DNA from: Cyanidioschyzon merolae
Taxonomy: Eukaryota
Length of the DNA: 64,000 bases
NCBI GenBank assembly: GCA_000091205.1
Contig: AP006483.2
Reading direction: 5' to 3' (one strand)
In this document: one piece after another, positions 1 through 64,000 of the stretch
How positions within the stretch are numbered: position 1 is the stretch's first letter
Layout: each line of letters begins with the position of its first letter
Made by a program: the position numbers and the translations under genes
Notes under the pieces: model-generated
Seen by the model: only the letters and a program-made list of their open reading frames with translations
What the model was told of the DNA's origin: nothing
Database searches by the model: none

Positions 1-169
1 ACTGCGTCCAAGTGTTAACAGGAAACAATTTCGAGCCTAAGAAGCGAAGCCGGCTGACCCAAATTGTTTGGGCATTCACGCGGAAATCGTCCCATGTGAA
101 GATCTCGAAACTGCTTGTTCTGGTTCTCATTGTAGACGTCAAGAAGCGCAAACCTCCTGGTGTTTTCTG

Positions 170-1573
170 TTAGGCCGTTCCAAGCCCTGGTTCGGTTAGC
201 ACATCTGCATGATCATTCGGCGAGACCGAATCAGCACACTCGCAGTTCTTTTGTGCACAGGTCTTCTTTTCATAAGGTTTGCGCCGCTTCTGAGCCGCTG
301 CGACTGCATCGGCGCCGCAGGTTGAGGCTATGAGCAAGGGCGCGAGGTTCGGACGCATGCGACCGCCCGCAGATTGGCGCATTCGCGCGCGGAGAATGTT
401 CCGAAACTTGTCTTTGAGATTCATTGGCGTGCGTTTCGGATGGAAGCCCTCCATCTTATTGAGGATTGTCTTCCAGTTCCCGATGCCATAGAGCGCGACG
501 CCTTCGAGAAGGAGCCGCTCCTCTTCCTCGGTAAACCGCAGATACGCCATCCGTTCTTCTTTCTTTTTCTTGGGCTTTTTCATCCGCTGGTCAGCATGCG
601 TTAACGTTGCGTCGCTCCCCGAAGATGGCATGTCGGTGACATTTCCAGGTGGCGATGCAGCCGCGGCGGACGGAACTGCTAATGCTGGAACACCGTCCGG
701 GCGTGCTGCCTGTCCGGCCATATGAGCAGCTCCCATAGGCCAGTACGCTGGATGCGGCACTGTCGGACAGGCCTGGACCTGTGGTGGCCATGATTGAGGA
801 CTTGCATACCAGATCGGCCAGCTCATTTTCGAGCCAGACCCGACAACGCTAGTTGGGACGGCCCCAGTCGGAGGCAGGCACCGCGCCTCGTCGTTCCAGG
901 ACGACTTGGTTGTGGACCAGCCCTTGACATTCCGCTCAGTATTTTGGGCGAATTGCACCGTCTGCCAACAGTTTCTGTCCAGCAACACGGGTGCCGAGTA
1001 GGAGGGGTTGGCGTAAACCACCGGCGCTCGGCAACTCGGTTGTAGTTTCGGTCGCATGTAGGCAGCATCCACGGGCTCAGCGCCCGCTAGATAGTGCCCG
1101 GCGTAGTTCCAGTATACTGGGAGCCTCGATTCGATCCAGTTCGAGCGCATAGCGTGCCTCTGTACGGCAGGATGGTCCAGGTCCCAGTACAGCGAGCCCT
1201 GTGTTGCTGAATTACTCGCAGTGTTTGCTAGAGCGTCGGGCCCAGTCCACCCGCCGCTCCGCTGCGGTGAGGCTGGGTCGTTCCCCGCCACCCACGTTCG
1301 CTGCGTCAGCGTCTTTGCGTCCGAATCGTGCGACCTCGAACCCGCACGCAGTCCGTACGCACCGAGTCGCCCACAGGGCTTCGGTATAGTAGGCTGCGCT
1401 GGAGCGTCTCCAGGCGTTGACGAGGCCAACACGTCTGCAGCTCGAGAACCGCAGTGCGCAGCAGAGCACCACTCCGCCTCCATGTTCAAGTGGTGTCCAG
1501 ACTCGTATAAAAAACAAACGTAGCTGACGTTCTGACGTCCACGCAGCGCCCCAACGAGAACAGGGCACGACAC
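170..1573 (-). CDS. Myb/SANT (telobox-like) DNA-binding protein. A single C-terminal Myb domain follows a basic KKPKKKKEER run.
   Basis: The C-terminal region (~nt 380-560) reads MAYLRFTEEEERLLLEGVALYGIGNWKTILNKMEGFHPKRTPMNLKDKFRNILRAR. This is a typical single-repeat Myb with a telobox-like LKDKFRN motif, preceded by an NLS-like lysine run. The N-terminal half is low complexity, so the true start is uncertain. Confidence 0.55.
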   Translation of the reverse strand: MSCPVLVGALRGRQNVSYVCFLYESGHHLNMEAEWCSAAHCGSRAADVLASSTPGDAPAQPTIPKPCGRLGAYGLRAGSRSHDSDAKTLTQRTWVAGNDPASPQRSGGWTGPDALANTASNSATQGSLYWDLDHPAVQRHAMRSNWIESRLPVYWNYAGHYLAGAEPVDAAYMRPKLQPSCRAPVVYANPSYSAPVLLDRNCWQTVQFAQNTERNVKGWSTTKSSWNDEARCLPPTGAVPTSVVGSGSKMSWPIWYASPQSWPPQVQACPTVPHPAYWPMGAAHMAGQAARPDGVPALAVPSAAAASPPGNVTDMPSSGSDATLTHADQRMKKPKKKKEERMAYLRFTEEEERLLLEGVALYGIGNWKTILNKMEGFHPKRTPMNLKDKFRNILRARMRQSAGGRMRPNLAPLLIASTCGADAVAAAQKRRKPYEKKTCAQKNCECADSVSPNDHADVLTEPGLGTA

Positions 1574-1727
1574 ACCACCCGTCAGCCAACTGAACGCACG
1601 CGCAGAAAAGACCTCCAGGGCGAATGCACGACTCTAGAGGCACATGCGCCGCAGCGGCTGTCACTCGACGATGCCATGCCCCGAACCGCCGCCATCACCT
1701 GCCTTGCCTGCGCCAGGGTATCGCCAG

Positions 1728-1979
1728 CGTCGCCGCCGCCAACGCCATCGCTGCAGGCAGCCGCAAGGCATTGAGATTGTGATCGTTTCCTGGAGCGCGC
1801 CTGCGTTGCTGCAGTGCAGATATTTCTGATGCGCCGCCGCCGCCGCCAACGCCATCGCTGCAGGCAGCCGCAAGGCATTGAGATTGTGATCGTTTCCTGG
1901 AGCGCGCCTGCGTTGCTGCAGTGCAGATATTTCTGATGCGTCGTCGCCGCCGCCAACGCCATCGCTGCAGGCAGCCGCC
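1728..1979. repeat. Tandem minisatellite, ~106-bp unit x ~2.4 copies, upstream of the Myb gene.
   Basis: The unit cgccgccgccaacgccatcgctgcaggcagccgcaaggcattgagattgtgatcgtttcctggagcgcgcctgcgttgctgcagtgcagatatttctgatgcg is repeated head-to-tail at 1728, 1833 and (partial) 1941. It lies 155-400 bp upstream of the minus-strand start codon at 1573. Confidence 0.85.
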
Positions 1980-2014
1980 AATCCGCCTTCAATCGATTTT
2001 TCGTTGGATATAAG

Positions 2015-2450
2015 GTTTCCATCGTGGACCACGGATGCCGGATGGCGAGTTGACTACGGGCATTCGCGAAAGCGTCCATGATTCTTTACTCTGCGTCCAT
2101 TTTCCATGATCCGTACTTCCTCCTGAGTGTACGAATCGTTTTGGTGATTCCATCGTGCGCTGAGCGTCTGCTCTGCTGCACCCGCAATGGCGCCTATATC
2201 CTAGTGCGGATACAGCTCGAAGACAGGACGAGATGGTCATATGAATGAGGGCGCCAGCTCGAGGCATGATTCATTCAATACGGGATCGGAATTCACCATC
2301 TTTCTGGGAGCCTGCGTACTGCGCAGACAGACCAAGTGCGTGCGGCAGTGCGAAGCGATACGCTAGGAGCAAACGCTACCAGCGCGACACCGAAATGCAC
2401 TCCAGCCACTCCTAGTCGCAGAACAAAATGCGCTATGAACAAACTGTTCA
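2015..2450. repeat. Dispersed ~430-bp repeat, copy 1. Its homolog is at 16393-16830.
   Basis: Long stretches align with 16393-16830, for example ...ctgctgcacccgcaa...tcatatgaatgagggcg...catctttctgggagcctgcgtactgcgcagacag...ctaggag.... The copies are roughly 70-75% identical with small indels. Confidence 0.7.
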
Positions 2451-3528
2451 GATGTTGCAACAGGACCGGGTACTACGGGATACCTTGCTTCAGTTTTAAG
2501 CGCCCGGTGCCGTACTTGGCGATTATGAGCGTCTTCCAGGCGATCTCGCCGACAAGTACACTGTGCGCTGTACACGCAAGATCACGCTGTTCCATGCGAT
2601 AGCGCTGCTGTGGAACGCGATGTCGTCGATGATGAAACATCTACCAGAATGAGAATCCAGATCAGAAAAGCATTCGAGAGATTTTTGGCTGAGTGTATGT
2701 TCCATTCGTGCGAAGCGGTGACGCTCTCTCTATAAGAAGCGATCACTGCACCGACTCCAGTCTGAATGCAAGACCCTCTCCCTTGCAATCGGAAAGACGG
2801 GGAATGCCCTGCCATTCAATGATGCTGCTGGTGCTGCTCCTATTGAATGCCGCTCCGTCGATGGTTTTACAAAGACACACGAGGATTCGGCTGCGGAACG
2901 GGTTGATTATTCGGCGCAACAAGTTTCATAAACTACCGGCATACGCTAATGAAAAAGCCTTCAAGGCATGATGAAAATTTTCTACTCGTATATCCAGCAG
3001 AACGTATCGTGGCGCCCACGAGTTTCCTTCCAACAGAAAGATTCAAGGCTCGAAGCATGCGTGATTCGGACACGCTGACTGTAAGGAAAGGCAACGAATG
3101 GAGGCCTGTACTTATACATTGGATGGTGATATCCGTCATTATATGAAACCCCTTGTTCGAGAGCGCCACGAGTCATCTTGACGCGGGTGCCGTCACGCAT
3201 TCCAACGGCAATACGTCAACGTATCCACTCCAAAAGACCACCGAGTATGCCGAGACTGCGCATAAATCCGTATGTTCTTGTTGCTGAGCTTTGAATGGCT
3301 AAATAGCGCATCTGAAAAGCGTTCTGAAAAATTCTGAAAGGCACGAACAGAGCAAGCACTTCTACATCCATTCTAACCTGACACGAGCGTAGCGCCCAGA
3401 CGCCAGCCAGCGTTGTCAAGTTCCACGATAATCCGGCTCGTTCACAGGCGTTATCGGGCGCCATCATGGGACCAAGGTGGGCCGGTCCCGTTGCGCTCTT
3501 TTCTCGACAGTGGCCCCAGCTTCGATTG

Positions 3529-3546
3529 CACACACACACACACACA
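3529..3546. repeat. (CA)9 dinucleotide microsatellite.
   Basis: The sequence reads cacacacacacacacaca. Confidence 0.9.
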
Positions 3547-4274
3547 CCATTTCGTTAGGCGTGATCATGGCCAGCAGATGCAGCTCTCGATTGTCCTTCG
3601 CTAGATCCGTAAATAGGTGTGCCTTGTGCCATGCACATGTTGAAACTGCTTCGAGCACGTTAACCTGCAAAACCAAGCTGCTGGTTTTGGTAAGTACACA
3701 AAGCGTATCTGAAAAAGGTAACCAAAATGGAACCACAGGTCTCGGTACACACACGACGATATCTCCCTGGGACGGGACCGTGTTCGTGATCCGACGCACA
3801 AGTCTTGCTTGACTACGAAATACGACGGCTGCTTTAGCCGAATCAGGGAATGCTCTAGCGTGCGACAAGTGGGACATATTGAATGCTAGTTTACGGGCGT
3901 CTGCTGCGGCCGTCGAAGTAGCCTAGGCTGTCAGTGCGGCACTGTCCTACTGGAATCGTTGTTTTCCCGCTCACAGCAACTAAACGTCATCATGCAAGGT
4001 GCAGTCCAAAATAGTCCGCCCGACTCACAGTTTCCGGACGAAGCTCATGGATTTGCAGCATCGGTACCGGAAACGAATGTCCCCAAACAAAAGCGCAGCG
4101 TTTGTGCAACCGCAACGCTCGTCGTATACCTGGGACCTCTAATTTGCTCTTGAGCAAAGGTATGCGCTCATTAGCGGCATCCCGCTCACCACGACGTCCA
4201 TGGGCCTGGCTTTCGTTCACCTCGTGCGCATGCCATTCGTAAAAGCAGCTCGGTCTGCACGTACAGTGCGATAT

Positions 4275-4299
4275 GCATCGTCGTCGTCGTCGTCGTCGT
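4275..4299. repeat. (TCG)8 trinucleotide microsatellite.
   Basis: The sequence reads catcgtcgtcgtcgtcgtcgtcgttg. Confidence 0.85.
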
Positions 4300-4878
4300 T
4301 GTCTGTGTGCTCGATACACATACCCCATAAACAGCCGAGTTGTCTCGCCGCAAAGCGATCGTGCCTGTTGCAACCGAGCGCTGCCTACGCTACGAAGCGA
4401 CCATGCACGGGCACCAGCGTTGACGGACAACTTTATAGAGTCGCGCTTTTCGTCGACCGACTCGAGTTGGATCCACTGGTCGCTGCGCGCCTCCGGATGC
4501 ATCAGGGACTGCGAAGCGAGCAAGTCTCACGCCGCATCCCGGTGTGATGGGCCAGCTGATAGAAACCGCTGCACGTCCGGACCATGGAGAAACCTCGATG
4601 TCGGAGAATTTAACTTTACGTTCTTACCATTGCCATGCAACACATTGCGACCTCTTGTGTCTCACATCTAGCGCATGCACTGCATCATGCGACGATATCA
4701 TTGGCTACCCATACGTTTCGCAGACGACAGATGTCGCTACGGTCGCGTTCCGCGCTCCATCGCCAGCATTCATTCGAATTCTCTCGTAGAGCTTCCCAGC
4801 ATTTTACACTTGACGGTCTCGATGACGACATCATTTTTGGGTTATACGGAAAGCGCGTTCGTTCGCCGAGCCCTCGCG

Positions 4879-5553
4879 CTAGCTCGCCAGACACGACGAG
4901 TTAAAGACGATCCCGACGCCGGATTCAGCGCCGAAGAACGTCGAGTACTCCGCTGTCGAGACATTGAACACGCTTGCCATCACAGATGGTGAGGTTTGTT
5001 CAAAGACGCTTGCCCGGCTCGCAAGGAAATAGACCTGTGGAAGACCGCTCAGATAGTTGGCGAGGAGCACCAACGGTGTCGATGATGTCTCCGGCCCGGT
5101 GATCATGTGCGGCCACCCGGCCGGGATTATCATGAAGCTCCCGTTGGTTATGGGCGTCTTCAGGTGGACAACAGAGCCGTTCGAGGACCAAAGGCTGAAG
5201 GTGCCCGTACCGGAAATGACGAAATAGAACTCGGGTGTATTGGTGTGAACGTGCGGCTCCAGAATCGCGCACTTCTTCAACGTGAAATACAAAGCAGCCG
5301 AGCCGACAGAGTTCAACAACGGATTCCGTGTCCCTTCATATGCCTGTACGGACCCTGCCGCAGTTGAGAGTGCAACCACACCGTCGACAAAGATATTCTC
5401 TACGTACTGAGAAGCCGGAGCTTCCAGCAGCTCTTGGATCGTACCAGCTTGTGGACGCGCGAACGCAGACTGCACGAGTGCTATGACGCACCACAAACCC
5501 CAAAACGAAAGCAAAGTTCTGCGCATCATGATTTTCGTTTTTCTTGACAACAC
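4879..5553 (-). CDS. Secreted cupin / germin-like protein.
   Basis: A hydrophobic signal peptide is present (MMRRTLLSFWGLWCVIALVQSAFA). Cupin motif 1 reads LEPHVHTNTPEFYFVISGTG, matching G(x)5HxH(x)3-4E(x)6G. Cupin motif 2 reads GSFMIIPAGWPHMITG, matching G(x)5PxG(x)2H. Several N-x-S/T sites are present. Confidence 0.6.
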   Translation of the reverse strand: MLSRKTKIMMRRTLLSFWGLWCVIALVQSAFARPQAGTIQELLEAPASQYVENIFVDGVVALSTAAGSVQAYEGTRNPLLNSVGSAALYFTLKKCAILEPHVHTNTPEFYFVISGTGTFSLWSSNGSVVHLKTPITNGSFMIIPAGWPHMITGPETSSTPLVLLANYLSGLPQVYFLASRASVFEQTSPSVMASVFNVSTAEYSTFFGAESGVGIVFNSSCLAS

Positions 5554-5619
5554 AAATATCCGTTCGTGAATGAATTAGGGAAAAGCGTTTCGCGGTATCA
5601 TAGCGGGAGATGCTACCGC

Positions 5620-6330
5620 TCACTCAAGAACAGTGCCCCAGCGCATCCCAAATTAGATCCTCCGCTTGGTGCACCGACACCGCACACGCCGCGTTGGAGG
5701 GTAATCGCAGGCGGCACTGTTCATTGTTGTTCAACTTAATTGTGTTCCGCCCCCAGGTGATTGATATCAAATGGCATTTCGCGGCGCATAGCGGATGCGC
5801 TCATCCTTCGCTCATTCTCAAACCAACGAATTCCAAGCTACAGGTACAGACATGGACGTCAGAGATCCCGCGGAGCCGTCATCGCCGCGTGCCAGAGAAA
5901 TCCGTGCAAAATACGCTTTTCATCGACTATCGAGCGTCGAAGAGGAAGAAGAACAAGAAGAGGTGAGGTAGGCGAGAAAAGATGCTTGCCCGACGGGACG
6001 ATAACGAGACTGTATCGGCCCAGAGGGCACGTGTTCGAGGACTTGTCGCGTCGGTGAGTTCAGGCAGCGGCAATGCACGCAATGAGTTCGTGAACCGGGA
6101 CTTTAGCGCCGCTATGCAGAGTAGACGATTTGCGGTGCTGAAGATGAGATTCGAGGAGCTGACGCCATCGAACTTTATGGGGCAGCCTCTCTGGCTCGAA
6201 GTGTGCCTGGATAAAAAGCCAAGCCGATAGCTAGCGGCCGGTCGAAAAATGCCAGGAGGCGTCTTTGAGCGGGAGTGCACATACACTCTATGGTTGAGGG
6301 ACATTTTTTTGCTTCATTGACATGTGGAGC
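5620..6330 (+). mobile_element. Tc1/mariner-superfamily transposon fossil, copy A, 3' portion. It is truncated near the cupin promoter.
   Basis: The nucleotide sequence aligns with 27060-27600 and 13085-13495. Shared ORF-level similarity is ARVRGLVASVSSGSGNARNEFVNRDF versus ARVRGILASVTSTSGKQRMEFVYRDV. The 5' part keeps a degenerate ...CTDTAHAA... (HDNAPSHTA-like) block. The shared 3' end reads ctctat...ttcattgacatg. Confidence 0.6.
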
Positions 6331-6789
6331 AATCGTGTTCACATGACCGGTGATTCGCTGCAGACGGGTTCAGGAAACGACGGGGCAGCAGGAGAAATGC
6401 ATCGCCAATCGGATGCGGTGGATCGCGGCACCCTTCTGGTTGACAGACCGTTTACGGAAATCAGGGATGCCCTGTTGTACACCATGGGTAAACGCAGTGC
6501 CGTGATCGGTGGAACACCTGTGCGAGGACGCATTTTTGCTATTTATGGATGGCTTTTTTTGCGGATAGTCAATAAAAGGAAGGTATTCTATTGGTTGGAA
6601 AAAGTTCGCTGAAAGACTTGATGCCGTCACTGCGAGTCTGCAAAAAAAGGTCTTTTTTGTCCAAGTCAGTTCTTCTACGCTCAGCAAGCGGATGAAGCGC
6701 ATTTCTCGTTGTCCATATTGTAAAGGCCATGCACCCTAGACGGAAGTTGTTAAACCGCATCAATACGACTGTCTTCGGGTATATGCATT

Positions 6790-7122
6790 CTACTCCATAG
6801 ATTGTTTGACGAATGCTGATACAGAAGCCAAAGATTCTGAACTTTCCGAAACAATGACACGAATGGTGAAGAAGAAACGGGCGCGGAGAAAGAAAAAAGC
6901 GCGCTTCTCTGGGAGATCGTCGGGCGTTGAATGATACACGGCAGGTTCTATCATGTAACGTGACCGCCTATAGCAGGAGCGACGCGTATTCGTCTCGTTC
7001 GATGGGACATCATTCGGGAGAAATCGCAGTCTTCTATGTAGATGCTTAAAGAGAGGCAATCTGCTGCTCGCTAATATGAGAGAAGCGAGCGTGACGAAAC
7101 CATGACCCCGAACGGCAATCAT
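6790..7122 (-). mobile_element. Inverted fragment of Tc1/mariner-like transposase, covering the region around the first catalytic Asp.
   Basis: The fragment translates to ...DVPSNETNTRRSCYRRSRYMIEP...DDLPEKRAFFFL. The mariner equivalent is HELNERQ...R..C..LL.R...GDEKWIFF. It is homologous to 46899-47237 (EAPLNETNTGSSCDKRSRFS...DGLPEKRIFFFI). Confidence 0.55.
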
Positions 7123-9860
7123 ACCGAGTGGGCGCCCAGCATTCTCTCAACGGACAGAGTTGTTGAACGCCTCCGGCTTTGTTGAAGCGCTCTTCATGGC
7201 ATCTCCTTCCAGCACTCTAAAGTCCTGCTATAAAAGAAAACCACATTCCATCAAGAAGAAACGGTGAAAGCGTATGCAGCTGAAACTGGCTTTGATCTGC
7301 TCTTCGTGTCAGCGTATTAGACTTGCTTCCGTCTAGTCAAAGACGTCTCCTCTGTTGCCAAACGCCATTTCTATGTCCAGCGCACGATAGACGGCTCGTT
7401 CGCATCCGTGACACCAAAGTTCTGTGGCAAGTCGCTCGCTGTTACCTTCACCAGTCCTGAACTACTGTATTGCCCCCGAGCCCGTACACGACATCGAGCG
7501 TAGAGGTGCGCTTCGGTCTGTGCGCGTGATCGCGACGCAGAACGGAACAAAAAACCCTGCTGGAATACGCAGTGCATTCGTAGAGGAGGCGCGCTTCAGT
7601 GCAATCGATCATCCAGATCGTCTGAGAATCTAAGAATCAAAGAGATGCGGAGTGTAGCGATCACAAGCGTGACATCCCACCATGTAAAGAACACAGCGAC
7701 AAACGAGATGAGGTAGAAACCATCCGACAAAGGAGAGGCAGATCCCGCAGAAAAACAACGAGGACGAGGAGGGACAGCGATGAAAACCTGTCGGAGCAAA
7801 ATAGTCAGTTTGAAACCACTGTCAAGGTTTCGCTCCGAAAAATGCAGCGTGGGGATTCTGCAAAACAAACCGAGATGCAGAGCGCCATGATGGATAGTAT
7901 ATAGCTTCGTACTCGATCAAGGCTCGCCTAGCTTGCCTCACCATGAAGCGTCATCTCGAGGAACGATTTCTAGACGTTCCGGATGCAGGGCTCCCATCTG
8001 TCCATATTCCCCTGGAAGTTCTCGATCAGACCTTCGTGCGCTAACACAACTGGTGCTCGGCACAGAAGCGGCAGTACGGCCGGGATCGGAGGATCAGCGA
8101 TTTCGGCACGCGCTTCTCAGAATACCATGACGAGTTGCCATGCCGTATCGGCGATGGGCACAATCCACTGCGCAGTTGCCGAAAATCATCAAAGCAATCT
8201 CGAAAACCGTATGCGAGATAATCAAGAGGGTTTCATAGAAAGCACGCAGTGGGCGTTGCAGCCTCACCAGACTGACCCAAACATGAGGAACTTCATGAAA
8301 GCGGCTCTCCAGTTCGGAGATTACACGGGCGTCAGAATGGCTCACGCGAAGGAGCTTTGGCGGCAGTGCATGATACTGCGCTTTGGATCACCATCGGTTT
8401 CGGTTGTGCGGAGGCAAGAAGCTTGGATTCGCCAATTTGTTCAGCGAGCTGGAAAAGGAAACGATCGAGAAAACACGGCGCGAGCTCGTGGTAGCCTATG
8501 GAGCTGGACCTGCGGTACCAGGCGCGCGCCGCACCCCTGGCCCTTCGACGACAGCAAGCAGCAAGTGCAGGCATCGATTGTAACCGATTCTCATCCTTGG
8601 ATTCAGAAGGATCGAACCGCATCACGAGCACGGTCACACGCTGGAACAGGTAGAGAAAATGAACATGAAACGGATCCAGATGCACGAAACGGTAAACACT
8701 AAGATGGCTGAATATCGATTGGTGAGGCAATCGAGATTTCCTGGCTTCGTATGGTGTGATTCCACCAGCAGCGGAGCGCGCGAGCTCGCCATGCACAACC
8801 TCGTGAACGCCTCGATCCACGTCCGGAAATGTCGTGTGTTTCCGGAGCGCCCAGCAGCATTGCATCGAGCGAACTTTCAAGGAAATCACTGAGTATTCAG
8901 TGTGGACGTAATGCTGAACCGCTGAAGAGTCTCGATGAAAAACCAGCGGCCGTCAGAGGTGCATTGGATGCGCATCTAGAGCAATGCAATGGACTGGTAC
9001 GCGTTCGTAATGCAGAAAGGAATGGATTCCCGATATATACAACGAGAAAGGTTCTCTCGGACAATTGGTGATCGCTCACGGTAGTCCATTACTCGAAATT
9101 CCTCTGTGGCTGCTTTCATTGTCTGCAGAGAGGGATCGCATCGCACGTAAGATCAAGAAATTATAGACGAAGCATCCGGGGCCTACTGCCAGCGAATCTT
9201 CATATTCAAATGAAAGTCCATGGAATGGTGGCAGCGGCACTGGCGGTGTTAGATTTATGGAGACTGGAGGACATAAGGCGCAACCATGAAGGCTCCCTCG
9301 GATGTCGATACCAGTCGCGCCGTTCGGGATATCTCGCTCGTGTCCACAAAATCCAACACAGCCTAAAAACCCAGAGCGGGATGCGGCTACGAATATCTCA
9401 CGATAAACGGATGCTGGACGATGAGCCCTGAAGCACCCGACGTGTCTAGATGAGCAGCTAGTTTCTGGAATAGCCCGCTGCCAATCAACGGCGCTATCCA
9501 CATACCTGTGGCCCTGCGAGATGGAGCACCTGGAACGCAGCTCGTTCCTGGAAGTGCCTTGCAACCTTAAAAGTGTACATCCTTGGGCCCTTATCGCAGA
9601 CAAGAGGTAGTTCTTTCGTGGCGACTCGCCTCAAGCGAATGCATATGCCGTAGGTTACTTTATAATCGGGGGTGTTTCTAGAACGGGTATCTCTTGCTGG
9701 GTCGTATGCTTTTTCTGAGCGGAAGCGCACGAGCGAACGTTTCAGGTCGCTGAGGCCTTGGACGCCTCCCGCTGCGACGATAAACGACGCGCGTGACTTG
9801 GCCACAGTCGTTCTGCGCACCCGCACCCAGCTGTTCGCACAAAGCAGCACTGGTGCGGTC

Positions 9861-11189
9861 TCAACGACGACGAGACTCGGAGCGTTTTCCCGCTGTTACA
9901 TGCGAAAGCGCTTCAGCATTACTATCGAGCTTGCTTAGTATCGAGGCAGCAACAGCGTCAATGCGTGCGAGAATTTCAGTTTTCAAGGCTTGCAGGTCTG
10001 CCGGTGTTACCGCCGCAACCGACACGGGCGCAGACTTTGGCACCGGGCGTGAGCTCCGACCAGCACCAGCACCAGCACCAGAACCGGGCGCACCACTCAC
10101 TTCCTCGCCAGCGACCAGTCCGGTATGCACCTGTCTTCGTCGACCGGCTGCACCGCTTGGAGCAGCCCCCGTTGGATGAGAGGTTGCGCTCTGGGTGGTC
10201 TGGGCTTCGCCACTGGCCTGGAGTGGTCCGGCACCAGCAATCGTACCCGCTGCTGTCTGATGTTTCCCGTCGGTGCCCGTTCGCCCATGCGCAGGCCCGT
10301 TCGGTTTCGGAACACCGACACGAGCTGGTCGCCAGCGTGTGCCGCCACGCTCGAGGTTGAGCATCTCACTGGACTGCGTCTCTGGGAAAAACACCTCATA
10401 GAGTCCAGTGCCCTCATCCATACGCAGAATCGTGCACCCCATCCAGGCACGCAGTGGCGCGTAGAAGACCTCGATATCCGTATTCGGGTGTAGGTGTGGT
10501 CGAAGAAGACGTTCGCGCTGCTGAATATGAACTTCAAGTTCTTTTAGCCTCGCGTCCGCAGCGGCAGCTTGCTCCTCGTAGGCAGCAACTTCGGCGCGAT
10601 ATTCCAGCGCCCTCTCCTCGGCTGCCTCTAGAAGAAGCTCGGCGTGCTGACACACCCAGTTCTCCGCTGGATCCTGGTTGTACGCTAGTGTGTTGTCACG
10701 CATGAGACGCACGTCGGCGAGGAAGGCATCCAAACTCGCGTACATGTTTTTGCGAGCCCGTTCCCGGAAGTGGTTCAGAAAAACAGGCTGTTTGATCCTC
10801 CGCCGATAGTCATTGGTGGGCGGAATCCGCGTAAAGTCCACCCCGGTATTCGCCGGACGCGACAAGAGCGTCGCATTCGGCGGCCTCTGCTCCACCGGAA
10901 GTGACCGCGGCACGCGTCGAATGACCAAGCGCACTGGGTCATTGAGCTTCGCCGTGGCCTCTTGGTCGATGTACGCCAGCTCCTCGTTCCGAAGGGCTTC
11001 CTCGATGGCCAGTATCACCCGATTAATACGCTCGCGAGCTTCATCTCGTCGTTTCCGTTGTGCAGCTACCTCTTCGGCCTCAAGCGCCGTTATTTTCGTG
11101 AGCAAGTCGAGGTACTCTTCGTCGAGCCGTTTCCGTTTTTCAACAAAGTCCTCCAGCTTGGTCGTTGGCGTCACCTCGGCAAGTACCAT
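9861..11189 (-). CDS. Bromodomain-containing coiled-coil protein.
   Basis: The bromodomain reads DFTRIPPTNDYRRRIKQPVFLNHFRERARKNMYASLDAFLADVRLMRDNTLAYNQDPAENWVCQHAELL. It fits the consensus F..P...DYY..IK.P.dL.tI..k...Y.....F..D..Lm..N...YN. Charged coiled-coil segments lie on both sides and the C-terminal third is low complexity (A/G/S/T-rich). Confidence 0.5.
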   Translation of the reverse strand: MVLAEVTPTTKLEDFVEKRKRLDEEYLDLLTKITALEAEEVAAQRKRRDEARERINRVILAIEEALRNEELAYIDQEATAKLNDPVRLVIRRVPRSLPVEQRPPNATLLSRPANTGVDFTRIPPTNDYRRRIKQPVFLNHFRERARKNMYASLDAFLADVRLMRDNTLAYNQDPAENWVCQHAELLLEAAEERALEYRAEVAAYEEQAAAADARLKELEVHIQQRERLLRPHLHPNTDIEVFYAPLRAWMGCTILRMDEGTGLYEVFFPETQSSEMLNLERGGTRWRPARVGVPKPNGPAHGRTGTDGKHQTAAGTIAGAGPLQASGEAQTTQSATSHPTGAAPSGAAGRRRQVHTGLVAGEEVSGAPGSGAGAGAGRSSRPVPKSAPVSVAAVTPADLQALKTEILARIDAVAASILSKLDSNAEALSHVTAGKRSESRRR

Positions 11190-11234
11190 CTTGCCCCAGT
11201 GGAAGATACACTCTGCCGTCTAGCGCTCTAGGCC

Positions 11235-11835
11235 CGACAGACCCCGACGCCAAGCCCTGTAACGCACAGTACGGCGCACGGGATGGTGTGCGCTGCGCCC
11301 CCGACGCAATTCTCAAAATCGCTGTGCGGAATTCGGAGCGCAGTGCCCCCGATGCACAGCCCTGAATCCCTGGGGGAATTCTCAAAATCGCTGTGCGGAA
11401 TTCGGAGCGCTGTGCCCCCGATGCACAGCCCTGAATCACTGGGGGGGAATTCTCAAAATCGCTGTGCGGAATTCGGAGCGCTGCGAACCCGATGCACCGC
11501 CCTGAATCACTGGGGGGAATTCTCAAAATCGCTGTGCGGAATTCGGAGCGCTGCGAACCCGATGCACAGCCCTGAATCCCTGGGGGGAATTCTCAAAATC
11601 GCTGTGCGGAATTCGGAGCGCTGCGAACCCGATGCACAGCCCTGAATCCCTGGGGGAATTCTCAAAATCGCTGTGCGGAATTCGGAGCGCTGTGCCCCCG
11701 ATGCACAGCCCTGAATCCCTGGGGGGAATTCTCAAAATCGCTGTGCGGAATTCGGAGCGCTGCGAACCCGATGCACAGCCCTGAATCCCTGGGGGGAATT
11801 CTCAAAATCGCTGTGCGGAATTCGGAGCGCTGTGA
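11235..11835. repeat. Tandem minisatellite, 70-71-bp unit x ~8.5 copies, immediately upstream of the bromodomain gene start.
   Basis: The unit gaattctcaaaatcgctgtgcggaattcggagcgctg[ct]g[ac][ac]cccgatgcacagccctgaatc[ca]ctggggg starts at 11376, 11447, 11517, 11587 and so on. Each unit has two EcoRI sites and an internal inverted pair gctgtgc/gcacagc. The whole unit is conserved with no unique spacers. Confidence 0.9.
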
Positions 11836-11899
11836 ATGGTATCCCTCGTAGAGATGCTATGGATGCTATTCTTAAGAGTGATGGTATGAATGTTGACGA

Positions 11900-13495
11900 T
11901 GATTCTGCTTCCCGTGTCGCTCGCAAACGTTCGTGCGATTGCAGCAGCGCGTTCCATGTGCACAGCTACGTATCCGGTTGGAGATTGTGCGAGACATTGC
12001 AGGAGTCTCACGTGCGTGCATGTCGTCAGGCTTGATGACGAATCGTTTACCATGGAACATTGCTGCATCTTACGGACGTTCAATGCAATGCTGTCCAATT
12101 CCCGCTGAGTGTAGTCGACTGCTTTTTCGCAGCGTTGAGCAGGAGATCGAAACCGCTGTAGGATGTACCCGATAGATCGTAGCCGAATCGCTTGTCGGCT
12201 ATATTTTCCCTACTGGAGCGTACAAGCAGGATTGCATTCATCATTCAGGAAGGCCATACCGCAGTACTCAGATGATTGAGGAACAATGAAACAAAGAAGT
12301 ATCTGCGCTCTACGTCAGAAACTGATTTTGTCAAAGACTGTTTGCTGTCCATGGGACAAGTAACAACGGTTGATCATCTTACGGGACGCAAAAGCGACGA
12401 TCGAAGCAACCACGCATGTCACGGTTTCGCAGAAGCTGGCGCGTGCGGACCCGAAAACCCTGGGATACAATCGCCAAAAAAGTTCTAGTTCACGCGCGGC
12501 CATCTTCCAACGAAATCTCAACGACAGCATTCCTGGAACTTTGCGACCGGTGTGAAGCACAGGAGCATCGGTTAGTTCTTCCAGTTGATGACGCTTGATT
12601 TGGCCGAAACAGTCAGAGCGTATGTGGGTAATCGCGGGGCGCGGAGCCCGTTATATGAAAGATCGGACTCGAAAAGACGGACATCATCATGTGTTCTAGC
12701 TGCAGAGGATCTTTTTGGCGGCCTCAGTTTCGCAATTGGAGAGGACTCGTACACCACCGACCACTTCGTCGATTCAACGAAGACGTTTCCCTGGAATCTG
12801 GCGACGTCCTTCTATTGGACAACGTTTCATTTGACCATTCCCATTGGGTTCGAGCTTTTGCCGATCCTATCGGGGTAGAGGAGCTTTTCATTCCTCCGTA
12901 ATCTCCGTGGCTCAACCAGATTGAAAGAGTTTTTTCTAGTCCGAAACATAATGATCGCTCCACTGAGCGTTTTGCCGAAGCGTTCAGCTCACGATGTCAA
13001 ACCAGGGCGCATGTCGTCATTGTTGCACAGGTGCTTCTACCTCCTGCAATGACTTCATCTATGGGCATAAAGGAGCCAGTTCATTCAAAAAAAATTCAGG
13101 GATGAGCTTCGGTATACACTAGAGAAGGTCGAGATGGAGAGAGGGCAGCGGAGCGCTTCGGCGACAGGAACGCATTCAGAGCCGACGGAGTAGCAAATGG
13201 TAAAAAAGGCACGAGTCCGAGGAATCCTTGCATCGGTGACTTCAACCAGCGGCAAACAACGCATGGAATTCGTGTACCGAGACGTCAACGCTGCTATCTG
13301 TACCAGAAGATGCGTGGTTCTGAACACGAGCTCAGAAGAGATGACGCGATCGCACTTCGCGGTGCAGCTTGCAAGGCTCGAAGCGTACAATCGAAAACTG
13401 AAGCCGGTAGCATTCCGCCGGTCCGCAGAGGCGAGAAGACGACTGTGAGTGAGTACCTATATTGACCCTCCATGGACTTCAAACATTTTTCGTTG
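11900..13495 (+). mobile_element. Tc1/mariner-superfamily DNA transposon, decayed near-full-length copy B.
   Basis: Over ~1.5 kb the sequence aligns with copy C (25950-27600). Degenerate transposase motifs are in mariner order. The first-D region reads ...NEISTT...CDRCEAQEHRLVLPVDD (~12500-12600). An HDNAPSH-like block reads LLLDNVSFDHSH (~12815). A PYSPDLNPIE-like block reads ELFIPP*SPWLNQIE (~12890). The frame is broken by stops and frameshifts, and the 5' boundary is approximate. Confidence 0.6.
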
Positions 13496-15012
13496 TACTC
13501 TACATAGCAGAAGCCGCTGGATGCTCGAATGCTGTAGGCCGCGGGGCACGAGGCTGTAGATCCACTGTCAAAATGTTCTCGTTGCCCGAATGCCAGATCC
13601 GACTTCCAGCCCAGCACCACGGTTAGATTCAAGGAGATTTCAGACAATTGATCGTTGCACGACTACCAGACCAGACATTCTATCGGGTATCACGGTCAGA
13701 TTCAGGGATTTTCCAGATACAGAGCCTACCGTGGGTATCTACTGTGGCATTGGAAGCTCCGCTTTGAATGCCATACGGAGACAGCACGGCTTCACAGGAA
13801 GCGCGTCGGGTACTCGAATGTTCATCGCCAAGGCACGCAGTACTCGGGTACGCTACACGCCAGTTTCGCATCAGGCTGTGAGGGCGGCTTCAGAGCGCCC
13901 GACGTGCTTATCATATAGACCTCAATACAGCGTCCAGTTGACGCTCAGGGTGCAGTAACTAGGGTATGTGTGTGTTATGCTTCCCGCTCTGCCAGACACG
14001 ACGTGTCCAGCCCGAACGTCCCAGTTGACCGTGGCGTTCGTGCTGTTGAGAACAAGGCATGGATGCACTTGGGCCACGCCTGGGCCACCTCGAAGCAGTC
14101 CCTTTACCAGTGCGCCCGGGGCACGCAGTTGGTCCCAGCTGCACGTCACCGCCAGCGCCAGAGGCTTTGGAAACTTTTACTGGTTCGTAACGCAATGCTG
14201 CATATCAACAGTTCTCCCGTATGTTCTGGCGACTTTGGGTGCAAGATGCAAAGCCACAAGCCCACAATGACGGATGCACGAGCTGCGAATATGCATCGAT
14301 ACATCTGAACATCCTCGAGTGCGTTCACCATGGCCGCATGACCCTCATCGCGAATGCTGAAACGGCATGGCAGCGTTTGCCACAGAGTTCAGCAGCAGTC
14401 TGGGACGATAGCTTTTGCGCTGGCACTTATGCCATCACGACGCCAAGGTGTGCAAGGCCCCGAAAATGCCGGCGGTTCTCCGCGCCACTAGGAATCCGTT
14501 TCTCGACCGCATGACGAGAAAGAGAATCCGAAAACGAGCAAAAGAGGCGGCTGTACCTGCGCCCTCTGGTCACTGTCGTTTATGGTTAGAGGCATGCAAT
14601 TTCGATCGCGTTCGGGGTGTTTCGGCACCGGTCCGGCCCTGAGCAAAACCGATGCCAGCTGTCTGCAGCAACTGCCCATCATGGTATTCAGGTCTGCATA
14701 ACGAAAAACATATCGTTCGCATAGAAACCTGCGTAGCATACCAGGCTCTAACGCAACTCCCGATACGGTATGGATCTGCATAGCTGCTATTCGACCTGGA
14801 CGGCACTTGCGCAATATTCCCCACGGTAACGAACCGAAGCGCGCAAGACCGCAGCGATCAATGTGAAGAGGCCATGCACCGGGCTATCGCGTTTCCAGGC
14901 ATTTTCCACGTTCACACGTTGCAGCACAACCTGATTCGTCTCGAAATCGAATGATCGTGTCCGGTGCTCCAAGCAATCAGCATGCTGTAGTGCACAGTTC
15001 GTACAAAGCGGA

Positions 15013-16215
15013 TCAGCGGTGCACCTCGCTGATCCCGAATGCGTCGCTCTGCTTCACGCGCTCCAGCACTGCGGTGAGCGCCTCCTCTGTGGCGAGTGGG
15101 CCGCTAAATGTGCTCAGTTTCCATTCGGGGTGTTCTTGAATTACGGCCCGCACGTGCTCATGGGAAACACTCGGCAGGTAGGCGCTCCCGCACCATTCAG
15201 CGAGTTCGATGTCGTTGTCGTCGTCGATCATGGCAACGGCCTGGTCCCTAGTACAACCAGTTCGCGCTAAAATGTATTCGGCTACATTGCGCTTCCCAGA
15301 GCATCCGGGAAACACATCCAGCTTTCCCAAATTGGACGCTGTCTGCAAGCCCAGCGGGGTGACTCGAGCCCGGATATCCGCGGTTGCGGCCTGCATGTGC
15401 TGCTCGGTGACGACTCCGTTGACCGCGCTCGTCGCTGCTGTCGACGACGCAGGGCGTTCCCACTGCACGTTCCTAGACCGCAGCGACGACGCGATGTCGA
15501 CGCGGAATGCAGTGTAATATTCGCGGGTGTCGAGCATCCATCCAGCAGTCGCCAGCTCGGACGCCGCTTGCCACAGTGGTGCAACGGGGTCAGGGTGCTC
15601 GTCACTGCTCCCATCGACCGCCGTGGACGGGTACGGGCTATCCTGCTCCCGCGGTACCACGCACTCGTCAGCTGCACACCAGGGGTGCGGACCAGTCCAC
15701 GGCTCGAGCCGTCGCGCCCATGTGACGTCCTCAACGTACGCTGTGTCCGCTCGCCACATCAGACGTCCGCCGTTCTCCCACGCGATAGCGTCGACCACCG
15801 GCAAGAGCGGCAGTCGGCGGTAGAGGGTGCTGGAGCGCGCTCCAGTCAACAGCGCCACGAAGACGCCGTGCACCCGAAGCGTGTCCACGAGTTCGACAAC
15901 GCGTTCGCTAAGGTATCCGCAACCTTTGGTCAAAGTCGGGAGCACCCTACAGGGAACGATTGTCTTCGGTAGGGTGTCGTAGACGAGGTTGACTCGACCG
16001 GAGACTCCGTCGTCCGGCTCGATTCGAATTCCATCACTGAGCTGGTCCTCATAGTGTATGAGTGTCCCGTCCAGGTCACTGAAAAGCGCAAGCGCGTACT
16101 TGCGAGCGTTCTGCTTCCGTGGTACCTCCATGTACCCCGCAGCGCAGACGACGGTGAGCGGTGTGTGTCCCGGTGATCGAGTCCCAGCGTGGCGTTCCAG
16201 CCACTCCAGCCTCAA
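15013..16215 (-). CDS. HAD-superfamily phosphatase, subfamily IIB (Cof or sucrose/trehalose-phosphatase-like).
   Basis: Motif I is LFSDLDGTL (DxDGT). The C-terminal block is GKLDVFPGCSGKRNVAEYIL...AMIDDDNDIEL, with the conserved K and the DD of motifs III/IV. A large cap insertion typical of HAD-IIB lies between them. The likely true start is the internal Met of MEVPRKQNARKYALALF. Confidence 0.55.
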   Translation of the reverse strand: MRLEWLERHAGTRSPGHTPLTVVCAAGYMEVPRKQNARKYALALFSDLDGTLIHYEDQLSDGIRIEPDDGVSGRVNLVYDTLPKTIVPCRVLPTLTKGCGYLSERVVELVDTLRVHGVFVALLTGARSSTLYRRLPLLPVVDAIAWENGGRLMWRADTAYVEDVTWARRLEPWTGPHPWCAADECVVPREQDSPYPSTAVDGSSDEHPDPVAPLWQAASELATAGWMLDTREYYTAFRVDIASSLRSRNVQWERPASSTAATSAVNGVVTEQHMQAATADIRARVTPLGLQTASNLGKLDVFPGCSGKRNVAEYILARTGCTRDQAVAMIDDDNDIELAEWCGSAYLPSVSHEHVRAVIQEHPEWKLSTFSGPLATEEALTAVLERVKQSDAFGISEVHR

Positions 16216-16392
16216 ACCAGAGATAAAGCGTTCAACACACCGGTTAACTCGGTCGATAACAGTGTTTCAGGGCAGGGTTACGTAATCCCGTTACCCTGGC
16301 ACCGACGCCGCGGCGCTCATGGACGCAGGTGCTTGGATGCCGAGCACGCGGCGAATGTAGTTGCGATTTCGCTTCCGACAACAAAAACGCTT

Positions 16393-16830
16393 ACATGGAC
16401 CATGGATCCAAACTTGTGGGATGTATAGGTATTTGCTTTCTCGAGAGCATCCATCATGCTGCTGTGCTTTACCTCCAGGTTCCACTACTGATAGTTCCTC
16501 TCGGATGTACTGGTCGTTTCGTGCGTTCTATCGTGCGCCGGGCGCCTGCCTTGCTGCACCCGCAACCGCAGCGACACCGTTGGTACGAATGCATCAACGA
16601 GGTCGAACGGCATTCTCATATCACTGAGGGCGTCTGATCGACGCGTTTTTCTGTACGACACGAAATCGGATTTCATCATCATTCTGGGGGCCTGCAAGCT
16701 GCGCAGACAGGTACATTGCCTGCGACAGCGCAAAGCGGTCTACTAGGAGTCCAGTATGACCACCACGACACCTGGATGCAGCCTGAATAACCTCAGTCCC
16801 AGAATAAACTGCGTTTCGGACGAGTTGCTG
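16393..16830. repeat. Dispersed ~430-bp repeat, copy 2. Its homolog is at 2015-2450.
   Basis: It is collinear with 2015-2450. It sits 180 bp upstream of the HAD gene start (16215, minus strand), in the same relative orientation as copy 1 with respect to the Myb gene. Confidence 0.7.
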
Positions 16831-17455
16831 CTCTGAACTCACCACGGCACTCGCTACTGCTGAGGCAGATAATGCGCGAGTCGAGCAGACTCGTCCGACG
16901 TACTGGACCTGCCTCCTAGGAGGTGAATTTTCGATAATATGGAAACCTTTTCACACTTTTCAACGTTTACCGCAGAGGAGTAAAGAAGCTGTTGTCTCGT
17001 TGCTAGTTCGTGCCTAGATTCTAGGCTTTTTTTCTGTTTATAGAGTGCGCCGCGTGCACGCACTGCAATCTCGCACGCAATCCGCACAGCGACGTGCGCG
17101 GCAGCGGGCGCTTGTGAGAACGCACTCATAGCCTTGGCGCTCGCCCGCTCTACGCTTATACTGCTCGTGTGGAGTCGTGCTCCGCACTCGCTCAGTGCAG
17201 GTAGGAAGTGGTCGTGTGTGTACACTCACAACGCACTTGTGACCTGTGCGAGCGCTGTACATAACGCGCTTGGTGTTTGTCAAGCGCACAGGAGTTGGCG
17301 GAGACCGGCATCGAGTTCAACACTGCGCTACGCGCTTCTGCGCTGGCTACGACAGAACGCGGGTGCGGCACCAGGAAACACACGTGCGTTCTAGAGAGGT
17401 ACCCGTTTCCTGTACACTGTAAAAGCGTACGTGACGGCGCTTTGGTCCTGGGCGG

Positions 17456-18676
17456 GTGGTGTTGCAAAGTGCTTTCACGCGTCGTTTAAACCGTCTGCCA
17501 AGAGTAACAGACGCAAAGACGATGCCAGACGCTGGAGACGCATCTGTTGCCGCTGCGAGGTGGCTCGAAACGCTCGGATATAGTCCCGAGCGCCCTGCCG
17601 AAGCGCTTGCGTTGGCGGTGCACGCGCTGCTCCTACGCCACGGCTTGCGGACGCGTGAGACTGCCCTCGAGGTGGACCTGAACCGGGACCCGTTGCCTCA
17701 GGCACCGGCAGCGCTGCCGAGCGACTGGCTGCCGACCACCGAGCACGCCGGCTACGGAACCCAGTATCGACATTTCCGCAGCGCTCTGCTTTTCCAGATT
17801 CGCTCCGTACCGTGCGGTGTGGATCGACTAATGGTGACTGGTTTCGCCACCGAGGAACCGGACCGAGTTGCGACGCTGTCGCTTCGAATCAGCGACTACA
17901 TTCGGACACATGTCTGGGAACAGAGTCGCGCTGCTGGCTCGCCACCCGATTGGACCATGCTTGTCCAGGGCTGGCAGCGTCTCGCAACCCTCGTCCAAGT
18001 TGACCTGGTGCACACGTTGATTCCGGATAGTGCCAAAGATGGATACGAAGCTCGTGTACAGGCACAGTCGGCGACCGCCGGGAATCCGTCGACAGCGGCC
18101 TCGACGGGCGACCACGGTGCCGGCACCCGAAGCGAGCCCCGCAGTGGAGGCGGCCCCAGCGCGGTGCCGTTCGGGTACCGCCAGCCGCGGCCCCCGCAGC
18201 CACAGTTGCCGTCATCAGGGGTGCTTCCAGTCGTTGGCGACGATGATCGCCTGCCCGCACTGGGACCTGTTGGCGACTGGCGCGGCCCGTCTGTACCGGG
18301 ACTGGGGCCCCCGTTCCGCACCGATGATGAACGTCTTGGAGGCGGAATGCTCATGGGCCCGCGCCATCCGGTTTTCCGCTCGGGCTTTGAAGACGACGAC
18401 GACGACGACGCACTGCATCGCTTCAACGACCCTGACCGCGATCCCGGTTTCCCGCCTGACCTGCGGCGCCGTGGTGAGCGCCCTCGCCGAATGACGGAAC
18501 GGGAACGTCTTGCGCTGTTGCCGCCAGGCTCGCGGGTGCCGCCGCCCCCGGGCGCGCGTATCGATCCGTTCGGGCCGCCGCTCCCGTCGCCACCCGACGG
18601 GTACGGTCAGGGAGCTTCTCGTCATCGTCGGTACGGCGATCTGGACCCGCCACCACCGGATACCATGTATATGTAA
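17456..18676 (+). CDS. PSMF1: Proteasome inhibitor PI31 (PSMF1/Fub1 family).
   Basis: The C-terminal Pro-rich tail matches PI31: PPGARIDPFGPPLPSPPDGYG...DLDPPPPDTMYM versus human PPGARFDPFGPIG...LPPPGYDDMYL. Also matching are ...HPVFRSGFEDD and DPDRDPGFPPD. The N-terminal alpha/beta FP-like region reads EALALAVHALLLRHGLR. The start may be the internal Met at 17522. Confidence 0.65.
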   Translation: MVLQSAFTRRLNRLPRVTDAKTMPDAGDASVAAARWLETLGYSPERPAEALALAVHALLLRHGLRTRETALEVDLNRDPLPQAPAALPSDWLPTTEHAGYGTQYRHFRSALLFQIRSVPCGVDRLMVTGFATEEPDRVATLSLRISDYIRTHVWEQSRAAGSPPDWTMLVQGWQRLATLVQVDLVHTLIPDSAKDGYEARVQAQSATAGNPSTAASTGDHGAGTRSEPRSGGGPSAVPFGYRQPRPPQPQLPSSGVLPVVGDDDRLPALGPVGDWRGPSVPGLGPPFRTDDERLGGGMLMGPRHPVFRSGFEDDDDDDALHRFNDPDRDPGFPPDLRRRGERPRRMTERERLALLPPGSRVPPPPGARIDPFGPPLPSPPDGYGQGASRHRRYGDLDPPPPDTMYM

Positions 18677-18793
18677 AGCTATCGAGTTCTTGAAATGTAT
18701 CCACTGTTCTTTCGCGTATGTATCCCAAGGGGATTTTCTACCCGATACCATATACAGGTAAATCTATCGAGTTCTTGACATGTATCCACTGTT
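18669..18793 (+). promoter_or_regulatory. Two copies of a ~40-nt direct repeat in the PI31 3' flank, the candidate 3'UTR. Both are UGUA-rich.
   Basis: tatgtaaagctatcgagttcttgaaatgtatccactgtt (18669-18708) matches tacaggtaaatctatcgagttcttgacatgtatccactgtt (18752-18793). Both lie in the 364-bp gap between convergent genes and begin at the PI31 stop codon. Confidence 0.4.
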
Positions 18794-19039
18794 TACACCA
18801 GTGCGTATTCGATAAAATTCCCCTTGCATGCTGCCCATTTTTGCATCGCAGGGCGTTCCGCAGCGTGCTCTAACAAATCCACGTCCGAACAAGCTGCAGC
18901 ACACAACTGCAACGCTAGAGCAGCGCGCCCCTCCAACGCACAAGCATGTCGCCAATATACATACCGATGCAGAGGCAGAAGCAGAAGCACCAGCAACAAC
19001 AGCACCAACGACGGCCGATACCTCAGCCGGCATGCCTCC

Positions 19040-22000
19040 TCAACCTGCACGCTGACGTTTCACCTTGAACACGCGCTCCCGCGACGGACGCACCAGCTCG
19101 CGCAGCACACCGATCGCATGGCGCTCGCTGTCCACCGGCTTTCGTTTCGCCCCAGGACGCCGGTCACCGACCAGGGGCACGTAGGCGTACGGCTCCAGTA
19201 GGACGCGCCTCCCGTCGTCACGTCGGACGGCACGGGGTCGATCGCCGCGTGCACCGCGCGCCCGAAAGCGCACCCACGACCCCGATGATGCCGGGCGCCG
19301 CGAGCGCGCCAACGAACGCCGCCCTGCTGCTGGCGCAGTCGCAATCGTGGCGCGCATCGCACCAGCGTCATCGGGGTCATCGTCGCTAGCGGCGGCGGCG
19401 GCGGCGGCGGCGGCGTTGCTGCTGCTCCTGCTACTGCTGCTGCTGACACCGGCGTGCGGCACGCGCGCAGAGGCGACTGGCGCGCGGGCGGCAGGCATCG
19501 CGCCTCGATCGCCATCGCCGATTCCCGGGTCGATCGGCTGCACGTGCAGGCGGCCGCCATCATCCCAGAACATGGACAGTTCGGAAGCATCGCTCGAGGC
19601 ATCAGCGGCCGTGACGCTGCCGCTGCGTGCCATCGATCGCTTGGACAGCGCATGCGCCGGGCGCTCTGCGGCAGCGCCGCGTCTCCGTGTAGCGGCATCG
19701 GGGTGCTGCTCCAGTGCCCGCGCAGCGTGTCGCCTACACGGGTGCGCTGCGTCCATTCGCGGCAGCGGCTGCTGCGTGCCGCGGATGCGCCTTACCCGAT
19801 CCAATCTGGTTGACGCTGACGCATGCCATTGATCGCGCACGGTATCGCGTCTATCCACCAGGGTTGCTGCTCCATTCGGCTGCGAGGGCATCATGGAAAC
19901 GAGCAGGGCAGCGGTGTTGTCGTTGTCGGTGTCGTCGTCGTTGTTGCTGATGCCGCCAATCATGGACTGCTGACGCGACGCGTTCTGTCGTTGCCAATGG
20001 CGCAGGCGTTTCCTGGCGGACTGCAGCACTGCTTTCAGTGCTGCGCTTCGACAGAGCGATTCGAGCAGGGAATCAGGGCAGCGCCTTGCCATGCGCATCA
20101 CCAGACCTCGTATCTCGCTGGCGGTACGCGTATGGATCGTGCCCCGAGCCAGGAGGCGGTCAAGCGCCTGCACCACGCTTCGCAGTAACGGTTCAATGCT
20201 GGCTTGTTCCAGTGCGCCATTCGGAGCGGATCCATGCGCGCTAGACCGTGCTTTGACTAGTTGAAACCAGAAAGGGATAAAATGCTTCCATGCGCGCAGC
20301 AGCGCTTTGGTTACGATCGGTGTCTGTTCGCGGTGCAGGAGTGCGCGCAGCGGCTCCCAGAATGCTCGCTCGAGATCGCGGACCAGTGCCGACTGTTGCA
20401 CCTGTGGTTGGCGTTTTTGGTCACGGAGCGCGTGGTAAACGCGTTTCGTTGTCAACGAGCATGCGTCGAGGCAGGCGGCAATTGCCGACGTTCGATCCGC
20501 CAGCAGACCGGCTAAGAACAGCGCAACGAGGCGCTGGGACGGTCGCGGATGCTCTTGCTGCACTCGCCTGTCCACTAGAAGGAGCAACGTCGTCCGTGCA
20601 GACGCCCGAGCGCGGCTGGATGCTGCGCGTAGACCGAACACGACCTCATACAGCAGCGTCGTTTCGGCTTCGGCTACTGGACTGGGAGCTTCCATTACGT
20701 CCGACGCAGATGCGGCGTTCATGCTTCGCTGAAAGTACCGATGAATACAAGCGAGACGAACCGCTTCGGCTGCGCTGTGCGACTGACGATATGCGGCAGC
20801 AAGCGCCATCACGACCTGTTCCAGGGACACTGTCAGATTCATGGCCTGCAGCAGTGCTCGGTACGCTCGTTTCTGGACCTGCATAGGGGCAGGTGCGCCA
20901 AGAGCGCCCCTCACGGCATCGAAGAGCAGCGGAGCAGTCTCGGAGTCGACCAGTGCGGTTGTGATTTCAAGCAACAGCGCAATCGCTTCGGCGTTCGGCC
21001 CGGCTGCAGGCTGAGAACTGAGCTGCGCCAGACGCTCCAAAGCCTGGTGAAAGTACAGACGACGTGTCGCATCGTCCGCTAAACGCAAGCTCGTCGATCG
21101 TATTGCTGCCAAATATGGGGCGCGTCGATCTACTGACGCCGCACAGGCGCGCTCGAACTGCGCGCGCAGGAGCGCCTCGACAGTCGGCCGAAACGCAGGC
21201 GCCTGAACTGCTGTGTGTGGTGCAGCATCGTTCGTTGACTGCACCAGCGCCGGCACGTTCTCGCCCAGCGCAACCATGTACTGGCAAGCAAGCAAAGCCC
21301 ATGGCGATGCTGTCTCGTCCGCCGCGGCCTGCTGCATCCCAGCAGTTCCATCATCTGCAGTGACCAACCATTCACGCAGACGCTCCAAAATCGTGCCCCA
21401 CAATGCATCGTGCCCGGGCTCCCAAAGCTCTCGCGCCCCACGACAGACTGCCGGCCCGATCAACCATAAATCATACCGCAGAGCGTCGACCTGCGCAGCG
21501 TCATCCGCTGATTCCGCACCAAAGCGCTCCGCGCGCAGTTGGCTATCCCAGCGTTCCGCCCATTCTACGTACGCTCCGAGATGTGACGACTCCAATGAGT
21601 GGCGCAAAATCGGTAACAGCCAGGGAAAGAAGGAACGGCAATCTCCGTGATGCGCCAGAAAGGCTGCAGTACCGAGTGCGCGCACCGCCATCACAAGGAG
21701 CGATCGCAGCGCACGCGCGCTTTGCGGCCGTGCGTGCCCCGCGCAGACGCACGCATCGTAGCGTGTCAGCAGATGCGCCACCACCAGATGCATGCATGGT
21801 AACCAGGGACACGTGTCCGCCTGGATGCATGCATCGGCACGCAGCGGCGTCGATTCGTGTGCCCTGTATAGTGTCCGTTTCGAGAGGCGCCCCGCTGCAT
21901 CGAATCGGCGATTCCCAGTCAGCGCCGAGGTCATCGTGCCACAGCGCCGTACCTGCTGGTGTTCATCGAGTCTCTGCTCGGCGCCGGGACGCATCCTCTG

Positions 22001-23491
22001 AGACCCTGCTGCATGGACGCGTGCATGTGTCGCCACAAGCGCTCGCAGCGGCTGCTTCAAGAACGGCCATAATGGCTCCAGAGCTGGTTCGAGAAACTCC
22101 TGGATGAGTTCTGCATTTCGATCTGGCTCTGTGAACTGCATCAATCTGGCCAAAAGCGACATGAACACCGAGATCTTGTCTTGGTGACCCAGGTGGCGGC
22201 AGAGCGTTCGCGCCAGCCAAGCGAGTGCACGGCTGAGAAGCGCATCCGCTGCTGGGACCGGCTTCGTAGCCGATGCGTTGCCTTCAATGGGCGATGCTCG
22301 CAGATGCACCGGCATCGGCCGTCCATCGACCCAGACGTGCTCCGAGCGCTCCATGATCGACACGAGACATGTCGTCCACAGGATGAGCCGCCGGCCGGCA
22401 AGTTGGGTCCGACTCTGGAGATACTCCAGAATCTTAGTGCCGAGTGTGACGAGCTTTTCGCGGGTGGCCGGCGGCTCCGTGCGCGCATACGGATGCCAGA
22501 CGCTCATCTTTAGCAGCGTCAACAACGATTCATGCCGACTCTCCGGAAGATCCCGATTCAGCAGAGTCTCTGCGAGTAGTTCAAGCGTCGCCAACGGGAC
22601 AATGGCATCCGCAGTCCGCATCCAGAGAACGACAAGGCGCCAGACAGGCGATGATGGAAGCTGTCGCCGGTCAGAGGGCGCCGCTTCCACGCCAGAAGCT
22701 CGCTGGAAAGATTCGCGCTCGAGCAGTTCGGCCAGGGCGTCTTCCAGGATATGATAAACTTCCTCTGCAACACGCTCGTGCAGCGCCGGCTTCAACGACT
22801 GCGTATCAATGGCAACGCTCTGCAGCAGCCAGCGCCGACAAGCGCGCCGCACCGCCGCGAGACGCCATGTCGCACGGTCCGCCGGCAGATACCGCACCAG
22901 CTTCGCACAGACAGCCTGAACATAGGCTCGATCTTGGTCGGCTGTTGGTCCGGAGCCAGCGGCTTGTTCGCTTACGTCTGCGTGTTCCAGGACAGCGGGC
23001 TTTGCGTCAAGCACAAACTCCAGGGCTTCAAGTGCGATAGGTGCCACCTGAGCGAGAAACGCCTCGGTCCAGTCATCGGTACGGTTGAGGCACCACGACA
23101 CGCGTCCTGCGGCCTCACTAGCGACCCGCCATAGTGCCGCCCGCTCTCCCGGCTTTGCGTGTTGCAGTTGTGCTCGACAATTGAGGATGAGCGTGATCTC
23201 GTGCATCAAGTCAGCTGGCGCAGCTCTCTGTTCCTGCGACGTACATCCAGGCAGTTCAGCACACTTGTCAGTTGGGAACGCAACCGGCACGTGCTCCACG
23301 CTATGGACTGCAGGGCTATGCCCGTCATGCTGATTGGCCGCGAGTTCCAGTTCGGCAACCGTGCCCGCGAGCAAAGACACCCGCAGATCACGTAGGTTCT
23401 CCATCCGTTCGACTCTGGTCGCGGTGTACCAGAGTGCACTAGGTGCACGCTCGATGTCAGCAGCACCCCAGGCAGGCCAACGGTCAAGCAA
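19040..23491 (-). CDS. RRP12: Large HEAT/ARM-like nucleolar protein, probably an RRP12 homolog (ribosome biogenesis / export factor).
   Basis: The 1483-aa protein is uniformly alpha-helical and Leu/Ala-rich. The extreme C-terminus reads RRVLLEPYAYVPLVGDRRPGAKRKPVDSERH...KVKRQRAG, matching the conserved RRP12 tail DPYAYIPLNRSKLNRRKKMK. Internal poly-Ala, poly-Ser and acidic inserts are present. Confidence 0.5.
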   Translation of the reverse strand: MLDRWPAWGAADIERAPSALWYTATRVERMENLRDLRVSLLAGTVAELELAANQHDGHSPAVHSVEHVPVAFPTDKCAELPGCTSQEQRAAPADLMHEITLILNCRAQLQHAKPGERAALWRVASEAAGRVSWCLNRTDDWTEAFLAQVAPIALEALEFVLDAKPAVLEHADVSEQAAGSGPTADQDRAYVQAVCAKLVRYLPADRATWRLAAVRRACRRWLLQSVAIDTQSLKPALHERVAEEVYHILEDALAELLERESFQRASGVEAAPSDRRQLPSSPVWRLVVLWMRTADAIVPLATLELLAETLLNRDLPESRHESLLTLLKMSVWHPYARTEPPATREKLVTLGTKILEYLQSRTQLAGRRLILWTTCLVSIMERSEHVWVDGRPMPVHLRASPIEGNASATKPVPAADALLSRALAWLARTLCRHLGHQDKISVFMSLLARLMQFTEPDRNAELIQEFLEPALEPLWPFLKQPLRALVATHARVHAAGSQRMRPGAEQRLDEHQQVRRCGTMTSALTGNRRFDAAGRLSKRTLYRAHESTPLRADACIQADTCPWLPCMHLVVAHLLTRYDACVCAGHARPQSARALRSLLVMAVRALGTAAFLAHHGDCRSFFPWLLPILRHSLESSHLGAYVEWAERWDSQLRAERFGAESADDAAQVDALRYDLWLIGPAVCRGARELWEPGHDALWGTILERLREWLVTADDGTAGMQQAAADETASPWALLACQYMVALGENVPALVQSTNDAAPHTAVQAPAFRPTVEALLRAQFERACAASVDRRAPYLAAIRSTSLRLADDATRRLYFHQALERLAQLSSQPAAGPNAEAIALLLEITTALVDSETAPLLFDAVRGALGAPAPMQVQKRAYRALLQAMNLTVSLEQVVMALAAAYRQSHSAAEAVRLACIHRYFQRSMNAASASDVMEAPSPVAEAETTLLYEVVFGLRAASSRARASARTTLLLLVDRRVQQEHPRPSQRLVALFLAGLLADRTSAIAACLDACSLTTKRVYHALRDQKRQPQVQQSALVRDLERAFWEPLRALLHREQTPIVTKALLRAWKHFIPFWFQLVKARSSAHGSAPNGALEQASIEPLLRSVVQALDRLLARGTIHTRTASEIRGLVMRMARRCPDSLLESLCRSAALKAVLQSARKRLRHWQRQNASRQQSMIGGISNNDDDTDNDNTAALLVSMMPSQPNGAATLVDRRDTVRDQWHASASTRLDRVRRIRGTQQPLPRMDAAHPCRRHAARALEQHPDAATRRRGAAAERPAHALSKRSMARSGSVTAADASSDASELSMFWDDGGRLHVQPIDPGIGDGDRGAMPAARAPVASARVPHAGVSSSSSRSSSNAAAAAAAAASDDDPDDAGAMRATIATAPAAGRRSLARSRRPASSGSWVRFRARGARGDRPRAVRRDDGRRVLLEPYAYVPLVGDRRPGAKRKPVDSERHAIGVLRELVRPSRERVFKVKRQRAG
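19381..19440. repeat. (GCG)n/(GCT)n trinucleotide tract inside the RRP12-like CDS. It is poly-Ala on the coding strand.
   Basis: The sequence reads agcggcggcggcggcggcggcggcggcgttgctgctgctcctgctactgctgctgctg. Confidence 0.85.
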
Positions 23492-23818
23492 GCCCTGACT
23501 CGTGCAACGACTAGACCGCAGCAGCCGCAGCTACGGCCGCCGCCGGTGTCGCCTGCCGATGCCGTGCCCTGCACTGCACTTCGCCGTTGTAGTCGTGCTG
23601 CTAACGCGCAACTCCCGCTTCTGCGCAAGAGCGAAACTGGTGCTCGTTACGAGCAACGAAACATGTTACCTGCCTTCACGTTCAGTGTCACTGCTCCTGA
23701 TTCGAGGAGCTTCTCACTACACCATCGATGGAGCGCTCGTGGTGCCGTGAGGTTCGTAACACCTCACCGACGGTGTCGGCTGTGGCGAGGGCGGCGGCTC
23801 GCAGCCGGTGACCTCCAG
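23492..23818. promoter_or_regulatory. Divergent (bidirectional) promoter region between the RRP12-like gene (-) and pyruvate kinase (+).
   Basis: There are 327 bp between the two start codons. If the upstream in-frame ATG at 23546 is used, the gap is only 55 bp. Confidence 0.5.
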
Positions 23819-25795
23819 ATGACCCTTGCGGAAGAGGCGAAGTCGCCATCGAACGCGCCCCGGTCGCATCAGAAGCTCGTATCAGAGCTATTTCCGGAAC
23901 GTTTTCGCCCTTTTTTAAAAGCTCTTGACGACGGATCACTGCCTCTGGAGGATATACCCGCCTTCAACGCTCGTCGAACGAAGATCGTCTGCACTATTGG
24001 GCCCGTAACTGCGAGCTATGAACAGTTGCTCAAAATGGCAGCGCTCGGAATGAACGTCGTGCGCTTGAATATGTCGCACGGTGACTATATGTTCCACGAT
24101 CAGGTCATTGGGCACGTTCGACGAATCAACACCGAATCGCCGTTCGTGCTCGCGACGATGCTGGATATTGGCTCATTCGATCAGGTTCGCCTGGGTGAAT
24201 TTCCCGGCAACGATCTCGTGCTTCGTTCGGGTGATATGTTGACGATTACCGCTCGGCATGAAGCATCGTATCCGGAGAACGTTACGGAGGTGAGCGACGA
24301 TGCGTTTATAGAGGTAGTCCAGCCCGGCGATGTTATTGAGATTCTTGCGAGTCCGGACGGGAACATGGTGCTACTCCGGGTTCAGTCGCTGTCGAACGAC
24401 GGCAAAGATGCACACTGTGTTGTCATGGAGGCAGGACGTGTCCGCAGTCGTTCACCGGTGGCGATTCGTGGAAAGAGTTTCAAGACGCGACCGCCTCAAA
24501 GCGGCGCCTTTGAGCACGACCTTGAATTTGCGATACGAGAACGCGTCGAAATGATTGCGCTTTCATTTGTGGAGCACCCAGAACAGATTCTAGAGGTAAG
24601 ATCGCTGCTTCGGCAGAACGGTGCGAACAATACTGCGATTGTCGCGAAGATCGAAAGTGCTGCTGCGCTGCAGAACTTGCCAGCGATTATACAAGCGACA
24701 GATGCTGTAATGATCGCTCGCGGTGACCTCGGCACTGATATTCGTTACGATATGGTGCCGTTCTGGCAACAGCGAATAGGCCAAATTTGTCGCGCTTATG
24801 CAAAGCCGTGTATCGTGTCAACGCATTTCCTCGAAAGCATGGTTCTTTATCCAACCCCCACGCGGGCTGAGGTCACGGATATTGCCGAAGCAGTGAAGCA
24901 GCAGGCCGACGCCCTCATGCTGACTGCGGAAACCGCCAGCGGCAAGTATCCGCTGCGGGCGCTGAGCCTTATGAGCCGCGTTGCGCTGCGCATAGAGCAG
25001 CGCTTGGCAGCCGGCATGCGACGCCTCAACGCGGTACCCGCCTTCGAATCGAACAACAACTGGTCACCGGAGGTGCTGCGGAACACAGAGCGAGTCTGTG
25101 CTACAGCGTGCACAATCGCAGAGCAACTGCGAGCAGCTGCGATTTTATGCTTCACACAGCGAGGCTTCATGGCTACGTTGCTTTCGCGATGTCGCCCGCA
25201 TTGCCCCCTCTATGCTTTTACCAGCAGCGTCATGGCAAGAAACAAGATGAGCATTCTCTACGGTGTGCGAGCATTTCGGATATTGTTTGATGGAGACCCT
25301 GAGGTCACCGTTCAGCGCGCTATGGATGAGTTGCGAGACCGTCGGGCGCTGCAACCCGGTGATCGCGTCGTCGTGGTAGCCGACGTGCTCGGTGGGCGCA
25401 ATCGAGCCACAGAGGAGGAGATGCTTTTCGTCTTTGGCAATCTCGATGTGGAGAATCGTGGCTATATTAGCCGTGCGCTTGTCCGGCGAGGTTTACGGGA
25501 ACTCGGTCTCAAAGCTGGCGACGATGTAGAGCTGGAAACCTGGCTCGATGATTATGAGCAGGATCAAGCGCTCATTGAGGAATGTGCTGTTGCACCGGAT
25601 TTTGAGGAATGTATGGAGCGCGTTGCAGGTTCAACTGAGCGTGATGGCACCGAACCTGCGTCGCTGGAAACCGCTCGCACCGGAACGACAGGTCGTCGGC
25701 GGGTGCTCGATCAGGTGGATTATGCTGCTTTCCGTCAACTTGCCCAGGATAGCGCTGAAATTGTTCAAACGATTCAGTTTCGCATCATGGAGTAG
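23819..25795 (+). CDS. Pyruvate kinase.
   Basis: The PK signatures are RRTKIVCTIGPVTASYEQLLKMAALGMNVVRLNMSHGDY and MIARGDLGTDI. Full A, B and C domains are present. About 110 extra C-terminal residues follow (...ELGLKAGDDVELETWLDDYEQDQALIEEC...). The ORF is open upstream to 23546, giving a possible 91-aa Arg/Ser-rich presequence. Confidence 0.9.
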   Translation: MTLAEEAKSPSNAPRSHQKLVSELFPERFRPFLKALDDGSLPLEDIPAFNARRTKIVCTIGPVTASYEQLLKMAALGMNVVRLNMSHGDYMFHDQVIGHVRRINTESPFVLATMLDIGSFDQVRLGEFPGNDLVLRSGDMLTITARHEASYPENVTEVSDDAFIEVVQPGDVIEILASPDGNMVLLRVQSLSNDGKDAHCVVMEAGRVRSRSPVAIRGKSFKTRPPQSGAFEHDLEFAIRERVEMIALSFVEHPEQILEVRSLLRQNGANNTAIVAKIESAAALQNLPAIIQATDAVMIARGDLGTDIRYDMVPFWQQRIGQICRAYAKPCIVSTHFLESMVLYPTPTRAEVTDIAEAVKQQADALMLTAETASGKYPLRALSLMSRVALRIEQRLAAGMRRLNAVPAFESNNNWSPEVLRNTERVCATACTIAEQLRAAAILCFTQRGFMATLLSRCRPHCPLYAFTSSVMARNKMSILYGVRAFRILFDGDPEVTVQRAMDELRDRRALQPGDRVVVVADVLGGRNRATEEEMLFVFGNLDVENRGYISRALVRRGLRELGLKAGDDVELETWLDDYEQDQALIEECAVAPDFEECMERVAGSTERDGTEPASLETARTGTTGRRRVLDQVDYAAFRQLAQDSAEIVQTIQFRIME

Positions 25796-25949
25796 TTCGC
25801 GATCCGTACGGAAACGAGTGCATCATTTCTAAGAACGTGATGAAAGGCTGCAGGATGCCCCGCGTGAGCATAGTTGCGAGTCTTCGCACGTCCGTTCGTA
25901 GCAGAGGCGAATCATAAACGAGAATGCACGGTACCAGATGAACTCGATG

Positions 25950-27600
25950 AAGGACAGGGTGCACGGGTACGGAGTATCTGCAGCTTTCGCTGGTACAGAG
26001 ACGCACGCGCTTTAAGTGGCATCGGATGCGCCAGGTCGTTGACCCTAAGCTTGCCTCGTTGGCGTTGCGCAACAAGGCAGTGGCCGCCGCTGCTACGCAC
26101 TGCGTTACGTTCCTTGCTGTACGCCATGCTTATAGTCTTTCGTTTCAGTCTTTTCCCCTTTTCTGGATGTAATCGAGTGCTTTTTTTTGTAGTGCATAGC
26201 AGGAGATCGCCATCAAGATGCAATGTACTCTATAGATCGTAGATGGATTGCCTGAAGGATACATGCTTTACTGAATCGTGCAAGGAGGACTGCATACCTC
26301 CTTAAAATGAGTCGTATCATAGTACTCAGATGGTTGAGGAACTCTGAAAGAAACAAGTATATGCTCTCGCGACAGAAACCCGATATTCCTGCCGGCTGAT
26401 TGCGGTAAACGGTAGTGAAGCGGTTCCTTGAACATCTTACAAGCAGCAAAAAGCGACCATTGAGGTCACGATAAGCGTCTCTGGTCTTGTCCAGCTCGTT
26501 CGAGTGGTCCTCAAATCACTGGAATACAGTTGCAAAAAAGTCCAGTATCACGTACGGTCATCTTCCAGTGAAGTCGCAACGACCGCGTTCCTGAAATGCA
26601 GCGATCCATACGAAGCACAGGGACGTCGCCTTGTTTTTTTCGGTTGACGATCGTTGCTTCGGGCACACTGGTCGGAACGTATATGGGTACTTGCGTCTGC
26701 GGAGCTCGTTCCATGTGCAATCGAACCCGTAGAGCGCGATATCATCATCTGTTCGAGCTGCAGTGGATTCATTTGACGGCTTCAGTTTCGCTCACAAAGA
26801 AGGTTCATACAACAGCACCAACCACGTTGTCGAATCATTGAAGACTTTTCCCTTGAAGTCTGGCATCGACCTTCTATTCGACAACGTCGCATTTCAGCAT
26901 GCAGCTTGCTTCAGATCTTTTGCAGATTATGTTGGGGTAGAGCTGCTGTTCATCCGTCCGTACTCCCGGTGGTTCAGTTCCGTCGAAAGAGGGTTTTCGA
27001 TCGCGAGACACAATGATCGATTCACTCGGCGAATTAATGATAACCGATGGGCATACAGAGTTCCGTCGATTCGGTGAAATAAGAAATCCCAGGGAAAGGT
27101 ATGGGCGTGCAAGTCGGGGATCCCGGCGGGCGGTCATCGCCGGCTGCCCAAGAAAAAAAACGAAAATATCCCGTTCTCACCGACCATCGAGCGAAGAAGA
27201 GCAACTGTCGAAGAAGACGACGCAAAAAAAGGGAGACAGATGAGAGAACGTGTTTCCCCGACGGGTCGAGGACGAGACTGTAGTAGCACAGGAGGCATGA
27301 ATTCGGGAAATCCTTGGAACAGTGCGTCCACTCAGCAGTAATGCACGCAAAGAGCTCATGAACTCAGACCGCAAAGCGCTTTCAACATCAGACAATGTTT
27401 GGTGCTGAAGACAAGACCGGAGGAGCTGATGCGAGCCAACTTCGTGCGGTAGCTTCTCAATGTCGAAATGTACAAGGAGAAACAAAAACCGACGAGAGGT
27501 TGCCGGTCGAAAACGGCTAGGAGGCGTCTGCGTCTGGGCTTCCATGCACTCTATATTATTGTGAAACGTTGTTTGTTTCATTGACATGCATGTAGTGGCT
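25950..27600 (+). mobile_element. Tc1/mariner-superfamily DNA transposon, decayed near-full-length copy C.
   Basis: It is collinear with copy B. The HDNAPSH-like block reads LLFDNVAFQHAA. The PYSPDLNPIE-like block reads ELLFIRPYSRWFSSVERGF. The first-D region reads KHRDVALFFSVDD. TIR-like ends are agtactcagatggttgaggaac...tgaaagaaacaag (5' side) and cttgtttgtttcattgacatgcatgtagt (3'). The frame is broken. Confidence 0.6.
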
Positions 27601-27658
27601 GCGTTCATGCGCACGTCCACCATTTCGTTCCGTAGCCTCAGAATCCGACAGCAATACG

Positions 27659-27693
27659 CACCACCACCACCACCACCACCACCACCACCACCA
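27659..27693. repeat. (CAC/CCA)11 trinucleotide microsatellite.
   Basis: The sequence reads caccaccaccaccaccaccaccaccaccaccacca. Confidence 0.9.
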
Positions 27694-29086
27694 TCAACAT
27701 CACTACCTATCCATCTCTCTGGAGATCACGGGTCATTCGTGCGTTCCACTGGATGCGAAGCTGTGACGCCAATTGTCTCCAAACTTGGTTCGTGCATCTC
27801 TATGGTATACGCGAACGGTTGATGAGTCGGCCTTGAAGTAGTGCATACGGCCTCGAATCTCGTTTGGATTCAGTCCAATAGATTTGCACGAGCATCCGAT
27901 CGAGCGACACGGGATCCACGAAGGCGCGTTTCCCGTCCGGAGCAATGCACGTGGGCATCAGCTCGAACGCTTCGGACGTCGGCATGCGGTGCTGCCTCGT
28001 CTGCAGGGTCCGCTCCAGGTTCTGAAAATGCTGGATACGGCGAACGTCTTGCATCCATTGTCCCGAGATCGCAGACGCATACCAGTCGGTAAAGATTCTT
28101 CCTGGTGCAGCGCATGATGTTGTCCCCTGAAATTCCAGCGGACGCAGAAAACAAACTGGTAACCGGGGAACAGGCATCGCGTTTGTTTTCCACAGCGTCT
28201 GCCACGTTCTACCCGTATCAGAGAGGCGCCCTCGTACATGCGGCTCCATCGAAGCTGACCGATAACATCGCAGCAGGCGAGTCGCACGCTGCACATTCGT
28301 ACTGATCACCCGTTGAATACAGGGTATACACTGCAGCGCATGCACCCTACAAGACACTGGGGCGCTTCAACGTCGACTCAACTGCCGTGGCGTTCCGACT
28401 CGCACATCAGGTCTATGTGTGCGGACGCGGTTACCCATTTCCAAACCTGGACGCTCGGTGGGCATTGGGTCCCGGCCAGCGAGAGCGACAGCATCGGCAA
28501 ACGGGTATGCCCCTGTGTCATCATCCGGTTCTCTGGGCACCCCGCCCCCTGATTAGGATTCTCGGAAATAGAGTGCATCTGAATACGTGTTGGCACGCGT
28601 TTGGTCGATGAAGACGGCTCCGGCTTCACGACGCAAACCTGATGTGTTCCGCAAAGACGAAACCTCGCACACACGAAGGATTGCATGGCGTCGAAGCAGG
28701 TCCAAGTACCGTACCGGTCGACGCCAGAGAAAAAAGCGATGCCATGGCCGAGACTCGTCTCTTTCAGAGCCAAACTTTATGCACGCGTAACGCGCTCACG
28801 ACACTCTAGACGACACGGGGTTTGCTGCGGTGACGCCCGTGCACAGCGCGAATGATGCGTTCAGACGTGAAAGAGTTGCTCCGGCGTTTCCGATTCTTGG
28901 ATCCTCCCGCATGTTTACCAGAAAAAATGCTACCATCCCCCGGGGCTCTACCGAAAGTCGTCCACCCCAAGTTTCTCGCGACTAGGATTGAACACGCTCT
29001 GTGGACGCCTGACGAAAGCACGATCCGGGGCAGCGTTCAGCACAGAGTACGTTGCTTTGTTGGCGAGACTGCTGCCATGGTCTTGT

Positions 29087-31252
29087 CTAGTCAGTGTGCA
29101 GCGCATCAGGCCATGAAGTGCTTGAAGCGACTTGCTGAAGCGGATCGCCTCCAGCTGCTTTGCTATAACCGATGAGCGAGGTGGAAGCGCGAGACGCCCA
29201 TACCCCTTGGACAACGGGACCGCTCGGTGCGGTTACCACGTTACCGTCTGCGGTACGCAGCGCCAGAAAATCGTCGTCGTTCAACGCTTGCCGCGTGGAT
29301 GCAACTTGCGCGTGCCCCGGGTCGTCGTCAGCTGGGAACGCTTTGCGCACGCTCGCATCACTCGCTTCAGCATTCGTGTCAGGAGGCGTCGTCTGGCTCC
29401 CGCTAGGGACCAGTTTCGGAACGGGAGCGTGCTCTCGGTGTAGCGTCTCCCCCTTAACCACGGAATGCGGTTCAGTGTCTGCTGAATACACTGGTGGCGA
29501 CTTGAGAACACCGCCTAGCTCCGTACTCGTCTCCGTGCTGGCGGGATGCGACGATGTCGCAGAGGCGTCATCCTCGGCGATATCCAGATCATTCTCCAAC
29601 GCTTGAATGCGTGCGAGTCTTCGCGAACGCTCATTTTCTAGAAATACCTGGCTTTTCTCCTGCCATGCCTTTTTGGCAGCAACCGCTTGTGCGGCACATG
29701 CTGCAACCTCGGCCATCGCTGCCGGTACCTGAACACCACACTTGTGAAATGCGAAAATAACCTCAGCAGCAAAGTTCAGCGCATTCGTCTGGCGGCGAGC
29801 AGGCCCCGTGCGCTGCGCCACTGCATGCTTGGAGGCGTCACGTTGGCTAGGCATCCCGCGAGTCTTGTTTGGTTTTCTTGCATAGAGCTCATCCACGCCA
29901 TCTCGATCTGCGGCTACTTTTCCCACAGGTCTAAAGCCGGCCAGTGAGGCCACGTTGCCGCGCAGCTGATCTGCTGCGTCGTGCGCTTTGCGCACTTCCG
30001 TATCGACTGCGGCAGCTTCGCTGGATGCATTCGCAGACGAGATCGCATGCGCAACCGTCGTTGGACTTGGACTCGGGAGAAGCGCGCGAATCTCCGCCTG
30101 AATCGCATCATCCTCCGGCAGCATGCTTTGAAGCGCTCGAAGCACTAGATCACAGGAGTGCTTCTGTTCGATGTACGGGTCAACTGGCTCCTCGCGGAGA
30201 CGAGCCAGTTCCCGCTGCTTCCACTGCTCACGTCGACGGGCTGCTTCCGCCTCACGCCGCTCTTGTCGAGCTTGCCGTTCCTGCTCCCACCAGAGCCGCT
30301 CATTCTCTTTCCATTGGCGGTCTGATTCGCGAAACGAATCCCACGCCGACTGTATCTCCTGACGCAACGCAGCCATTCTTGCATGCAGCGACTCTCGATT
30401 GACGGGCCCAGCAGCAGCCTCTACCTCTTCGACTTGTCGATCGATGCGTTTCCGTAGCTCGTCCAGTTGGTCGCGCTGGCGATCCAGGTCGGTGCGGGCC
30501 TTGTTCAGCGCATCGTCGAGTTCGCGACGCTGAGCTTCAAGTTCTTCCCGCGCAAGACGAAGTTTTTCTACTTGTTCGCGTCGGCTTTCGTGTTCGATTT
30601 CCGCTCGGCGAGCTTCTTCGCGTGCGTGGATCCGCAAGTAGGTGAGCTCTGAAATGAGCCGTTTCTCATCAGAAAGGCTCAGTGTCGAGTGCGCTTGCGC
30701 TCCTTCAAGCTCTGCGATGCGTGCGTCGACTTCTGCTACGGAGCGGTACTTTCGCGTTACAGCCGGCGCACTCGTTTTCGGCCCTGATGCAGAAGTGCTC
30801 TCGCGCAAACGCTCCTGCACAGCACGCTTTCTGTCCAGGAGCTCGCGCCAGCGCTGCTGCGCTTCCTGGAAAGCGGCCTTTGCCGATTGCAGTTCAGCCT
30901 GATAGCGTTCTCGTATCGCCCGCACTTGCTGTCGCGACTTTGCCGACTTGGAGAGCTCTTGTCGAATGCGATCCACCTCAGAAAGTTTCTCCGCCTCCAG
31001 CTTCTTGATCTCGTCAATACTCGGGCGCGGGTAACGTTTTACTCGGGTGTGCGAAGTACCTTCTTGCAGAAGTTCACCTCGAGAGCCAGCAGCTGGCGTC
31101 GCATCAGGCACCGACGTCAGCGCTGCCGTCTTCGCGTTCTCAGCACCGATTATCGGAGCCGATGGCCACTCGGACGGCTCCATCATACTGCCTGCTTCCT
31201 GCCGACTAAACAAGATCCCCGTCCAGAAGCAAGCAATGAGTAAACCTGCCAC
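29087..31252 (-). CDS. BFR1: Charged coiled-coil protein, Bfr1-like (nuclear segregation / mRNP protein family).
   Basis: Long E/R/Q/L heptad segments are present. Bfr1-like landmarks are IAELEGAQAHSTLSLSDEKRLISELTYLR, EEPVDPYIEQKHSCDLVLRALQSML and YARKPNKTRG...ALNFAAEVIFAFHKCGVQVPAAMAEVAACAAQAVAAKKAWQ. Confidence 0.45.
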   Translation of the reverse strand: MAGLLIACFWTGILFSRQEAGSMMEPSEWPSAPIIGAENAKTAALTSVPDATPAAGSRGELLQEGTSHTRVKRYPRPSIDEIKKLEAEKLSEVDRIRQELSKSAKSRQQVRAIRERYQAELQSAKAAFQEAQQRWRELLDRKRAVQERLRESTSASGPKTSAPAVTRKYRSVAEVDARIAELEGAQAHSTLSLSDEKRLISELTYLRIHAREEARRAEIEHESRREQVEKLRLAREELEAQRRELDDALNKARTDLDRQRDQLDELRKRIDRQVEEVEAAAGPVNRESLHARMAALRQEIQSAWDSFRESDRQWKENERLWWEQERQARQERREAEAARRREQWKQRELARLREEPVDPYIEQKHSCDLVLRALQSMLPEDDAIQAEIRALLPSPSPTTVAHAISSANASSEAAAVDTEVRKAHDAADQLRGNVASLAGFRPVGKVAADRDGVDELYARKPNKTRGMPSQRDASKHAVAQRTGPARRQTNALNFAAEVIFAFHKCGVQVPAAMAEVAACAAQAVAAKKAWQEKSQVFLENERSRRLARIQALENDLDIAEDDASATSSHPASTETSTELGGVLKSPPVYSADTEPHSVVKGETLHREHAPVPKLVPSGSQTTPPDTNAEASDASVRKAFPADDDPGHAQVASTRQALNDDDFLALRTADGNVVTAPSGPVVQGVWASRASTSLIGYSKAAGGDPLQQVASSTSWPDALHTD

Positions 31253-31471
31253 ACGCTTCGCGACCTGTCACGAGCACCGTCTCACTGCACGGTGCGGCTA
31301 GGCAAGCGCAACGATAACCGTTTGACTGGGCCCCAGCGCCGCAAAGCTGCGGCGTACGCGTCCACAGGTGCCCCCGCAGGCGTTGCCCCGACGCACTCAG
31401 TACCGCCGGGTATCCGCTGCGCTCTGGCGATGTTTTGATGCAGCGCGTGCCGTGACACCAGCGGATCTATT

Positions 31472-31698
31472 GATCGATCCATCGATCCATTTTCTCATCG
31501 GCAAAACGTTTCCCTAGGCCAGCGTTCTCCGATTATGCGCATTTTTTTTCTTTCTTTTTTTGTGTTATTTTTTCAGTGCGCGGTATCGATCCATCGATCC
31601 AAAGATCCTCCGGCAAAACGTTTCCCTAGGCCAGCGTTCTCCGATTATGCGCATTTTTCTTTTCTTTCTTTTTTTGTGTTATTTTTTCAGTGCGCGGT
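31472..31698. repeat. 113-bp tandem duplication (x2) in the 5' region of the Bfr1-like gene.
   Basis: tgatcgatccatcgatccattttctcatcggcaaaacgtttccctaggccagcgttctccgattatgcgcattttttttctttctttttttgtgttattttttcagtgcgcggt is repeated at 31584. Each copy ends in a long polypyrimidine tract followed by cag. Confidence 0.85.
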
Positions 31699-33608
31699 GA
31701 AGTATCCGTCGATGCATGCAGCTTCGTTTGAGGCGCCTGGCAAACCGCGCGATTACTGAAGAAACGTCGCTGTTCGATGATAGCCATGCAAGCAGCGTAT
31801 GACGTGATGAAACATCGCCTGTCCATTGTAGCTACCAAAAATCGTGTGTTGCGGTGAAACGTTGCTATTGGATAGCGGTAGCTTCTGTGCTGATTTCGGA
31901 GCAACGTACACGCACGTGGACGAACGTTTCATGCAGACGACGATCCACTGGCGAGAAGTGAGGAGATCTGGCATCCGCCGTGCACCCGTCGAAGCTCTCA
32001 AAGGTACTGCTGCATCGGTGCATCTTGCAGAGCGTCCATGCTTTCGACGGCATAGGCATGCTCATGAGATCTGGGGGGCTTTTTAGAAAAGGATTCCAAT
32101 TCAGCTGAGCCTTCAACAGAGTGCGTACCGTTCTCCGGCCAGAAGCGTCCTTACGGAAACGCGAGTCCAGCTGACTGGTGTGGCGTAAACGTCAACTCGT
32201 GGGTGGACACAGCCTCATGCAATGTGCAGCGTGGTGCCCTTGAGCACAGAGGCTCAATCTGTCTAGCCTTCGCATGCAGTGCACGACAGCAGGTCAGCGC
32301 GACGCCCTGGCACGTGTCAGATCGAGGCGCGACTGACCCAGCGCGAGCCTGGAAAGAAAAGAAAAACTCCTGGAAAACATGTTGTTGCAATATCTGCCAG
32401 GGCCTCGAACAGCATGCGCTCCGCGCGAACATCACGGAAGTTTGATGGATTCGCTGCATTTGGTACGGATGAACACCTTGCGAATCGCTGTTTTAAGGCA
32501 CAGGATCCACGCATCTAACTAGACTCCCTCGAATGCGCAGCTTCTGCTCATAAAAAGGCAAGCGACGCATGTGTCTCTATAAATAATTTTAATGTTACAC
32601 TCAATCCAGACCACAGCTCTTCCTGGAGACTCAGATTTGATCGGTGCGGCAACGCTGGAACTGCGGTAACTGGGGAAGCGCTTTTCCAAAGAAGCTGGAC
32701 TAGCGTGCTGCGACGTCGAACGACGACGTTGGGAGGTCCCGTTCGCTGGTCGCTCTAGCAACGCCGCCAGCTTTTCCTTTGGGCATCAATGAGGCGGCAC
32801 GAGCTCCGCGCGGCATCCCCTGTTGTCATCATGCAACCCGCGCTGAACCGTGTTCACGAAAGGAAGCGATAATCTGCAACCCGCTGCTCAAAACATGAGG
32901 TTATGTCGCACCCAGGTCTTCTTGTCTTTTAGCGCACCGTGTTACAAACCGATCCAGGCCATATACCGAATGCGCTGCACCAGGAAATCGTCGTTCGAAT
33001 CAGAAGAAGAAAAATGCAACCAATGTGCCGAGAATCGCAAGAATCCGCTTGCATCTTGCCAGCGCAACCAGCCGTTCGATCACGAACCCCTGATCACAAC
33101 ACATGCATGGATCCATGGAGCATTCACTGCCTTGGGATGGCGACTGCTTGACATCCCGGTTGCATATGTGTTTGTGGGGAGGATGTAGGCTGCGAACGCA
33201 ACGGCGTCTCAGCGCCCGCGAAGCGAACAAAACGGACTCGGAACTGTGGGATACGCTTCACTGCCCGTGTGCCCGTCGAGCGATTCCGGCAAAGAAGAAT
33301 CATATCCGCTTAATCGGCATCGAGGCAGCTTACGTTCACGTACTTGATCGTGCTTGGCTCTGATCTCATCCCGGGCAAGCGTCACACAGGCGTGAGGTGA
33401 TCGTATACACGGGAAACGGGGCGGTATGCTCCTGTCGTGCGAAACGTCGCAGATTTTAGGGTGGTGCTGTTTTCACAGTTCGCGGCACGGTCTGCGGAGT
33501 GTGCGACAGGGCACCCGCTTGGTAACGCTTCGATATCAGCAGCGAGTGCCTGCAAAGCCTCGATATCTACGAAACGCGCATACGTTTGGTGAACACGCTC
33601 GATCAAGA

Positions 33609-34640
33609 ATGGACGTGCTGGAGCCAGCGCGCTTGCTGGAGGCGTATCGACGGAGCATTCCAGACTGGGAGACGCTACGGCACAAGGGTGCTGCTGGACG
33701 CGTAGCGGTTGTCGGTGGTTGTCTCGAGTACACCGGCGCGCCGTACCTTGCCGCTATGAGTGCCACACGAGCTGGCGCAGATCTCGCTTACATATTCTGT
33801 GCAGTCGAGGCGGCATTCCCGCTGAAAACCTACGCCCCAGACTTGATCGTTATTCCCGCTTACAGTTCACGGCCTTTGGCGAGTCTGCAGCCGAGTGATT
33901 CTGTTCATAGCTCCGAGCCGGCTGCGGTAGACCTTTTCGTTTCATGGCTACCGCGCATGCATGCGGTGTGCTTTGGACCCGGCCTCGGGCGAGACCCCGG
34001 TGTGCTTGCTACTGTGCAGGAGCTCTTGGTGCGCGCCCTCAAGCATCCAGTGCCCGTGGTTATTGACGCGGATGCTCTGTTCCTGTTGAGCCAATTCGGT
34101 CCACGACACACCGGAACGGCACTAGCGACCACCCTGGAGGAACGAAGAAACGCAACTGCTGACCGAGGGTCTTCCTCCAATCGCATTGCTCCCATCGTGG
34201 TGACCCCGAACGCAGTGGAAACTCGACGACTGCTGGAGTCTTTTCAGATCCGCTCGCCGCAAGAATGGGTCCGTCATGTACTGGCTCCTGGCGATGTCAT
34301 GTTAGAGAAAGGTGAAACAGACCGAATCCATGCGGTATGCGACGAGGCTCACGAACCTGAACCATCCTGTGTGACCGTGGACTGCGCGGAATGCGGCTCA
34401 CCGCGACGCTGTGGCGGCCAAGGTGATATACTCAGTGGCATCTTGGCAACATCTCTGGCATGGATGGGCTTTCAGGGCGAATCCGCAAGCGCCCTAGTAG
34501 CAGCGGTGGGGGCATCCACGCTAACCCGGCGCGCATCACGAGCAGCCTTCGGGGCCAAATATCGGGCCATGACAGCAACAGACGTTCTCGAGCAAGTCGG
34601 GCCTGTATTCCATGCCTTTGAAACAGAGTCATCCAGCTAG
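33609..34640 (+). CDS. ATP-dependent (S)-NAD(P)H-hydrate dehydratase (YjeF-C / CARKD family).
   Basis: The carbohydrate-kinase-like signatures are AAGRVAVVGGCLEYTGAPYLAAMSATRAGADLAYIFC, HAVCFGPGLG and GGQGDILSGILA. The ORF is open upstream to 33426. The Met at 33609 gives a typical ~343-aa product. Confidence 0.8.
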   Translation: MDVLEPARLLEAYRRSIPDWETLRHKGAAGRVAVVGGCLEYTGAPYLAAMSATRAGADLAYIFCAVEAAFPLKTYAPDLIVIPAYSSRPLASLQPSDSVHSSEPAAVDLFVSWLPRMHAVCFGPGLGRDPGVLATVQELLVRALKHPVPVVIDADALFLLSQFGPRHTGTALATTLEERRNATADRGSSSNRIAPIVVTPNAVETRRLLESFQIRSPQEWVRHVLAPGDVMLEKGETDRIHAVCDEAHEPEPSCVTVDCAECGSPRRCGGQGDILSGILATSLAWMGFQGESASALVAAVGASTLTRRASRAAFGAKYRAMTATDVLEQVGPVFHAFETESSS

Positions 34641-37600
34641 ATGGGTTGTCCACGTGACATGCGCTGTTTGCTTCTATTCGGGAGAAGCATCTGGGTGCTG
34701 GTCGGCGCACAAGAACGTCTGTCCGAAACAGACCCATGTGCTTGATTGAACGTGCTCATCGATGCGAGTTGCGCCTCGATACTTTTCGCAGGGAAGACGG
34801 TTTCTTCGTGGAAACGAACTTTAACCACAGGAAGCTACTGGATGGAAGCCTCGTCAGTACGAATCGTACCGAAAGGCGTGCCTTTGATTCTGTCCATGCA
34901 CATGAGAGCGAAACCATGCAGGGATGCCCAGCATCATGTCTCATCTATGGGGAGCAATACCGCTTCGTACGTGATTCGATGGGTACGCGCGTTGTCGCCT
35001 GTGCTGCGGCGCGTGAACCTCTCCGGAGCTGGAAGCCTTGCCAGGAAATCTAGAGCTCCAGCTCATGCGCGCGGCATGCTCCACAATCCATAGAGATCAA
35101 GATAGCCATCGCTGATCATGGCAAGCACGCTCATCCCAACGAAAACGCGATGCACCCAAAAATGCAGAGCGCTTCCGTTCCTGTTCACAGAAGGAAGCGA
35201 TGGTAACGGTGTAGGAACGCATTCGTCAGTTCGAAATGCGTTTTCTGGTGTACCGAGGCTGTGCGCCTGGATACGAGCGGTTTTGCGAGGCAACGCAGCA
35301 CATCGCAGATGCATCTACCTGATAGAGAGGCGTCTCCGGTCACAAGCGCGAGTGCCAGAGCCATTCTCGAGGCACAAGTCCTCCCTCCGTTCGGTTTGGC
35401 GGAACGAATATGCGGAAACCTGGAAATCATCGCAGAGTCACAGCCGGGATGCGCCCTTGACTCCAAGTCGGCGAAGGCGGCTTTCGTGTACTGCGCCTCG
35501 GTCAACGGAAAGCGAAACTTGCATGGAGCGAGTGACTTTATTGGCGCCTCTGCCGATTGTATGCTGTTCTCGTGGATGTCTGCGCATGTCCAGCACGAGC
35601 GCATAGCTACGATCGGACGCGCTGCTAACGCAAGTCGGGCCATGCGCCTGCCATGAAAAATGGCATGTGCCCGACCCGTCTCTCTACACCCGTGTCAGAT
35701 TAAAATGGTAGCGTGGATTACTTGCTTTTTTCCAGCTACTGGATATTTTCTCGGAACGGGTTTTTAGATGTACAGCCTCGAGATTCGAAATGCGGCAGTA
35801 AAGGTTTACGGATTCATAGCTAGTTTGAGGATTCTCGCTCCTCTTGTGAGAACGGCTTCTTTAACTCTCTGCCGCTTGATTTCGTTCCGTCACATGAATC
35901 GAGGTGATTCGTGATGCCATCGAAAAAGCGTTGATAAAAACATCGACATCGGTATCCTATTCTTGCGTGCCCGTCTACGAGCACTCCTTGCATGTGGCAT
36001 GTTCAACTTGTTGATTTTTGGAGTTCTCGATGCTTTTGTCTCAGGGCAACTCATGGGCGCAATATTTCGCGTCACTGGATTATCGAGACAAATACGCAAC
36101 GTCGTCTCTAGGCGCTGACCTCACAAGTGCATGATGAAACTTCACTGGACTCTTGATACGGCATAATCGATTCCGTTAGAGCGACCGATGCTCCGCTCTT
36201 TGTAGTCATTGACAAGGCGCCATTCGACAGCAGTATGATACTTGTCTGATCCGACAAAGAGGCTGGTGCTGCCGTGTTAGCCTTCTCAACGAGCGCAACT
36301 GAGGCCGCCAAATCAATACATCCCAGCTGGAATAGATTACGATCTCATCGTTCTCTGTCGGTTCGATCATACAAACGACGGGTCCCTTTTCTACGAATGC
36401 GCATAGACAGTCCGGCAATTTCATCGGGTAAAAGTCTCATCGACCGAAAAAAACAGTTCGACGTCCCACTGCTGTATTCGGATGGCGACGTTCCAAGAAA
36501 GCTGCAGCTGCGATTTCGATGGGAAGGGGCCGTGTTTGAAATAGAACCCTTTTTTGCAACTGTATCCGAGTCTTTTCTGGACCATACGAACTAGCTGTTG
36601 AGAAACAGAGACGCCCTTGCCGGCCACTATCGTCGCTTTTGCTTTCCCATAGGTGATGAACAGGTCTTTTTCTACCACTGACAACAAGTGCTCTTAGACA
36701 GTCCCAGTTTTTGGTGCGGAGCGCATATGCTTGTTTCTTTTATTGTTCTATACTTATCTGAGTACAGTGGTATGACGGAACTGAATGAGGAATGCGGTCC
36801 TCCTTGCAATGTTCAGTGAGGAAGATATCCTACATTCAATTCGTCTACCATCGATAGGGTAAATTGTTTCTTGATTTGGATGCCCTGCTATGCACTGCAG
36901 AAAAACATTCGATTACACCCAGGGAAGGGTAACATAATTGAGTTGAAAGCGTATAAGACGCCCGGCCCCCTGACCGTTTGCATGGAAAAATGATTGTGGA
37001 CTTGGGCTTCAGTCAACGCAGTGACTACTTCCAATAAAGTATGTGTCTGGGGTTCGTACGATGAGGGAGTACACGGATCGAAATTTTTCGACATGTTCTC
37101 TATCCCAGGTTTTCCTTCAGGTAACTGCTTAACATGGACAACATCCCGTTCCACAAATCCTATAGCGCATAGAACAGCTTGCTTTTGCATGCGCAGCGTA
37201 TAAACTAAGCGCTAAGGGGATCTCCCCGAAGAAGTCCGTGATCAAAAGGCACCACAACAGGCGCTTAGACTGAAGAGCAGATCCGGGCCAGTCTTCAGTA
37301 CTCTTTTAGGACGTACACTGAGCCAGGGAGCGAGCCTTCATGGACCATAGGGTGACACTCGATGGATGAAGTGCTATGAGCACCCCGGAGCGCACCTGAC
37401 CTCAGCCAAATATCACTGACACAGAAGGCGCACCAACGGCATCTACAAACAAGATGAAAATGGCAAAAAATATTAATCACAACGAACCTCTGTGGAGCAA
37501 ATTCGATGACAACGGCTGAAAGCCGTAAAAGACTAACTCGCCCGCTGCCATGAACTTCCTTCGATTGCTGACAAAGGTACCGGGGAAACACGGGAGAGCA

Positions 37601-37726
37601 TCCCCGATAGAAGCTCGCGTCATCGGTTTACCCTGCGATGGCCGACACGATCCGAGATGTCCGAAAAAGCGCAGCATCCCTGCGCAGGATCATTTATGTC
37701 TTTATATGTCTAGTTTCTAATCGATC

Positions 37727-37757
<31 letters not shown>
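37727..37757. repeat. (ACGC)7 tetranucleotide microsatellite.
   Basis: The sequence reads gcgcacgcacgcacgcacgcacgcacgcacg. Confidence 0.85.
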
Positions 37758-37845
37758 AGCAGGTGCGCGTGCCGTTTTCCCGCGCTGCACCGCTGCACGC
37801 AGGGCGACACGCTTGTCGACGTGTTGTTGTTGTGGTGGTGCTGTC

Positions 37846-39429
37846 ATGGACGTTTTGGAGTGTCCTCCGAAAGAGACGTTCTCTGATCTCCCTGAGTGGC
37901 TGCAGCGAGATATCGGTAAAGGCATTCAGCAGCTTCAGGATGTGATACGTTCCAGAACGAGAGAAGAAGCCGGTGTCGTCGACGCTGATCCACATGCACC
38001 AGTCGAGGAACAGCCCACGTTCACGGACGTTGCGAGCTTTTTCTCACAAGTTTTAGAGCGTTTCGAGACAAGCGAAACGTTTACAGGACTAGATGAGTCA
38101 CCGGCGTACGCTGAACTCTTACTTCTATACGGAAGGGCACTGCTCGGGGCGGCCTGGAACGCGCTGGAGCAGGAGGCTGCGGCGAAGGTGCTTGGCCCAC
38201 CGGTTCCACGCTATATCGCTACGGACGCAGGCTCAGGCGCCGATGCGGTTACAAGCGATGACGAGCCCGAAAGGAATGAGGAAACGACATTTGATGAGGT
38301 ACCTGACGGGGTTCAGGAGCAACCGGAAGACTTCACGCAAACGGGCCAGAATAATGCTCGAATACGGAGCGGAACCGAGCCCGCAAACCACAAGGCTGCT
38401 GCTGCGGAACCAGAAGTTTGCGCTGCAGTTGCACACGAGGCAGGCGAGTCAACCGGCGCAATGCCGCTATCGTCCGCACAGACTGGCAAGGACAAGTTGG
38501 ACGAGTTTGCCACGGACACCCGAGAGGGACACGGGTTGCTTGGGACGCCTGAACATAGCCGCTCGCCCTGCGAACGCACCGTCTCGAAAAGTCTCGAAAA
38601 GGAATCACTCGGGAGAAACGGTAACGGTGCTGCAGAAATTCTTTCCAAGCAGGATGCCGATGCGGCAAATTCCGATCATCCAGATTCAAGTGACGTGAGC
38701 GACGGCGACGACGAGATTGAAGAAGGCCAAGTCGATGACAACAACGAAGATGACGAGGACGACGCACAACGAGCCTGGGAGGTTCTCGAATGCTCCCGTA
38801 TGATATTCCTCAAGGCTGGCGAGCGTTATCTGCCACGCGTCTCTCTTTGCTATGAATTGCTCGGTGATTTTTCTCTGTATGTGAACGACGCTTTCGAGCA
38901 AGCGGCCGAGGATTACGCGCAAGCCATTGCCACAGCAGAACGCGCTGGTGATGCCCGCAGCAGACGGGTTGCGTCGCTGGCCCACCGGAAGTATGTTGCT
39001 TTGCGAAGCGCCGGCCGCTGGACGGATGCGCTCGACGCCTTGCTCGTCGCGAAAGCAATTCTCACTGACCAGTTCGAGCAAGTGCCGCAGGAGGAACGCG
39101 AGGATGTAGCTGCGCTCGTGCAAGAGTTGGAATCAGAATGCCGGATGATACGTGATGCTGTGCGCGGACTCGCAAAACAGGAAGAATCCGCTCGTGAGCA
39201 TTACCCGGCCTCTTCTGACAATCGAAACCGGCAGTGCCTATCGGCGAAGACGGAGAACATTACTGGGCCACCACCGGCCGATGCTGTGCCGGTTATGCCA
39301 CGACGCGGTGTGAAACGTGTCGCCGCGGACCTGAAAGCCGACCCTGGGCATCACGACGAGAAAACCGGTCCAAGTTCAGCAAAACTGGCAACAGGGAGCG
39401 CTTCCACAGATCCGACGTCTCCGCAGTGA
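37846..39429 (+). CDS. NASP: NASP/Sim3/Hif1-family histone H3-H4 chaperone (SHNi-TPR).
   Basis: TPR-like helices (AYAELLLLYGRALLGAAWNAL) are interrupted by a long acidic stretch (...SDVSDGDDEIEEGQVDDNNEDDEDD). The family hallmark AQRAWEVLECSRMIFLK and further TPRs follow. The ORF opens 11 codons upstream, at 37813. Confidence 0.55.
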   Translation: MDVLECPPKETFSDLPEWLQRDIGKGIQQLQDVIRSRTREEAGVVDADPHAPVEEQPTFTDVASFFSQVLERFETSETFTGLDESPAYAELLLLYGRALLGAAWNALEQEAAAKVLGPPVPRYIATDAGSGADAVTSDDEPERNEETTFDEVPDGVQEQPEDFTQTGQNNARIRSGTEPANHKAAAAEPEVCAAVAHEAGESTGAMPLSSAQTGKDKLDEFATDTREGHGLLGTPEHSRSPCERTVSKSLEKESLGRNGNGAAEILSKQDADAANSDHPDSSDVSDGDDEIEEGQVDDNNEDDEDDAQRAWEVLECSRMIFLKAGERYLPRVSLCYELLGDFSLYVNDAFEQAAEDYAQAIATAERAGDARSRRVASLAHRKYVALRSAGRWTDALDALLVAKAILTDQFEQVPQEEREDVAALVQELESECRMIRDAVRGLAKQEESAREHYPASSDNRNRQCLSAKTENITGPPPADAVPVMPRRGVKRVAADLKADPGHHDEKTGPSSAKLATGSASTDPTSPQ

Positions 39430-39996
39430 GTTGCCGACTTGGTCACAGGGCGCGGTTTACCGATGTAGCTGCAGCAACCATAACAATAGTAATAATCGTC
39501 TGTACGAAGCGTCTACACAAATCTGACGATCCATTGCAGTAGCGCGAGGCAGTCGGCGTCACCGTACGGCACTGTGGCGATTGTCGTTCTGGCAACGCAG
39601 ACGCTCCAACGCATGCACGACTATGAGCATTGCAGTTGGCGAATAAAGCACCACAGGCCACGCATTCTTCAACTTATGCTGAATGCTATTCGCCTGATGG
39701 CCTTTCATCAACCGTTCTCCGTGATCGCACTCATGAAGTATGACGAGAATTCGAACAGCGCCCGTCAGAGAATGACTGCACGTTTCTCGACCAGAACAGT
39801 CTGGATTAAGGAGGATGCTCGGTACCGGCTCCGATCGATGATATCTAAACTTGTTCAACATGGAAAACTTACAAGTCCAGCCCGGTGCGCTGATGCCGCC
39901 CCGACGACCTTTCGTCTGCGGATAGCCGCCCAGGACTGGGGCGTTTTTATGTCCGCCTGGTGCTGTTGCGCGGTAGCCGTGCGCGTGATGCGAATC

Positions 39997-40032
39997 CTGC
40001 TTCTGCTGCTTCTGCTGCTTCTGCTGCTGCTG
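39997..40032. repeat. (CTGCTT)/(CTG)n microsatellite.
   Basis: The sequence reads ctgcttctgctgcttctgctgcttctgctgctgctg. Confidence 0.85.
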
Positions 40033-40090
40033 GCATGTAAGTACTCTCGCCTGATGCTCACGAAAAACATCGTCAACGTCGAATGCTCAC

Positions 40091-41335
40091 TCAGCGTACA
40101 GCGTCACTGACTCGCGGCGGTGGCAACAGCGAGATCGGAGTCGTCCGCAGATACTCCCAATCGCTCTCGTCGAAAAGGTCGCCAGGCTGCAGGGCATTTC
40201 CTGTAGCTGTCTTGGTCTGCAGTAGTGCCCTGCACCGCTGCCGTGCCTCCTCTAGGCCGCAAACACGTTCAAGCAGCTCTGCCCGCGTCACATTTTCCGC
40301 AATCGCCTCCAAACAATCAATGACTACGGAGGCGTAGTTCGGTGACTCTTTGTCGAGACGCGGGCGCAAAAAGCGCCATTCGCCAGCCAAACGATCATAA
40401 GTGCATTCGATCACCGCCTCATGCCAACGAGCGTAGTCTGCGAACCACTCGCGCTTTAAACGACTCGGAAAATATACCTCTCGATAGCGCACGACTCCGT
40501 TGTCGCCGCGATAGCCGAGAAACGCGCGGACGTCGTTGGCCGGATCATTCCCAGCCTGTAGCCAAAGAATGAAGTCGACCGTGTTATGCGTTGGGTATTT
40601 GTACTTGAGAAGTGCTGCACAGGTGCGCAGGGTATACGGCAAGCCAACTGGGGTAAAGATGATGCCGTCGTTGCCACTCTGAAAGACGCCATCGCTCCGC
40701 AAGTGCCGATACGTGTACGTCGGAGCGCCGCCTTGAGGGTCATCGGCTTTCCCGGAACGACCCTGGTAAATGCGCGAAAAGAGCAGCGGAAGCTCAGCCT
40801 TCTCATAGACGTCTTTGCGTCGCACTCGCAAACAGCCCGCAGTAGCGGGGTGCAGGGCACGCGGCCCCGTCACGTACCGCTCGATAGCATCCAGGCGGAC
40901 GCGGTAGGACTGGTAGGCGATGCCGGTGTCGCCCTGGATAGCGATCACGTCGTAGGCGAGGTACTCGAAGCGCTCGATGCACTCGTTGTAGACCAACTCA
41001 CCATCAAGAAGTGTGTCTTGGTGCAGAGAGCCGTCAGGCATCATAAGCACCGGATATGGCGTCACAGCAAATAGGTCGAGACGTCGATCCACCAGCAGAA
41101 CGCCCAGCTCTGTAGCAAAGAGTAGATAGCGAACGCCGTCCGATTTCTCCAGGAGCAGGTAGTCGCAGTCACGTACCATTGAGAAATGGCGTCTTGACAG
41201 CGTCACCGGCATACTGCCAGCGAAGGAGCGCGGCGGCTCGGACGCTCGTGCTACCCTTTGAAAAAGGCTCTGAAGCCGGACGAGTAGTTGACCTTTTTCG
41301 GCTGGTGGCAGACGCACGTAGCCGGCCTCCGCCAT
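40091..41335 (-). CDS. mRNA capping enzyme, guanylyltransferase subunit (Ceg1 type, no fused triphosphatase).
   Basis: All nucleotidyltransferase motifs are present. Motif I is KSDGVRYLL, motif III LLDGELV, motif IV DGIIF, motif V LLKYKYP and motif VI WRFLRPRLDKESPN. The ORF continues 181 codons further upstream, to 41878, through Cys/Ala/Thr-rich sequence that does not look like protein. The start is taken at MAEAGYV (41335). Confidence 0.8.
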   Translation of the reverse strand: MAEAGYVRLPPAEKGQLLVRLQSLFQRVARASEPPRSFAGSMPVTLSRRHFSMVRDCDYLLLEKSDGVRYLLFATELGVLLVDRRLDLFAVTPYPVLMMPDGSLHQDTLLDGELVYNECIERFEYLAYDVIAIQGDTGIAYQSYRVRLDAIERYVTGPRALHPATAGCLRVRRKDVYEKAELPLLFSRIYQGRSGKADDPQGGAPTYTYRHLRSDGVFQSGNDGIIFTPVGLPYTLRTCAALLKYKYPTHNTVDFILWLQAGNDPANDVRAFLGYRGDNGVVRYREVYFPSRLKREWFADYARWHEAVIECTYDRLAGEWRFLRPRLDKESPNYASVVIDCLEAIAENVTRAELLERVCGLEEARQRCRALLQTKTATGNALQPGDLFDESDWEYLRTTPISLLPPPRVSDAVR

Positions 41336-42874
41336 TTTCGCTTCACGGTTGGTTGCCTCTGTTACACCGGCAGCAGCGGTTGCAGTAACGCTCGAGCGAC
41401 ACCCAGCAGAAGCACAGCAGGCTACTGGGCCTGCAGTGCGCGAGGCTGGACCCGTAGCCGGGAGCAGCTGGCAGCGGTACCGGCAACAGACGAACGAAGT
41501 GCAACACGACCCGCTGGCGCCGAATCCCGCTGCGTCATGGACGATCAGGACCACCTCGTATTGTCCGCGGTGGATCAACAGATTCGGAAATACTTTGGCG
41601 TGGATATTCTGGGCCCTGGATCCGTAGAACCTGCTGGAAAAATCTAGCATACAGTCTCTGGAGGTGTATGCCACTGGTGACCGTTGCTCCCGAGCGACCT
41701 GCGTGTATGCACGGACGCTTTGCTCGCGAATATTTACGGGTGCGTCAGCATCTGTCCATCGACCTGTATGCACTGATGCTTCGCGCTCGAATGTTTTCAG
41801 GTGCATCGTCGTCACTGCATTGGCCTGGGGCGCACCCGCTCGCGACCATGAACGCGATAAACAGGTAGATGTCGCCATGCTGCTTCATTCATGGAGCGCT
41901 CTACGAGTCCTCGTGCTCTGGGCAGTACACCATTAGCTTGTTCTCGATACTATGTTTGCATATGAGATTAGCTGAGCTGACATCTTACAAATGGCCAATT
42001 CGCTGCGAACCGGTGCCCACTGCGCTGAGCTACGAGTACGATTCCTGCAGCAAAACGCCCCTTGAGAGGGAATGCGCAGGTTGGATTCTCTGCCAGGTAT
42101 CCGTACGCATGCAACAACATGATATTCGGTGTTGCGCTTACGTGGCGAGCGCGGTGCCACCAGGCTCGTCGGATGGCTTCAGGAATGTCCCTCGCAGCTG
42201 CCTCGCAGAGGTCGTTATCGATGGAAGTGCATGTTGCAAGTGTACAGGCACGTGCTCGAGCGTCGCATTTCTGAACGACGCGGAATCCAGGCAAGTCTCG
42301 GGTATATTTGGCCAATACAGAGGGAACAGCTGGGCAGAGAAAATGGGTGTTTCGCTGAGCCTTGCATGATTGCAGTTCGCGACAACATCGTCTCGTCCAG
42401 AGAACGCACAGAGCAGCAGCACTCGCTTCACGGAATTCGCATATGCGTCTCAAGTGCGCGTTGTCCAAATAGAACTCGATATAGGACTTGACAAATTTGC
42501 GGGTCTGTACTGGGAAATGAAGCGTTGTGGATCTGCTTGTAGTGCGTCGCGCAGCAAGGGTGCGTATCGCGCTCGCGAGCATGTCTTGCGCATGCGCGCG
42601 TGCTCGCAGCGGCAATCAAGCCCAGCTTCCGTATGAGTTACATCGCATGGCGCGACAGTCAGGGAGCAGCAAAGCCTGATCATGGATTTATTTTTGCAGT
42701 ACGCTCCAAACCAAAGCCGCCGTCTATCCCCGTGGCATTTTCGGAACAATGCCGAAATGGCTCTCAAGGAACGCATCCCACAGGACAATCGATCCCCGAA
42801 TCCCGGCTGGCTGGGGCTCGCGGCAAGCCATCCATGCAGCGCTGAATCGCGCTGAAGCCCAAGGCCTCTCTGCC

Positions 42875-43190
42875 GATCCAGTTCGTACATGCACCATGCG
42901 TGTTACAACTTTAGCGGGAAATATGTAGTTGCGTGCGCGAAACCGCTTCCGCCGATCTAGTTCGTACATGCACCATGCGTGTTACAATTTTAGCGGGAAA
43001 TATGTAGTTGCGTGCGCGAAACCGCTTCCGCCGATCTAGTTCGTACATGCACCATGCGTGTTACAATTTTGGCGGGAAATATGTTGTTGCGTGCGCGAAA
43101 CCGCCTCCGCCGATCTAGTTCGTACATGCGCCATGCGTGTTACAATTTTAGCGGGAAATATGTTGTTGCGTGCGCGAAAGCGCTTCCGCC
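42875..43190. repeat. Tandem minisatellite, 79-bp unit x 4, between the divergent capping-enzyme and TBCB genes.
   Basis: The unit gatc[ct]agttcgtacatgcaccatgcgtgttacaa[ct]ttt[ag]gcgggaaatatgt[at]gttgcgtgcgcgaaaccgc[ct]tccgcc occurs at 42875, 42954, 43033 and 43112. Confidence 0.9.
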
Positions 43191-43388
43191 GATGTACGCG
43201 CGTCGGTGCTGTGGCGACGATTGCGGCCCCGAAGCCAAGCGGCGCTCGCCGAACAACAACAACAAGCGCACCGCACCGCATTCGAGACGCGATCCCTCTA
43301 GCTTGCTAGCGCAGACCACGACGCTGGAAGAGGCGGCACGCTCGCAGCGAGCGACGGGCTCTCGGGCTGGCCTCTCACTACAGGCAGT

Positions 43389-44162
43389 ATGGGGCACAGC
43401 AGCAGAGTGCACTGGTACATTACGTACGGCGATCGAGTGCTGAATCCTTTGGATGACACCGGCTTCCCCGCCGATATCACCTTGAAACGCTTTGTTGAGC
43501 GACTTTACGCATGGACCGGCGTGCCACCGGCTCAGATGCGCGTAGTGCTACGTAGCAAAAACGGCCAAGAGCTGGTTCTGGACTCCGAAACTATCTCGTG
43601 TGCCGAAGCAGAGACGCTCACGTTGGCGTCTGTCGACTCGCGTCTCCCGGAGCCTGTGCACAGCGCAGAAGTGATCGCCACTGGGCTCGTAAACCCGACA
43701 GCGAGTACTGCTGCCTGCTGCAAAGACACTCATGATGGCTCAGACGACGAAGTTAGCTACGAAATTAGTGAAAGCACATACGCTACTCGTCTGGACACAT
43801 ACAGGGCCAAGAAGCAACAGCTGTGGGCGGCAGGTCGCAGCCAACTGGCCGTATCCCTGCGTCCCGGCTTGCGATGTAGTCTGCGAAACTCCAATCGCAA
43901 AGGCCACATTGCCTATGTGGGACCTGTTCCCGCACTGACGATCGCTGGTGATGACACTTGGATCGGCGTCATTCTCGATGAACCGAACGGAAAGAACGAT
44001 GGCACTGCACCAGACGGCACGCGCTACTTTGAATGCACTGCGAATCACGGGCTCTTTGTGCGTCCAGAACGAGTCCAAGTGTGCACAGACGACGCTGAGC
44101 ATCCAATCGACAGTGCGGCAACGACGAAAACGGATACAGACGGGATTCCTCTGGAAATCTAA
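43389..44162 (+). CDS. TBCB: Tubulin-folding cofactor B, with an N-terminal ubiquitin-like domain and a C-terminal CAP-Gly domain.
   Basis: The CAP-Gly domain reads GLRCSLRNSNRKGHIAYVGPVPALTIAGDDTWIGVILDEPNGKNDGTAPDGTRYFECTANHGLFVRP, with the GKNDG loop. The N-terminal Ubl is VHWYITYGDRVLNPLDD...MRVVLRSKNGQELVLDSE. At 257 aa the length fits TBCB. Confidence 0.8.
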   Translation: MGHSSRVHWYITYGDRVLNPLDDTGFPADITLKRFVERLYAWTGVPPAQMRVVLRSKNGQELVLDSETISCAEAETLTLASVDSRLPEPVHSAEVIATGLVNPTASTAACCKDTHDGSDDEVSYEISESTYATRLDTYRAKKQQLWAAGRSQLAVSLRPGLRCSLRNSNRKGHIAYVGPVPALTIAGDDTWIGVILDEPNGKNDGTAPDGTRYFECTANHGLFVRPERVQVCTDDAEHPIDSAATTKTDTDGIPLEI

Positions 44163-46299
44163 CCGACGCCTTCGATGCAGAGAGTGTTGTTTGGAAAGCG
44201 GTCGGATACGTTTTCGGATAAAGTGGCTGGATATGATGGCGGCACTTTACAGACGCTTCGCCCGCGCGGCATCGATACGAGGTCCGGTACGACGGGTACG
44301 AAATGTTTTGACGGGAAAAATGGGGGCGCGCGCTGTCCCCGCTTCGCCGCATCCCTACCGGTACACACCACAGCGTTATACCTGTAGAAAGCTTCTCATA
44401 AATTGCTGTATTTCCTAGTAATGTATCCGTAGCAATTCGAGACACGACGCGACGCAAACGGATCGGATCGTTTCCGTACCGACAGGGTGTGTGCGCTGGG
44501 CGAAGCGCTCATGCGCGTCCATACGCTTTAATATCGAGGAGTCAAACTGTACGATCGTTCACCAATCGCTGAGGGAAACCGTTCCCATTATATATATCTC
44601 TATATTGATCTCGAGCCTTGTTGGATTGCTGAAGCGTAGGAAACTAGTGCGTGGCTCGGGGCGAGCATCCAATGCACTCGCTCTCTGCAGCTGATTTCTA
44701 TTTCATCGAAGTTCTTCCACGGTTTGGCTCAATGCTTCCGATAAGTCCCATGCGATACCATCGAGAGTTCGCTGGACACACCCGCGGATCGTTTCAGAAG
44801 TATGGCAAATTTCCCGGCGTTGATCAGGACGCTCAAGATCTGGTGCAGCATGCGTTTCCAGGCTCTTTTCCTGGTGGTATCACTTCAGAGCAAGCCTTTC
44901 ACCTGCGAATGTCTCGCCATTTAGCGTTCGGTCATCATATTGTAGTCCATTTCGTGCATCCATCTCTCTTGCACTCTCTGATTCTCTACCTGTTTTAGCA
45001 TGCGCTCGTGCTCGTAATGCATCTAGATCGTTCTGAAATTATCGATGCAAATCGTACGGAATCGATGCTTGCATCAGGTGTAGGCACTGGCCGACAGAGC
45101 AAAATGCAGGATTTGTATGCTACTGCATGTCCAGCGGCACGAGGTTAAACAAAATGACAGAACTTGCAGGCCGTTTTCCTGTATGACTCGGTAAAGAGGG
45201 CGGCGAATGCAGGTTTTGCGCCAATGTACGTCGAAAACCGTCGACAAACTAAAGCGATTTCTTGTACGCTCGCCAAAGAGCGTTCGCATCAGCCATATGG
45301 ACACTCATATACTCTCTGAATACAGCGCACAAAGCGCAACCTGCTGCTCGATGGGATGCTCGAAGCGTCGAGATGGGTCCTGATGCCCTCGCTCCACTCG
45401 CTGGTGCGCCTCGTGGTGTCGCTCATGTCCGACTCTCGATGATACCGACACCTGGAAATATTGAGAGGCTTCTTCTGTTTTCGAATCGAGTCATTGGCTG
45501 GTGCTCTTGATGAAGAGATATGGCGAACGTGTTGAGGTGCTTCAACCCGGGATCCACGCCCTTGGGAGAGTCCTCCGCTTCATCTTCCTCGCATGATTTT
45601 TATGGGGCTCGCTGCTCGACTCTGGCAATTTTTTCACAACATGCTTGCAAACGGATATTCCGATTGTCTCCATGGTCCGTGAAAGCCGCTTTTCATTTGC
45701 TCCCCGTAACCGAGAACGCTCGAATGAGCTCCGCAAATGCGCTTCGCAACGATGCCCAATGCTGTTTCAATGCTCGCAGGGACCAGCCGTTCCTCACTGC
45801 GCAGGCCATGAACGATTCTATACGATTGCCTACGGTCATATCACGGTCCCTGATAGGACCCATAGAGACCAGATGACTAGGCGCTTGACGAGGCTGGAGC
45901 GCTCGGGTACCGATGTGGGCGTCTGCTCTGCTCCAGAGCGCTCTCTTCAGGAAATCTTTCTCGTCCAAAACGCAAGCACAGCAGATTCCAAAATTCCTTT
46001 GTCCTTTGAATGCAAAGCGCATTGGTCCGCATTCGAGAATACCACGGTGAATGTAGACGAACTGAGGAGGCACTCGATCTCACTGCGACTCCTCGTCTGA
46101 ACTCGCTACCACCTCGATCTCTTCCGCCTTTAGCTCATCATTTGCTTCCATCGCTACCCCAAGAATTTCGTCGATTCGTCCGCGAATTTCTGCGCCAATA
46201 CGATTGGGGTACAGCGCCCACGGGATGCCCCTAAGATACGCTCGAGACTGATCCGCGTATGCTTTTGGTTTACGATGACAGTTTCTTATTTTTGGTACC

Positions 46300-47300
46300 A
46301 GCGCTGTAGATGTTGCGATCGCCGGAGTGGTGCGGGCACGCGTCAGCTTGTTCAACGGAGCAGATATGCAAATCTCTGATCCTATGATGGATGCGCACCT
46401 CATCTTCTGTCCCGAGCATCAGCTATGTTTTCGCATGGGAATTCGATCGAAGTATTCCACAGACAGCTGGACAGCTTTCTGTCCTGCTCTAGGAACGCCT
46501 GTGAAGAGTTGGTCGACGAGATGCGTCAAGCCGAGAGCAGACGAGCGATACTCTCTCGAGTTAGACTCTATTCGATGCTCGCTGGTACGCTGCATCTATC
46601 AGAGTCGCGTCTGCGAACGACTCGTCAATTGGGCCTTGCGCGTAAAACTGGCGTTTGAACAACGTCCAGTACGCTCTCGACTCGATTGTACCGCAGATAA
46701 TAAGCTGGCAGGCAGACCAGCTCAATGCTAGTCCCAGATGCCTGCTGCTTGACCCCTGTTTTCTGGTGGAAAGCGACGTTTTCTATGATCAGGACAGAGT
46801 CATCTGGGAACGATGGGTCACGACTTGTGCTTCGACGACGGATGAGGTATTGAACGATCCTGCCCGTTCTGCGGTTTGCCGGTCACCACACGAATGCAAT
46901 GCGGTTTACGGCGGTAGCTGGTCCCCTTCTCGCTTGTGTTCCATTTTCGAATGACAGTTTGCCGCTCATGGAGAGCCCATATACAACTCTATTATCTCTC
47001 GCCGATGAAGCCCCATTGAATGAGACAAATACAGGGAGTTCCTGTGACAAGCGTTCGCGTTTCAGCACGAAATCGATGAAGCATTGGTCATCTTCAGATG
47101 GTCTCCCAGAGAAGCGCATTTTTTTCTTTATACACCTGTATCTCTGTATCCTGCATATATCCATGGTGCGGACGCTTCACAAGCTGTGCCCTCTCTGGAA
47201 GCATTTTTCAGATCATGTACGTAGTCGATTGGACTGATGAGTAGGTAGTGTTCCGATAGCGTTTAACATGTTCTTTTTTGGGCACACGACCATCCGAATA
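46300..47300 (+). mobile_element. Tc1/mariner-like transposase fossil, copy D (HTH region and first-Asp region), 3'-truncated.
   Basis: An HTH-like block reads ...RVCERLVNWALRVKLAFEQ. The first-D block reads EAPLNETNTGSSCDKRSRFSTKSMKHWSSSDGLPEKRIFFFI, matching the mariner consensus HELNE...GDEKWIFF. It is homologous to 6790-7122 and to the internal regions of copies B and C. Confidence 0.5.
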
Positions 47301-47593
47301 AGGTCTAGACAAATAGCAGTTCATCCATCTGCTGTTCGTTGAATGCCTAGCGTGCAGTAGCAAGGCCGGTTTTCCATAAGATATCATGCAAAGCGTAAAC
47401 GCATTCCGCAACCTTCTTCAATTTTCTGCACAGATTCCTATCGTTCACTACCAGCGGAAAAAGCCAACAAAAACAAATTGGCGTGCCTGTACAGGTATTC
47501 ACGAGATCGATGCGATGAGTATAATGCCGCCGTAGCGCGTGCCCTTGGTACCTAGGCGAACGCTGTCAGCGCCATCATGTTCCTGGATCCGCT

Positions 47594-48439
47594 TTAGAAC
47601 CAGTTCGCTTTGAGGCCACTTGGCCGGTCTCCATGAGGCTTCTCGTAGCGATTCGGCACGGCTTCGGGCAAACCAGCGACAAGCAAATGACCGACATCGC
47701 CCAACGCTAGACAACGCGGCACCGCAGTCGTTGGACTGCGAGTCTCGAATAGAACCGTCGTGACTGAGCTCGGCGCAAGCCAGAATGCATTCCAGAAGAG
47801 AGCCAGCGGCAGCTCCAGGAGATGTGCTAACCAGGTCAGTCCGAAACCGCCATGGCATACGACGACAACCGCAGCATCACGCCCAGCAGTGCCCTGTGCT
47901 CTGGCGACTGCCGCATCGACCTCAGTGAGCCGATAGACACCGTTCGGCTCACGCGTATAGCCATGCCGTGCAAGAAACGCATCGCTATTCATTACAAGCG
48001 CCTGAAAGTCGGACCTGATCTTATCGTCGAGTCCAGGAACGAGTTTCCATTGGCTCTCGTGGTCCGGTAGCGCTCCGGTCGTACTGCGACAGCGGCTACG
48101 CACCAAAGCAGCATCCATATCCCAGAGCGCCCGCCCGCCTTGCCCAGCAGCAGGCGCTGTGTCTGAGGCGCCCGCGTTCGAAGCACTCGCTCGCCAGGTC
48201 ACCAGTTCCTGGGTCCAGGTCTCGATCTGGAGAGGCAAGTCCAGTTCCCTTGCTATGTACCGAGCAGTCTCCTGAGCCCGACCCATCGGTGACGTGTACA
48301 CGCAGGCGATGAACGGTCGCCTTCGCACATGGGCGTGTCCGAGTCTGCGAGCGAGCGCTGCCGCCTGTAGTTTCCCATCAGCGGTGAGCGAGTCCGTCGC
48401 ATAGTCCGGGTCAGCGTGTCGCACTATGATCAGTCGCAT
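47594..48439 (-). CDS. Histidine phosphatase superfamily protein (phosphoglycerate-mutase-like, branch 1).
   Basis: The N-terminal catalytic motif reads LIIVRHADPDY (RHG-type, G to A variant). LTADGKLQAAALARRLG and SPMGRAQETARYIA are also present. The second catalytic His block is VVVCHGGFG. Confidence 0.55.
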   Translation of the reverse strand: MRLIIVRHADPDYATDSLTADGKLQAAALARRLGHAHVRRRPFIACVYTSPMGRAQETARYIARELDLPLQIETWTQELVTWRASASNAGASDTAPAAGQGGRALWDMDAALVRSRCRSTTGALPDHESQWKLVPGLDDKIRSDFQALVMNSDAFLARHGYTREPNGVYRLTEVDAAVARAQGTAGRDAAVVVVCHGGFGLTWLAHLLELPLALFWNAFWLAPSSVTTVLFETRSPTTAVPRCLALGDVGHLLVAGLPEAVPNRYEKPHGDRPSGLKANWF

Positions 48440-50080
48440 CTGCTAAAGCGGAACGATAATGTCGTCTATGAGAGTGCCAGAAGCAATCGTCCACACAACG
48501 TGTCGACGAGGACGCGTTGGTGACGTGTTTCCCAGCCGGTGTTCGCCCGGCGAGTGCCCAGCGTCTCGAGTCGCCGCCCTGCCCACCGCGCACGGTAGAC
48601 GCTGAGGGAAACGGAAACCCGGTTTCCAGACCAGTTGTACTGACCTGGCAACGCGTGGGTGTGCGTGGAGGTGCTCGCGAGGCGACCAACCTACCGGACT
48701 AGGAGATCTACCCTCGACTGCCTTCCGCGGGGTATCGCTCCGGAGTTCGCTGGACAGCAACAGCGACCATTACGCCTATCTCGGACGACAACAGAACGGG
48801 TCTAGTTCGCTGACTCTTGCGTACACCTAGGCAGGTACAGGTTTCTTCCCAGTGCCATGAATAGCAGGAAATGGGGCCCTGTTCTGCGACTGCTTCATTT
48901 TCCTCTCTCGCATCGCCGGCATTGCATGCTCCGGCCTCCTTTTTCCCTATAGCTCTGGTTTCAATAGTCAAAGGATGCTGATAGCAGCGTTCAAGTCCCA
49001 ATGATGACGCATTTGATGCGCATGCGGAAGTTGCGATCTACGCTTCGCTTGCCAGTTTTATCATGGTAAACGGTCTTGATGCGTCCTTCACAGTGGTGAC
49101 ACTTGAGTGTGGTCGGGTGTTCGAATCTGCCGTCGATACCGCCTCCACCGGGAGCTGCCCTGTGGCGCGTGAATGCTCACGCCATCGTTTGGTACGTGCC
49201 GCTGACGAGTCTAGAAGTCTTCCCGAGGCCATCCTCTGATATAACGCCCGGTACCGTACCCTACGATCAGGGTCGTCTTCGGGTGATGCCCTCCACGAGC
49301 ATGCTCTCTGCTGCACGCGCAGGTACACGCTGTTTCATGCGATAGAGGATTTGCGCAACTAGATGCTGTTCATGATGATACGAGTCCCGTATGGAATATC
49401 CAGGCTAGAGAACGAGTCGAGAGGTTTCCAACCAGCTGCGCTCCCTTTGTGCGAACCGGTGGTGCACGCTCCACTGCAGGCGATCGTTGCGACGATTCAG
49501 GTCTGTATCTAAGACCCTCGTATATGCCAACGGAAGAGACGAGCGCCTCTGAAAGCATATCTCGTGAAAGATTCGTATACGACGTAGAATTCTATTTCGT
49601 CACTGGTTCGATAGAAAGCAGGATTCTGCTCTCGAAAGGAATCGAATATTTTCCGTGAGAAGTGCACTGAAGTTTCTGCGGGAGCCTGTGAACAAGTCGC
49701 CCAGGGACGATGTCGAGCTCTGTTCGTCATCAATCCAGAGGCGCGAGTTGCTGCGCGTACGAATTGCCTTGCACTCGAGAGATCGAAAATTTGAAGACAA
49801 GCGTGATGCCAGCATCCTGAACGCAAGGAAATGAGACTAGAACTGGTTTTCCCATTTGCGTTGGATCATGGTATGGATTATTTCACGAAACCTTGTTTGA
49901 GGGCGTCGCGAATCCTCTTTATTCCAGTAGGCTGACGCATTCCAGCGGCGAAGCGTCGAACAAGCCACATCGTAAAAAACCCCCAAATATCCTGAAACTA
50001 CCAATGAATCCGCAAGCCCTCATTGCTGCGGTTCCAGTGCAGCGGCCATTCATCTAAAAAATGAAGGAAGAATCACAATG

Positions 50081-50125
50081 CAGGAACAGCAGGAACAGCA
50101 GGAACAGCAGGAACAGCAGGAACAG
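50081..50125. repeat. (CAGGAACAG)5 nonanucleotide microsatellite.
   Basis: The sequence reads caggaacagcaggaacagcaggaacagcaggaacagcaggaacag. It lies in the 3' flank of the minus-strand zinc-finger gene. Confidence 0.9.
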
Positions 50126-50226
50126 ATCCTTGTTCCAGATCAATCAGATGCATCATTTTAGCGCACCATTGACGAGACTCGAACTCGAAAGCGCATCCCA
50201 ACCAGGATATTTTCCAGACTGTGTGA

Positions 50227-50958
50227 TCATACGGCGTCCTGATTTGTCTCCTGAAGGCGGTGCAGTCTTCGAAGATGACGTTTGGAGCGTGCATGATCCC
50301 ACATATCCCGTGCATTCAGCAGGACGACTTGCCGGCAGATCTGACACTGAAAGGTATCCCGCGAGCGCTTCTCGATGGCTGGGGGTAGCACGCTATGATC
50401 GCCGTCGGACTGCGCATCACTACAAGTCGCTCGACTGGTTGAGTGCAACTTCACGATGCGAGCAGTTTTGACTGTGAGCTGTGTCTCAGGGTCGTGCTGT
50501 TGGCGTCGATCGTCTGCACGGCACTGCGGAGCATCGCTCGCCTCGCCCGAGTCGCTCAACACGTCATTCGCTGGGTCGTACGAAGGTTTGGTACTCGAGT
50601 CCATGACAGCGTCTAGCGTAGCCGCATCTCTAGGTGCAACCTGGTAACGGCTGGCTTGCATTCGGGACAGACGGGCGAGTTGGTCTTCGGCGACGTCCTC
50701 CTCCTCTGGATCGGACTCGCTCGCCAACGAGTCGGGTCGATCTCCAGTAGACACCGTCGTCTCGGAGTCCTCGGACTCGCTGGTTGAAGTGAGCGCATCA
50801 TCACCGTACCAGGTGTTCCAGGCGATGCGTTTAATCATGGCGGGTCGGTGGCCTGTGCACGCTTCCCCCTGCAATTGAGACTCCCGAGAGCAGTACTCGA
50901 CGCGATCGCAAACTTTGGCTCTCTGGAACAGAGGATCCGCCACCAGCCGCCAACGCAA
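50227..50958 (-). CDS. Small acidic protein with a C-terminal U1/JAZ-type C2H2 zinc finger.
   Basis: The C-terminus reads FQCQICRQVVLLNARDMWDHARSKRHLRRL (C-x2-C-x13-H-x5-H, ZNF593/Bud20-like). The Ser/Asp/Glu-rich N-terminal part is disordered. The start may be an internal Met (MIKRIAWNTWYG). Confidence 0.4.
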   Translation of the reverse strand: MRWRLVADPLFQRAKVCDRVEYCSRESQLQGEACTGHRPAMIKRIAWNTWYGDDALTSTSESEDSETTVSTGDRPDSLASESDPEEEDVAEDQLARLSRMQASRYQVAPRDAATLDAVMDSSTKPSYDPANDVLSDSGEASDAPQCRADDRRQQHDPETQLTVKTARIVKLHSTSRATCSDAQSDGDHSVLPPAIEKRSRDTFQCQICRQVVLLNARDMWDHARSKRHLRRLHRLQETNQDAV

Positions 50959-51332
50959 GATCCTTACAAGGAAAGTAGCACCCTTTTGAAAAAAAGCGCT
51001 CTTTCACCAACCCCGAGCAGAGAACGGCACCGCTCTTCTGCAACGCCTCCTTTAATACAAAGGCGCACTGCTGGCCAACTGGTGTCTGTTCTCAAGGAAG
51101 AAACTCGGCAAGTTCGGGAATCGGTACCCTTGCCCACCAACCAATCAGATAAACACACCAGCAAGTGGTTCGAGTTTTCCGCTTTGACTCGTTGGAACGA
51201 AGCAACGCCTCCGAGCAAGTCGAGCGCAGTGGATGGTGGAGCTGTTGCGGCCCGAGCCAGCTCGAGATAGAATTCTTTATCCAAGCCGCGCTGAGCATCG
51301 TTTTTCACCCGCGGTGCCACTGGCTTCCACGG

Positions 51333-52844
51333 ATGGTATCCCAGAAAGAGACGTCGCGTGCGGATGAGGTAACTATCACCATTCCAGTAGAGCCTGGTGA
51401 TGCCGAGGCCGGACGAGCGGCTGCTGTGTCGGCAGCTGCCGTGGGGCGCGCTCTCCAGACGGCCTTGCAGCGAAAGGCGTCTGCGGCGCCTCGACTGGCC
51501 CCGCGTGAGGTCTGGCTCTATGACCCTGGCTATACAAGCACGGCCTGCTGTCGCTCTGCAATCACTTTTATTGACGGTGAGAACGGTATTTTGGAGTATC
51601 GCGGGTTTCCAATTGAAGCGCTCGCAACGACCTGCGGCTTCTACACCGTAGCGTACATGCTGCTCGAGGGAACGTTTCCGGCGGACGCAAAGGTGCGCGC
51701 CCAGTTTGCCAAGAGCATTCAACCAGGTCTCGACCTCGACCCTGTTGTCGCAAACGTCGTAGAGAGCTTCCCGCAGGAGGCGCACCCGATGACGGTCTTT
51801 ATGGCTGCGACGGCTGCATTGAGTGCGAGTCGCCCGGCATGGAACCCCGCCCTCGTTCGAGGCGATGGCGGCAGTTTGCGGTTGGTGTATCGCACTCGCG
51901 CTGAACGTCAACGTATCGCACAGGAATGCATTTCGTCACTCACCAGTATCGCTGCAGCGGTTTTCCGTCACATGCGTGGTTGCCCTGTGCGCTTTCCGAA
52001 GAGCACACAGCACCTGCGGGAGCATCCTCTGGATGCCTTTGCCCCTGACGGGTTCGCGCGAGCCTTCCTGCACGCTGCTGACCCCGAAGGCACACTCTGG
52101 CCTGAGCAACGTCATGCATCGGCAGTTTTCGCCGAAACCCTGGATGTCATCTTTGTACTGCATGCAGATCATGAACTGAACTGCTCCACTGCAGCGATGC
52201 GTCACCTGACTTCAGCAGGTTCCGATGTCCTGACCTGTTTGGCAGCTGCGATCGGGGCACTCTATGGACCGTTGCATGGCGGCGCAAATGAGGCAGTTCT
52301 GAACATGCTGGAGGAGATCGGCAGCCCGGAGGCGGTGGAAGCCTTCGTCGCATCCGTGAAGCGTCAGGAACGGAAGCTCATGGGATTTGGTCATCGCGTT
52401 TATCGGAGCTATGATCCACGGGCAAAAATTTTGCGAACGCTAGCACAACAAGTGTTGCGGGAGGCGTCCACGGAAGGTCGTACTGCAAACGGACCGACGA
52501 CTGCGAACGGCGCATCAGACCCGCTGCTGATCATTGCTCAGACGCTGGAGAAGCGAGCACTGGAAGACCCCTACTTTACGGAACGGAAACTCTATCCTAA
52601 CGTTGACTTTTACTCAGGGGTTTTGTATCGCGCGATGGGTTTTCCGAGTGTTTTCTTTACAGTGCTGTTTGCCATTGCGCGCACTGTTGGCTGGCTTGCG
52701 CACTGGATGGAGATGCTCGAACGGGACGCAACGGATGCTGAACGCAAAATCGTACGCCCTCGACAGATCTATATCGGAAAGCGGCGACAACGCATCCCGC
52801 TTGAAGCGGTGGAGAAACGACCTGATCGCCGTTCGAGACTGTGA
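51333..52844 (+). CDS. Citrate synthase, bacterial / plant-peroxisomal type, with a C-terminal PTS1 (-SRL).
   Basis: The signatures are DPGYTSTACCRSAITFIDGENGILEYRGFPIEAL and LHADHELNCSTAAMRHLTSAGSDVLTCLAAAIGALYGPLHGGANEAVLNMLEEIG. These are of the GltA type, not the mitochondrial HSDHEGGN type. The last three residues are S-R-L. The ORF is open upstream to 51165. Confidence 0.9.
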   Translation: MVSQKETSRADEVTITIPVEPGDAEAGRAAAVSAAAVGRALQTALQRKASAAPRLAPREVWLYDPGYTSTACCRSAITFIDGENGILEYRGFPIEALATTCGFYTVAYMLLEGTFPADAKVRAQFAKSIQPGLDLDPVVANVVESFPQEAHPMTVFMAATAALSASRPAWNPALVRGDGGSLRLVYRTRAERQRIAQECISSLTSIAAAVFRHMRGCPVRFPKSTQHLREHPLDAFAPDGFARAFLHAADPEGTLWPEQRHASAVFAETLDVIFVLHADHELNCSTAAMRHLTSAGSDVLTCLAAAIGALYGPLHGGANEAVLNMLEEIGSPEAVEAFVASVKRQERKLMGFGHRVYRSYDPRAKILRTLAQQVLREASTEGRTANGPTTANGASDPLLIIAQTLEKRALEDPYFTERKLYPNVDFYSGVLYRAMGFPSVFFTVLFAIARTVGWLAHWMEMLERDATDAERKIVRPRQIYIGKRRQRIPLEAVEKRPDRRSRL

Positions 52845-53803
52845 ACCAGATATGAACTCATGATGAATGGTCGCACCTTGCGCATACGATGCCACAGAGC
52901 GACGATTTGATCGCCATACGCGACGATGAACCCGATATGAATTCATGATGAATGCTCGTATCCTACGCTTGCTCGCAATCTGTCCATATAGCTGACGGAT
53001 CCGTGCCCTGACCCGTACTGGATTCGTTCCTCATGTCGTTCGTAAACGACGCGTGCAAGGTACCGCGTGCTGCCTAGACCCCAACCGACTCAGCGGCATG
53101 CAAGCCAACGCAGGCCTTGACCGGCCTGTACTGCGCCCTCGGTCCCGTAACAAGTGTTTGTATCTCGAACACGACTCGAAAGCGCAATGTTCCGTTCAAG
53201 GCGTCACGGCGATAAGTGCCCGCTCCTATACGGTACGCTGCACCACCAAGGCGTCTTCCATAGCGAATTGGAAGCTATCGTTGATGCCGTCTAGCTTCCT
53301 GGTTTCCTGGGTGCATACGAGCGAGCCTTGACGCCACTCCCCGCAACGTCAAGTGATTCATTGCCGAGCCCAACTTTAGATTTGAGAGCGGTCACTTTCT
53401 GGGAACTGCTCGCGTTCCAGTCCCGCATTTTCGCTCGCGTCGCAGACGCGCGCAGGTCACAGTCCAACGACCGGTCGAAGCGAAATGCATAAATATTCCA
53501 GGTACGCTGCTTTAGAGCTGATCCATGAAGGCCTCGAACTGAGATGCTCGATCGGGTCCAAGACGCAGAACGACAACCGCAGCAGACGTCGCATCTGCAT
53601 CTCCCAGCACGAGCGACCTGCTCGACGAGATTCTCACTCAAAGCCGCAAAGTTGCCTGGTCGACGAGAGCCTGCTGTGCTGACCAGAACATGGCTAGGAG
53701 GCACATCGACGTCCTCACTCGAGGGCACCCCGCTCGGCCTAGCAACGACAGACCGCACGACGATGAAGTTCCTGCTGCTACTGCTAACGCTGCTGCTGGC
53801 GCT

Positions 53804-54871
53804 CTAGTCTGACCCTTCTTTCCGGTATCCATGAGGGTTCTCGCTCTGCCATTTCCACGTGGACGCACACATTTCATCGATACCGAGCTTGGCTTCCCAA
53901 CCGAGGAATGTTTTGGCAAAGCTCGGATCCGCGTAGACAACAGCAGCATCGCCTGGTCTTCGCGCAACAATTTTGTACGGAATACGACGCCCGGACGCTT
54001 TCTCGAAAGCTTTCACCATCTCAAGCACGGAGTATCCTCGGCCGGTGCCAAGGTTTACCGCAACGCAGCCCACGTTTGCCTCGTCTTTTTCAAGTTTCTC
54101 TAACGCCGCCACATGGCCCTTTGCTAAATCCACCACATGAATGTAGTCACGAACGCCGGTTCCATCCGGAGTGGGGTAGTCATTCCCGTACACCGAGAGA
54201 AACTCTCGGCGTCCGACGGCAACCTGTGCGATAAACGGCATCAAATTATTCGGAATACCCACGGGATCTTCCCCGATACGCCCGGAAGCATGGGCACCAA
54301 CGGGATTAAAGTAGCGCAGGATGAGAATGTGCCAGTCGCGTCCACCATGTGGCGAGGCGTGCAGATCCCGCAAGAACTCTTCAATAAACAATTTGGTTTT
54401 GCCGTATGGATTCGTGGCACCAAGTGGTGATGTTTCCGAAATCGGCACCTTTTCTGCCTGCCCGTACACTGTCGCCGACGATGAAAACACAAATCGACGA
54501 CATCCGTGGCGGTTTAAGCTCTGCAGAAGGTTCAACGTGCCAATCAAGTTGTTCCGGTAATACCGCAACGGTTGCTCTACAGACTCGCCTACAGCTTTCA
54601 GGCCTGCAAAGTGAATACAAGCGCTGATTGGCGCTGATTTTGCCACAGCAGCGTCCAGTGCAACGCCATCCGTGAGGTCAACGGCTTGAAACTGCAGCCG
54701 CTGCTCACTGGCCCCGGTGAGCTCCCGTACCCTGCGCAGCGCCTCCTCACTCGAGTTGCTCAGGTTATCCAGGACAACCACATCGTAACCCGATTCAAGG
54801 AGCTCTACGACCGTATGACTTCCAATATAACCTGCCCCTCCAGTTACCAATATCCTTTTCGTATGATCCAT
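53804..54871 (-). CDS. UDP-glucose 4-epimerase (GalE). It is stand-alone, with no mutarotase fusion.
   Basis: The Rossmann motif is [29 protein letters not shown]. The active-site triad regions are SSSATVYG and ...YGKTK.... The protein is 355 aa and collinear with GalE. Confidence 0.9.
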
Positions 54872-55205
54872 AGAAGATTACGACGACTATGATGATGATA
54901 GTAGTAGTGGTGGTGGTGAGGATGAGCTCGTCGGCGAGGGCGTATACGTGCCGGTGTACCAGAAAGCCGACACGTCCCCGCGCGAGCGATGCTGAGACGC
55001 GTCTCGGGATCCCCGGGCTGCACCGGTGCCTGCGCGCACATCGTCGCGAACCGCGCCAGCTGCGCTCGTGGCCGCACATTCCTGTAACCGCTATGTACCG
55101 ATTTGGAAAGGGCGCTACGCGAGCGCCCCATAGGCGTTCGTGCTGCCTTCGGGAACGACGCAGAAGATCTCCTGACCCGCTCGATACGGTGGCGTCTCTG
55201 CTAAG

Positions 55206-55250
55206 TGTGCGTGCGTGCGTGCGTGTGTGCCTGCGTGCGTGCCTGCGTGT
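55206..55250. repeat. (GTGC)n tetranucleotide microsatellite in the GalE / thiolase divergent intergenic region.
   Basis: The sequence reads gtgcgtgcgtgcgtgcgtgtgtgcctgcgtgcgtgcctgcgtgt. A mixed trinucleotide run (atg/agt/ggt) lies at 54889-54935. Confidence 0.85.
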
Positions 55251-56289
55251 TTCCACACACTGATGCTTGTCGATGCGCAGCGCAGAGCGTGCCGCTCGAA
55301 CGGAATACGAGTCGCTCTGGATAACGAGGCAGAGGGTGCGCTCCCAGCGCTCAGGCGTTGCCCGGATCGCTCATTTCCTCCAGCTTGTCATTCCGGGCTC
55401 AAGGCAGGCTAGCTTGTGTAACCGATCAGCGTCCTGATCGACGATGACGATGACGTCGAGTCTTGCGTTCTGCAGCGAGTGAGCTGCGTCTGGAGCCGGC
55501 GCCCTCAAAGGCTTCGCAAAGGCATGCATGCCTCGTAGGGCGAGCGCAGCAGCGGCTTATCCAGTGGAACAGCATTCAGTTGCGGTAAGCTTCATGTCCA
55601 TCTAATCAGTGTATCGAGCATGCGATTATGCAGTCGACGCATTCTGGTCTGGAGTTCGTGGAACGCGGCGGCATCCGGGTGGGGATATGAGCGGCCTCTT
55701 CGCAGCTGGTTGCCGCCAACCAGCATGCGCTTGAGGACCTCCGCTTCGGATCAAGGATCTTTCAGCTTCTAGCAAGCTTACGCACAGTAGTAGCCGCAGA
55801 CAACCAAGTCCGTCGAATCATGGAAGAGCGTATGCTGAGGTGGCAAAGAGCCGCGACGTTCTTGCCAGCTGCCGAGATCGCCACGGAGCCATCGCCGCTC
55901 ATGGGAGCGCACTCGCCAGCCCGCCGAGAAACGAAAACGTAAATGCGAAACACCATTCTGCACCTAGAGGCCGGCAGACATGACTACCTACCATTCGAAC
56001 AAAATCCCACTTGCGCTATTGGCGCAATGCTCGCAAAGCGAACCCAGCGATGCCATGGGTTATCATGCGCCTGCGAACGATCCGATGATCCGCCGTCCCG
56101 TGCGCAGTGTTCCGCTTGTAGCGCTCGATGCTGCCGCCGCGACGCTGCAGCCTGCACTCGAAGCGAAGCTACCTCCCTGGCATTGGCGCTATCCACCGCA
56201 GATCAGGCACTGGAGGCGCCGCCTTACGGCCATTGCCGAAACTACCGCCAAGAGCGTTGACGCTCCAGAGCAGTGGAACGTACGCCCGT

Positions 56290-56603
56290 CTATGATGCAA
56301 TGCAGCAATCCCCAATGTATGATGTCCATTATGATCCAAGATTGAATCAAATGGACTCAAGTGCGAACGGGTGGCGATCTATGATGCAATGCAGCAATCC
56401 CCAATCTATAACGTCCATTATGATCCAAGATTGAATCAAATGGGCTCAAGTGCGAACGGGTGGCGATCTATGATGCAATGCAGCAATCCCCAATGTATAA
56501 CGTCGATTATGATCCAAGATTGAATCAAATGGACTCAAGTGCGAACGGGTGGCGATCTATGATGCAATGCAGCTATCCCCGCATCCATCATATCCATAAT
56601 GAT
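56290..56603. repeat. Tandem minisatellite, 89-bp unit x ~3.5, 160 bp upstream of the thiolase start.
   Basis: The unit tatgatgcaatgcagcaatccccaatgtat[ga][at]cgtccattatgatccaagattgaatcaaatgg[ag]ctcaagtgcgaacgggtggcgatc occurs at 56290, 56379, 56468 and (partial) 56557. Confidence 0.9.
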
Positions 56604-56760
56604 CTATTTAGTATAAATTTAGCACAGCGCTAATTTACACACGAGCCCACCACCTTGCATCTCGCGGACCTGCAGACGCTCGTCGCCTGGCAAGTGCCAC
56701 CAGTACGCACGACTGGGCGCCACCAGCGCAAACGCAGCCTTTGCGCTCAGGGTCGCGCGT

Positions 56761-58077
56761 ATGGATGCACCTGCGCCTGCAGAAAATGACGCGCTTATAG
56801 TGGCTGGAAAGCGTACACCGCTAGGTTGTTTGGGAGGCGCTCTGGCAGGTGTTTCCGCTGTAACCCTGGGTGCTGCTGCGGTACGAGGCGCCCTCGAGGC
56901 CGCCCGCATACCCGGCGCTCTCGTTGAGGAGTGCTATTTCGGCTGCGTCCTGAGCGCGAACCTCGGACAGGCACCTGCACGCCAGGTTGCGTTGCAGGCG
57001 GGCTTACCGGTGACTTGCTGCTGCACGACCGTGAACAAGGTGTGCGCGAGTGGTGCAAAGGCCATAGCGCTGGCCGCACAGTCCATACTTCTGGGGCAGG
57101 CTGATGTAGTCGTCGCCGGAGGCATGGAGAGTATGAGTCAAGCACCCTATTGCATCGGGAATGGCGGCTCTGGTGGGCCTGAGGGCGTTCACCGCGTCCG
57201 CATCGGTGGCCTGCGCCTCTTCGATGCTCAACTCGTTGACAGTATCATGCGAGACGGTTTACTGGATGCATCACCGGCAGGGAAACCTGCGCGCCCTATG
57301 GGATGGTATGCAGATGCCTGCGCTGTCCATCATTCAATCACCAGGGAGGAACAGGACGCGTACACGTTGGAAAGTTACAGACGCGCCCAAATGGGCTGGG
57401 AATCGGGTTCCATGGCCGAAGAAGTCGTCCCTGTCCCGCTGAATTCAGCAGACAGCGCATCGATTGCACGAGATGAGGAGCCGTGGCGTCTCCAAGCCGA
57501 CAAGCTACCGCGCTTACGACCGGCTTTTGATCGAGAGCGAGGCACCGTCACAGCTGCAAATAGTTCCAAGATCAGCGACGGTGCCGCTGCAGTGGTGCTG
57601 GTCTCGCGCCGCAAGGCTCGCGAACTCGGCCTCATTTCCGCTGACAGCGCAGCAGCCGAGGATACGCTTCGTGACGGCAGACGATCTCGTTCCATTTTTC
57701 AACTCGTTGCCGCAGCTGATGCTGAGCGTGAGCCTGAATGGTTCACGCTCGCTCCCGTGACCGCGATTCGCAAGCTCTTCTCGACTCGCTATGGACTTGA
57801 TGCTAGCGACATGGCAAATGTTGATTGCTGGGAAATCAACGAGGCATTCAGTGTGGTGCCTCTGGCAGCGATCCGGGAGCTGCCTCGGATTCGTTCCGAA
57901 CGCCTGAACATGCGAGGTGGTGCGGTATCGTTGGGTCATCCTCTCGGTTGCAGTGGAGCGCGCATTGTTGTCACGCTGTTATCTGTTCTAGAGGAGCACC
58001 AATGGGAATACGGCGTTGCTGCCATCTGCAATGGCGGCGGCGGCGCTACTGCGCTTCTCATTCGGCGACTGGCTTAG
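56761..58077 (+). CDS. Acetyl-CoA C-acetyltransferase (thiolase II, acetoacetyl-CoA thiolase).
   Basis: The active-site Cys is in VNKVCASGAKAI. The His motif is NEAFSVVPL. The C-terminal Cys block is GHPLGCSGARIVVTLL...AICNGGGGATALLI. No N-terminal PTS2 nonapeptide and no C-terminal PTS1 is present. There is a ~35-aa insertion (AAEDTLRDGRRSRSIFQLVAAADAEREPEW) before the C-terminal domain. Confidence 0.9.
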   Translation: MDAPAPAENDALIVAGKRTPLGCLGGALAGVSAVTLGAAAVRGALEAARIPGALVEECYFGCVLSANLGQAPARQVALQAGLPVTCCCTTVNKVCASGAKAIALAAQSILLGQADVVVAGGMESMSQAPYCIGNGGSGGPEGVHRVRIGGLRLFDAQLVDSIMRDGLLDASPAGKPARPMGWYADACAVHHSITREEQDAYTLESYRRAQMGWESGSMAEEVVPVPLNSADSASIARDEEPWRLQADKLPRLRPAFDRERGTVTAANSSKISDGAAAVVLVSRRKARELGLISADSAAAEDTLRDGRRSRSIFQLVAAADAEREPEWFTLAPVTAIRKLFSTRYGLDASDMANVDCWEINEAFSVVPLAAIRELPRIRSERLNMRGGAVSLGHPLGCSGARIVVTLLSVLEEHQWEYGVAAICNGGGGATALLIRRLA

Positions 58078-61000
58078 AGGGCCAAGGCGGACGTGAATAC
58101 CGCGGCCCGGAGCTCAGAACGCCGCGCGTCTGCGCACAGCAACATAGCAGAACCGCATACTGAGTGTGACGTAAGCGTCAGGGTAGACTTGGTCGCGCTT
58201 GGAGGACGTTTTGGCACAGGAAGCGCGGGCTTGAAAAGCAACCCGCATTCCAAGTGCGCTGGTGCGGCTGCGGCCATGGGAGCATCTGCGAACTGCACGT
58301 ACACGACAAACAACGGCACGGTCGAGCCGACTATATGCGTGTGGGCGCAGCTCCGCCTTGGTTTTGTCTTGAGTGCGAATAGCTTCCATGTGTTGTCTGT
58401 GGACGTCGTCTGGCCCGTTGCCTGCTCCGAAAGCTTGGCACTAGAGCATCCCAGCTGCAGTGCGGCTTTTCTGTATTCGCGCGTCTACTGCTGGGGCTCG
58501 AAACATGTCTCGCCAGGATGAAATGGCATCTGAGGGGATGATCGAGCGCCTGTGGACAACACTGCGCGACCTTTTCTCATACGCTAGCCGTATTTCGCAG
58601 AGACATCCAGGAGAGCGAGCAGCGGCAGCGAAGCTGTCATTCGAGTTGTCAATCCCTGGCACTCTGCCCAGCGCTGATCGTCATGATGAAGCGCTGCTGT
58701 GTTGCTTCGCGATCCACTTGAACGCCGGACTCGTATTCCCCTGAGACCTCGCTGCCTTTTCGAGTTCCGGCTGCGATCGCTGCTGCACGGAAACCAATTG
58801 AATTCCCCAGCAGCAGGTCTTCTGCTCCGGTGGCGTTGCTATCGAATACGCTTTCATTCGTTGGCGTCGGCGGAGCGTAGAGGCTAGTCTCAACCGAGCA
58901 ACGTCATTCATTATCGAGCGTGCGTCCATCACATCCCTGGGGCATAGCGATGGTAGGTTTGCCGCCCCGTACCATATCGGAGAAGTATTCTCGCGCTAGG
59001 GTGCAATCAGGTTCCCGAAGCGACGCTGATCGTGGCGCTTTGGGCATCAACCCAGACGACAACGCTCTGTATCCATCGTTTCCTAACGAGTCGAACGTCG
59101 TTGCTGAAGCGCGCTTTGATACAAGCAACAGGCAGACGAAGGCACGTGATGCACTTTCGTGGCTCGGGAACGCCTTGAACGCCTTGGACGCTCTCCTGCT
59201 GGTCGAAATGCTCCTTGGGCCCAAATCCTGACGACGCTTCAAACGATACTCAATCCTCAGTAGTCTCGCGTGATACAAACGCATGATCATTTATCCGTTC
59301 GAAAGAAAGAACGGTTTCCAGTGTGTGTGTATCTACAGCTCTTCAAGCTCACTGTACTGCTGCAACAGACTCCATCAGTGGCTTGTTCCAGGCGGGAATG
59401 CAGTGCCCGCTCTCCCTGTTATTACAGTTTTTGCGTTGCATTTCTGGAGCGCTCCAGCACAATACCTGTCTCCAGGACAACACGATTCCCTTGAACGTTC
59501 GTTCGCCACAAACTCACTGTAAGTTCCGCAAGCAGGACACATTTCCTGGTTTTGATCAAGCGGTTCATCGCTTGGTCCAGAGCGTTCTTATGTGCGTGAT
59601 TGCTGGTGACAGCAGACTAGCGCAAGCCTCTCGGTTTCAATTCCGTTGCCGTCTGATGTCCGTACAGCTTCGTGTACACCATTTGGTGCATCCGGCTGGA
59701 TCTCAAGCTGTTCCCGTCAACCAGTCGCCGAGTGCAGACGTGCTCGTGATACTACATGCCGTCCTAGAGTCATTGATGGGAAACGTACACCATCGCTTCC
59801 TGCACGCGCTGGACGCTCTTGTCAACGGAGCATGCGAACAGTCTCTGGACGCCGCAGCACGTCCAGCGCCCTGGGCAACCAATTAGCAAACCGAGCTATC
59901 GATCGTTTCCTGGTCCAACGCATTGAAGTTCACGTATGCACGCTTGTCGCTTTCGTGCAACTGGAGACGTTGGAGGGCCCCAGCGCTGTCCGACGTTCCC
60001 CCTGTGAACACCATGCGCATAACCTATTCAGACGCTGACGTACTACCAGACGCGTACGCTCTCATACATCAGTCGCGCTCATCCAGACCAGTCAGGTGAG
60101 CGTGAGGCGTCTTCAAAGCCAACAGGGTACGCTTCATGATCCATTCGGCGAAGATCAGCACATAGTATTCGGGTTTGGTTTCGGATTGATACTTTTTGGC
60201 AACCGCCCTGTAGATATACATTCCCATTGCCGATATGGCGCGACGACAGGTCATGGTACTCTGGGGAGCGTGTGTTTCATGCTCTGATCCTACGATCAGG
60301 CCGAATCGCATGCTGTGTACCGAGCATCAGTTGTGTTTGCGCACGAAGATTCGATCGAGAAATTGCAGATGAATGTGAAAAACCGGCAGCCTTTCGTCCA
60401 GAGTCCGTACGAACTGTTTCATCTCGGGTTGCGTCCAGGTGAGCGACGCTCAGCAGACCATTCTCGACTACTAGGGGCCACGATCGCTCGTGGCGTCCAG
60501 CAACTCACTTTTCCGGAATGCTGGCCCTACTGATGTCCTCTGGCAGGCAGGCCTTGAATATGGTTTTGAGAACGATCTTTCCGCTCCGACAGTTTACCTT
60601 CACGTCGCGCGTCGCCCTGTTTCCGGGAGAATCTTTCTCCTCATTGTCCGATGACTCCTCCTCGTCCTTCCTCTTCGCCTTGTTATAGACATGACGGTGT
60701 GGCATGGATGTGGTCCCCTGTCGTCGTTTCCGTTATCTTCCTGGGACGAAGAGGCGCTGGGTGGACGACCAGACCCGAACTAACCTTTTCCGTGCATGTA
60801 CCTCCGACTCCTCTAATATCTTTTCGTCTTCCGCTCCGTCGTGCGCACGCCCACGAACCGAAACGCGTGTCTCGAGTCCGCATTGCGTACGAGCAGAAAA
60901 TCAAAACCGCAGCTCAGAGTTGATGAAGGCGGCGCAATGCATTTCAAACCAAGGCGCCAAGGGTGCGACTCACTCGTCTATTCATCATTGAGTGTAAACT

Positions 61001-62136
61001 CGGCGTTCGAGATACGAGATAAGACCTTCGAGTACATCGAATCAGCGAGCATAGGCTTGTACGACGAATAGCTCAACGCCAATGTCAGCTACATACTCCT
61101 TGACTGATTGTAAGTGATGGAGCCTGGCGTCATCTACGGCCAGTACAAGAGAGTACGGGTCCGACGAGCAACGATGAATTCCTCGACTGAGGATGAGGTA
61201 TTGAAGGATCCAGTCTGCACAGCGATTCCAGCTTCACCGTACCACTGAGTCGCCGCAAGTGTAGATGCTCTCGGCATGCTCGCTTGTCTCTTCCTTACCA
61301 GCAGCGGTTTGCTACGCCTTGCGTGCCCTTGCACTGGCACACGACTGCTCGTGTCTGAATTCCCATCGAAAGAGACGAGCTCCCGTCGGTCTTGGAATAC
61401 GCGTTCGCGTTCCGTTACGAACTTGATCAGGGGTTACTCAGCGCGCGACGCGCTCCCATGGACACGTGCTATCTCCTTGGTCTGTTGGGGTCTCTTGATT
61501 CGCGTTCGTACCAACCGTTCTGAAATATCGTTTCCTGTATATCCTCGGTACTATTTCTTAGAGAATTATGGGGTGAAATGGATTGAAGAGTTGACTCTCG
61601 TGTACACTGAGATCGATAAGGTCTGTTTTGGCAGGTAACATGCACTCGACGGACACCCAGCAGCGTGATTCACTCACTTGTTGACCGTCGTTTGTCTGAC
61701 GTGCATATTTAGCGCAAACTTGTCGCTAGTTAGCAGTGATAGGAGCACGTCTCCCCGCAACCTTTTCCAATCCATAAGTTACCATCCTTTTGTTCCATAC
61801 CCCTGAACTATCAAATAAAAACAAGAACCGCGTGCTGTAGCAGGTACGCCGCTGCGCCCCCAGCCAAGCACAACCGACACCAGGCACAGCGGGTGCGGCG
61901 AGTCTCTCTCTCACCCGGGACGCTTCACTCGGAACGAGCGTGCCGGGCCTTCAAGTCTCACGGGTACACTCACTACACCACGCAAAGAATGGCCCACGTA
62001 CTCGAGCCGCAGACTCCCGAATCCCGCGAAAACTTCGCTTCAAAGCCGCAATAACGGAAAAGATGCCAACATCGCTGCGCATCGAAGCCCATTCACTCGC
62101 CCATGACCTCGTGTGGACCTCTTCACATCATATCAC

Positions 62137-63933
62137 ATGAGTTGGGGACTGGTCTGGTTTCGCAACGACCTGCGAGTTCGGGATCACGAAGCACTCTTAA
62201 CAGCTTGTCTGGAGCATGCCGGAAGAATCATCCCTGTCTATGTCTTCGATAAACGGCAGGTTGGCCCACACGCCCGAACTAGACTGGGCCAGTTCAGCAA
62301 GTGCTCGACGCCCCGTGCACAGTTCCTTGTAGAGGCCGTTCAGGACTTGGCAAACACGCTACGGACGCACTATCGTGGCATGCAACTGCTCGTATACAAA
62401 AACGCTCTTCCAGAAAACGTCATTCCGAAACTCATCGCTGAGCTCTCAACGGAAAAGCAGGTTCACGTCGGGGCCGTCTACTATCACCGCGAGGTCTGCA
62501 GCGAAGAGCGCGCCGTGGAGGACGCCCTGCGAGCCGCTCTGTGCGCCCTCAACCAACGAGGCGAGCTTCCTGCGGTCACACTGCGGGCGCTGGACGGAAG
62601 CAGCACCCTCTATCACGCCGATGATCTACCGTCAGGAGCGTCCGTGGGGAACATGCCGCCAGTTTTCACCAGCTGGCGCAAACTCGTCGAGAAAGGCGCT
62701 CGTATCCGAGCACCGTTGCCCATGCCGGATCCCGCGAAGGTGCAGCCGCTGCCCCTCTCGCTGGGCTGTGACCCCATACCGACCTGTGCTCGCGAAGTGA
62801 TCGGGGATAACTGCGAACAAGCACGCTTACGGCATCGTGTACCCTGGACGTTGCCCGATGATGCCACGAGTCGAGTGGATCCACGACATGCCTGTCCGTT
62901 TCGGGGCGGAGAGTCGGCTGCACAGGAACGTGTACAGGCGTACACCTTCGGAACCGACGCCATTGCTCGCTACAAAGCTACTCGCAACGGACTCCTTGGA
63001 ACCGAGTATTCCACGAAATGGTCGCCGTACCTGGCGCTGGGGAACGTCACACCGCGGCAGCTGTACGCCGTACTTCGTCGTTACGAAACAGAGCGACCAG
63101 AGAAGAAGGGTATCTCAACCTATTGGGTCCTGTTTGAGCTCGAATGGCGGGATTTCTTTCGCTTCACTGCAATGCGATACGGGAATGCCCTATTTTGGCG
63201 ACGGGGTCTGCAGGCGGTGCTTCGGGGCGACCCGCAGGTCGCTGGGCCCTCGAAAACATGGCGGCAGGATGCGGTGCTCCTCGATCGCTGGCAGACCGGT
63301 ATGACAGGCTTCCCGCTGGTTGACGCCAATCAGCGAGAGCTCCTGGCGACCGGCTGGATGTCGAATCGGGGTCGCCAGAACGTGGCGAGTTTTCTTACCA
63401 AAGACCTTGAAATAGACTGGCGCCTTGGTGCCGAGTGGTTTGAGTCCCTCCTCCTCGACTATGACGCGTGCTCGAACTACGGCAACTGGCAGTACGCTGC
63501 GGGTGTGGGCCTCGATCCCCGTGCCGATCGTCATTTTGATGTGATCCGTCAGGCCCGCATGTACGATCCCGAAGGACACTATATGCGACGATGGTTACCG
63601 GAGTTGGAGTCATGCACCGATTGGTCGCAAGTTCTTCATCTGCACGAGCACTATCCGGAGTATCCGGCACCAGTCGTGCGCCATCTGCACGGCGGGCGCA
63701 AGAACCTCGACGATGCTGCGAATGCACCCAAATGCTCTGTCCGCGGCACCAAGTCGGGGTCTCGCGGGAGACGGCAAACCAAACAGACGGGGAAACCACA
63801 TCGGGAACCGGGTTGGATGCGTCAAGCGCATACCGGAGCTGTGGACATCCTCGATAACCGAGACGGGAGCGCGGCGCTCGAACAAAACCGGCAGACGGTG
63901 CTCGATGCATACCTTCGATCCCAGAAGCGGTAA
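62137..63933 (+). CDS. Cryptochrome DASH (photolyase/cryptochrome family) with an Arg/Gly-rich C-terminal tail.
   Basis: The N-terminal photolyase motif is LVWFRNDLRVRDHEAL (the CRY-DASH hallmark WFRNDLRV.DN.AL). The FAD-binding domain reads TGFPLVDANQRELLATGWMSNRGRQNVASFLTKDLEIDWRLGAEWFESLLLDYDACSNYGNWQYAAG. The C-terminal extension is ...GTKSGSRGRRQTKQTGKPHRE.... The ORF is open 8 codons further upstream, to 62113. Confidence 0.8.
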   Translation: MSWGLVWFRNDLRVRDHEALLTACLEHAGRIIPVYVFDKRQVGPHARTRLGQFSKCSTPRAQFLVEAVQDLANTLRTHYRGMQLLVYKNALPENVIPKLIAELSTEKQVHVGAVYYHREVCSEERAVEDALRAALCALNQRGELPAVTLRALDGSSTLYHADDLPSGASVGNMPPVFTSWRKLVEKGARIRAPLPMPDPAKVQPLPLSLGCDPIPTCAREVIGDNCEQARLRHRVPWTLPDDATSRVDPRHACPFRGGESAAQERVQAYTFGTDAIARYKATRNGLLGTEYSTKWSPYLALGNVTPRQLYAVLRRYETERPEKKGISTYWVLFELEWRDFFRFTAMRYGNALFWRRGLQAVLRGDPQVAGPSKTWRQDAVLLDRWQTGMTGFPLVDANQRELLATGWMSNRGRQNVASFLTKDLEIDWRLGAEWFESLLLDYDACSNYGNWQYAAGVGLDPRADRHFDVIRQARMYDPEGHYMRRWLPELESCTDWSQVLHLHEHYPEYPAPVVRHLHGGRKNLDDAANAPKCSVRGTKSGSRGRRQTKQTGKPHREPGWMRQAHTGAVDILDNRDGSAALEQNRQTVLDAYLRSQKR

Positions 63934-64000
63934 AATCGAGCGCTGTGAGACACAGACAGTCTAGAGGGATATCGTCTTTTCAGGACGGTCCCAGGTCCCG

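Follow-up and report, generated by a model that had tools for sequence, protein, structure and literature searches.

The DNA analysed here, a stretch of 64,000 nucleotides referred to as the window, is part of chromosome 1 of Cyanidioschyzon merolae 10D; the products of five of its ORFs match the proteins BAM78751/54/55/58/59 (CYME_CMA037C) exactly. Pfam searches with the large ORFs returned eukaryotic families (Myb, cupin, bromodomain, HAD, PI31, pyruvate kinase and NAD(P)HX dehydratase), and the nearest named relative of the HAD protein comes from Cyanidiococcus. The order of the genes for a 1400-aa protein, PI31, HAD, a bromodomain protein, two cupins and Myb is kept in the two related species used for syntenic comparison, the P0002 species and Cyanidiococcus. 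Upstream of the Myb gene lie a tandem array (1731-1978) and, with its 5' terminus about 15 bp beyond the right edge of this array, the first of two similar sequences (copy A, 1994-2480, plus strand). The second (copy B, 16363-17043, plus strand) occupies half of the divergent spacer between the HAD and PI31 genes.

Copies A and B are separated by about 14.4 kb on the same strand. Their local alignment joins 2025-2474 to 16396-16858 with 64.6% identity over 466 columns. With E values of 2e-43 (nhmmer) and 8e-21 (blastn; core 2060-2369 versus 16435-16749) the similarity is far beyond chance, and the recurring non-coding pair in equal orientation that a preliminary description of this DNA had noticed is therefore real. 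Its limits had been drawn too narrowly (2015-2450 and 16393-16830): depending on whether a short 5' extension described below is included, copy A spans about 1994/2007-2480 and copy B about 16363/16376-17042, that is, some 210 bp past position 16830. Likewise, the distances to the neighbouring genes, given there as 440 and 180 bp, amount to about 510 bp between the true 5' end of copy A and the Myb ATG (1483) and about 232 bp between that of copy B and the HAD ATG (16131). A profile built from A and B detected no third copy of the unit within the window.

As described previously, the element has neither coding capacity nor a tRNA-like part. The six tblastx frames are similar in score and are all interrupted by stops, and mismatches are spread evenly over the codon positions (47/52/47), so that a hidden coding sequence, for which neither tblastx nor codon-position periodicity gave a signal, was rejected. 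Identity with a known ncRNA or tRNA was rejected as well because ARAGORN and Rfam yielded no match in the window.

The tandem array upstream of the Myb gene

The array next to copy A is genuine, yet its period is 107 rather than 106 bp, and Tandem Repeats Finder (TRF) places 2.3 copies with 98% matches at 1731-1978; a second repeat search aligned 1728-1834 with 1835-1941 at 98% identity. Orthologues aside, neither the rest of the window nor about 0.9 Mb of retrieved loci contains a relative of the 107-bp unit. Nor was any relation found between the array and the transposon described below or other copies of the element; because no other element copy is accompanied by a relative of the array, the idea of a compound repeat block finds no support. 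In orthologous contigs the copy number is 2.3 (the window, L014, L022 and L045) or 1.3 (L026). Being locus-specific and variable in copy number, the array is a young, polymorphic minisatellite that adjoins the much older copy A by chance. It arose recently, by a local tandem duplication upstream of Myb, and independently of the transposon, to which it is unrelated.

Minisatellite-like arrays are also present at 11308-11836, 31473-31698, 42872-43193 and 56289-56580 of the window. Together with 1731-1978 they have periods of 70-112 bp, 2-7.6 copies and 92-98% identity, and such arrays are located about 120-600 bp upstream of the start codons of several window genes. In Cyanidiococcus a 95-bp x 2 array precedes the HAD orthologue (L011:9512-9697); none was found in 21 kb of the P0002 species. 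Minisatellite arrays may thus be a general trait of promoter regions in these algae.

Copies A and B match a published transposon family

Two families described in the C. merolae genome by Bao & Jurka (2013, PMC3627910) bear directly on the repeated element. CMe-1A is present in about 150 copies of about 3 kb that are about 80% identical to the consensus, whereas TE-N2_CMe comprises about 70 non-autonomous copies and is over its whole length 95% identical to the 5' 635 bp of CMe-1A. Both were reported to lack terminal inverted repeats (TIRs) and determinable target-site duplications (TSDs), and both were left unclassified (PMC3627910). Membership of copies A and B was assessed by alignment to the 3,169-bp CMe-1A consensus given in Additional file 2 of that study (PMC3627910), with TE-N2_CMe equated with the 5' 635 bp of CMe-1A on the strength of the published statement.

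Both window copies align with the beginning of this consensus. Positions 22-460 match copy A (2027-2467) with 72.4% identity in blastn (E=8e-63), and local alignment extends the match to positions 5-472 (2007-2480, 71.7%). For copy B, blastn aligned positions 8-619 with 16384-17012 (77.3%, E=3e-132) and local alignment positions 1-644 with 16376-17042 (77.2%). An nhmmer profile of the long element gave E values of 1e-80 (1997-2478) and 7e-124 (16384-17047) for A and B, respectively. The sequence to the right of copy B, past consensus position 644, is unrelated. From these alignments we conclude that B is a complete solo unit of the TE-N2_CMe type and that A is a relic which has lost about 165 bp at its 3' end. 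Both carry a 5' extension, T-rich in copy A, ahead of the published consensus start. At 72-77% identity to the consensus they are somewhat more diverged than the published value of about 80%.

Immediately right of copy A, a repeat at 2501-2778 belongs to an old dispersed family (65-79% identity) that is unrelated to CMe-1A and has further members at 49245-49519 and 37110-37198 (minus strand) of the window and on contigs L053, L067, L077 and L086.

Copy number and architecture at other loci

A metagenome collection was scanned for exact matches to the best-conserved block of the unit, the 18-base sequence GCCTGCNNNCTGCGCAGACAG, which is specific within the window. The scan retrieved 87 loci, concentrated in a few hot-spring-type metagenomes, and the A+B nhmmer profile matched 54 times on them, mostly over its full length. 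Dereplication at 95% identity with flanks included left at least 21 distinct genomic loci on C. merolae-like contigs, two of which correspond to A and B themselves, being orthologous and about 98% identical to the window sequence. Since an exact 18-base match was required, 21 is a lower bound, and for the same reason the conservation peak at the motif is partly an ascertainment effect. The possibility that only these two copies exist, which would have favoured a segmental duplication, is contradicted by these independent loci as well as by the roughly 70 and 150 copies in the literature.

Unit copies are 65-75% identical to each other. When loci with long flanks were compared, similarity began abruptly at the left edge of the unit and stopped in most of them at about 600-640 bp; 11 solo metagenome copies end at consensus positions 632-646. 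In six or seven loci similarity continues to about +3.1 kb with 72-75% identity. These long copies have the same architecture as CMe-1A. No second unit was found at their far end within up to 10 kb of flank.

The long element encodes a Fanzor1 protein

The extension of the long copies encodes a protein of 550-750 aa on the same strand as the unit, and the CMe-1A consensus contains the corresponding ORF at 906-3110 (734 aa). Its recurrent motifs are GADPGxTNI, AYGAGRW, EFRTSYTHHELGC and VNRDFNAAINI. The family comprises 224 or more clusters in the metagenomes studied here and, beyond these, 1,891 representatives at E<=0.001. A single sequence or a shallow profile of the ORF, used as query, found nothing in Pfam, NCBIfam or PDB. 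With a profile of 40 members, by contrast, the only PDB entries matched were those of Fanzor1, in three groups: Parasitella 9cf0 (E=1e-24), Spizellomyces 8gkh (E=4e-16) and Guillardia 9cer (E=3e-10). The alignments cover the RuvC and zinc-finger motifs. A split RuvC D...E...D triad is apparent in the 40 diverse members, with D398 (DPG) and E569 (dEFRT) invariant and D636 (nRDxNAAxN) nearly so, and the zinc-finger region lies between the RuvC E and D. The Cas12f1-like TNB domain (PF07282) was touched by 6 of the 40 members. The AlphaFold2 model of the ORF protein has a mean pLDDT of 32.6, which is too low for it to be usable. On the basis of profile and motif similarity, the long-element ORF is identified as Fanzor1, a eukaryotic TnpB-like RNA-guided nuclease. 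The Pfam label PF26935.1 is precomputed on many family members (P0082-P0201), and a Pfam-A search of the same proteins did not return it.

Termini and self-complementarity of the unit

The 5' terminus conserved among the 21 loci is (G)CGATTTTTTT.CGATGACAAAACG, in which (G)CGATTTTTTT lies about 12 nt upstream of the published CMe-1A consensus start (window positions 1994-2006 and 16363-16375). Solo units terminate in ...GTCTCTGTTCTTTG, with or without TTCTAT. In agreement with the preliminary description no TIRs were detected, as the score did not exceed that of shuffled sequences (P=0.20 and 0.27). TSDs were not detectable in two aggregate tests in which flank matches within the same copy were compared with those across copies (4.9 versus 5.2 and 5.0 versus 4.85). 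The 3' end of the unit bears no similarity to that of its parent. In a comparison with Helitrons, TC/CTRR was not seen in the termini (G)CGATTTTTTT... and ...TTCTTTG(TTCTATATAG), with the ends of these 20-28% diverged copies being accurate to within a few bases. A SINE was rejected because ARAGORN and Rfam found no Pol III head and the unit ends in ...TGTTCTTTG.

The unit consensus is self-complementary beyond dinucleotide shuffles on the plus strand (z=-3.6) and on the minus strand (z=-5.5), and a conserved hairpin is present around CTGCGCAG. A two-sequence alifold of A and B gave a weak signal on the minus strand only (z=-2.6); two-sequence covariation has no meaning here because transposon copies decay neutrally.

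Other relics in the window

Several further remnants of the same transposon family are dispersed in the window. A CMe-1A 3'-end fragment with the Fanzor1 C-terminus and the right end lies at 13102-13454 (plus strand; consensus 2737-2995, 72%, E=4e-35; nhmmer profile positions 2729-3058) and corresponds to residues 612-729 of the CMe-1 protein with 50% identity (E=1e-23). At 5723-6264 (plus strand) an internally deleted relic joins profile positions 804-1021 to 2826-3073 (nhmmer: 5723-5961, E=1e-10; 6018-6264, E=3e-29); its 3' part was also aligned by blastn (consensus 2850-3082 with 6033-6264). The same deletion pattern recurs in a second relic at 27093-27542 (plus strand; profile 914-1023 plus 2832-3079), which was detected by nhmmer (27093-27216 and 27292-27535), blastn and tblastn.

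More diverged Fanzor-like coding remnants, with 30-43% amino acid identity to CMe-1 or P0201, are found on the plus strand at 8308-8922 (best match 8392-8922, E=2e-35) and on the minus strand at 44768-45757, 46297-46574 and 59449-60333. Rather than a host gene, the plus-strand ORF 7983-8702 probably represents one of these remnants, in which case the antisense ORF 8332-8889 (minus strand) is probably spurious. In addition, a repeat family of about 860 bp, termed module X, is represented by three copies with 66-68% identity (12110-12964, 26168-27026 and, on the minus strand, 36247-36922). In two cases it lies directly left of a CMe-1A interior or 3'-end relic (13102-13454 and 27093-27542). For the Fanzor transposon, module X may stand for an alternative 5' module, or for a subfamily of composite deletion derivatives.

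Orthologous spacers

The intergenic DNA at the orthologous loci of the two syntenic relatives yielded no similarity score above shuffles, which is attributed to saturation of neutral DNA between these species. An element of the A/B type was likewise undetectable in the orthologous spacers of the P0002 species and Cyanidiococcus. The divergent PI31-HAD spacer measures 1324, 1349 and 1246 bp in the three species (window 16131-17456; L007:8651-10001; L011:8754-10001) and is thus nearly constant although about 680 bp of it in C. merolae are copy B, which is absent from the other two. This suggests that the spacer keeps its length while the sequence within it is replaced. The spacer between cupin and Myb does not stay constant; in the same order of species it measures 3395, 2149 and 944 bp, so that it grows from the last to the first.

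A putative empty site for copy B on contig L013 was rejected as an assembly chimera: in this metagenome contig, a class A RNase P RNA of bacterial type (L013:1-495; Rfam RF00010, 150.7 bits) is fused, at window position 16278, to the algal HAD locus. Another contig, L012 (a Logan contig from the same species), ends at window position 16416, about 40 bp (16376-16416) inside the 5' end of copy B; a break at this point is explained by assemblers being expected to break at dispersed repeats.

Position and orientation relative to genes

Genes were represented by ORFs that begin with ATG, reach at least 150 aa and are not Fanzor-like; 17 independent copies had a left neighbour so defined. In 13 of these 17 a divergent ORF of 231-898 aa starts 69-849 bp (median about 300 bp) from the 5' end of the unit, the two 5' ends facing each other, and four are in tandem with their neighbour (binomial p=0.049, two-sided). 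For the 13 copies with neighbours on both sides the classes divergent, tandem, tandem and convergent are populated 8:3:1:1 (chi-square p=0.018), a count for which the right-hand ORFs are short and unreliable. Copies A and B both follow the majority head-to-head pattern. The earlier remark on their common orientation relative to the nearest gene thus extends, if marginally, beyond two copies. Between the end of copy B and the PI31 ORF (GTG at 17456), which runs in the same direction, lie about 415 bp. This layout is much like that of CMe-1A, where the Fanzor1 ATG lies 270 bp downstream of the unit.

Discussion

Copies A and B are, with very high probability, dead copies of the catalogued TE-N2_CMe, which forms the 5', non-coding part of the Fanzor1 transposon CMe-1A. 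The presumption of a mobile element made in the preliminary description is borne out by the sequence match to a catalogued transposon and by the number of independent loci. The family itself, its copy number, the absence of TIRs and TSDs and its relation to Fanzor1 are already known from the 2013 publication on the same genome. Like TE-N2_CMe, the window copies belong to C. merolae 10D and to a multi-copy class of about 635-645 bp that is old (about 72-80% identity to the consensus). Copy B resembles it further in covering the whole unit without a Fanzor ORF, whereas copy A lacks the terminal portion. With CMe-1A they share the first 644 and 472 bases, respectively, yet differ from it as solo 5' units devoid of both the Fanzor ORF and the right end.

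The unit resides within CMe-1A upstream of the Fanzor1 ORF and in the same direction, where it probably serves as promoter and 5' leader of the Fanzor1 gene and would carry the left-end cis sequences required for mobilisation. It has also been amplified alone, as a non-autonomous element, by a transposition machinery, and A and B are two old, dead insertions of the approximately 635-bp TE-N2_CMe. Given their divergence from the consensus and the lack of an ORF, A and B are best regarded as neutral, inert relics. This view leaves unexplained the self-complementarity of the consensus (z=-3.6 and -5.5) and the orientation of 13 of the 17 copies.

Non-autonomous derivatives of TnpB and Fanzor elements (such as the PATE-like ones of IS200/IS605) offer a further comparison. 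They too are short and non-coding, have terminal sequence in common with a nuclease-carrying parent, outnumber that parent or rival it in copy number, and are rich in hairpin potential. PATEs and MITEs, however, keep both ends of their parent, whereas the TE-N2_CMe unit keeps the 5' end only; together with the absence of TIRs and TSDs this disposes of the MITE-like label in its strict sense. Fanzor1 has been found in Helitron, Mariner, Sola and Crypton contexts. The TE-N2_CMe unit is associated with no recognisable transposase, TIR, TSD or Helitron-type terminus.

A solo LTR would account for a discrete unit of about 640 bp with many solo copies and fewer long copies that begin with it, and the A/B alignment does start at TG. 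This origin is nevertheless practically excluded: long copies on loci of 8-15 kb carry one unit at one end and no second direct one, their interior is a Fanzor1 ORF in place of gag-pol, with no reverse transcriptase, integrase or gag, TSDs are missing, and the true 5' terminus is (G)CGATTTTTTT.CGATGAC rather than TG. Just as improbable is a local segmental (ectopic) duplication, in which A and B would be part of an old duplication of about 14 kb, as hinted at by three repeat pairs in the window spaced 14,058-14,380 bp apart. The flanks of A and B are unrelated, other pairs occur at other offsets, the unit is present at 19 or more further loci spread over different contigs, and the coincident pairs themselves derive from this transposon family or from a second family of repeats. 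Multiplicity, inconsistent offsets and unrelated flanks led us to reject this explanation. The fold of the consensus, far below dinucleotide shuffles, the minus-strand alifold signal and the conserved hairpin would be compatible with a structured ncRNA, for example a guide-RNA scaffold of Fanzor1, with solo units as RNA-only satellites. We consider this very unlikely. Characterised guide RNAs of TnpB and Fanzor map to the ORF's 3' end and the right end and are not known from the 5' side; moreover, the fold signal is stronger on the strand antisense to the ORF, Rfam gave no match, and the peak of conservation at the hairpin is partly a product of the motif-based search for loci. Pairs in the core hairpin are nearly all invariant and hence uninformative on this point.

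The alternative that deserves most attention, unlikely as we judge it to be, is that the unit is a co-opted or targeted promoter-proximal module, integrated preferentially or retained head-to-head at the 5' regions of genes, which may provide promoter, insulator or upstream-RNA function to Myb, HAD and PI31. It draws on the prevalence of copies facing a divergent ORF start and on the skewed neighbour classes, on the position of copy B in the HAD/PI31 divergent spacer in the direction of PI31, and on the strongly structured consensus. The sample is small, however, and the p-values are marginal; ORFs stood in for genes, and those to the right were short and unreliable. Furthermore, copies are 20-28% diverged from the consensus without a signal of constraint, and two relatives, which have a PI31-HAD spacer of the same length, lack the element in their orthologous spacers. 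The label of a duplicated promoter module is superseded by identification of the element as catalogued TE-N2_CMe, the 5' region of CMe-1A.

As a discovery the finding is minor. Its value is one of annotation: most of the dispersed repeats with 65-72% identity in the window turn out to be relics of one transposon family, and the minisatellite upstream of the Myb gene is told apart from the transposon next to it. Three points may be new, though none is strong yet: the head-to-head bias, a 5' terminus slightly longer than the published one, and the structure of the consensus. There is a small chance that the placement of units head-to-head about 70-850 bp upstream of host starts reflects targeted integration or retention in promoters, with the structured consensus being recognised as ssDNA or RNA. 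If true, this would mean promoter-targeted, orientation-specific integration by the machinery of a Fanzor1 transposon, or units kept in bidirectional promoters of the host. Fanzor1 elements are now studied as eukaryotic RNA-guided nucleases, and genome-wide confirmation of the bias in position and orientation towards gene starts would hint at the way in which CMe-1A and TE-N2 move.

Follow-up and report, generated by a model that had tools for sequence, protein, structure and literature searches.

[quoted passage not shown]

A block of tandem repeats lies in the 5' intergenic spacer of a bromodomain gene of Cyanidioschyzon merolae, and the question it raises is what kind of sequence this is and whether its length matters to the gene beside it. 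We considered this question on a window of 64,000 nucleotides (contig AP006483.2 of assembly GCA_000091205.1), which is the whole stretch of DNA analysed and to which positions refer unless another contig is named. [quoted passage not shown] The bromodomain protein, CYME_CMA025C (442 aa; 9861-11189, minus strand), is 100% identical to BAM78745.1, and two other proteins of the window match C. merolae 10D BAM78754.1 and BAM78759.1 exactly. An earlier note on this DNA, made from its letters alone, had already read the ORF as a bromodomain protein starting with the ATG at 11189, and both points hold, with a PF00439 match at E=2.5e-9 and a start that agrees with those of the orthologues. The latter are found in Cyanidiococcus yangmingshanensis (75% identity) and Cyanidium caldarium (49%), and all matches of the protein belong to the Cyanidiophyceae. 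A trypanosomatid origin, to which the long ORFs without introns might have pointed, is rejected by these matches and by the identity with 10D proteins. The fungal transcription factor matrices against which the note proposed to search the unit are the wrong reference, because the host is a red alga. C. merolae serves as a minimal eukaryotic model, the promoters of which are essentially uncharacterised (PMC12770821), and in the sole published mention of CMA025C that we found the gene appears as reciprocal best hit to Gcn5 (PMC10158995). Inside the coding sequence, a hexanucleotide run (GGTGCT)n at about 10080-10110 (5783-5839 in the environmental contig L005), encoding a Gly-Ser/Gly-Ala run, is also variable between strains, and the protein has 442 aa in 10D vs 446 aa in environmental alleles, which carry a GSGS insertion.

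The head-to-tail array of a unit of about 70 bp is real. Tandem Repeats Finder (TRF) places the high-identity array at 11308-11836, with a period of 70, 7.6 copies, 95% matches and a score of 937, and its repeat structure is found again in a self-BLAST of the window. When units are anchored on AATTCTCAAAATCG, seven full units of 69-71 bp start at 11308, 11377, 11448, 11518, 11588, 11657 and 11727, and a partial unit of 39 bp, from 11797, closes the array; the total is about one copy fewer than the 8.5 originally counted. Every unit holds two GAATTC, as had been described, and the array contains 16 of the 31 EcoRI sites of the 64 kb window. Variation among the units amounts to six substitution columns (positions 35, 37, 39, 40, 51 and 62) together with a G-run that is 5-7 long, where about four variable positions had been reported. 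Two main unit types, CTGTGCCCCC and CTGCGAACCC, are distinguished at positions 35-40 and give rise to a weak higher-order period of about 209 bp. The GC content of the unit (0.59) is about the same as that of the surrounding 2 kb (0.59).

The high-identity array begins about 118 bp from the ATG of CMA025C, not 46 bp from it, and reaches to about 650 bp upstream. The earlier placement of its edge at 11235 survives in part: a degenerate partial unit of 18 nt, GCGCTGCGCCCCCGACGC (11290-11307), matches unit positions 31-48 and forms the gene-proximal edge of the array, with a local alignment score of 26 that was reached by 2 of 500 shuffles and is significant, whereas 11235-11289 cannot be counted as a copy, the repeat-like trace at 11242-11259 being marginal (12 of 500 shuffles score as well). 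The distal partial unit stops at GGAGCGCTGTG, and the array has both its ends in one and the same GCGCTG-containing part of the unit. A unique spacer (11190-11289, minus strand), presumed to be the core promoter and/or the 5' UTR of CMA025C, separates the array from the ATG and is identical in L005 and in three further contigs (L006, L007 and L017). The array is in the 5' intergenic spacer of the gene, but the first 118 bp upstream of the ATG are free of it, so that the reading of an occupied core promoter is unsupported. A mapped TATA box or transcription start site (TSS) exists for no endogenous C. merolae promoter (PMC12770821), and the two Logan contigs that end here (L009 and L017) terminate at repeat-variant branch points, so their ends give no TSS.

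The number of copies differs between strains. Using a 29-mer of the unit, we searched metagenome contigs and obtained three matches, each of them at the orthologous locus and flanked by sequence about 98.8% identical to that of the window; the confinement of the matches to this locus means that the unit is a single-locus sequence, and its sub-motif is absent from the rest of the 64 kb window save for one chance match with two mismatches. In environmental contigs that share 98.8-99.7% identity with the window, the array has 1.6 or 5.5 copies. The count is 7.6 in 10D, 5.5 in L007 and 1.6 in both L005 and L006, where the metagenome values come from short-read assemblies and the 1.6-copy alleles are the least certain, as they could be collapsed (an assembler typically enters a repeat, crosses it once and leaves it). 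The length polymorphism for which a comparison of strains had been suggested is therefore found among near-identical strains. It is accompanied by rearrangement of the units themselves, the variants at positions 35-40 and 51 being ordered differently in 10D and L007. The AGTGCC and ACCG unit types are nevertheless common to these two alleles, and the array with its variants therefore predates the split between 10D and the environmental strains (divergence of about 1.2%) and was reshuffled later. Of the recent expansion or concerted evolution that had been proposed, turnover with reshuffling of variants is borne out, but a very recent burst is not, the variants being common to strains.

Could the array be an artefact of assembly, with a true copy number of one, or could it encode tandem small-RNA genes or a repeat peptide? 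We find either scarcely credible. The array does break short-read contigs, four of which (L001, L002, L016 and L017) end at or beside it, but such breaks are as expected of a true repeat, and at least 1.6 copies are present in each of four independent assemblies, which speaks against the single real copy that the note had named as fatal to its claim. Both 10D and L007 have at least five distinguishable variant units, and the array, at 530 bp, would fit in a single read of the 10D genome, which we take to have been finished with Sanger reads. In the contig Ga0078972_1002689, the 70-bp unit is present in 1.6 copies (L005) and the 89-bp unit of another array of the window in 5.3 copies (L022), the fewest and the most respectively, and a contig that is short at one array and long at another argues against simple or systematic collapse. 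ORFs of 120-128 aa cross the repeats on both strands, but the period of 70 is no multiple of 3. An RNA gene array was rejected, as Rfam gave no match to the array either at the gathering threshold or at E<=1 and ARAGORN found no tRNA gene; neither a known RNA family nor an extra-stable fold, by which a small-RNA gene cluster would be recognised, is seen. The inverted pair GCTGTGC...GCACAGC, on which a hairpin had been proposed, is present in the unit, but its stability is no better than that of shuffled sequence (DNA folding z of -1.1, -1.5 and -0.4, with 8-35% of shuffles folding at least as well), and a special hairpin or cruciform was rejected on this basis. A scan for bacterial-type promoters and terminators, which is inapplicable to a eukaryote, gave nothing relevant.

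The distal side of the array raised another candidate origin, in which the repeats would be sub-terminal repeats of a transposon-like element and would have arrived with it. Beyond a unique spacer of 230 bp (11837-12066) lies a decayed transposase relic of the DDE_3 type (IS630/Tc1-mariner-like; 12067-12976, plus strand), recognised by PF13358 at E=1.1e-9 in a frame covering 12773-12976, in a Pfam scan of 11837-15013 made on X-masked translations of the three plus-strand frames. The relic family is dispersed, and self-BLAST finds copies about 68% identical at 26129-27588, 36247-36957 (minus strand) and 5828-6324, that is at least three to four in 64 kb. Up to the next gene, which encodes a HAD-type hydrolase (15013-16131), the intergenic spacer measures 3.8 kb in 10D vs 1.2-1.4 kb in Cyanidiococcus, an excess of 2.4-2.7 kb that the presence of the relic helps, in part, to explain. 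C. merolae has also been reported to carry an interspersed element of 3.2 kb in 253 copies (PMC1955436), and we would guess that the relic family may be related to this element or to the reported 'bacterial-like transposase' elements of the species. Proximity, a lengthened spacer and a known interspersed element are, for all that, outweighed by the alignment of three element copies, in which homology begins at about 12067, outside the array. The array is missing from the other element copies, no terminal inverted repeats were found when looked for at the element, and the identity between element copies (about 68%) is far from that between units (95%). Sub-terminal repeats of a transposon should lie within the element boundaries and recur in its copies, and the 70-bp repeats do neither; no further unit is present in the window, apart from the chance sub-motif match, and the metagenome scan returned this locus alone. 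An origin of the array in a mobile element thus appears largely refuted on sequence grounds, and we regard it as highly improbable. In the same interval, an ORF at 13197-13448 (plus strand) with the RuvC-III-like string 'FVYRDVNAAI' was considered as TnpB/Fanzor-like and rejected, having neither Pfam support nor recurrence in the element copies, and the resemblance is probably due to chance. On the other side of CMA025C, 4.3 kb of 10D DNA (5530-9860, compared with 11314-16195 of the Cyanidiococcus contig L015) is without detected homologues and includes fragments of the interspersed element.

Comparison with relatives shows that the array is restricted in lineage. No array is present upstream of the CMA025C orthologue in Cyanidiococcus (L003/L015 and L004) or in Cyanidium (L014), and the upstream DNA does not align. 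A progenitor of the unit in the upstream DNA of Cyanidiococcus was sought and rejected, since nothing aligns, and even L003 and L004 cannot be aligned with each other there. Over 21 kb of Cyanidiococcus we found a single long-unit array (95 bp x 2), which lies about 304 bp 5' of the HAD gene of L015, together with 21-bp repeats situated 307-420 bp upstream of the Myb gene of the same contig. The promoter-proximal repeats of L015 lie at 7235-7420 and 15774-15888. No such tandem arrays were seen in 21 kb of the more compact genome of Cyanidium.

From these observations we conclude that the repeats are probably a single-locus hypervariable minisatellite, or VNTR, 5' of CMA025C, which is resized by slippage or unequal exchange and the effect of which on the gene, if any, would be mild. 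The identity of the array as a minisatellite is well supported: it consists of head-to-tail copies of a unit within the range of about 10-100 bp, its copy number at one locus varies between strains (as seen in short-read metagenome assemblies), and it contains interspersed variant repeats whose order differs between alleles. Such an array would have originated by a tandem duplication of upstream DNA, some 70 bp long, and a start at short direct repeats, by slippage or unequal exchange, would fit the position of both ends in the GCGCTG-containing part of the unit. Growth, shrinkage and reshuffling of variants would then have followed by replication slippage or unequal recombination. The human minisatellites MS32 and CEB1, which are hypervariable and lie beside meiotic recombination hot spots, resemble the array in their interspersed variant repeats, reshuffled between alleles, and in their large length changes; unlike them, the C. 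merolae array shows no evident polarity of variation along its length in three alleles, and there is no recombination map of C. merolae. A sexual cycle has been described for the Cyanidiophyceae (PMC13353863), and meiotic unequal exchange is therefore possible.

The array is one of five of its kind in the window, as had been stated, TRF having found four further long-period arrays. These are an array of 107 bp x 2.3 (1731-1978), 248 bp 5' of the ATG of a Myb-domain gene (170-1483, minus strand); one of 112 bp x 2.0 (31473-31698), 287 bp 5' of the ATG of the ORF at 29087-31186 (minus strand); one of 79 bp x 4.1 (42872-43193), 196 bp 5' of a gene for a CAP-Gly protein / tubulin-folding cofactor B (43389-44162, plus strand); and one of 89 bp x 3.3 (56289-56580), 181 bp 5' of an acetyl-CoA acetyltransferase gene (56761-58077, plus strand). 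All five thus lie about 119-287 bp 5' of an ATG, and the adjoining genes are real. Random placement in the 37 kb of intergenic DNA gives a chance of about 0.13 per array and placed all five so in 0 of 20,000 trials, with a distance threshold picked after the data had been seen and a sample of one 64 kb window. The clustering of arrays near promoters, five out of five, is therefore strong but provisional. Copy number varies in this set too: the 79-bp array has 4.1 copies in 10D vs 2.1 in L008, L018 and L019, and the 89-bp array has 3.3 copies in 10D, 1.3 in L020 and L021 and 5.3 in L022, while the 107-bp array is near-constant in the two sources that cover it (2.3 in 10D vs 2.4 in L005). The five units have no sequence kinship and share only trivial 7-8-mers; an apparent common 10-mer, GATCCAAGAT, was rejected, as it is exact in the 89-bp array only. 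Upstream of the Myb gene, the 107-bp array of 10D is unrelated to the 21-bp repeats of the Cyanidiococcus orthologue. Tandem repeats of the C. merolae genome are covered by routine TRF masking (PMC11050394), and we found no paper on promoter-proximal minisatellites in Cyanidioschyzon. The CMA025C array would thus belong to a class of sequence-unrelated minisatellites situated about 120-290 bp upstream of start codons and variable in copy number. Most simply, a promoter-proximal bias of this kind could arise if promoter DNA broke and recombined more readily than other DNA, or tolerated duplications better, and selection for multiplied regulatory modules would also fit the five-out-of-five pattern.

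The nearest analogues of the array are the variable promoter tandem repeats of yeast and the promoter-proximal VNTRs of humans. Variable tandem repeats in the promoters of Saccharomyces cerevisiae were reportedly described by Vinces et al. in 2009. In yeast, most of these repeats have short units, are A+T-rich and exclude nucleosomes. They resemble the C. merolae arrays in lying a few hundred bp upstream, in their strain-variable copy number and in the many genes affected, and differ from them in that the units here are of 70-112 bp and the 70-bp unit is 59% GC. Among human promoter-proximal VNTRs, the INS VNTR, MAOA-uVNTR and 5-HTTLPR have measured allele-specific effects on expression. Like the C. 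merolae array, they are minisatellites that lie upstream of genes, have units of tens of bp and occur as multiple copy-number alleles with internal variant repeats; a measured effect on expression sets them apart from it.

Alternatively, the array might be a functional cis-regulatory module in multimerised form, in which each unit would carry candidate factor sites and the copy number would set the strength or inducibility of CMA025C as a heritable tuning device. We regard this as possible, though rather unlikely. The array adjoins, on its proximal side, about 100 bp that must presumably hold the core promoter and/or 5' UTR, and a change in copy number would alter both the count of any factor sites facing the core promoter and the distance from the start site to more distal DNA. 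Tandem duplication of promoter DNA necessarily multiplies the sites that it holds, and this would apply to all five arrays of the window. Each unit has an internal order, with two direct GGAATTC-N4-7-CGCTGTGC sub-repeats, at a spacing of about 21 bp, and one inverted GCACAGC, besides a telomere-like unit described below; such order is not needed in a purely neutral sequence, and it is because of this order that a regulatory role is kept under consideration, the putative sites being the GGAATTC...CGCTGTGC pair and GCACAGC. The unit variants common to strains indicate, moreover, that the array is older than the 10D / environmental split and has been retained since. Against such a role, near-identical strains cover a range of copy number of about 5-fold, the G-run and positions 35-40 vary freely among units, no motif is common to the five arrays, and Cyanidiococcus and Cyanidium have no array where the gene itself is conserved. 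The GC content of the unit also separates it from the A+T-rich, nucleosome-disfavouring tuning repeats of the yeast type. That strains tolerate between about 1.6 and 7.6 copies speaks against a strict need for any particular length. Because near-identical strains span this range and the sister genera are without the array, a mild or null effect on CMA025C is more likely than a required regulatory role.

The junctions between units deserve separate mention, as they resemble the telomere. Every junction (11441-11799) reads (C)TG5-7AAT, and four are exactly TGGGGGGAAT (11511-11520, plus strand, with further exact copies starting at 11581, 11720 and 11790). Plant telo-boxes are a widespread promoter element of particular gene classes, in which, as once per 70-bp unit here, a single telomere-repeat unit stands in promoter-proximal DNA; unlike them, the present motif is confined to one array in 64 kb and its G-run varies in length. 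The telomere repeat of C. merolae is AATGGGGGG (PMC1955436; PMC13353863). The array might therefore recruit a telomere-repeat-binding protein of the Myb type, in the manner of clustered plant telo-boxes or of Rap1 sites in yeast, or act as a breakage-prone interstitial telomeric sequence. Each junction does present about one full telomere unit, all nine telomere-unit 9-mers of the 64 kb window lie within the array, with one other G6 run in the window, and G6-AAT is retained in all units of L007. Yet this resemblance was noticed post hoc, three of the seven junctions of 10D have G5 or G7 in place of the exact motif, and the motif is not a general promoter element, being absent from the other four arrays and from the other upstream regions of the window. 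In L003 and L004, G6 runs are nearly absent. An interstitial telomeric sequence would have at least two consecutive units; here the AATGGGGGG-type unit always stands singly, once every 70 bp. Either role is in our opinion very unlikely. A broader conjecture, which we hold to be improbable, would make promoter-proximal minisatellites a genome-wide, fast-evolving class in C. merolae, generated at promoter hot spots of breakage and recombination in the sexual cycle and serving as heritable tuning knobs of transcription; at CMA025C, a chromatin-reader gene, copy number would determine the amount of telomere-binding Myb-type protein brought to the promoter.

For the CMA025C array by itself, the outcome is mostly one of clarification, in that the repeats form an ordinary minisatellite of a red alga rather than a core-promoter element of a fungus. 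If long-unit VNTRs prove to cluster about 120-290 bp upstream of ATGs genome-wide, they would provide polymorphic markers for strain typing and for recombination in the sexual cycle, and would allow a tractable test of repeat number against expression, given efficient homologous recombination at the native locus. Two further observations concern other genes of the window. In the JGI contig L010, positions 1-1313 are joined to window position 56661 and contain an alpha/beta-hydrolase/esterase gene (PF20434, PF07859), which extends, on the 5' side of the thiolase gene, to within about 100 bp of its ATG and replaces the 89-bp array and the epimerase-side spacer; the junction reflects either a true rearrangement at the array or chimerism of the assembly. 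In 10D a single cupin gene (4879-5529, minus strand) separates the Myb and bromodomain genes, vs two in Cyanidiococcus.

Follow-up and report, generated by a model that had tools for sequence, protein, structure and literature searches.

The segment between positions 12069 and 13509 of the 64,000-nucleotide stretch of Cyanidioschyzon merolae DNA that we analysed (the window) is very probably what is left of a two-gene DNA transposon of the algal nuclear genome: a copy that is dead and has lost internal sequence. That this segment, copy B, is a decayed copy of a repeat of ~1.5 kb is confirmed. From 5' to 3' it consists of a leader, a transposase pseudogene, a Fanzor1 stub and a 3' end:

12069-13509, + strand: copy B, whole element, ~1.44 kb (positions 5-1532 of the family nhmmer profile)
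12069-12162, + strand: 5' leader, ~95 bp, 5' of the transposase ATG, conserved in all copies
12163-12994, + strand: IS630/Tc1-type DDE transposase pseudogene, start MYPIDRSRIA (DDE_3, tblastn, translations)
13104-13454, + strand: Fanzor1 (TnpB-like) C-terminal stub (tblastn with the CMe-1 Fanzor1; DNA match to CMe-1A)
13455-13509, + strand: 3' terminal non-coding segment, end about ...GTTGTACTCTAC, where homology among the copies stops

Both outer limits, 12069 and 13509, are the limits of homology between copy B and 13 other copies. A preliminary description of this DNA had let the element start at 11900; the first ~170 bases of that segment (11900-12068) are common to no other copy. It had also placed the element next to a 70-bp array. 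The array is indeed close (11308-11836, 233 bp away), but it is unrelated to the element: its sequence resembles neither the element nor the repeat family CMe-1A (see below), and it is present at this locus only.

The transposase gene of copy B is broken by several stops, with an in-frame TAA at 12899-12901, and by at least two frameshifts. Nevertheless, the three motif blocks of a DDE skeleton that had been noticed before are all found in a single frame: QEHRLVLPVDDA (first D), VLLLDNVSFDHSH (second D) and FIPP*SPWLNQIE (E). The catalytic codons are D at 12587-12589, D at 12818-12820 and E at 12923-12925 (DD34E). The spacing from the second D to E is exactly 34 residues in copy B, the same as in the consensus and in P0001, an intact relative of 303 aa. 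As a tblastn query P0001 covers 12163-12988 of copy B in three frames.

The raw frame of copy B alone matches Pfam DDE_3 (PF13358) with 39.8 bits (E 5.3e-10), above the curated cut-off of 28.6 bits. The preliminary description had named a consensus search as the test that could overturn its reading as a Tc1/mariner-superfamily transposon. A consensus of four copies matches DDE_3 with 62.7 bits (E 4.4e-17). In the multi-copy consensus the transposase frame is almost open over ~280 codons and carries the D/D/E triad. The consensus aligns end to end with P0001 (43% identity over 275 aa), and a search among 5.8 billion proteins gives a match at E 8.6e-41. The superfamily reading holds, given DDE_3 above cut-off, an IS630-like consensus and the 43% match to an intact protein.

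The third catalytic residue is Glu, as had been proposed, in copy B (NQIE), in copy C (SSVE; see below), in the consensus (NPIE) and in all intact relatives. None of these has Asp, the third residue of mariner proper (DD34D). Hence, with Glu as third residue and DD34E spacing, the sequence places the transposase with IS630/Tc1 within the superfamily rather than with mariner proper. The mariner-like first-D context 'DEKRIFF' of the preliminary description is absent from the sequence; the restored context is FSVDETCFGRNGRSVYGY.

Bacterial IS630 (NF033545) and Tc1 (DD34E, for example Sleeping Beauty) transposases share DDE_3, the third Glu and the 34-residue spacing with the element. A PDB sequence search returned Sleeping Beauty as its only match (E 4e-4 over 64 residues). 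The size of ~300 aa is that of IS630, and the N-terminal helix-turn-helix (HTH) domains of IS630/Tc1 are shared by the intact relatives, which match HTH_23, HTH_50, HTH_Tnp_IS630 and HTH_Tnp_Tc3_2. The consensus N-terminus aligns with theirs. Among the relics, an N-terminal HTH gives a weak match in copy E (HTH_33, E 0.18). The four-copy consensus comes close to the cut-off of 100 bits of the NCBIfam IS630 model (NF033545, equivalog) without reaching it (94 bits, E 1.1e-26), and no terminal inverted repeats (TIRs) or TA duplications were recovered. The intact relatives P0001, P0002, P0004, P0019 and P0069 all exceed this cut-off (115-139 bits).

Copy B is not alone in the window:

26127-27597, + strand: copy C, architecture as copy B (family profile; DDE_3 E 4.9e-4)
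36241-36957, - strand: copy E, truncated inverted copy with the leader and transposase residues 1-208, 5' half only (profile, tblastn, weak HTH_33)
5723-6323, + strand: fragment A, leader, internally deleted Fanzor1 and 3' end, without transposase (nhmmer)
6584-8886, + strand: relic F, divergent subfamily, transposase relic 6584-7467, then Fanzor1 relic 8313-8886 (tblastn)
44768-47372, - strand: relic G, divergent subfamily, nearly full two-gene element (tblastn with P0001 and CMe-1)
61027-61526, - strand: relic H, divergent-subfamily transposase fragment, residues ~88-258 (P0001 tblastn, E 7e-16)

Of the B-type the window thus contains three copies (B, C and E); A is a derivative without transposase, and F, G and H are three divergent relics. 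The preliminary description had counted at least five insertions in 64 kb, a number that is too low. Copy C has its transposase relic at 26223-27041, in a single frame with stops, and its Fanzor stub at 27375-27542. Fragment A covers profile positions 8-75 and 1009-1526 (CMe-1A 787-960 and 2840-3082), with the Fanzor stub at 6021-6215.

Relics F, G and H are more divergent and visible at the protein level only. Relic F covers residues 2-298 of P0001 and residues 509-700 of CMe-1 (tblastn, E 2.6e-20). A piece at 6790-7122 that had been taken for an inverted insertion lies within relic F and is on the + strand by protein homology. In relic G, the transposase relic (47372-46655) is followed by a Fanzor1 relic at 46577-46431 and 45596-44768. 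Its transposase matches P0001 residues 97-260 (E 7e-17), the extension to 47372 coming from a weak second match only, and its Fanzor1 matches CMe-1 residues 77-123 and 417-695 (tblastn). Downstream of relic H, tblastn with CMe-1 finds no Fanzor relic.

The host is strain 10D of C. merolae: the pyruvate kinase encoded in the window agrees with XP_005535035.1 of this strain in 710 of 710 residues. Beyond the window, the consensus (1,544 bp) is based on contigs of hot-spring metagenomes, which at loci shared with the window have ~99% identity to it, and not on the whole reference genome. We recovered 13 distinct copies with unrelated flanks, which are 65-73% identical pairwise and 76-82% identical to the consensus. 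At this divergence the burst is old, in line with the preliminary description. Copies B and C are collinear as had been claimed, over 1.4 kb (B 12105-13494 and C 26163-27577); the identity of 70-75% given for the pair was somewhat high, as we obtain 63% with gap-permissive blastn and 68% in the core. C. merolae-type sequence yielded no copy whose transposase is intact, and none that has a complete Fanzor1 besides a transposase. Today all copies seen are pseudogenes under neutral decay.

Recent dynamics are seen in this family only as ectopic gene conversion and local tandem duplication. Copies L049 and L050, which are separated by 13.9 kb, share a 1,400-bp tract of 99.6% identity, which is not a recent transposition. 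The tract is itself a pseudogene and both flanks continue as diverged family sequence; hence it is an ectopic gene-conversion tract. Likewise, a 350-bp insertion in another copy (L038) is not a less-deleted Fanzor intermediate. It is a fourfold tandem duplication of 93 bp of the Fanzor N-terminal stub.

The TIRs and TA duplications expected by the preliminary description were recovered neither in single copies nor in the consensus. For copy B, copy C and a further copy (L003), the 5' end compared with the reverse-complemented 3' end scores no higher than the shuffle mean. For the 13-copy consensus the score is 6, below the mean of 8.1 for shuffles. The 3' terminal segment of copy B has no inverted match to its 5' end, and no TIRs were found in the intact relatives. 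Around its 5' limit the consensus reads ..TA|TAGTCTTTC and around its 3' limit ..TTTCACTGA|, with no consistent TA on both sides, and the ends are not placed to the base. Because the ends are fuzzy at ~70% identity, no TA target-site duplication is readable. Short TIRs could be hidden by decay to this level. A TIR search in CMe-1A gives as its best result a 20-bp imperfect inverted match (5-24 with ~3087-3107; score 12, reached by 0.6% of shuffles), which we treat as a lead only.

The 3' 400 bp of the element, which the preliminary description had left without a feature, correspond to the C-terminal stub of a Fanzor1. Residues 612-729 of the CMe-1 Fanzor1 protein match copy B 13104-13454 with 50% identity (tblastn, E 1e-23). 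The C-terminal RD/RuvC-III motif of Fanzor1-bearing elements is present, as a stub only, and its region reads YRDVNAAICTRRC in copy B and FVNRDFNAAINIRRC in the consensus, as in CMe-1. Pfam, NCBIfam and PDB sequence searches return no match for the tail peptides or for a related 669-aa ORF (see below). We assign the tail to Fanzor by homology to published Fanzor1 proteins (PMC3627910). The 3' 245-270 nt are a candidate guide (omega) RNA region, with a fold z of -2.2 for the consensus and -2.7 for CMe-1A relative to dinucleotide shuffles; an Rfam search of the whole window gave no match.

CMe-1A is a Fanzor1 repeat family of C. merolae with ~150 copies and a 3,169-bp consensus (Bao and Jurka 2013, PMC3627910). 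It has been described as 'no TIRs, classification unknown', and its copies are ~80% identical to their consensus, an age class like that of the B-type copies (PMC3627910). CMe-1A probably equals the 'WSV486-like' 3.2-kb repeats, which make up ~5% of the genome in Nozaki et al. (2007).

Three separate segments of our consensus resemble CMe-1A far above shuffles, at 66-75% identity. They are the leader (CMe-1A 786-862), the region upstream of Fanzor1 with its first ~55 codons (869-1070), and the last ~100 Fanzor1 codons with the 3' region (2809-3088). For the leader (consensus positions 7-79) the score is 31, compared with 9.9 +/- 1.8 and a maximum of 21 in shuffles. At the DNA level, copy B 13104-13454 is 67.5% identical to CMe-1A 2737-3092. 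Both families diverge alike from their consensus (~80%), and neither has recognisable TIRs.

The differences are large, however. Copy B has a 933-bp transposase gene, which CMe-1A lacks. Conversely, CMe-1A has two stretches that are missing from copy B, ~1.74 kb within the Fanzor1 ORF and its own 5' 785 bp (including TE-N2_CMe), and the last ~50-80 bp are not alike. With just three CMe-1A segments shared and an extra 933-bp gene, copy B does not follow CMe-1A along its full length, and we class it as a sister derivative and not as a member. The homology nonetheless ties this dead element to the commonest repeat family of the alga, hitherto unclassified.

An intact version of the same arrangement exists elsewhere. 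On giant-virus-like contigs (L012), the 669-aa ORF begins 31 bp downstream of an intact transposase; this ORF is 29% identical to CMe-1 over 685 aa (E 5e-78). The transposase-then-Fanzor1 order occurs in four IMG/VR loci, half of them from a giant-virus MAG. Contigs with intact relatives carry giant-virus genes (Prim-Pol, IF4E, NAD-ligase and metacaspase), and intact relatives are also found in GVMAG records. In the window the same order is seen in relics F and G.

Mariner-type elements with Fanzor1 are known from Phaeocystis globosa virus (PGv-1) and Pythium ultimum (PUl-1 and PUl-2) (PMC3627910). Likened by their description, they resemble the C. merolae element in having an IS630/Tc1/mariner transposase 5' of a same-strand Fanzor1 and in their association with algae and their giant viruses. 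In contrast to the C. merolae element, where none were recovered, PUl-1 and PUl-2 have TIRs of 24 and 33 bp with TA duplications, and PGv-1 has TIRs too (PMC3627910). PGv-1 also carries a third gene, a GIY-YIG nuclease.

To explain these relationships, we propose one ancestral two-gene transposon. The ancestral unit would have consisted of a leader of ~95 bp, an IS630/Tc1-type DDE transposase of ~290 aa (DD34E), a Fanzor1 of ~700 aa and a 3' end. The B-type lineage would have lost ~1.74 kb of the Fanzor1 gene before it amplified, so that of Fanzor1 every B-type copy has, next to the transposase, ~45-55 codons from the start and ~95-120 from the end. In the CMe-1A lineage the reverse would have happened; the transposase gene of ~930 bp is absent and Fanzor1 was kept. 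Since the leader, the Fanzor start, the Fanzor end and the 3' region are shared, copy B and CMe-1A look like reciprocal deletion derivatives of one transposase-then-Fanzor1 transposon. We propose tentatively that both may come from one such element whose lineage is now intact in algal giant viruses.

Judging from its gene families, the live element would have worked as follows. N-terminal helix-turn-helix domains would attach the transposase to the element ends, and transposition would be by cut and paste. Directed by a guide RNA from the 3' end of the element, Fanzor1 would cleave a site that had just been emptied or was still naive, and thereby favour retention or spread. For TnpB, site cutting that favours retention or spread has been shown.

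Alternatively, the element could be a chimera, in which a CMe-1A-type element that had already undergone its deletion received an independent IS630-like transposon between leader and Fanzor1 start. The composite would have spread afterwards, and transposase and Fanzor1 would never have been one unit in C. merolae. Such a nested insertion would account for the clean presence or absence of the 933-bp transposase, which sits exactly between CMe-1A positions 862 and 869 in the alignment with our consensus. Fragment A has the same frame without a transposase, and Fanzor elements are often chimeric (Bao and Jurka, PMC3627910). We still consider it unlikely. The same order with tight spacing (transposase, 31-150 bp, Fanzor1) is intact on unrelated giant-virus contigs and recurs in the divergent relics F and G, and neither inverted repeats nor a duplicated dinucleotide bracket the transposase segment.

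Even less probable is that the copies are what remains of giant-virus DNA after its integration (endogenous viral elements) and did not arise by transposition within the algal genome. The closest intact relatives of both genes are on giant-virus-type contigs and in GVMAG records, as this explanation would have it. However, at least 13 dispersed copies agree in their 1.5-kb boundaries and in the internal deletion, and their flanks are unrelated host sequence with ordinary algal genes on either side. Copies B, C and E have no flanking viral genes, and uniform divergence from one consensus is expected from the burst of one master element.

Finally, chance resemblance in GC-rich non-coding DNA, the null of the preliminary description, is refuted: stops and frameshifts abound in every copy and each single motif is short, but the DDE_3 matches of the raw copy B frame and of the consensus, the full-length match to an intact transposase and the protein search hit given above leave it no room.

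In the genome paper (Nozaki et al. 2007, PMC1955436), class II elements number only eight and transposons make up 0.7%. The eight are transposase-related, and their best matches (E 0.071 to 6e-7) are bacterial transposases (PMC1955436), which is what BLASTX of IS630-like relics would give. They were counted genome-wide, whereas we find six transposase relics in the 64-kb window alone. PMC1955436 neither names the family of these eight elements nor links it to the 3.2-kb repeats.

C. merolae is a reference 'minimal' eukaryote, and a single 64-kb window of it contains six IS630-like transposase relics. The accepted view of how such elements work is unchanged, and every copy seen in C. merolae is dead. 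The leader and 3' end common to the relics and CMe-1A provide a plausible transposase and superfamily assignment for the unclassified CMe-1A. The element adds a eukaryotic nuclear example of a transposase-plus-Fanzor1 module, which is now of interest for RNA-guided nucleases, and the intact relatives of both genes on giant-virus contigs support the earlier proposal that viruses ferry Fanzor between algae. If the common origin of the B-type copies and CMe-1A is true, then the repeat expansion of C. merolae (12.7% of the genome compared with 0.59% in the sister genus) would largely be the aftermath of one element, and its source would be a virus-borne transposon carrying an RNA-guided nuclease. 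The class II content of this 'transposon-poor' genome would then be much under-counted.

Copy B belongs to a family of related copies in the window. In a self-comparison, 12105-13494 is collinear with 36247-36961 in inverse orientation, and its final 280 bp match 6026-6308. We set the coordinates with a profile built from the copies and also made a three-way alignment:

12069-13509, + strand, copy B
26127-27597, + strand, copy C
36241-36957, - strand, copy E
5723-5792 and 5807-6323, + strand, fragment A

The preliminary description placed copy B at 11900-13495. The element is real, but 11900-12068 is common to no other copy and hence that interval begins about 170 bp too early. Copies B and C are collinear as described (12105-13494 with 26163-27577), but at 63% identity under gap-permissive settings rather than 70-75%. 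The genes flanking the copies are ordinary eukaryotic genes (bromodomain protein, pyruvate kinase, Myb protein, NAD(P)HX dehydratase); the pyruvate kinase ORF (23546-25795) is identical at 710 of 710 residues to C. merolae 10D XP_005535035.1. Repeats account for 12.7% in Cyanidioschyzon compared to 0.59% in Cyanidiococcus (PMC9812998).

A single frame of copy B reads, in order, QEHRLVLPVDDA, VLLLDNVSFDHSH and FIPP*SPWLNQIE, with 34 residues between the second D (12818-12820) and the E (12923-12925). With stops masked, this raw frame matches Pfam DDE_3 (E 5.3e-10, 39.8 bits, curated cut-off 28.6). Copy C matches DDE_3 as well (E 4.9e-4), and copy E shows a weak match to the winged-helix family HTH_33. 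In a search of 5.8 billion proteins, a consensus stitched from three copies led to two intact proteins, P0001 (303 aa, E 8.6e-41) and P0002, which fix the start of the transposase gene at MYPIDRR (12163 in copy B). A four-copy, frame-projected consensus yields an almost open reading frame that shares 43% of 275 aligned residues with P0001. It matches Pfam DDE_3 (62.7 bits, E 4.4e-17) and scores just below the cut-off of 100 with NCBIfam IS630 (94 bits, E 1.1e-26). The worry that a consensus might match no transposase profile is thereby removed. Since DDE_3 exceeds its cut-off on both the raw frame and the consensus, the motif blocks are not chance resemblances, and the DDE_3 and IS630 matches support the proposed dead DNA transposon with a DDE transposase.

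Relatives of P0001 (about 295-300 aa) are numerous: 406 at E <= 1e-3 in a word-indexed search, and 5,728 cluster representatives at the same threshold (128 at E <= 1e-30) in an exhaustive search. Five family members exceed the NCBIfam IS630 equivalog cut-off (115-139 bits), pass Pfam DDE_3 and have N-terminal HTH matches. Among solved structures, the Sleeping Beauty catalytic domain is closest in sequence (E 4e-4). Every intact family member, like copies B and C, has Glu as its third catalytic residue, which places the transposase on the IS630/Tc1 side of the superfamily, not in mariner proper. A 1,544-bp consensus restores FSVDETCFGRNGRSVYGY, LLLDNVAFHH and PPYAPWFNPIERVFSIVKR. The first of these is the first-D context; the mariner-like 'DEKRIFF' reported earlier is absent. 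Hence the Tc1/mariner superfamily placement holds, and its ambiguity is sharpened to an IS630-like DD34E transposase.

The last ~430 bp of copy B recur in copy C, in fragment A and twice in one related metagenome contig. One frame of this tail encodes a conserved peptide (13-copy consensus ...ARVLGILALMSSTSGNKRMEFVNRDFNAAINIRRCAVLKTRPEELTRSNFVGQPLRLEV...) that has no match in Pfam, NCBIfam or PDB sequence searches. When all retrieved loci were scanned for the motif, the same C-terminus (...FVNRDLNAALNIRRCLIGVRPEILTRS...) appeared on a 669-aa ORF. On this contig, whose gene content is that of a giant virus, the ORF follows the intact transposase P0019 after 31 bp. CMe-1, the Fanzor1 protein of the C. 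merolae repeat CMe-1A (consensus 3,169 bp), ends ...RRAKVRGLLALVSTTSDGKKRMEFVNRDFNAAINIRRCAVLEKRPPELTRENFVGQPLKVELYEKKLEAVVGGRSKKTGRRL... (supplement, PMC3627910). CMe-1 residues 612-729 match copy B at 13104-13454 (50% identity, E 1e-23), and CMe-1 matches the 669-aa ORF over 685 residues (29% identity, E 5e-78). Because CMe-1 matches both, we identify the tail, by homology, as the C-terminal stub of a Fanzor1 gene and the 669-aa ORF as a full-length Fanzor1 homologue.

The ancestral order, judged from the relatives, is transposase then Fanzor1. This order is found in the loci L012/L013. In four IMG/VR loci the transposase is followed on the same strand, at a distance of 65-150 bp, by a Fanzor1 homologue; L058 and L059 come from a giant-virus MAG, and L057 and L063 are unlabelled viral contigs. 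Known mariner-type elements with Fanzor1 are PGv-1 of Phaeocystis globosa virus and PUl-1 of Pythium, the latter with TIRs and TA duplications (PMC3627910). In the window, tblastn with intact P0001 detects six transposase relics, B, C, E and three more divergent ones that are invisible at the DNA level:

6584-7467, + strand, relic F transposase (P0001 residues 2-298), followed by Fanzor1 residues 509-700 at 8313-8886
47372-46655, - strand, relic G transposase, followed by Fanzor1 residues 77-123 at 46577-46431 and 417-695 at 45596-44768, a nearly full two-gene relic
61526-61027, - strand, relic H transposase

The earlier count of at least five insertions was therefore too low. The piece at 6790-7122, described as inverted, falls within relic F, which protein homology assigns to the + strand. 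Overlapping the Fanzor1 part of relic F in a different frame is an ATG-started 239-aa ORF (7983-8702, + strand) without family match, probably spurious in this G+C-rich decayed sequence.

Intact transposase relatives lie on contigs of lower G+C (0.21-0.46), with the exception of viral L063 (0.51). Directly after its transposase C-terminus, this 33.5-kb 'viral' contig (IMGVR_UViG_3300028372_000028, 51% G+C) carries the nearest relative that we found for the C. merolae Fanzor1 (360-2045, 37.6% identity over 620 aa, E 2e-107). The contig may come from a virus that infects a cyanidiophyte-like host, or may be algal sequence filed as viral. On L012, an AT-rich giant-virus-like contig (37% G+C), the intact Fanzor1 homologue is followed by non-coding DNA of clearly higher G+C (11227-11350), a candidate for the guide-RNA scaffold. 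Querying with the C. merolae consensus also uncovered an intact 300-aa family member (MYPIDRRRIAINIYSILDSLRKTAAMLQVSHSTIHRW...) on two 1.35-kb contigs of 43% G+C (L023, Ga0102927_1031353; L024, Ga0102930_1030706).

We scanned metagenomes once, with a single 10-residue pattern (MYPIDRRRIA-like). The scan returned 43 loci from hot-spring metagenomes. Loci overlapping the window are ~99% identical to it, with B, C and E at matching places. The 43 loci collapse to 13 distinct copies whose flanks are unrelated and whose pairwise identity is 65-73%. Identity of each copy to the consensus is 76-82% (K2P 0.21-0.30; truncated E, which aligns only over its 5' half, is excluded), a divergence class that equals the one published for CMe-1A. 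Among C. merolae-type sequences we saw no intact copy.

Two loci 13.9 kb apart on contig Ga0080006_1126386 (L049 and L050) share a 1,400-bp tract that is 99.6% identical (locus coordinates 4987-6386 in both); the copies are otherwise ~70% diverged, and dead. Recent transposition is ruled out, because the shared tract is a pseudogene too and diverged family sequence continues in both flanks. The pattern points to ectopic gene conversion between relics. One copy (L038) holds about four tandem repeats of a 93-bp unit from the Fanzor1 N-terminal stub (alignment columns 1680-2030). Hence short tandem arrays can arise from element-internal sequence in the C. merolae genome.

A 70-bp tandem array (11308-11836, 7.6 units, 95% matches) lies 233 bp upstream of copy B, at this locus only, and has no similarity to the element. 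Its unit ends ...CCCTGGGGGG followed by AATTC and so contains GGGGGGAAT, a sequence similar to the telomere unit of C. merolae, AATGGGGGG. Long near-identical alignments to orthologous metagenome contigs begin within the array at different points, 11727 and 11448, which suggests that its copy number differs between strains. Four more intergenic arrays (1731-1978, 31473-31698, 42872-43193 and 56289-56580) have periods of 107, 112, 79 and 89 bp, with 2-4 units each and 92-98% matches.

The copies are homologous from ...CTTA TAGTCTTTCAACTCAATT to ...GAAACGTTGTTCGTTTCACTGA. We found no inverted repeat joining both ends in single copies, the consensus or intact relatives, and no consistent TA duplication is readable at the copy ends. 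A weak 20-bp inverted match inside CMe-1A is a lead only. TIRs and a TA duplication are two defining features of the superfamily, hence copy B cannot be claimed as a classical TIR-bounded Tc1/mariner element; the transposase assignment holds.

CMe-1A has about 150 copies, about 80% identical to the consensus, lacks TIRs and is unclassified (PMC3627910); in the library that we searched, no paper connects this repeat with a transposase. The 13-copy consensus matches CMe-1A in three segments, far above shuffled controls.

Segments shared by the 13-copy consensus and CMe-1A
Leader: consensus 7-79, CMe-1A 786-862, score 31 (shuffle mean 9.9 +/- 1.8)
Region upstream of Fanzor1 and first ~55 codons: consensus 1012-1228, CMe-1A 869-1070, score 64 (shuffle mean 13.4)
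Last ~100 codons and 3' region: consensus 1204-1479, CMe-1A 2809-3088, score 140 (shuffle mean 13.4)

The transposase-bearing 933 bp sit exactly between CMe-1A positions 862 and 869, and B-type elements lack CMe-1A 1070-2809. This deletion is common to all copies, with high occupancy across the junction, and hence happened before amplification. Fragment A lacks the transposase but keeps both the leader and the deleted Fanzor1. Copies of the CMe-1A 5' part, the TE-N2_CMe repeat of Bao and Jurka (PMC3627910), lie at 2007-2474 (positions 5-467) and 16384-17079 (positions 8-683) with 72-75% identity; neither adjoins a transposase or Fanzor relic.

Two-gene homology, gene order, reciprocal deletions, multi-copy dispersal and the pseudogene state are direct observations. 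On this homology, we infer that copy B arose by deletion from a transposase-plus-Fanzor1 transposon and that CMe-1A is its sister. B-type elements, fragment A and CMe-1A all retain the leader, the Fanzor start and the last ~400 bp, which fits cis-acting sequences in these parts. From what is known of IS630/Tc1, the DDE transposase would move the element by cut-and-paste. By analogy to TnpB/Fanzor, RNA-guided cleavage by Fanzor1 would bias retention, and the conserved 3' end may encode the guide RNA; the folding energy of the 3' 245-270 nt deviates weakly from dinucleotide shuffles (z = -2.2 and -2.7). Intact relatives of this transposase-plus-Fanzor1 transposon reside on giant-virus contigs. 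The element is relevant to work on Fanzor/TnpB, on giant-virus-mediated transfer and on the C. merolae genome.

What the first reader, a model, noticed from the sequence alone, without database searches (positions are those of the whole stretch)
51333..52844. A bacterial-type citrate synthase carrying a C-terminal PTS1 (-SRL) instead of the plant-style N-terminal PTS2
The catalytic signatures (LHADHELNCSTAAMR...GPLHGGANEAVLNMLEEIG) are of the GltA / plant-glyoxysomal type, not the eukaryotic mitochondrial HSDHEGGN type. Plant peroxisomal enzymes of this type use an N-terminal PTS2. This protein instead ends in Ser-Arg-Leu, a canonical PTS1. That points to a peroxisomal (glyoxylate-cycle) citrate synthase of bacterial ancestry retargeted via PTS1. 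The cytosolic-type thiolase and the GalE gene lie 4-5 kb away but do not form an obvious functional cluster. The ORF is also open 56 codons upstream of the chosen Met.
Basis: partly seen in the sequence, partly recalled or inferred. Interest (0 to 1): 0.5.

Follow-up and report, generated by a model that had tools for sequence, protein, structure and literature searches.

The report
Red-alga peroxisomal citrate synthase, PTS1-tagged

Summary
Window 51333-52844(+) encodes a 503-aa citrate synthase that ends ...RRSRL-stop. It is 100% identical to XP_005535043.1 of Cyanidioschyzon merolae 10D. It belongs to the GltA / plant-peroxisomal type: the closest solved structure is Arabidopsis peroxisomal CSY3, and the mitochondrial type matches far more weakly. 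It has no N-terminal PTS2. A PTS1-class tripeptide (SRL, ARL, AKL, ARM, ARL) is kept in the four named or syntenic Cyanidiales orthologues and in one unidentified relative, although the rest of the tail diverges.

Gonzalez et al. 2011 already list C. merolae as PEX7-absent with a PTS1 citrate synthase. Moriyama et al. 2015 describe three peroxisomal citrate synthase genes plus a mitochondrial CS-4. The PTS2-to-PTS1 switch is the known consequence of losing the PTS2 pathway. PTS1 on this enzyme type also occurs in chytrids and Nannochloropsis.

The "glyoxylate-cycle" label is not supported, because C. merolae is reported to lack isocitrate lyase and malate synthase. The likelier role is turning peroxisomal acetyl-CoA into exportable citrate, but that context is uncertain. 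The 56 open codons upstream are non-coding.

Novelty: already known. Interest: low.

The parts
51333..52844 (+). Coding sequence of citrate synthase (503 aa plus the TGA stop). It is identical to C. merolae 10D XP_005535043.1 / BAM78757.1.
   Evidence: ORF. Pfam PF00285, E = 1.5e-109. 0 differences from P0128.
52833..52841 (+). Codons for the C-terminal Ser-Arg-Leu (PTS1), directly followed by the stop at 52842-52844.
   Evidence: Sequence TCG AGA CTG TGA. Orthologues end ARL, AKL, ARM, ARL. The tail is low-confidence and probably flexible in the AlphaFold model: residues 499-503 have pLDDT < 50.
52158..52202 (+). LHADHELNCSTAAMR signature (residues 276-290), containing the invariant His277 and the catalytic His280.
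   Evidence: H277, H280, E281, N283 and C284 are invariant in the 67-sequence alignment A1.
52266..52322 (+). GPLHGGANEAVLNMLEEIG motif (residues 312-330).
   Evidence: G312, H315, G316, G317, A318 and E320 are invariant.
52392..52394 (+). Catalytic His354, in GFGHRVY.
   Evidence: Invariant in A1; coordinates.
52605..52607 (+). Catalytic Asp425, in PNVDFYSG.
   Evidence: Invariant in A1; coordinates.
51333..51509 (+). N-terminal about 59 residues. This is a divergent counterpart of the N-terminal beta-domain of large (type II) citrate synthases. It has no PTS2, and it is net acidic, so it does not look like a mitochondrial presequence.
   Evidence: Alignment. No R[LIV]x5[HQ]L motif. 6 acidic against 3 basic residues in the first 35.
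51165..51332 (+). Upstream open frame of 56 codons with no ATG. It is a non-coding 5' leader, not part of the protein.
   Evidence: No Met in its translation. Orthologous loci L001, L002 and L003 have in-frame stops close upstream of their start codons.

Best explanation

Proposed mechanism, with the basis for each step:
- The protein is made in the cytosol. Its exposed C-terminal Ser-Arg-Leu is bound by the PTS1 receptor PEX5, and the protein is imported into the cell's single peroxisome. (Import is inferred from the signal and its conservation, and is asserted in the literature. I have not seen direct localisation data.)
- In the peroxisome it condenses acetyl-CoA with oxaloacetate to citrate, using the conserved His280 / His354 / Asp425 triad. 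(The residues are shown; the activity is inferred.)
- It uses PTS1 rather than the N-terminal PTS2 of its plant, green-algal, amoebozoan and many fungal homologues because the Cyanidiophyceae have lost PEX7 and the whole PTS2 pathway, so former PTS2 cargo had to switch signal. (From the literature.)
- Its role is probably not the glyoxylate cycle, since isocitrate lyase and malate synthase are reported absent. The likelier role is to convert peroxisomal acetyl-CoA into citrate for export, as shown for Arabidopsis CSY2/3. (Inferred by analogy, and the least certain step.)
For: Identity: the protein is identical to the annotated C. merolae citrate synthase.

Type: PF00285 over its full length. 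GltA-type models score 407 and 370 bits against 93 bits for the mitochondrial type. The closest solved structure is Arabidopsis peroxisomal CSY3.

Catalysis: the catalytic and substrate-binding residues are invariant.

PTS1: SRL sits at the extreme C-terminus. ARL, AKL, ARM and ARL are kept in the four named or syntenic Cyanidiales orthologues and one unidentified relative at 50-70% identity, while the preceding tail residues diverge. Environmental variants all keep SRL. The chance expectation is 0.0027. The tail is predicted to be flexible.

PTS2 in homologues: many eukaryotic homologues carry R[LIV]x5[HQ]L at residues 3-13, and this protein does not.

Literature:
- C. merolae is tabulated as PEX7-absent with a PTS1 citrate synthase (PMC3178647).
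- PEX7 and PTS2 cargo are absent in C. merolae (PMC7710942).
- PEX7 is also absent in Galdieria (PMC8172628).
- There are three peroxisomal citrate synthase genes plus a mitochondrial CS-4 (PMC4586181; PMC6606799).
- No isocitrate lyase or malate synthase is found (PMC6642084).
Against: - I could not read any direct localisation experiment for this protein. Moriyama 2014 (Planta) and the Imoto 2013 peroxisome proteome are not held.
- Mori et al. 2016 found that the presumed partner beta-oxidation enzymes ACX, MFP and KAT (CMA042C) did not go to the peroxisome as GFP fusions, and that they were absent from the peroxisome proteome (PMC4928187).
- Gonzalez et al. list no peroxisomal malate dehydrogenase for C. 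merolae. The peroxisomal sources of acetyl-CoA and oxaloacetate are therefore unclear.
- All NCBIfam matches fall below their curated equivalog cut-offs.
- My NJ tree does not resolve where the long-branched Cyanidiales clade attaches.
Confidence: 0.78

Rival explanations
1. One reading: a glyoxylate-cycle citrate synthase working in a glyoxysome-like peroxisome together with isocitrate lyase and malate synthase.
For: The closest characterised relatives are plant glyoxysomal/peroxisomal citrate synthases, and the protein carries a peroxisomal signal.
Against: A KEGG search reported in PMC6642084 found no isocitrate lyase and no malate synthase in C. merolae, Galdieria or Chondrus. Both are nearly absent from 17 rhodophyte transcriptomes.
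Confidence: 0.04
2. The SRL tail is not used in vivo, because it is masked or too weak, and the enzyme acts in the cytosol, for example next to the apparently extra-peroxisomal beta-oxidation enzymes.
For: In Mori et al. 2016, C-terminal-peptide GFP fusions of ACX (which has a predicted PTS1), MFP and KAT did not reach the peroxisome, and the authors propose cytosolic beta-oxidation (PMC4928187). I found no accessible direct localisation data for this citrate synthase.
Against: The PTS1-class tripeptide is strictly kept across Cyanidiales while the neighbouring tail residues change. The tail is predicted to be flexible. The enzyme is referred to as peroxisomal by the C. merolae community (PMC4586181).
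Confidence: 0.1
3. The gene is a separate, more recent bacterial transfer into Cyanidiales that acquired a PTS1 de novo. On this view it is not an orthologue of the ancestral eukaryotic peroxisomal citrate synthase that switched from PTS2.
For: In the NJ tree the Cyanidiales form a long-branched clade outside both the bacterial and the main eukaryotic clusters. Bacterial hits score almost as high as eukaryotic ones. The C-terminal tail is as short as in bacteria.
Against: The best non-Cyanidiales hits are eukaryotic. A profile built from the eukaryotic clade scores the five sequences 24-45 bits above the bacterial profile. They share with eukaryotes the 'NPAL...Y' segment that the bacterial sequences lack.
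Confidence: 0.07
4. The enzyme is really a 2-methylcitrate synthase for propionyl-CoA metabolism rather than a citrate synthase.
For: The family contains both activities. The TIGR01800 and PRK14033 models do match, at 278 and 215 bits.
Against: The citrate synthase type I/GltA models score much higher, at 407 and 370 bits. The closest characterised relatives are true citrate synthases.
Confidence: 0.02

Closest known systems
Arabidopsis / pumpkin peroxisomal (glyoxysomal) citrate synthases CSY1-3 (PDB 9x0i)
   Same: Same GltA-like enzyme type and the best structural relative (E = 5e-105). About 45% identity over the core, the same catalytic residues, and a peroxisomal destination.
   Different: The plant enzymes use a cleavable N-terminal PTS2. 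This protein has none and ends in the PTS1 tripeptide SRL. It has lineage-specific insertions (about 6, 20, 16 and 4 residues) and a divergent N-terminal domain. The organism has no glyoxylate cycle.
PTS2-to-PTS1 cargo conversion in PEX7-less organisms (C. elegans, diatoms, Cyanidiophyceae)
   Same: This is exactly that phenomenon. C. merolae is listed as PEX7-absent with a PTS1 citrate synthase and a PTS1 acyl-CoA oxidase (PMC3178647).
   Different: None. This gene is one of the tabulated cases.
Nannochloropsis citrate synthase (ARL>) and chytrid / Glomeromycota type II citrate synthases ending SKL or AKL
   Same: Bacterial-type citrate synthase carrying a C-terminal PTS1 instead of a PTS2 (PMC7710942; P0026, P0029, P0045, P0052, P0066, P0070 and P0108).
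   Different: These are independent lineages. Several of these organisms still have PEX7. Their tails are long extensions, whereas the Cyanidiales tail is short.
Dictyostelium peroxisomal citrate synthase CshA
   Same: Same enzyme type in a non-plant eukaryote, and peroxisomal. Dictyostelid homologues are among the top hits (P0047, P0056, P0068).
   Different: It uses a PTS2 (RLNVISGHL-type motif at residues 6-14).
E. coli GltA and other Gram-negative hexameric citrate synthases
   Same: Same family and same signatures. NCBIfam PRK05614 and TIGR01798 are the best models.
   Different: Scores are below the equivalog cut-offs. This protein is eukaryotic and nuclear-encoded, carries a targeting signal, and has a divergent N-terminal domain, so its oligomeric state and NADH regulation are unknown.

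Membership tests
Citrate synthase family (PF00285), large GltA-like / type II subgroup | Full-length match to the citrate synthase domain | tested here: met
   PF00285 E = 1.5e-109, profile positions 1-357 of 357.
Citrate synthase family (PF00285), large GltA-like / type II subgroup | Catalytic His/His/Asp triad and the HADHE / GPLHGGA motifs | tested here: met
   H280, H354 and D425 are invariant in the 67-sequence alignment. Motifs located. The equivalence to pig His274/His320/Asp375 rests on my own knowledge.
Citrate synthase family (PF00285), large GltA-like / type II subgroup | Closer to GltA-type than to eukaryotic mitochondrial-type models | tested here: met
   PRK05614 407 bits and TIGR01798 370 bits, against TIGR01793 93 bits. 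PDB: CSY3 5e-105 against mitochondrial about 1e-17.
Citrate synthase family (PF00285), large GltA-like / type II subgroup | Reaches NCBIfam's curated equivalog cut-off | tested here: not met
   407 < 505 and 370 < 485. The models are tuned to bacteria, and the shortfall fits the lineage-specific insertions and divergence. This lowers 'equivalog of bacterial GltA', not 'citrate synthase'.
Citrate synthase family (PF00285), large GltA-like / type II subgroup | N-terminal beta-domain (LTxxDNRTGKxYExPI) used for hexamer assembly | tested here: inconclusive
   A counterpart is present (VTITIPVEPGDAEAGRAAAV) but is strongly divergent with a 6-residue insertion. The model gives it pLDDT 73-83. The oligomeric state is not testable here.
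Eukaryotic peroxisomal citrate synthase clade (plant CSY1-3, Dictyostelium CshA) | Groups with the eukaryotic rather than the bacterial sequences | tested here: inconclusive
   The NJ tree is unresolved because of the long branch. The eukaryote profile scores 471-478 bits against 426-452 for the bacterial profile. The 'NPAL..Y' segment is shared with eukaryotes.
Eukaryotic peroxisomal citrate synthase clade (plant CSY1-3, Dictyostelium CshA) | N-terminal PTS2 nonapeptide R[LIV]x5[HQ]L | tested here: not met
   None in the first 60 residues of this protein or of any Cyanidiales orthologue, but present in many other eukaryotic homologues.
Eukaryotic peroxisomal citrate synthase clade (plant CSY1-3, Dictyostelium CshA) | Located in the peroxisome | not testable with these tools
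   The literature calls CS-1, CS-2 and CS-3 'peroxisomal' (PMC4586181). The primary paper and the peroxisome proteome are not held.
PTS1 (PEX5-dependent) peroxisomal matrix cargo | Extreme C-terminal tripeptide fitting [SA][RK][LM] | tested here: met
   ...RRSRL followed by the stop. SRL> and ARL> are treated as PTS1 in PMC7710942.
PTS1 (PEX5-dependent) peroxisomal matrix cargo | Signal conserved in orthologues | tested here: met
   ARL, AKL, ARM and ARL in P0002, P0003, P0005/P0138 and P0006, while the preceding tail residues vary. All 99%-identical environmental variants end SRL.
PTS1 (PEX5-dependent) peroxisomal matrix cargo | Accessible, unstructured C-terminus | tested here: met
   In the AlphaFold2 model (mean pLDDT 84.8) residues 499-503 have pLDDT < 50 and the 491-500 block averages 65. 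This is a monomer model, so the evidence is weak.
PTS1 (PEX5-dependent) peroxisomal matrix cargo | PEX5 binding and SRL-dependent import | not testable with these tools
   Needs an experiment.
Glyoxylate cycle enzyme set | Isocitrate lyase and malate synthase encoded in the same genome | tested here: not met
   Checked by literature look-up only: a KEGG search reported in PMC6642084 found neither in C. merolae. The genome itself cannot be searched with these tools.

The most novel reading that the evidence does not exclude
C. merolae keeps PTS1-tagged citrate synthase(s) in a peroxisome that is reported to lack the glyoxylate cycle. According to GFP data and a peroxisome proteome it may also lack beta-oxidation, and no peroxisomal malate dehydrogenase has been identified. 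The enzyme could therefore serve an as yet undescribed peroxisomal acetyl-CoA / oxaloacetate / citrate pathway, or a non-catalytic role. Being conserved across Cyanidiales, it would mark a new function for algal peroxisomes.
Probability: 0.12. Interest if true: 0.45.

Novelty: already known. Interest (0 to 1): 0.1.

Why it matters
The finding matters little as a discovery. The gene is annotated, its PTS1 is tabulated in a 2011 paper, and the cause (loss of PEX7 and the PTS2 pathway in Cyanidiophyceae) is established. It is a clean textbook example of a targeting-signal switch after loss of a receptor. The only open point is metabolic: what a peroxisomal citrate synthase does in an alga reported to have no glyoxylate cycle and apparently non-peroxisomal beta-oxidation enzymes.

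Tried and rejected
- A first guess from composition (about 55-60% GC, intron-less genes) was a trypanosomatid. The exact match to C. merolae rejected it.
- NJ phylogeny (Kimura distances, 122 sequences). The Cyanidiales clade is long-branched and its attachment is unresolved. P0076 grouped with it, but inspection showed that P0076 lacks the Cyanidiales insertions, so that grouping is probably long-branch attraction. No ML software was available.
- I tried to read Moriyama et al. 2014 (Planta) and Imoto et al. 2013 (PNAS) for direct localisation or proteome evidence. Neither is held.
- I looked for the gene's CMAxxxC identifier and for the identities of CS-1, CS-2 and CS-3 in supplements and other papers. 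Nothing was found.
- The other C. merolae citrate synthase paralogues are not among the 120 best hits and could not be retrieved.
- An upstream-extended protein from the GTG at 51165 was rejected: it has no ATG and is not conserved.
- The antisense 315-aa ORF 50964..51911(-) was rejected as a gene: no Pfam hit, and nothing is called there in the orthologous loci.
- A functional cluster with the thiolase and GalE was rejected. The gene order is plain conserved synteny, and the thiolase has no PTS1.

Full report
**What is there**

The frame 51165..52844(+) is open. Its first in-frame ATG is at 51333, and from there it gives a 503-aa protein ending ...EKRPDRRSRL followed by TGA.

The protein matches Pfam PF00285 over the whole profile, E = 1.5e-109. 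Among NCBIfam models the GltA-type ones score best: PRK05614 at 407 bits and TIGR01798 at 370 bits. The eukaryotic mitochondrial model TIGR01793 reaches only 93 bits. All of these are below the curated equivalog cut-offs. Among solved structures the best match is Arabidopsis 'Citrate synthase 3, peroxisomal' (9x0i, E = 5e-105), followed by bacterial hexameric enzymes at about 1e-86. Mitochondrial enzymes match at about 1e-17.

In a 67-sequence alignment H280, H354 and D425, the GPLHGGA motif and several arginines are invariant.

**Whose gene it is**

The protein is identical, with 0 differences, to XP_005535043.1 / BAM78757.1, 'citrate synthase [Cyanidioschyzon merolae strain 10D]'. That record lies on a 422,616-bp contig. 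Hot-spring metagenome variants differ at 1-4 positions, and all end in SRL.

**Start codon**

The 56 open codons upstream contain no ATG. In the orthologous loci L001 and L002 (a 70%-identical relative) and L003 (Cyanidium caldarium) there are in-frame stops 10-14 codons upstream of the start. The upstream stretch is therefore a non-coding leader. The N-terminus is net acidic, with 6 acidic against 3 basic residues in the first 35, so it does not look like a mitochondrial presequence.

**Targeting signals**

No PTS2-like nonapeptide occurs in the first 60 residues. Many eukaryotic homologues of the same enzyme type do carry R[LIV]x5[HQ]L at positions 3-13. These include dictyostelids, chytrids, Andalucia and many unnamed transcripts.

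The close relatives of this protein end as follows:

| Sequence | Source | C-terminal tripeptide |
|---|---|---|
| window protein | C. merolae | SRL |
| P0002 | 70%-identical relative, syntenic with the window | ARL |
| P0003 | Cyanidiococcus yangmingshanensis | AKL |
| P0005 / P0138 | Cyanidium caldarium | ARM |
| P0006 | source not identified, 50% identical | ARL |

The residues just before the tripeptide are not conserved. A terminal [SA][RK][LM] is expected at 0.0027 by composition, and only this one of the 16 long ORFs in the window has it. An AlphaFold2 model (mean pLDDT 84.8) gives the last five residues pLDDT < 50, which fits a flexible tail.

All five sequences share insertions that other homologues lack: the GDGGSLR segment, a loop of about 16 residues and a 4-residue insert. 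They therefore form one orthologous group with a conserved PTS1.

**Why PTS1: already known**

- Gonzalez et al. 2011 (PMC3178647, Table 3) list C. merolae as PEX7 absent, acyl-CoA oxidase PTS1 and citrate synthase PTS1. They cite earlier in-silico work that found no PTS2 sequences.
- PMC7710942 states that PEX7 and PTS2 cargo are absent from C. merolae. It also notes a PTS1 (ARL>) citrate synthase in Nannochloropsis.
- PMC8172628 finds PEX7 absent in Galdieria too.
- Moriyama et al. [quoted passage not shown] The mitochondrial localisation of CS-4 is cited as confirmed (PMC6606799).

PTS1 on this enzyme type is also recurrent. Several chytrid, Allomyces, Acaulospora and unnamed homologues end in SKL or AKL.

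**What is wrong in the interpretation**

The 'glyoxylate-cycle' role is not supported. A KEGG search reported in PMC6642084 found neither isocitrate lyase nor malate synthase in C. merolae, Galdieria or Chondrus, and both are nearly absent from rhodophyte transcriptomes. The C. merolae literature instead assigns these citrate synthases to handling acetyl-CoA from beta-oxidation. That is analogous to Arabidopsis CSY2/3 (Pracharoenwattana 2005, listed; the function is from my own knowledge).

This context is itself shaky. Mori et al. 2016 (PMC4928187) could not localise ACX, MFP or KAT (CMA042C) to the peroxisome, and report that these enzymes are absent from the isolated-peroxisome proteome. 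Gonzalez et al. list no peroxisomal malate dehydrogenase for C. merolae.

**Ancestry**

The best non-Cyanidiales hits are eukaryotic, but bacterial hits score almost as well. My NJ tree shows Cyanidiales as a monophyletic long branch whose attachment is unresolved. A profile built from the eukaryotic clade scores the five sequences at 471-478 bits, against 426-452 bits for a bacterial profile. They also share the 'NPAL...Y' segment that the bacterial sequences lack. I take this as moderate support for descent from the ancestral eukaryotic peroxisomal enzyme followed by a signal switch. A separate transfer from bacteria is not excluded.

**Surroundings**

The gene order in the window is:
- mRNA capping enzyme
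- CAP-Gly protein
- histidine phosphatase
- unknown protein
- citrate synthase
- UDP-glucose 4-epimerase-like
- thiolase
- photolyase/cryptochrome

This order is identical in L001 and L002. The citrate synthase-epimerase pair is also kept in Cyanidium. This is synteny, not a functional cluster. The thiolase ends in RLA, and in RVS in the relative, so it has no PTS1.

**Verdict**

Noticed in passing
window 56761-58077 (+): The thiolase (Thiolase_N and Thiolase_C domains) ends in RLA, and its orthologue in L001/L002 ends in RVS, so it has no PTS1 and no conserved tail. By inference it is KAT CMA042C, the only chromosome-A thiolase listed by Mori et al. 2016, which they found not to be peroxisomal. 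The 'AAL' thiolase footnoted by Gonzalez 2011 must be a different gene.
   Followed up: partly
window 40091-63933; L001/L002 1-17503; L003 4253-10718: The gene order capping enzyme, CAP-Gly, His_Phos_1, unknown, citrate synthase, epimerase, thiolase, photolyase is conserved in a 70%-identical relative. Only capping enzyme, His_Phos_1, unknown, citrate synthase and epimerase are kept in Cyanidium caldarium.
   Followed up: yes
protein P0004 (868 aa; metagenome contigs): This is a tandem fusion of two citrate synthase domains. The second copy has altered active-site motifs (HADHGQSTSATTMR, GPKHGGATSHV), suggesting a catalytic/pseudo-catalytic pair. It is seen in 8 cluster members from several sources.
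   Followed up: no
proteins P0026, P0029, P0045, P0052, P0066, P0069, P0070, P0075, P0108, P0117 and P0094: Many non-red-algal eukaryotic type II citrate synthases (chytrids, Allomyces, Acaulospora, unnamed) end in SKL, AKL or SKM instead of carrying a PTS2. P0094 has both a PTS2-like motif and a CKL ending. The signal type has therefore switched repeatedly in this enzyme family.
   Followed up: partly
window 51333-52844, residues about 172-180, 217-262, 378-396 and 464-467: Insertions specific to the Cyanidiales are present: the RGDGGSLRL segment, a variable loop of 20-40 residues (His-rich in P0006), a loop of about 16 residues (EGRTANGPTTANGAS) and a 4-residue insert. The N-terminal domain is strongly divergent. 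The effects on oligomerisation and regulation are unknown.
   Followed up: partly
window 50964-51911 (-): A 315-aa antisense ORF overlaps the 5' end of the citrate synthase gene. It has no Pfam hit and nothing is called there in the orthologous loci, so it is probably a chance ORF in GC-rich DNA.
   Followed up: yes
window 50227-50958 (-): This ORF has no Pfam hit, but an unannotated gene sits at the same syntenic position in L002 (207 aa) and L003 (192 aa). Sequence similarity between them was not tested. Its C-terminal part contains a C-x2-C...H-x5-H zinc-finger-like motif (FQCQICRQ...DHARSKRH).
   Followed up: no
cluster 1 (P0121-P0134): Hot-spring metagenomes hold a population of C. merolae-like citrate synthase alleles that differ at only four or five sites (V13I, H261R, V339I, G436D, I481V) in various combinations. 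The pattern suggests recombining natural variation.
   Followed up: no

Follow-up and report, generated by a model that had tools for sequence, protein, structure and literature searches.

A hypervariable 89-bp minisatellite upstream of the thiolase gene CMA042C in the alga Cyanidioschyzon merolae

The 89-bp tandem array located upstream of the thiolase gene CMA042C of Cyanidioschyzon merolae is a hypervariable minisatellite (VNTR), i.e. an element of a known kind. Its head-to-tail units are longer than 10 bp, their copy number is polymorphic, variants are interspersed among them, and the array is found at a single locus both in the window (viz. the entire 64-kb stretch of DNA that was analysed) and in the metagenome collection. 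The reading that we put forward, with a probability of about 0.8, is that this array is a locus-specific and non-coding hypervariable VNTR in the proximal promoter of CMA042C, where it lies upstream of a TATA-like element and of a leader that is free of ATGs.

Analysis of this region by TRF identified 3.3 copies of the 89-bp unit, with 96% matches and a score of 542 (Table 1), and an independent repeat finder placed three copies in register at a spacing of 89 bp. In the window, a 38-nt core of the unit was counted 3 times, where 0.00 occurrences are expected. In a preliminary description of this DNA, made from the letters alone, the array was given as 3.5 copies of 89 bp at positions 56290-56603. 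This is a fair account of its extent, because the 23 nt that follow the TRF-defined end still resemble the unit (positions 26-49 of it, with about 12 of 16 matches to positions 34-49); this tail is identical across all of the alleles that reach that far. The (GTGC)n repeat which that description had placed in the same intergenic region was also recovered by TRF, as (GTGC)10.8. As regards the trinucleotide microsatellite that it mentioned, short triplet runs are indeed present beside the GalE ATG, viz. (ACG)(ATG)4(AGT)3(GGT)3-4, but they form only a compound tract that falls below the TRF threshold. However, the internal palindrome ascribed to the unit does not stand, as its second arm was misquoted (the actual letters being aGATTGAATCAAATGG), the complementarity is confined to CAATC/GATTG and no inverted repeat was reported. 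Another, weak hairpin can be drawn in the unit (GTCCATT...AATGGAC), and the folding of the unit as a single strand in four registers was no better than that of shuffled sequence (z from -0.82 to +0.88).

The genes on the two sides of the array, both of which are encoded on chromosome 1 of C. merolae 10D (422,616-bp record), were identified by exact protein matches of their ORFs, viz. the acetyl-CoA acetyltransferase CMA042C (the thiolase) and the UDP-glucose 4-epimerase CMA041C (GalE, with the Pfam domain Epimerase). As their accessions BAM78758 and BAM78759 are consecutive, there is no annotated CDS between GalE and thiolase. The start codons of these genes, at 54871 (-) and 56761 (+), enclose a divergent spacer of 1889 bp, within which the array starts 1417 bp from the GalE ATG and ends 157-180 bp before that of the thiolase, in agreement with its earlier placement about 160 bp upstream of the thiolase gene in the GalE/thiolase divergent region. 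The window contains 18 annotated protein genes (CMA023C to CMA044C; BAM78743-78760), a set that was built from exact ORF look-ups, Pfam results and the locus tags of a published expression table; these genes cover 26.7 kb and the non-coding DNA amounts to 37.3 kb. Other exact ORF matches were to BAM78743 (Myb), BAM78745 (CMA025C, bromodomain), BAM78750 (CMA031C) and BAM78756 (CMA039C). The label "Bfr1-like", given earlier to CMA031C, finds no support in Pfam.

Table 1. Positions of the 89-bp array, of neighbouring features and of other arrays in the window or in related species (A1 to A4 are the other arrays of the window; contig names precede positions outside the window)
Feature	Position	Strand	Basis
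89-bp minisatellite core (units 56289-56377, 56378-56466 and 56467-56555; partial unit of 25 nt, 56556-56580)	56289..56580		TRF
Degenerate continuation of the last unit (array edge)	56581..56603		Read from sequence
Presumed core promoter and 5' UTR of thiolase (ATG-free leader)	56604..56760	+	ATG count
TATAAA, candidate TATA box of thiolase	56612..56617	+	Motif search
Thiolase CMA042C, gene nearest to the 89-bp array	56761..58077	+	Match to BAM78759.1
UDP-glucose 4-epimerase CMA041C, divergent neighbour, ATG 1417 bp from the array	53804..54871	-	BAM78758.1, Pfam
Compound tract of short trinucleotide runs, located 10-50 bp before the GalE ATG	54881..54919		Read from sequence
(GTGC)10.8 microsatellite in the GalE-thiolase spacer	55207..55249		TRF
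A1, 107 bp x 2.3, 247 bp upstream of Myb CMA023C	1731..1978		TRF
A2, 70 bp x 7.6, 118 bp upstream of bromodomain CMA025C	11308..11836		TRF
A3, 112 bp x 2.0, 286 bp upstream of CMA031C	31473..31698		TRF
A4, 79 bp x 4.1, 195 bp upstream of TBCB CMA036C	42872..43193		TRF
68-bp array of a related species, from two metagenomes	L035:4791-5003 (3.1 copies); L034:4859-5003 (2.1 copies)		Repeat search
73-bp x 3.8 minisatellite of Cyanidiococcus yangmingshanensis, 441 bp upstream of the CMA031C orthologue	L038:16849-17124		

Some further features of the annotation are recorded here in their own right. The ORF of the mRNA capping enzyme CMA035C (40091-41878, minus strand) encodes 595 aa, and its N-terminus is about 180 aa longer than in its orthologues, the counterparts having 409-413 aa in related species and 519 aa in the metagenome calls; its true start codon is probably further downstream than the start of this ORF. 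Three spacers of 3-4 kb contain no annotated gene (58078-62136, 25796-29086 and 44163-47593) and are large for a genome described as compact; for the first, the only one of the three that was compared, no DNA similarity to related species was found. In other spacers, the ORFs at 3990-4502 and 7983-8702 are called in metagenome contigs and are absent from the 10D annotation.

The position of the array relative to the thiolase start is shown by two features of the intervening sequence. The candidate TATA box, which is found 9 nt past the tail of the array and at 149 bp from the ATG, is the sole TATAWA in this interval (there are 11 TATAAA in the 64 kb, counting both strands). In addition, the 157-nt leader contains no ATG on the sense strand versus 23 in the 315-nt array, and the ATG closest to the thiolase start on its upstream side is at -162, inside the array tail. 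It is only from this TATA-like motif and the depletion of ATGs that the array is placed in the proximal promoter; as of 2025, no endogenous promoter of C. merolae had been mapped or dissected (PMC12770821). The five arrays of the window are referred to as A1 to A5, where A5 is the thiolase array. The gaps between array and start codon that are free of ATGs measure 118, 286, 195 and 157 nt for A2, A3, A4 and A5, respectively, and the nearest ATG on the upstream side of the start is located at the edge of the array in A3, A4 and A5. The arrays A2-A5 thus appear to abut the 5' UTR and core promoter of their genes. Before all of the 18 annotated starts, the ATG-free stretches have a median length of about 180 nt (range 10 to 768). 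A rough estimate of ours from base composition gives an expected spacing of some 80-90 nt, about half of this value, and the difference suggests that 5' UTRs in C. merolae are about 100-300 nt long. Two contigs show unusual junctions near the thiolase start: L001 matches the window only from position 56661 onward, its first part (L001:1-1313) carrying an unrelated ORF of 415 aa in place of the array and GalE, and in L002 (positions 1-29) 29 nt of thiolase coding sequence are fused at window position 56672. These junctions may be assembly chimeras, or they may mark the 5' end of a transcript lying some 50-60 bp past the TATAAA.

The hypervariable nature of the array is evident from its natural alleles. 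In contigs assembled from hot-spring metagenomes and from the SRA, the GalE and thiolase proteins are identical to those of 10D and the DNA of the spacer between them is 98-99% identical. The copy number in these contigs was determined from the distance across the array between 40-nt anchors on both sides, and relative to 10D this distance differs by exactly -178, -89 or +178 bp, i.e. by whole multiples of 89. The alleles thus carry 1.3 copies (L005, L006 and L017), 2.3 copies (L008-L011), 3.3 copies (10D) or 5.3 copies (L007 and L015), numbers which are derived from short-read metagenome assemblies that are prone to collapse or break at repeats, many of the contigs ending at arrays. However, L005 and L006, whose arrays are of equal length, carry different units (AGATCA vs TCACGA), and therefore the differences in copy number are probably not just due to assembly collapse. 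Six of the 89 positions in the unit are variable (19, 29, 33, 35, 39 and 67), there are at least nine types of units, and the order of the variant units is different in each allele, while on both sides of the array the flanks remain colinear throughout. As both the copy number and the order of the variant units differ when the flanks are 98-99% identical, the array behaves as a classical VNTR minisatellite. Segregating sites make up 1.8-1.9% of the flanking spacer and 0.2-0.7% of the coding sequences of GalE and thiolase, and when the 6 variable positions out of 89 are set against these values no constraint on the unit is detectable.

The comparison with related species indicates that the array has no counterpart in the two species whose GalE-thiolase spacer was compared. 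The closest homologues of the thiolase are 76-78% identical, and the contigs containing them keep the gene order citrate synthase, GalE, thiolase and photolyase. No alignment to the spacer or the unit was obtained outside the coding sequences, and neither of the two related species has the 89-bp array in its syntenic GalE-thiolase spacer. In one of these, represented by contig L037, the spacer contains no array, and in the other, whose thiolase is 76% identical, an unrelated and perfect 68-bp repeat, which itself varies in copy number between two metagenomes (Table 1) and thus is a VNTR as well, is located 198 bp upstream of the GalE ATG. The 73-bp array of Cyanidiococcus yangmingshanensis (contig L038, JANCYV010000020.1, which is 93% identical to L037 over their overlap) lies in the same divergent spacer as A3 of C. 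merolae; the units of these two arrays are unrelated, and their occurrence in one orthologous spacer is possibly a coincidence. No minisatellites were found in 21 kb of a more distant relative with 67% GC (L039). Since synteny is kept while the 89-bp array is absent and unrelated arrays are seen instead, arrays of this kind turn over quickly. The comparison of orthologous promoters, which the preliminary description had proposed, has therefore revealed turnover and not conservation, and the 89-bp array, not being conserved in related species, appears to be young. The two strong arrays of the relatives, 198 and 441 bp upstream of their genes, are consistent with a 5' bias and lend it weak out-of-sample support.

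The thiolase array is one of five in the window, with units of 107, 70, 112, 79 and 89 bp for A1 to A5, none of these periods being a multiple of three. It had been stated earlier that five arrays of unrelated sequence, with units of 70-113 bp, each lie 50-400 bp from a start codon. This agrees with the TRF results, as the distances measured are those given in Table 1 for A1-A4 and 180 bp (from the TRF end) for A5, and no 6-8-mers beyond chance are common to the array units (six units compared), whose GC content is 43-63%. Differences of whole units between environmental contigs and 10D are seen for all five arrays and in both directions. A1 has one unit fewer in L020 and L021, A2 two units fewer in L020, while A3 is longer by two units in L024-L026 and A4 shorter by two or three in L018 and L024, compared with -2, -1 or +2 units for A5. 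In A2, five of the 70-bp units contain GGGGGGAAT, which corresponds to a complete unit of the repeat AATGGGGGG found at C. merolae telomeres (PMC1955436), and these are the only occurrences of GGGGGGAAT in the window, versus 0.19 expected. Beyond the edges of the window, L020 adds about 5 kb on the left side and L001 about 3 kb on the right, and neither extension contains further minisatellites; a search with the photolyase and Myb proteins for other contigs extending beyond the window found none.

The location of these arrays relative to the 18 annotated genes was compared with chance by placing five arrays at random in the non-coding DNA of the window and measuring the distance to the facing ATG. 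The share of random trials in which all five arrays came to lie as close as 286 bp to a facing ATG was 3e-5, and it was 1.6e-4 with the 400-bp limit of the preliminary description; when five unannotated ORFs were added as genes, P was 2e-4 to 2e-3. By chance, about 0.7-1.4 of the five arrays are expected at such positions, and five are observed, these being post hoc statistics on five arrays in one 64-kb window. Both A1 and A2 are situated in 5'/3' spacers of 3.4-3.8 kb and lie at the 5' end of these, and the roughly 8.7 kb of convergent 3'/3' spacers in the window contain no arrays. The test against random positions that had been called for, when run within the window, therefore places all five arrays near ATGs (P = 3e-5 to 2e-3), and the suggested tendency for minisatellites to occur in promoters holds within the window. 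However, that this tendency is lineage-specific, as was also suggested, is not shown, since variable tandem repeats are known to be enriched in the promoters of yeast and humans (PMC3899988, PMC4857002).

If the array is a young VNTR which is neutral or nearly neutral, and this is the best-supported reading, then it would have arisen by duplication of an 89-bp stretch of promoter DNA and would since have been expanded and contracted by unequal recombination, gene conversion or replication slippage. Recombination has been proposed as the main driver of minisatellite instability (PMC3899988), and meiotic recombination has been demonstrated in Cyanidioschyzon (PMC13353863). Promoter-proximal DNA would be a preferred site of such events in the C. 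merolae lineage, the 5' bias probably resulting from chromatin that is open, transcriptionally active and recombination-prone. The copy number may change the spacing of the promoter and, if the unit contains factor sites, also their dose; the array itself would be dispensable for expression of the thiolase. However, a purely mutational view does not by itself explain why the arrays avoid the other approximately 30 kb of apparently unconstrained spacer, and selection for promoter function, which is the main rival of this view, could produce the same 5' bias.

According to this main rival, the array is a selected and amplified cis-regulatory module, in which the sites for transcription factors in each unit tune the transcription of the thiolase, and the variation in copy number is adaptive. 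The array does adjoin a TATA-like element and an ATG-free leader, and neutrality alone hardly explains the clustering of arrays near promoters. The array-bearing genes are also expressed above the window median, at 145-518 TPM (median 216) in published wild-type RNA-seq, versus a median of 101 for the other 13 genes (exact Mann-Whitney P = 0.026 in a small and post hoc comparison, n = 5 vs 13); the value for CMA042C is about 218 TPM (PMC11376382 Table S1). However, the higher expression of these genes fits the mutational view and the selection view alike. Recognisable motifs provide another argument for selection, as the A5 unit has invariant TGATGCAAT (bZIP/CARE-like) and CCAAT motifs, and the sister array A4, located before TBCB, contains two canonical E2F sites in each 79-bp unit (TTTCCCGC and TTTCGCGC, minus strand), accounting for 8 of the 17 sites in the window that match the E2F consensus TTTSSCGC. 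But these consensus motifs are taken from other organisms and were chosen after looking, no factor of C. merolae is known to bind them, and no motif is common to the five units. Further, the 89-bp unit is no better conserved than neutral spacer, natural alleles with only 1.3 copies exist, and the array is absent from the orthologous promoters of the two related species. On this evidence, an adaptive role for the thiolase array is considered unlikely. Tubulin of C. merolae is expressed specifically in the S and M phases (PMC11376382), and the TBCB orthologue of Cyanidiococcus has one TTTGCCGC 215 bp upstream.

A broader proposal, which is possible and is advanced here only tentatively, is that minisatellites whose units measure about 70-115 bp would be born mainly in a narrow zone some 100-450 bp upstream of start codons in both Cyanidioschyzon and Cyanidiococcus, where the initiation regions of these algae, only recently recognised as sexual, would be hotspots of recombination and DSBs, that they would turn over so fast that unrelated arrays occupy orthologous promoters, and that some of them, e.g. 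the E2F array A4, would be enhancers tunable by copy number. If this is true, then the arrays would be a major source of natural variation in expression in a genome that is famous for lacking repeats.

The 5' association of the five arrays could also be an effect of chance or of annotation, with the 89-bp array being no more than a minisatellite at a random intergenic site. Only five arrays in one window enter the post hoc test, a relative has a weak array of 47 bp x 2 that is about 750 bp away from the closest end of a gene, and one distant relative is without arrays. However, the result of the permutation holds over several thresholds and gene sets (P = 3e-5 to 2e-3), A1 and A2 are found at the 5' end of long 5'/3' spacers and the convergent spacers are empty, and both of the strong arrays in relatives are likewise 5'-proximal. 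We therefore regard an origin of the association by chance as improbable.

Two other identities for the array are largely refuted, and each is now barely credible. The internal minisatellites that transposable elements sometimes carry, together with the AT-richness of the unit (44% GC vs 57% for the genome), could suggest an internal repeat region or remnant of a transposable element or dispersed repeat, but the unit is confined to one locus in the window and in the metagenome collection (an exact 22-mer scan of which retrieved three contigs, all of this same locus, one being a 142-kb Cyanidioschyzon contig), no terminal inverted repeats flank the array, its flanks are colinear in every allele, and transposons are very few in C. 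merolae, making up 0.7% of the genome (PMC1955436). Small RNA genes (tRNA-like or snoRNA), a structured transcribed RNA or a 5' UTR element might be thought of, as unusual tRNA genes, permuted or disrupted, are a known feature of C. merolae (PMC3728597) and the unit has a T-loop-like GATTGAATC in addition to the weak hairpin; however, ARAGORN detected no tRNA anywhere in the 64-kb window, Rfam at E up to 10 gave no match inside the array (and two chance-level snoRNA matches outside it), the fold z-scores are not significant, the two variable positions within the hairpin, 39 and 67, show no compensatory changes, and an array with 23 ATGs on the sense strand is unlikely to serve as a 5' UTR. A coding repeat was also rejected, as 89 = 3 x 29 + 2, no ORF of at least 80 aa crosses 56346-56618 and there is no annotated CDS between BAM78758 and BAM78759; the lack of any ARAGORN match applies to a permuted-tRNA origin as well. 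A scan for promoters and terminators of the bacterial type is uninformative for a eukaryote.

As a locus-specific VNTR, the array resembles classical minisatellites in being head-to-tail and confined to one non-coding locus, in the range of 1.3-5.3 copies among its natural alleles, and in having a few variant positions that are shuffled among the units and edges that are more degenerate. It differs from them in that it is very short (1-5 units) and resides in a 16.5-Mb algal genome that is nearly intron-free and transposon-poor, and in that its alleles are inferred from metagenome assemblies and not from pedigrees. A further parallel is provided by the 72-bp tandem repeats of SV40, a viral enhancer located upstream of the early TATA box. 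In both cases a small number of tandem units, each of about 70-100 bp, is placed directly before a TATA or TATA-like element, and the sister array A4 multiplies recognisable factor sites (two E2F per unit); unlike the SV40 repeats, the arrays of the window are at cellular loci, and the motifs of the A5 unit are putative. The arrays of the window are also similar to the variable promoter repeats of yeast, as the work of Vinces et al. 2009 is summarised in PMC3899988, in being polymorphic, promoter-proximal and enriched at such positions, and by analogy both may act through spacing or chromatin. However, the yeast repeats, according to the same summary, are mostly AT-rich tracts of short units that have been shown experimentally to exclude nucleosomes and to change expression (PMC3899988), whereas the arrays of the window have units of 70-112 bp and a mixed composition of 43-63% GC. 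Human promoter VNTRs that are QTLs for expression or methylation (PMC4857002) are likewise polymorphic and a few hundred bp from starts, and by this analogy the arrays are candidate modifiers of the expression of neighbouring genes.

No minisatellites other than telomeres have been described for Cyanidioschyzon in the searchable literature. The 2007 genome paper of C. merolae does not mention such arrays, and a 2024 study of dispersed repeats explicitly set the TRF repeats aside. In itself the 89-bp array is an ordinary VNTR, and its value is modest. C. merolae is a model alga whose genome is described as unusually simple and repeat-poor, and hypervariable arrays beside its presumed core promoters matter when "upstream 500-1500 bp" fragments are cloned as promoters or when arms for homologous recombination are designed. 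The arrays also constitute ready multi-allelic markers for strain typing and for following meiotic recombination, which was recently demonstrated in Cyanidiophyceae. If the 5' bias holds genome-wide, then this small and haploid genome would be well suited for a test between recombination hotspots and selection on expression.
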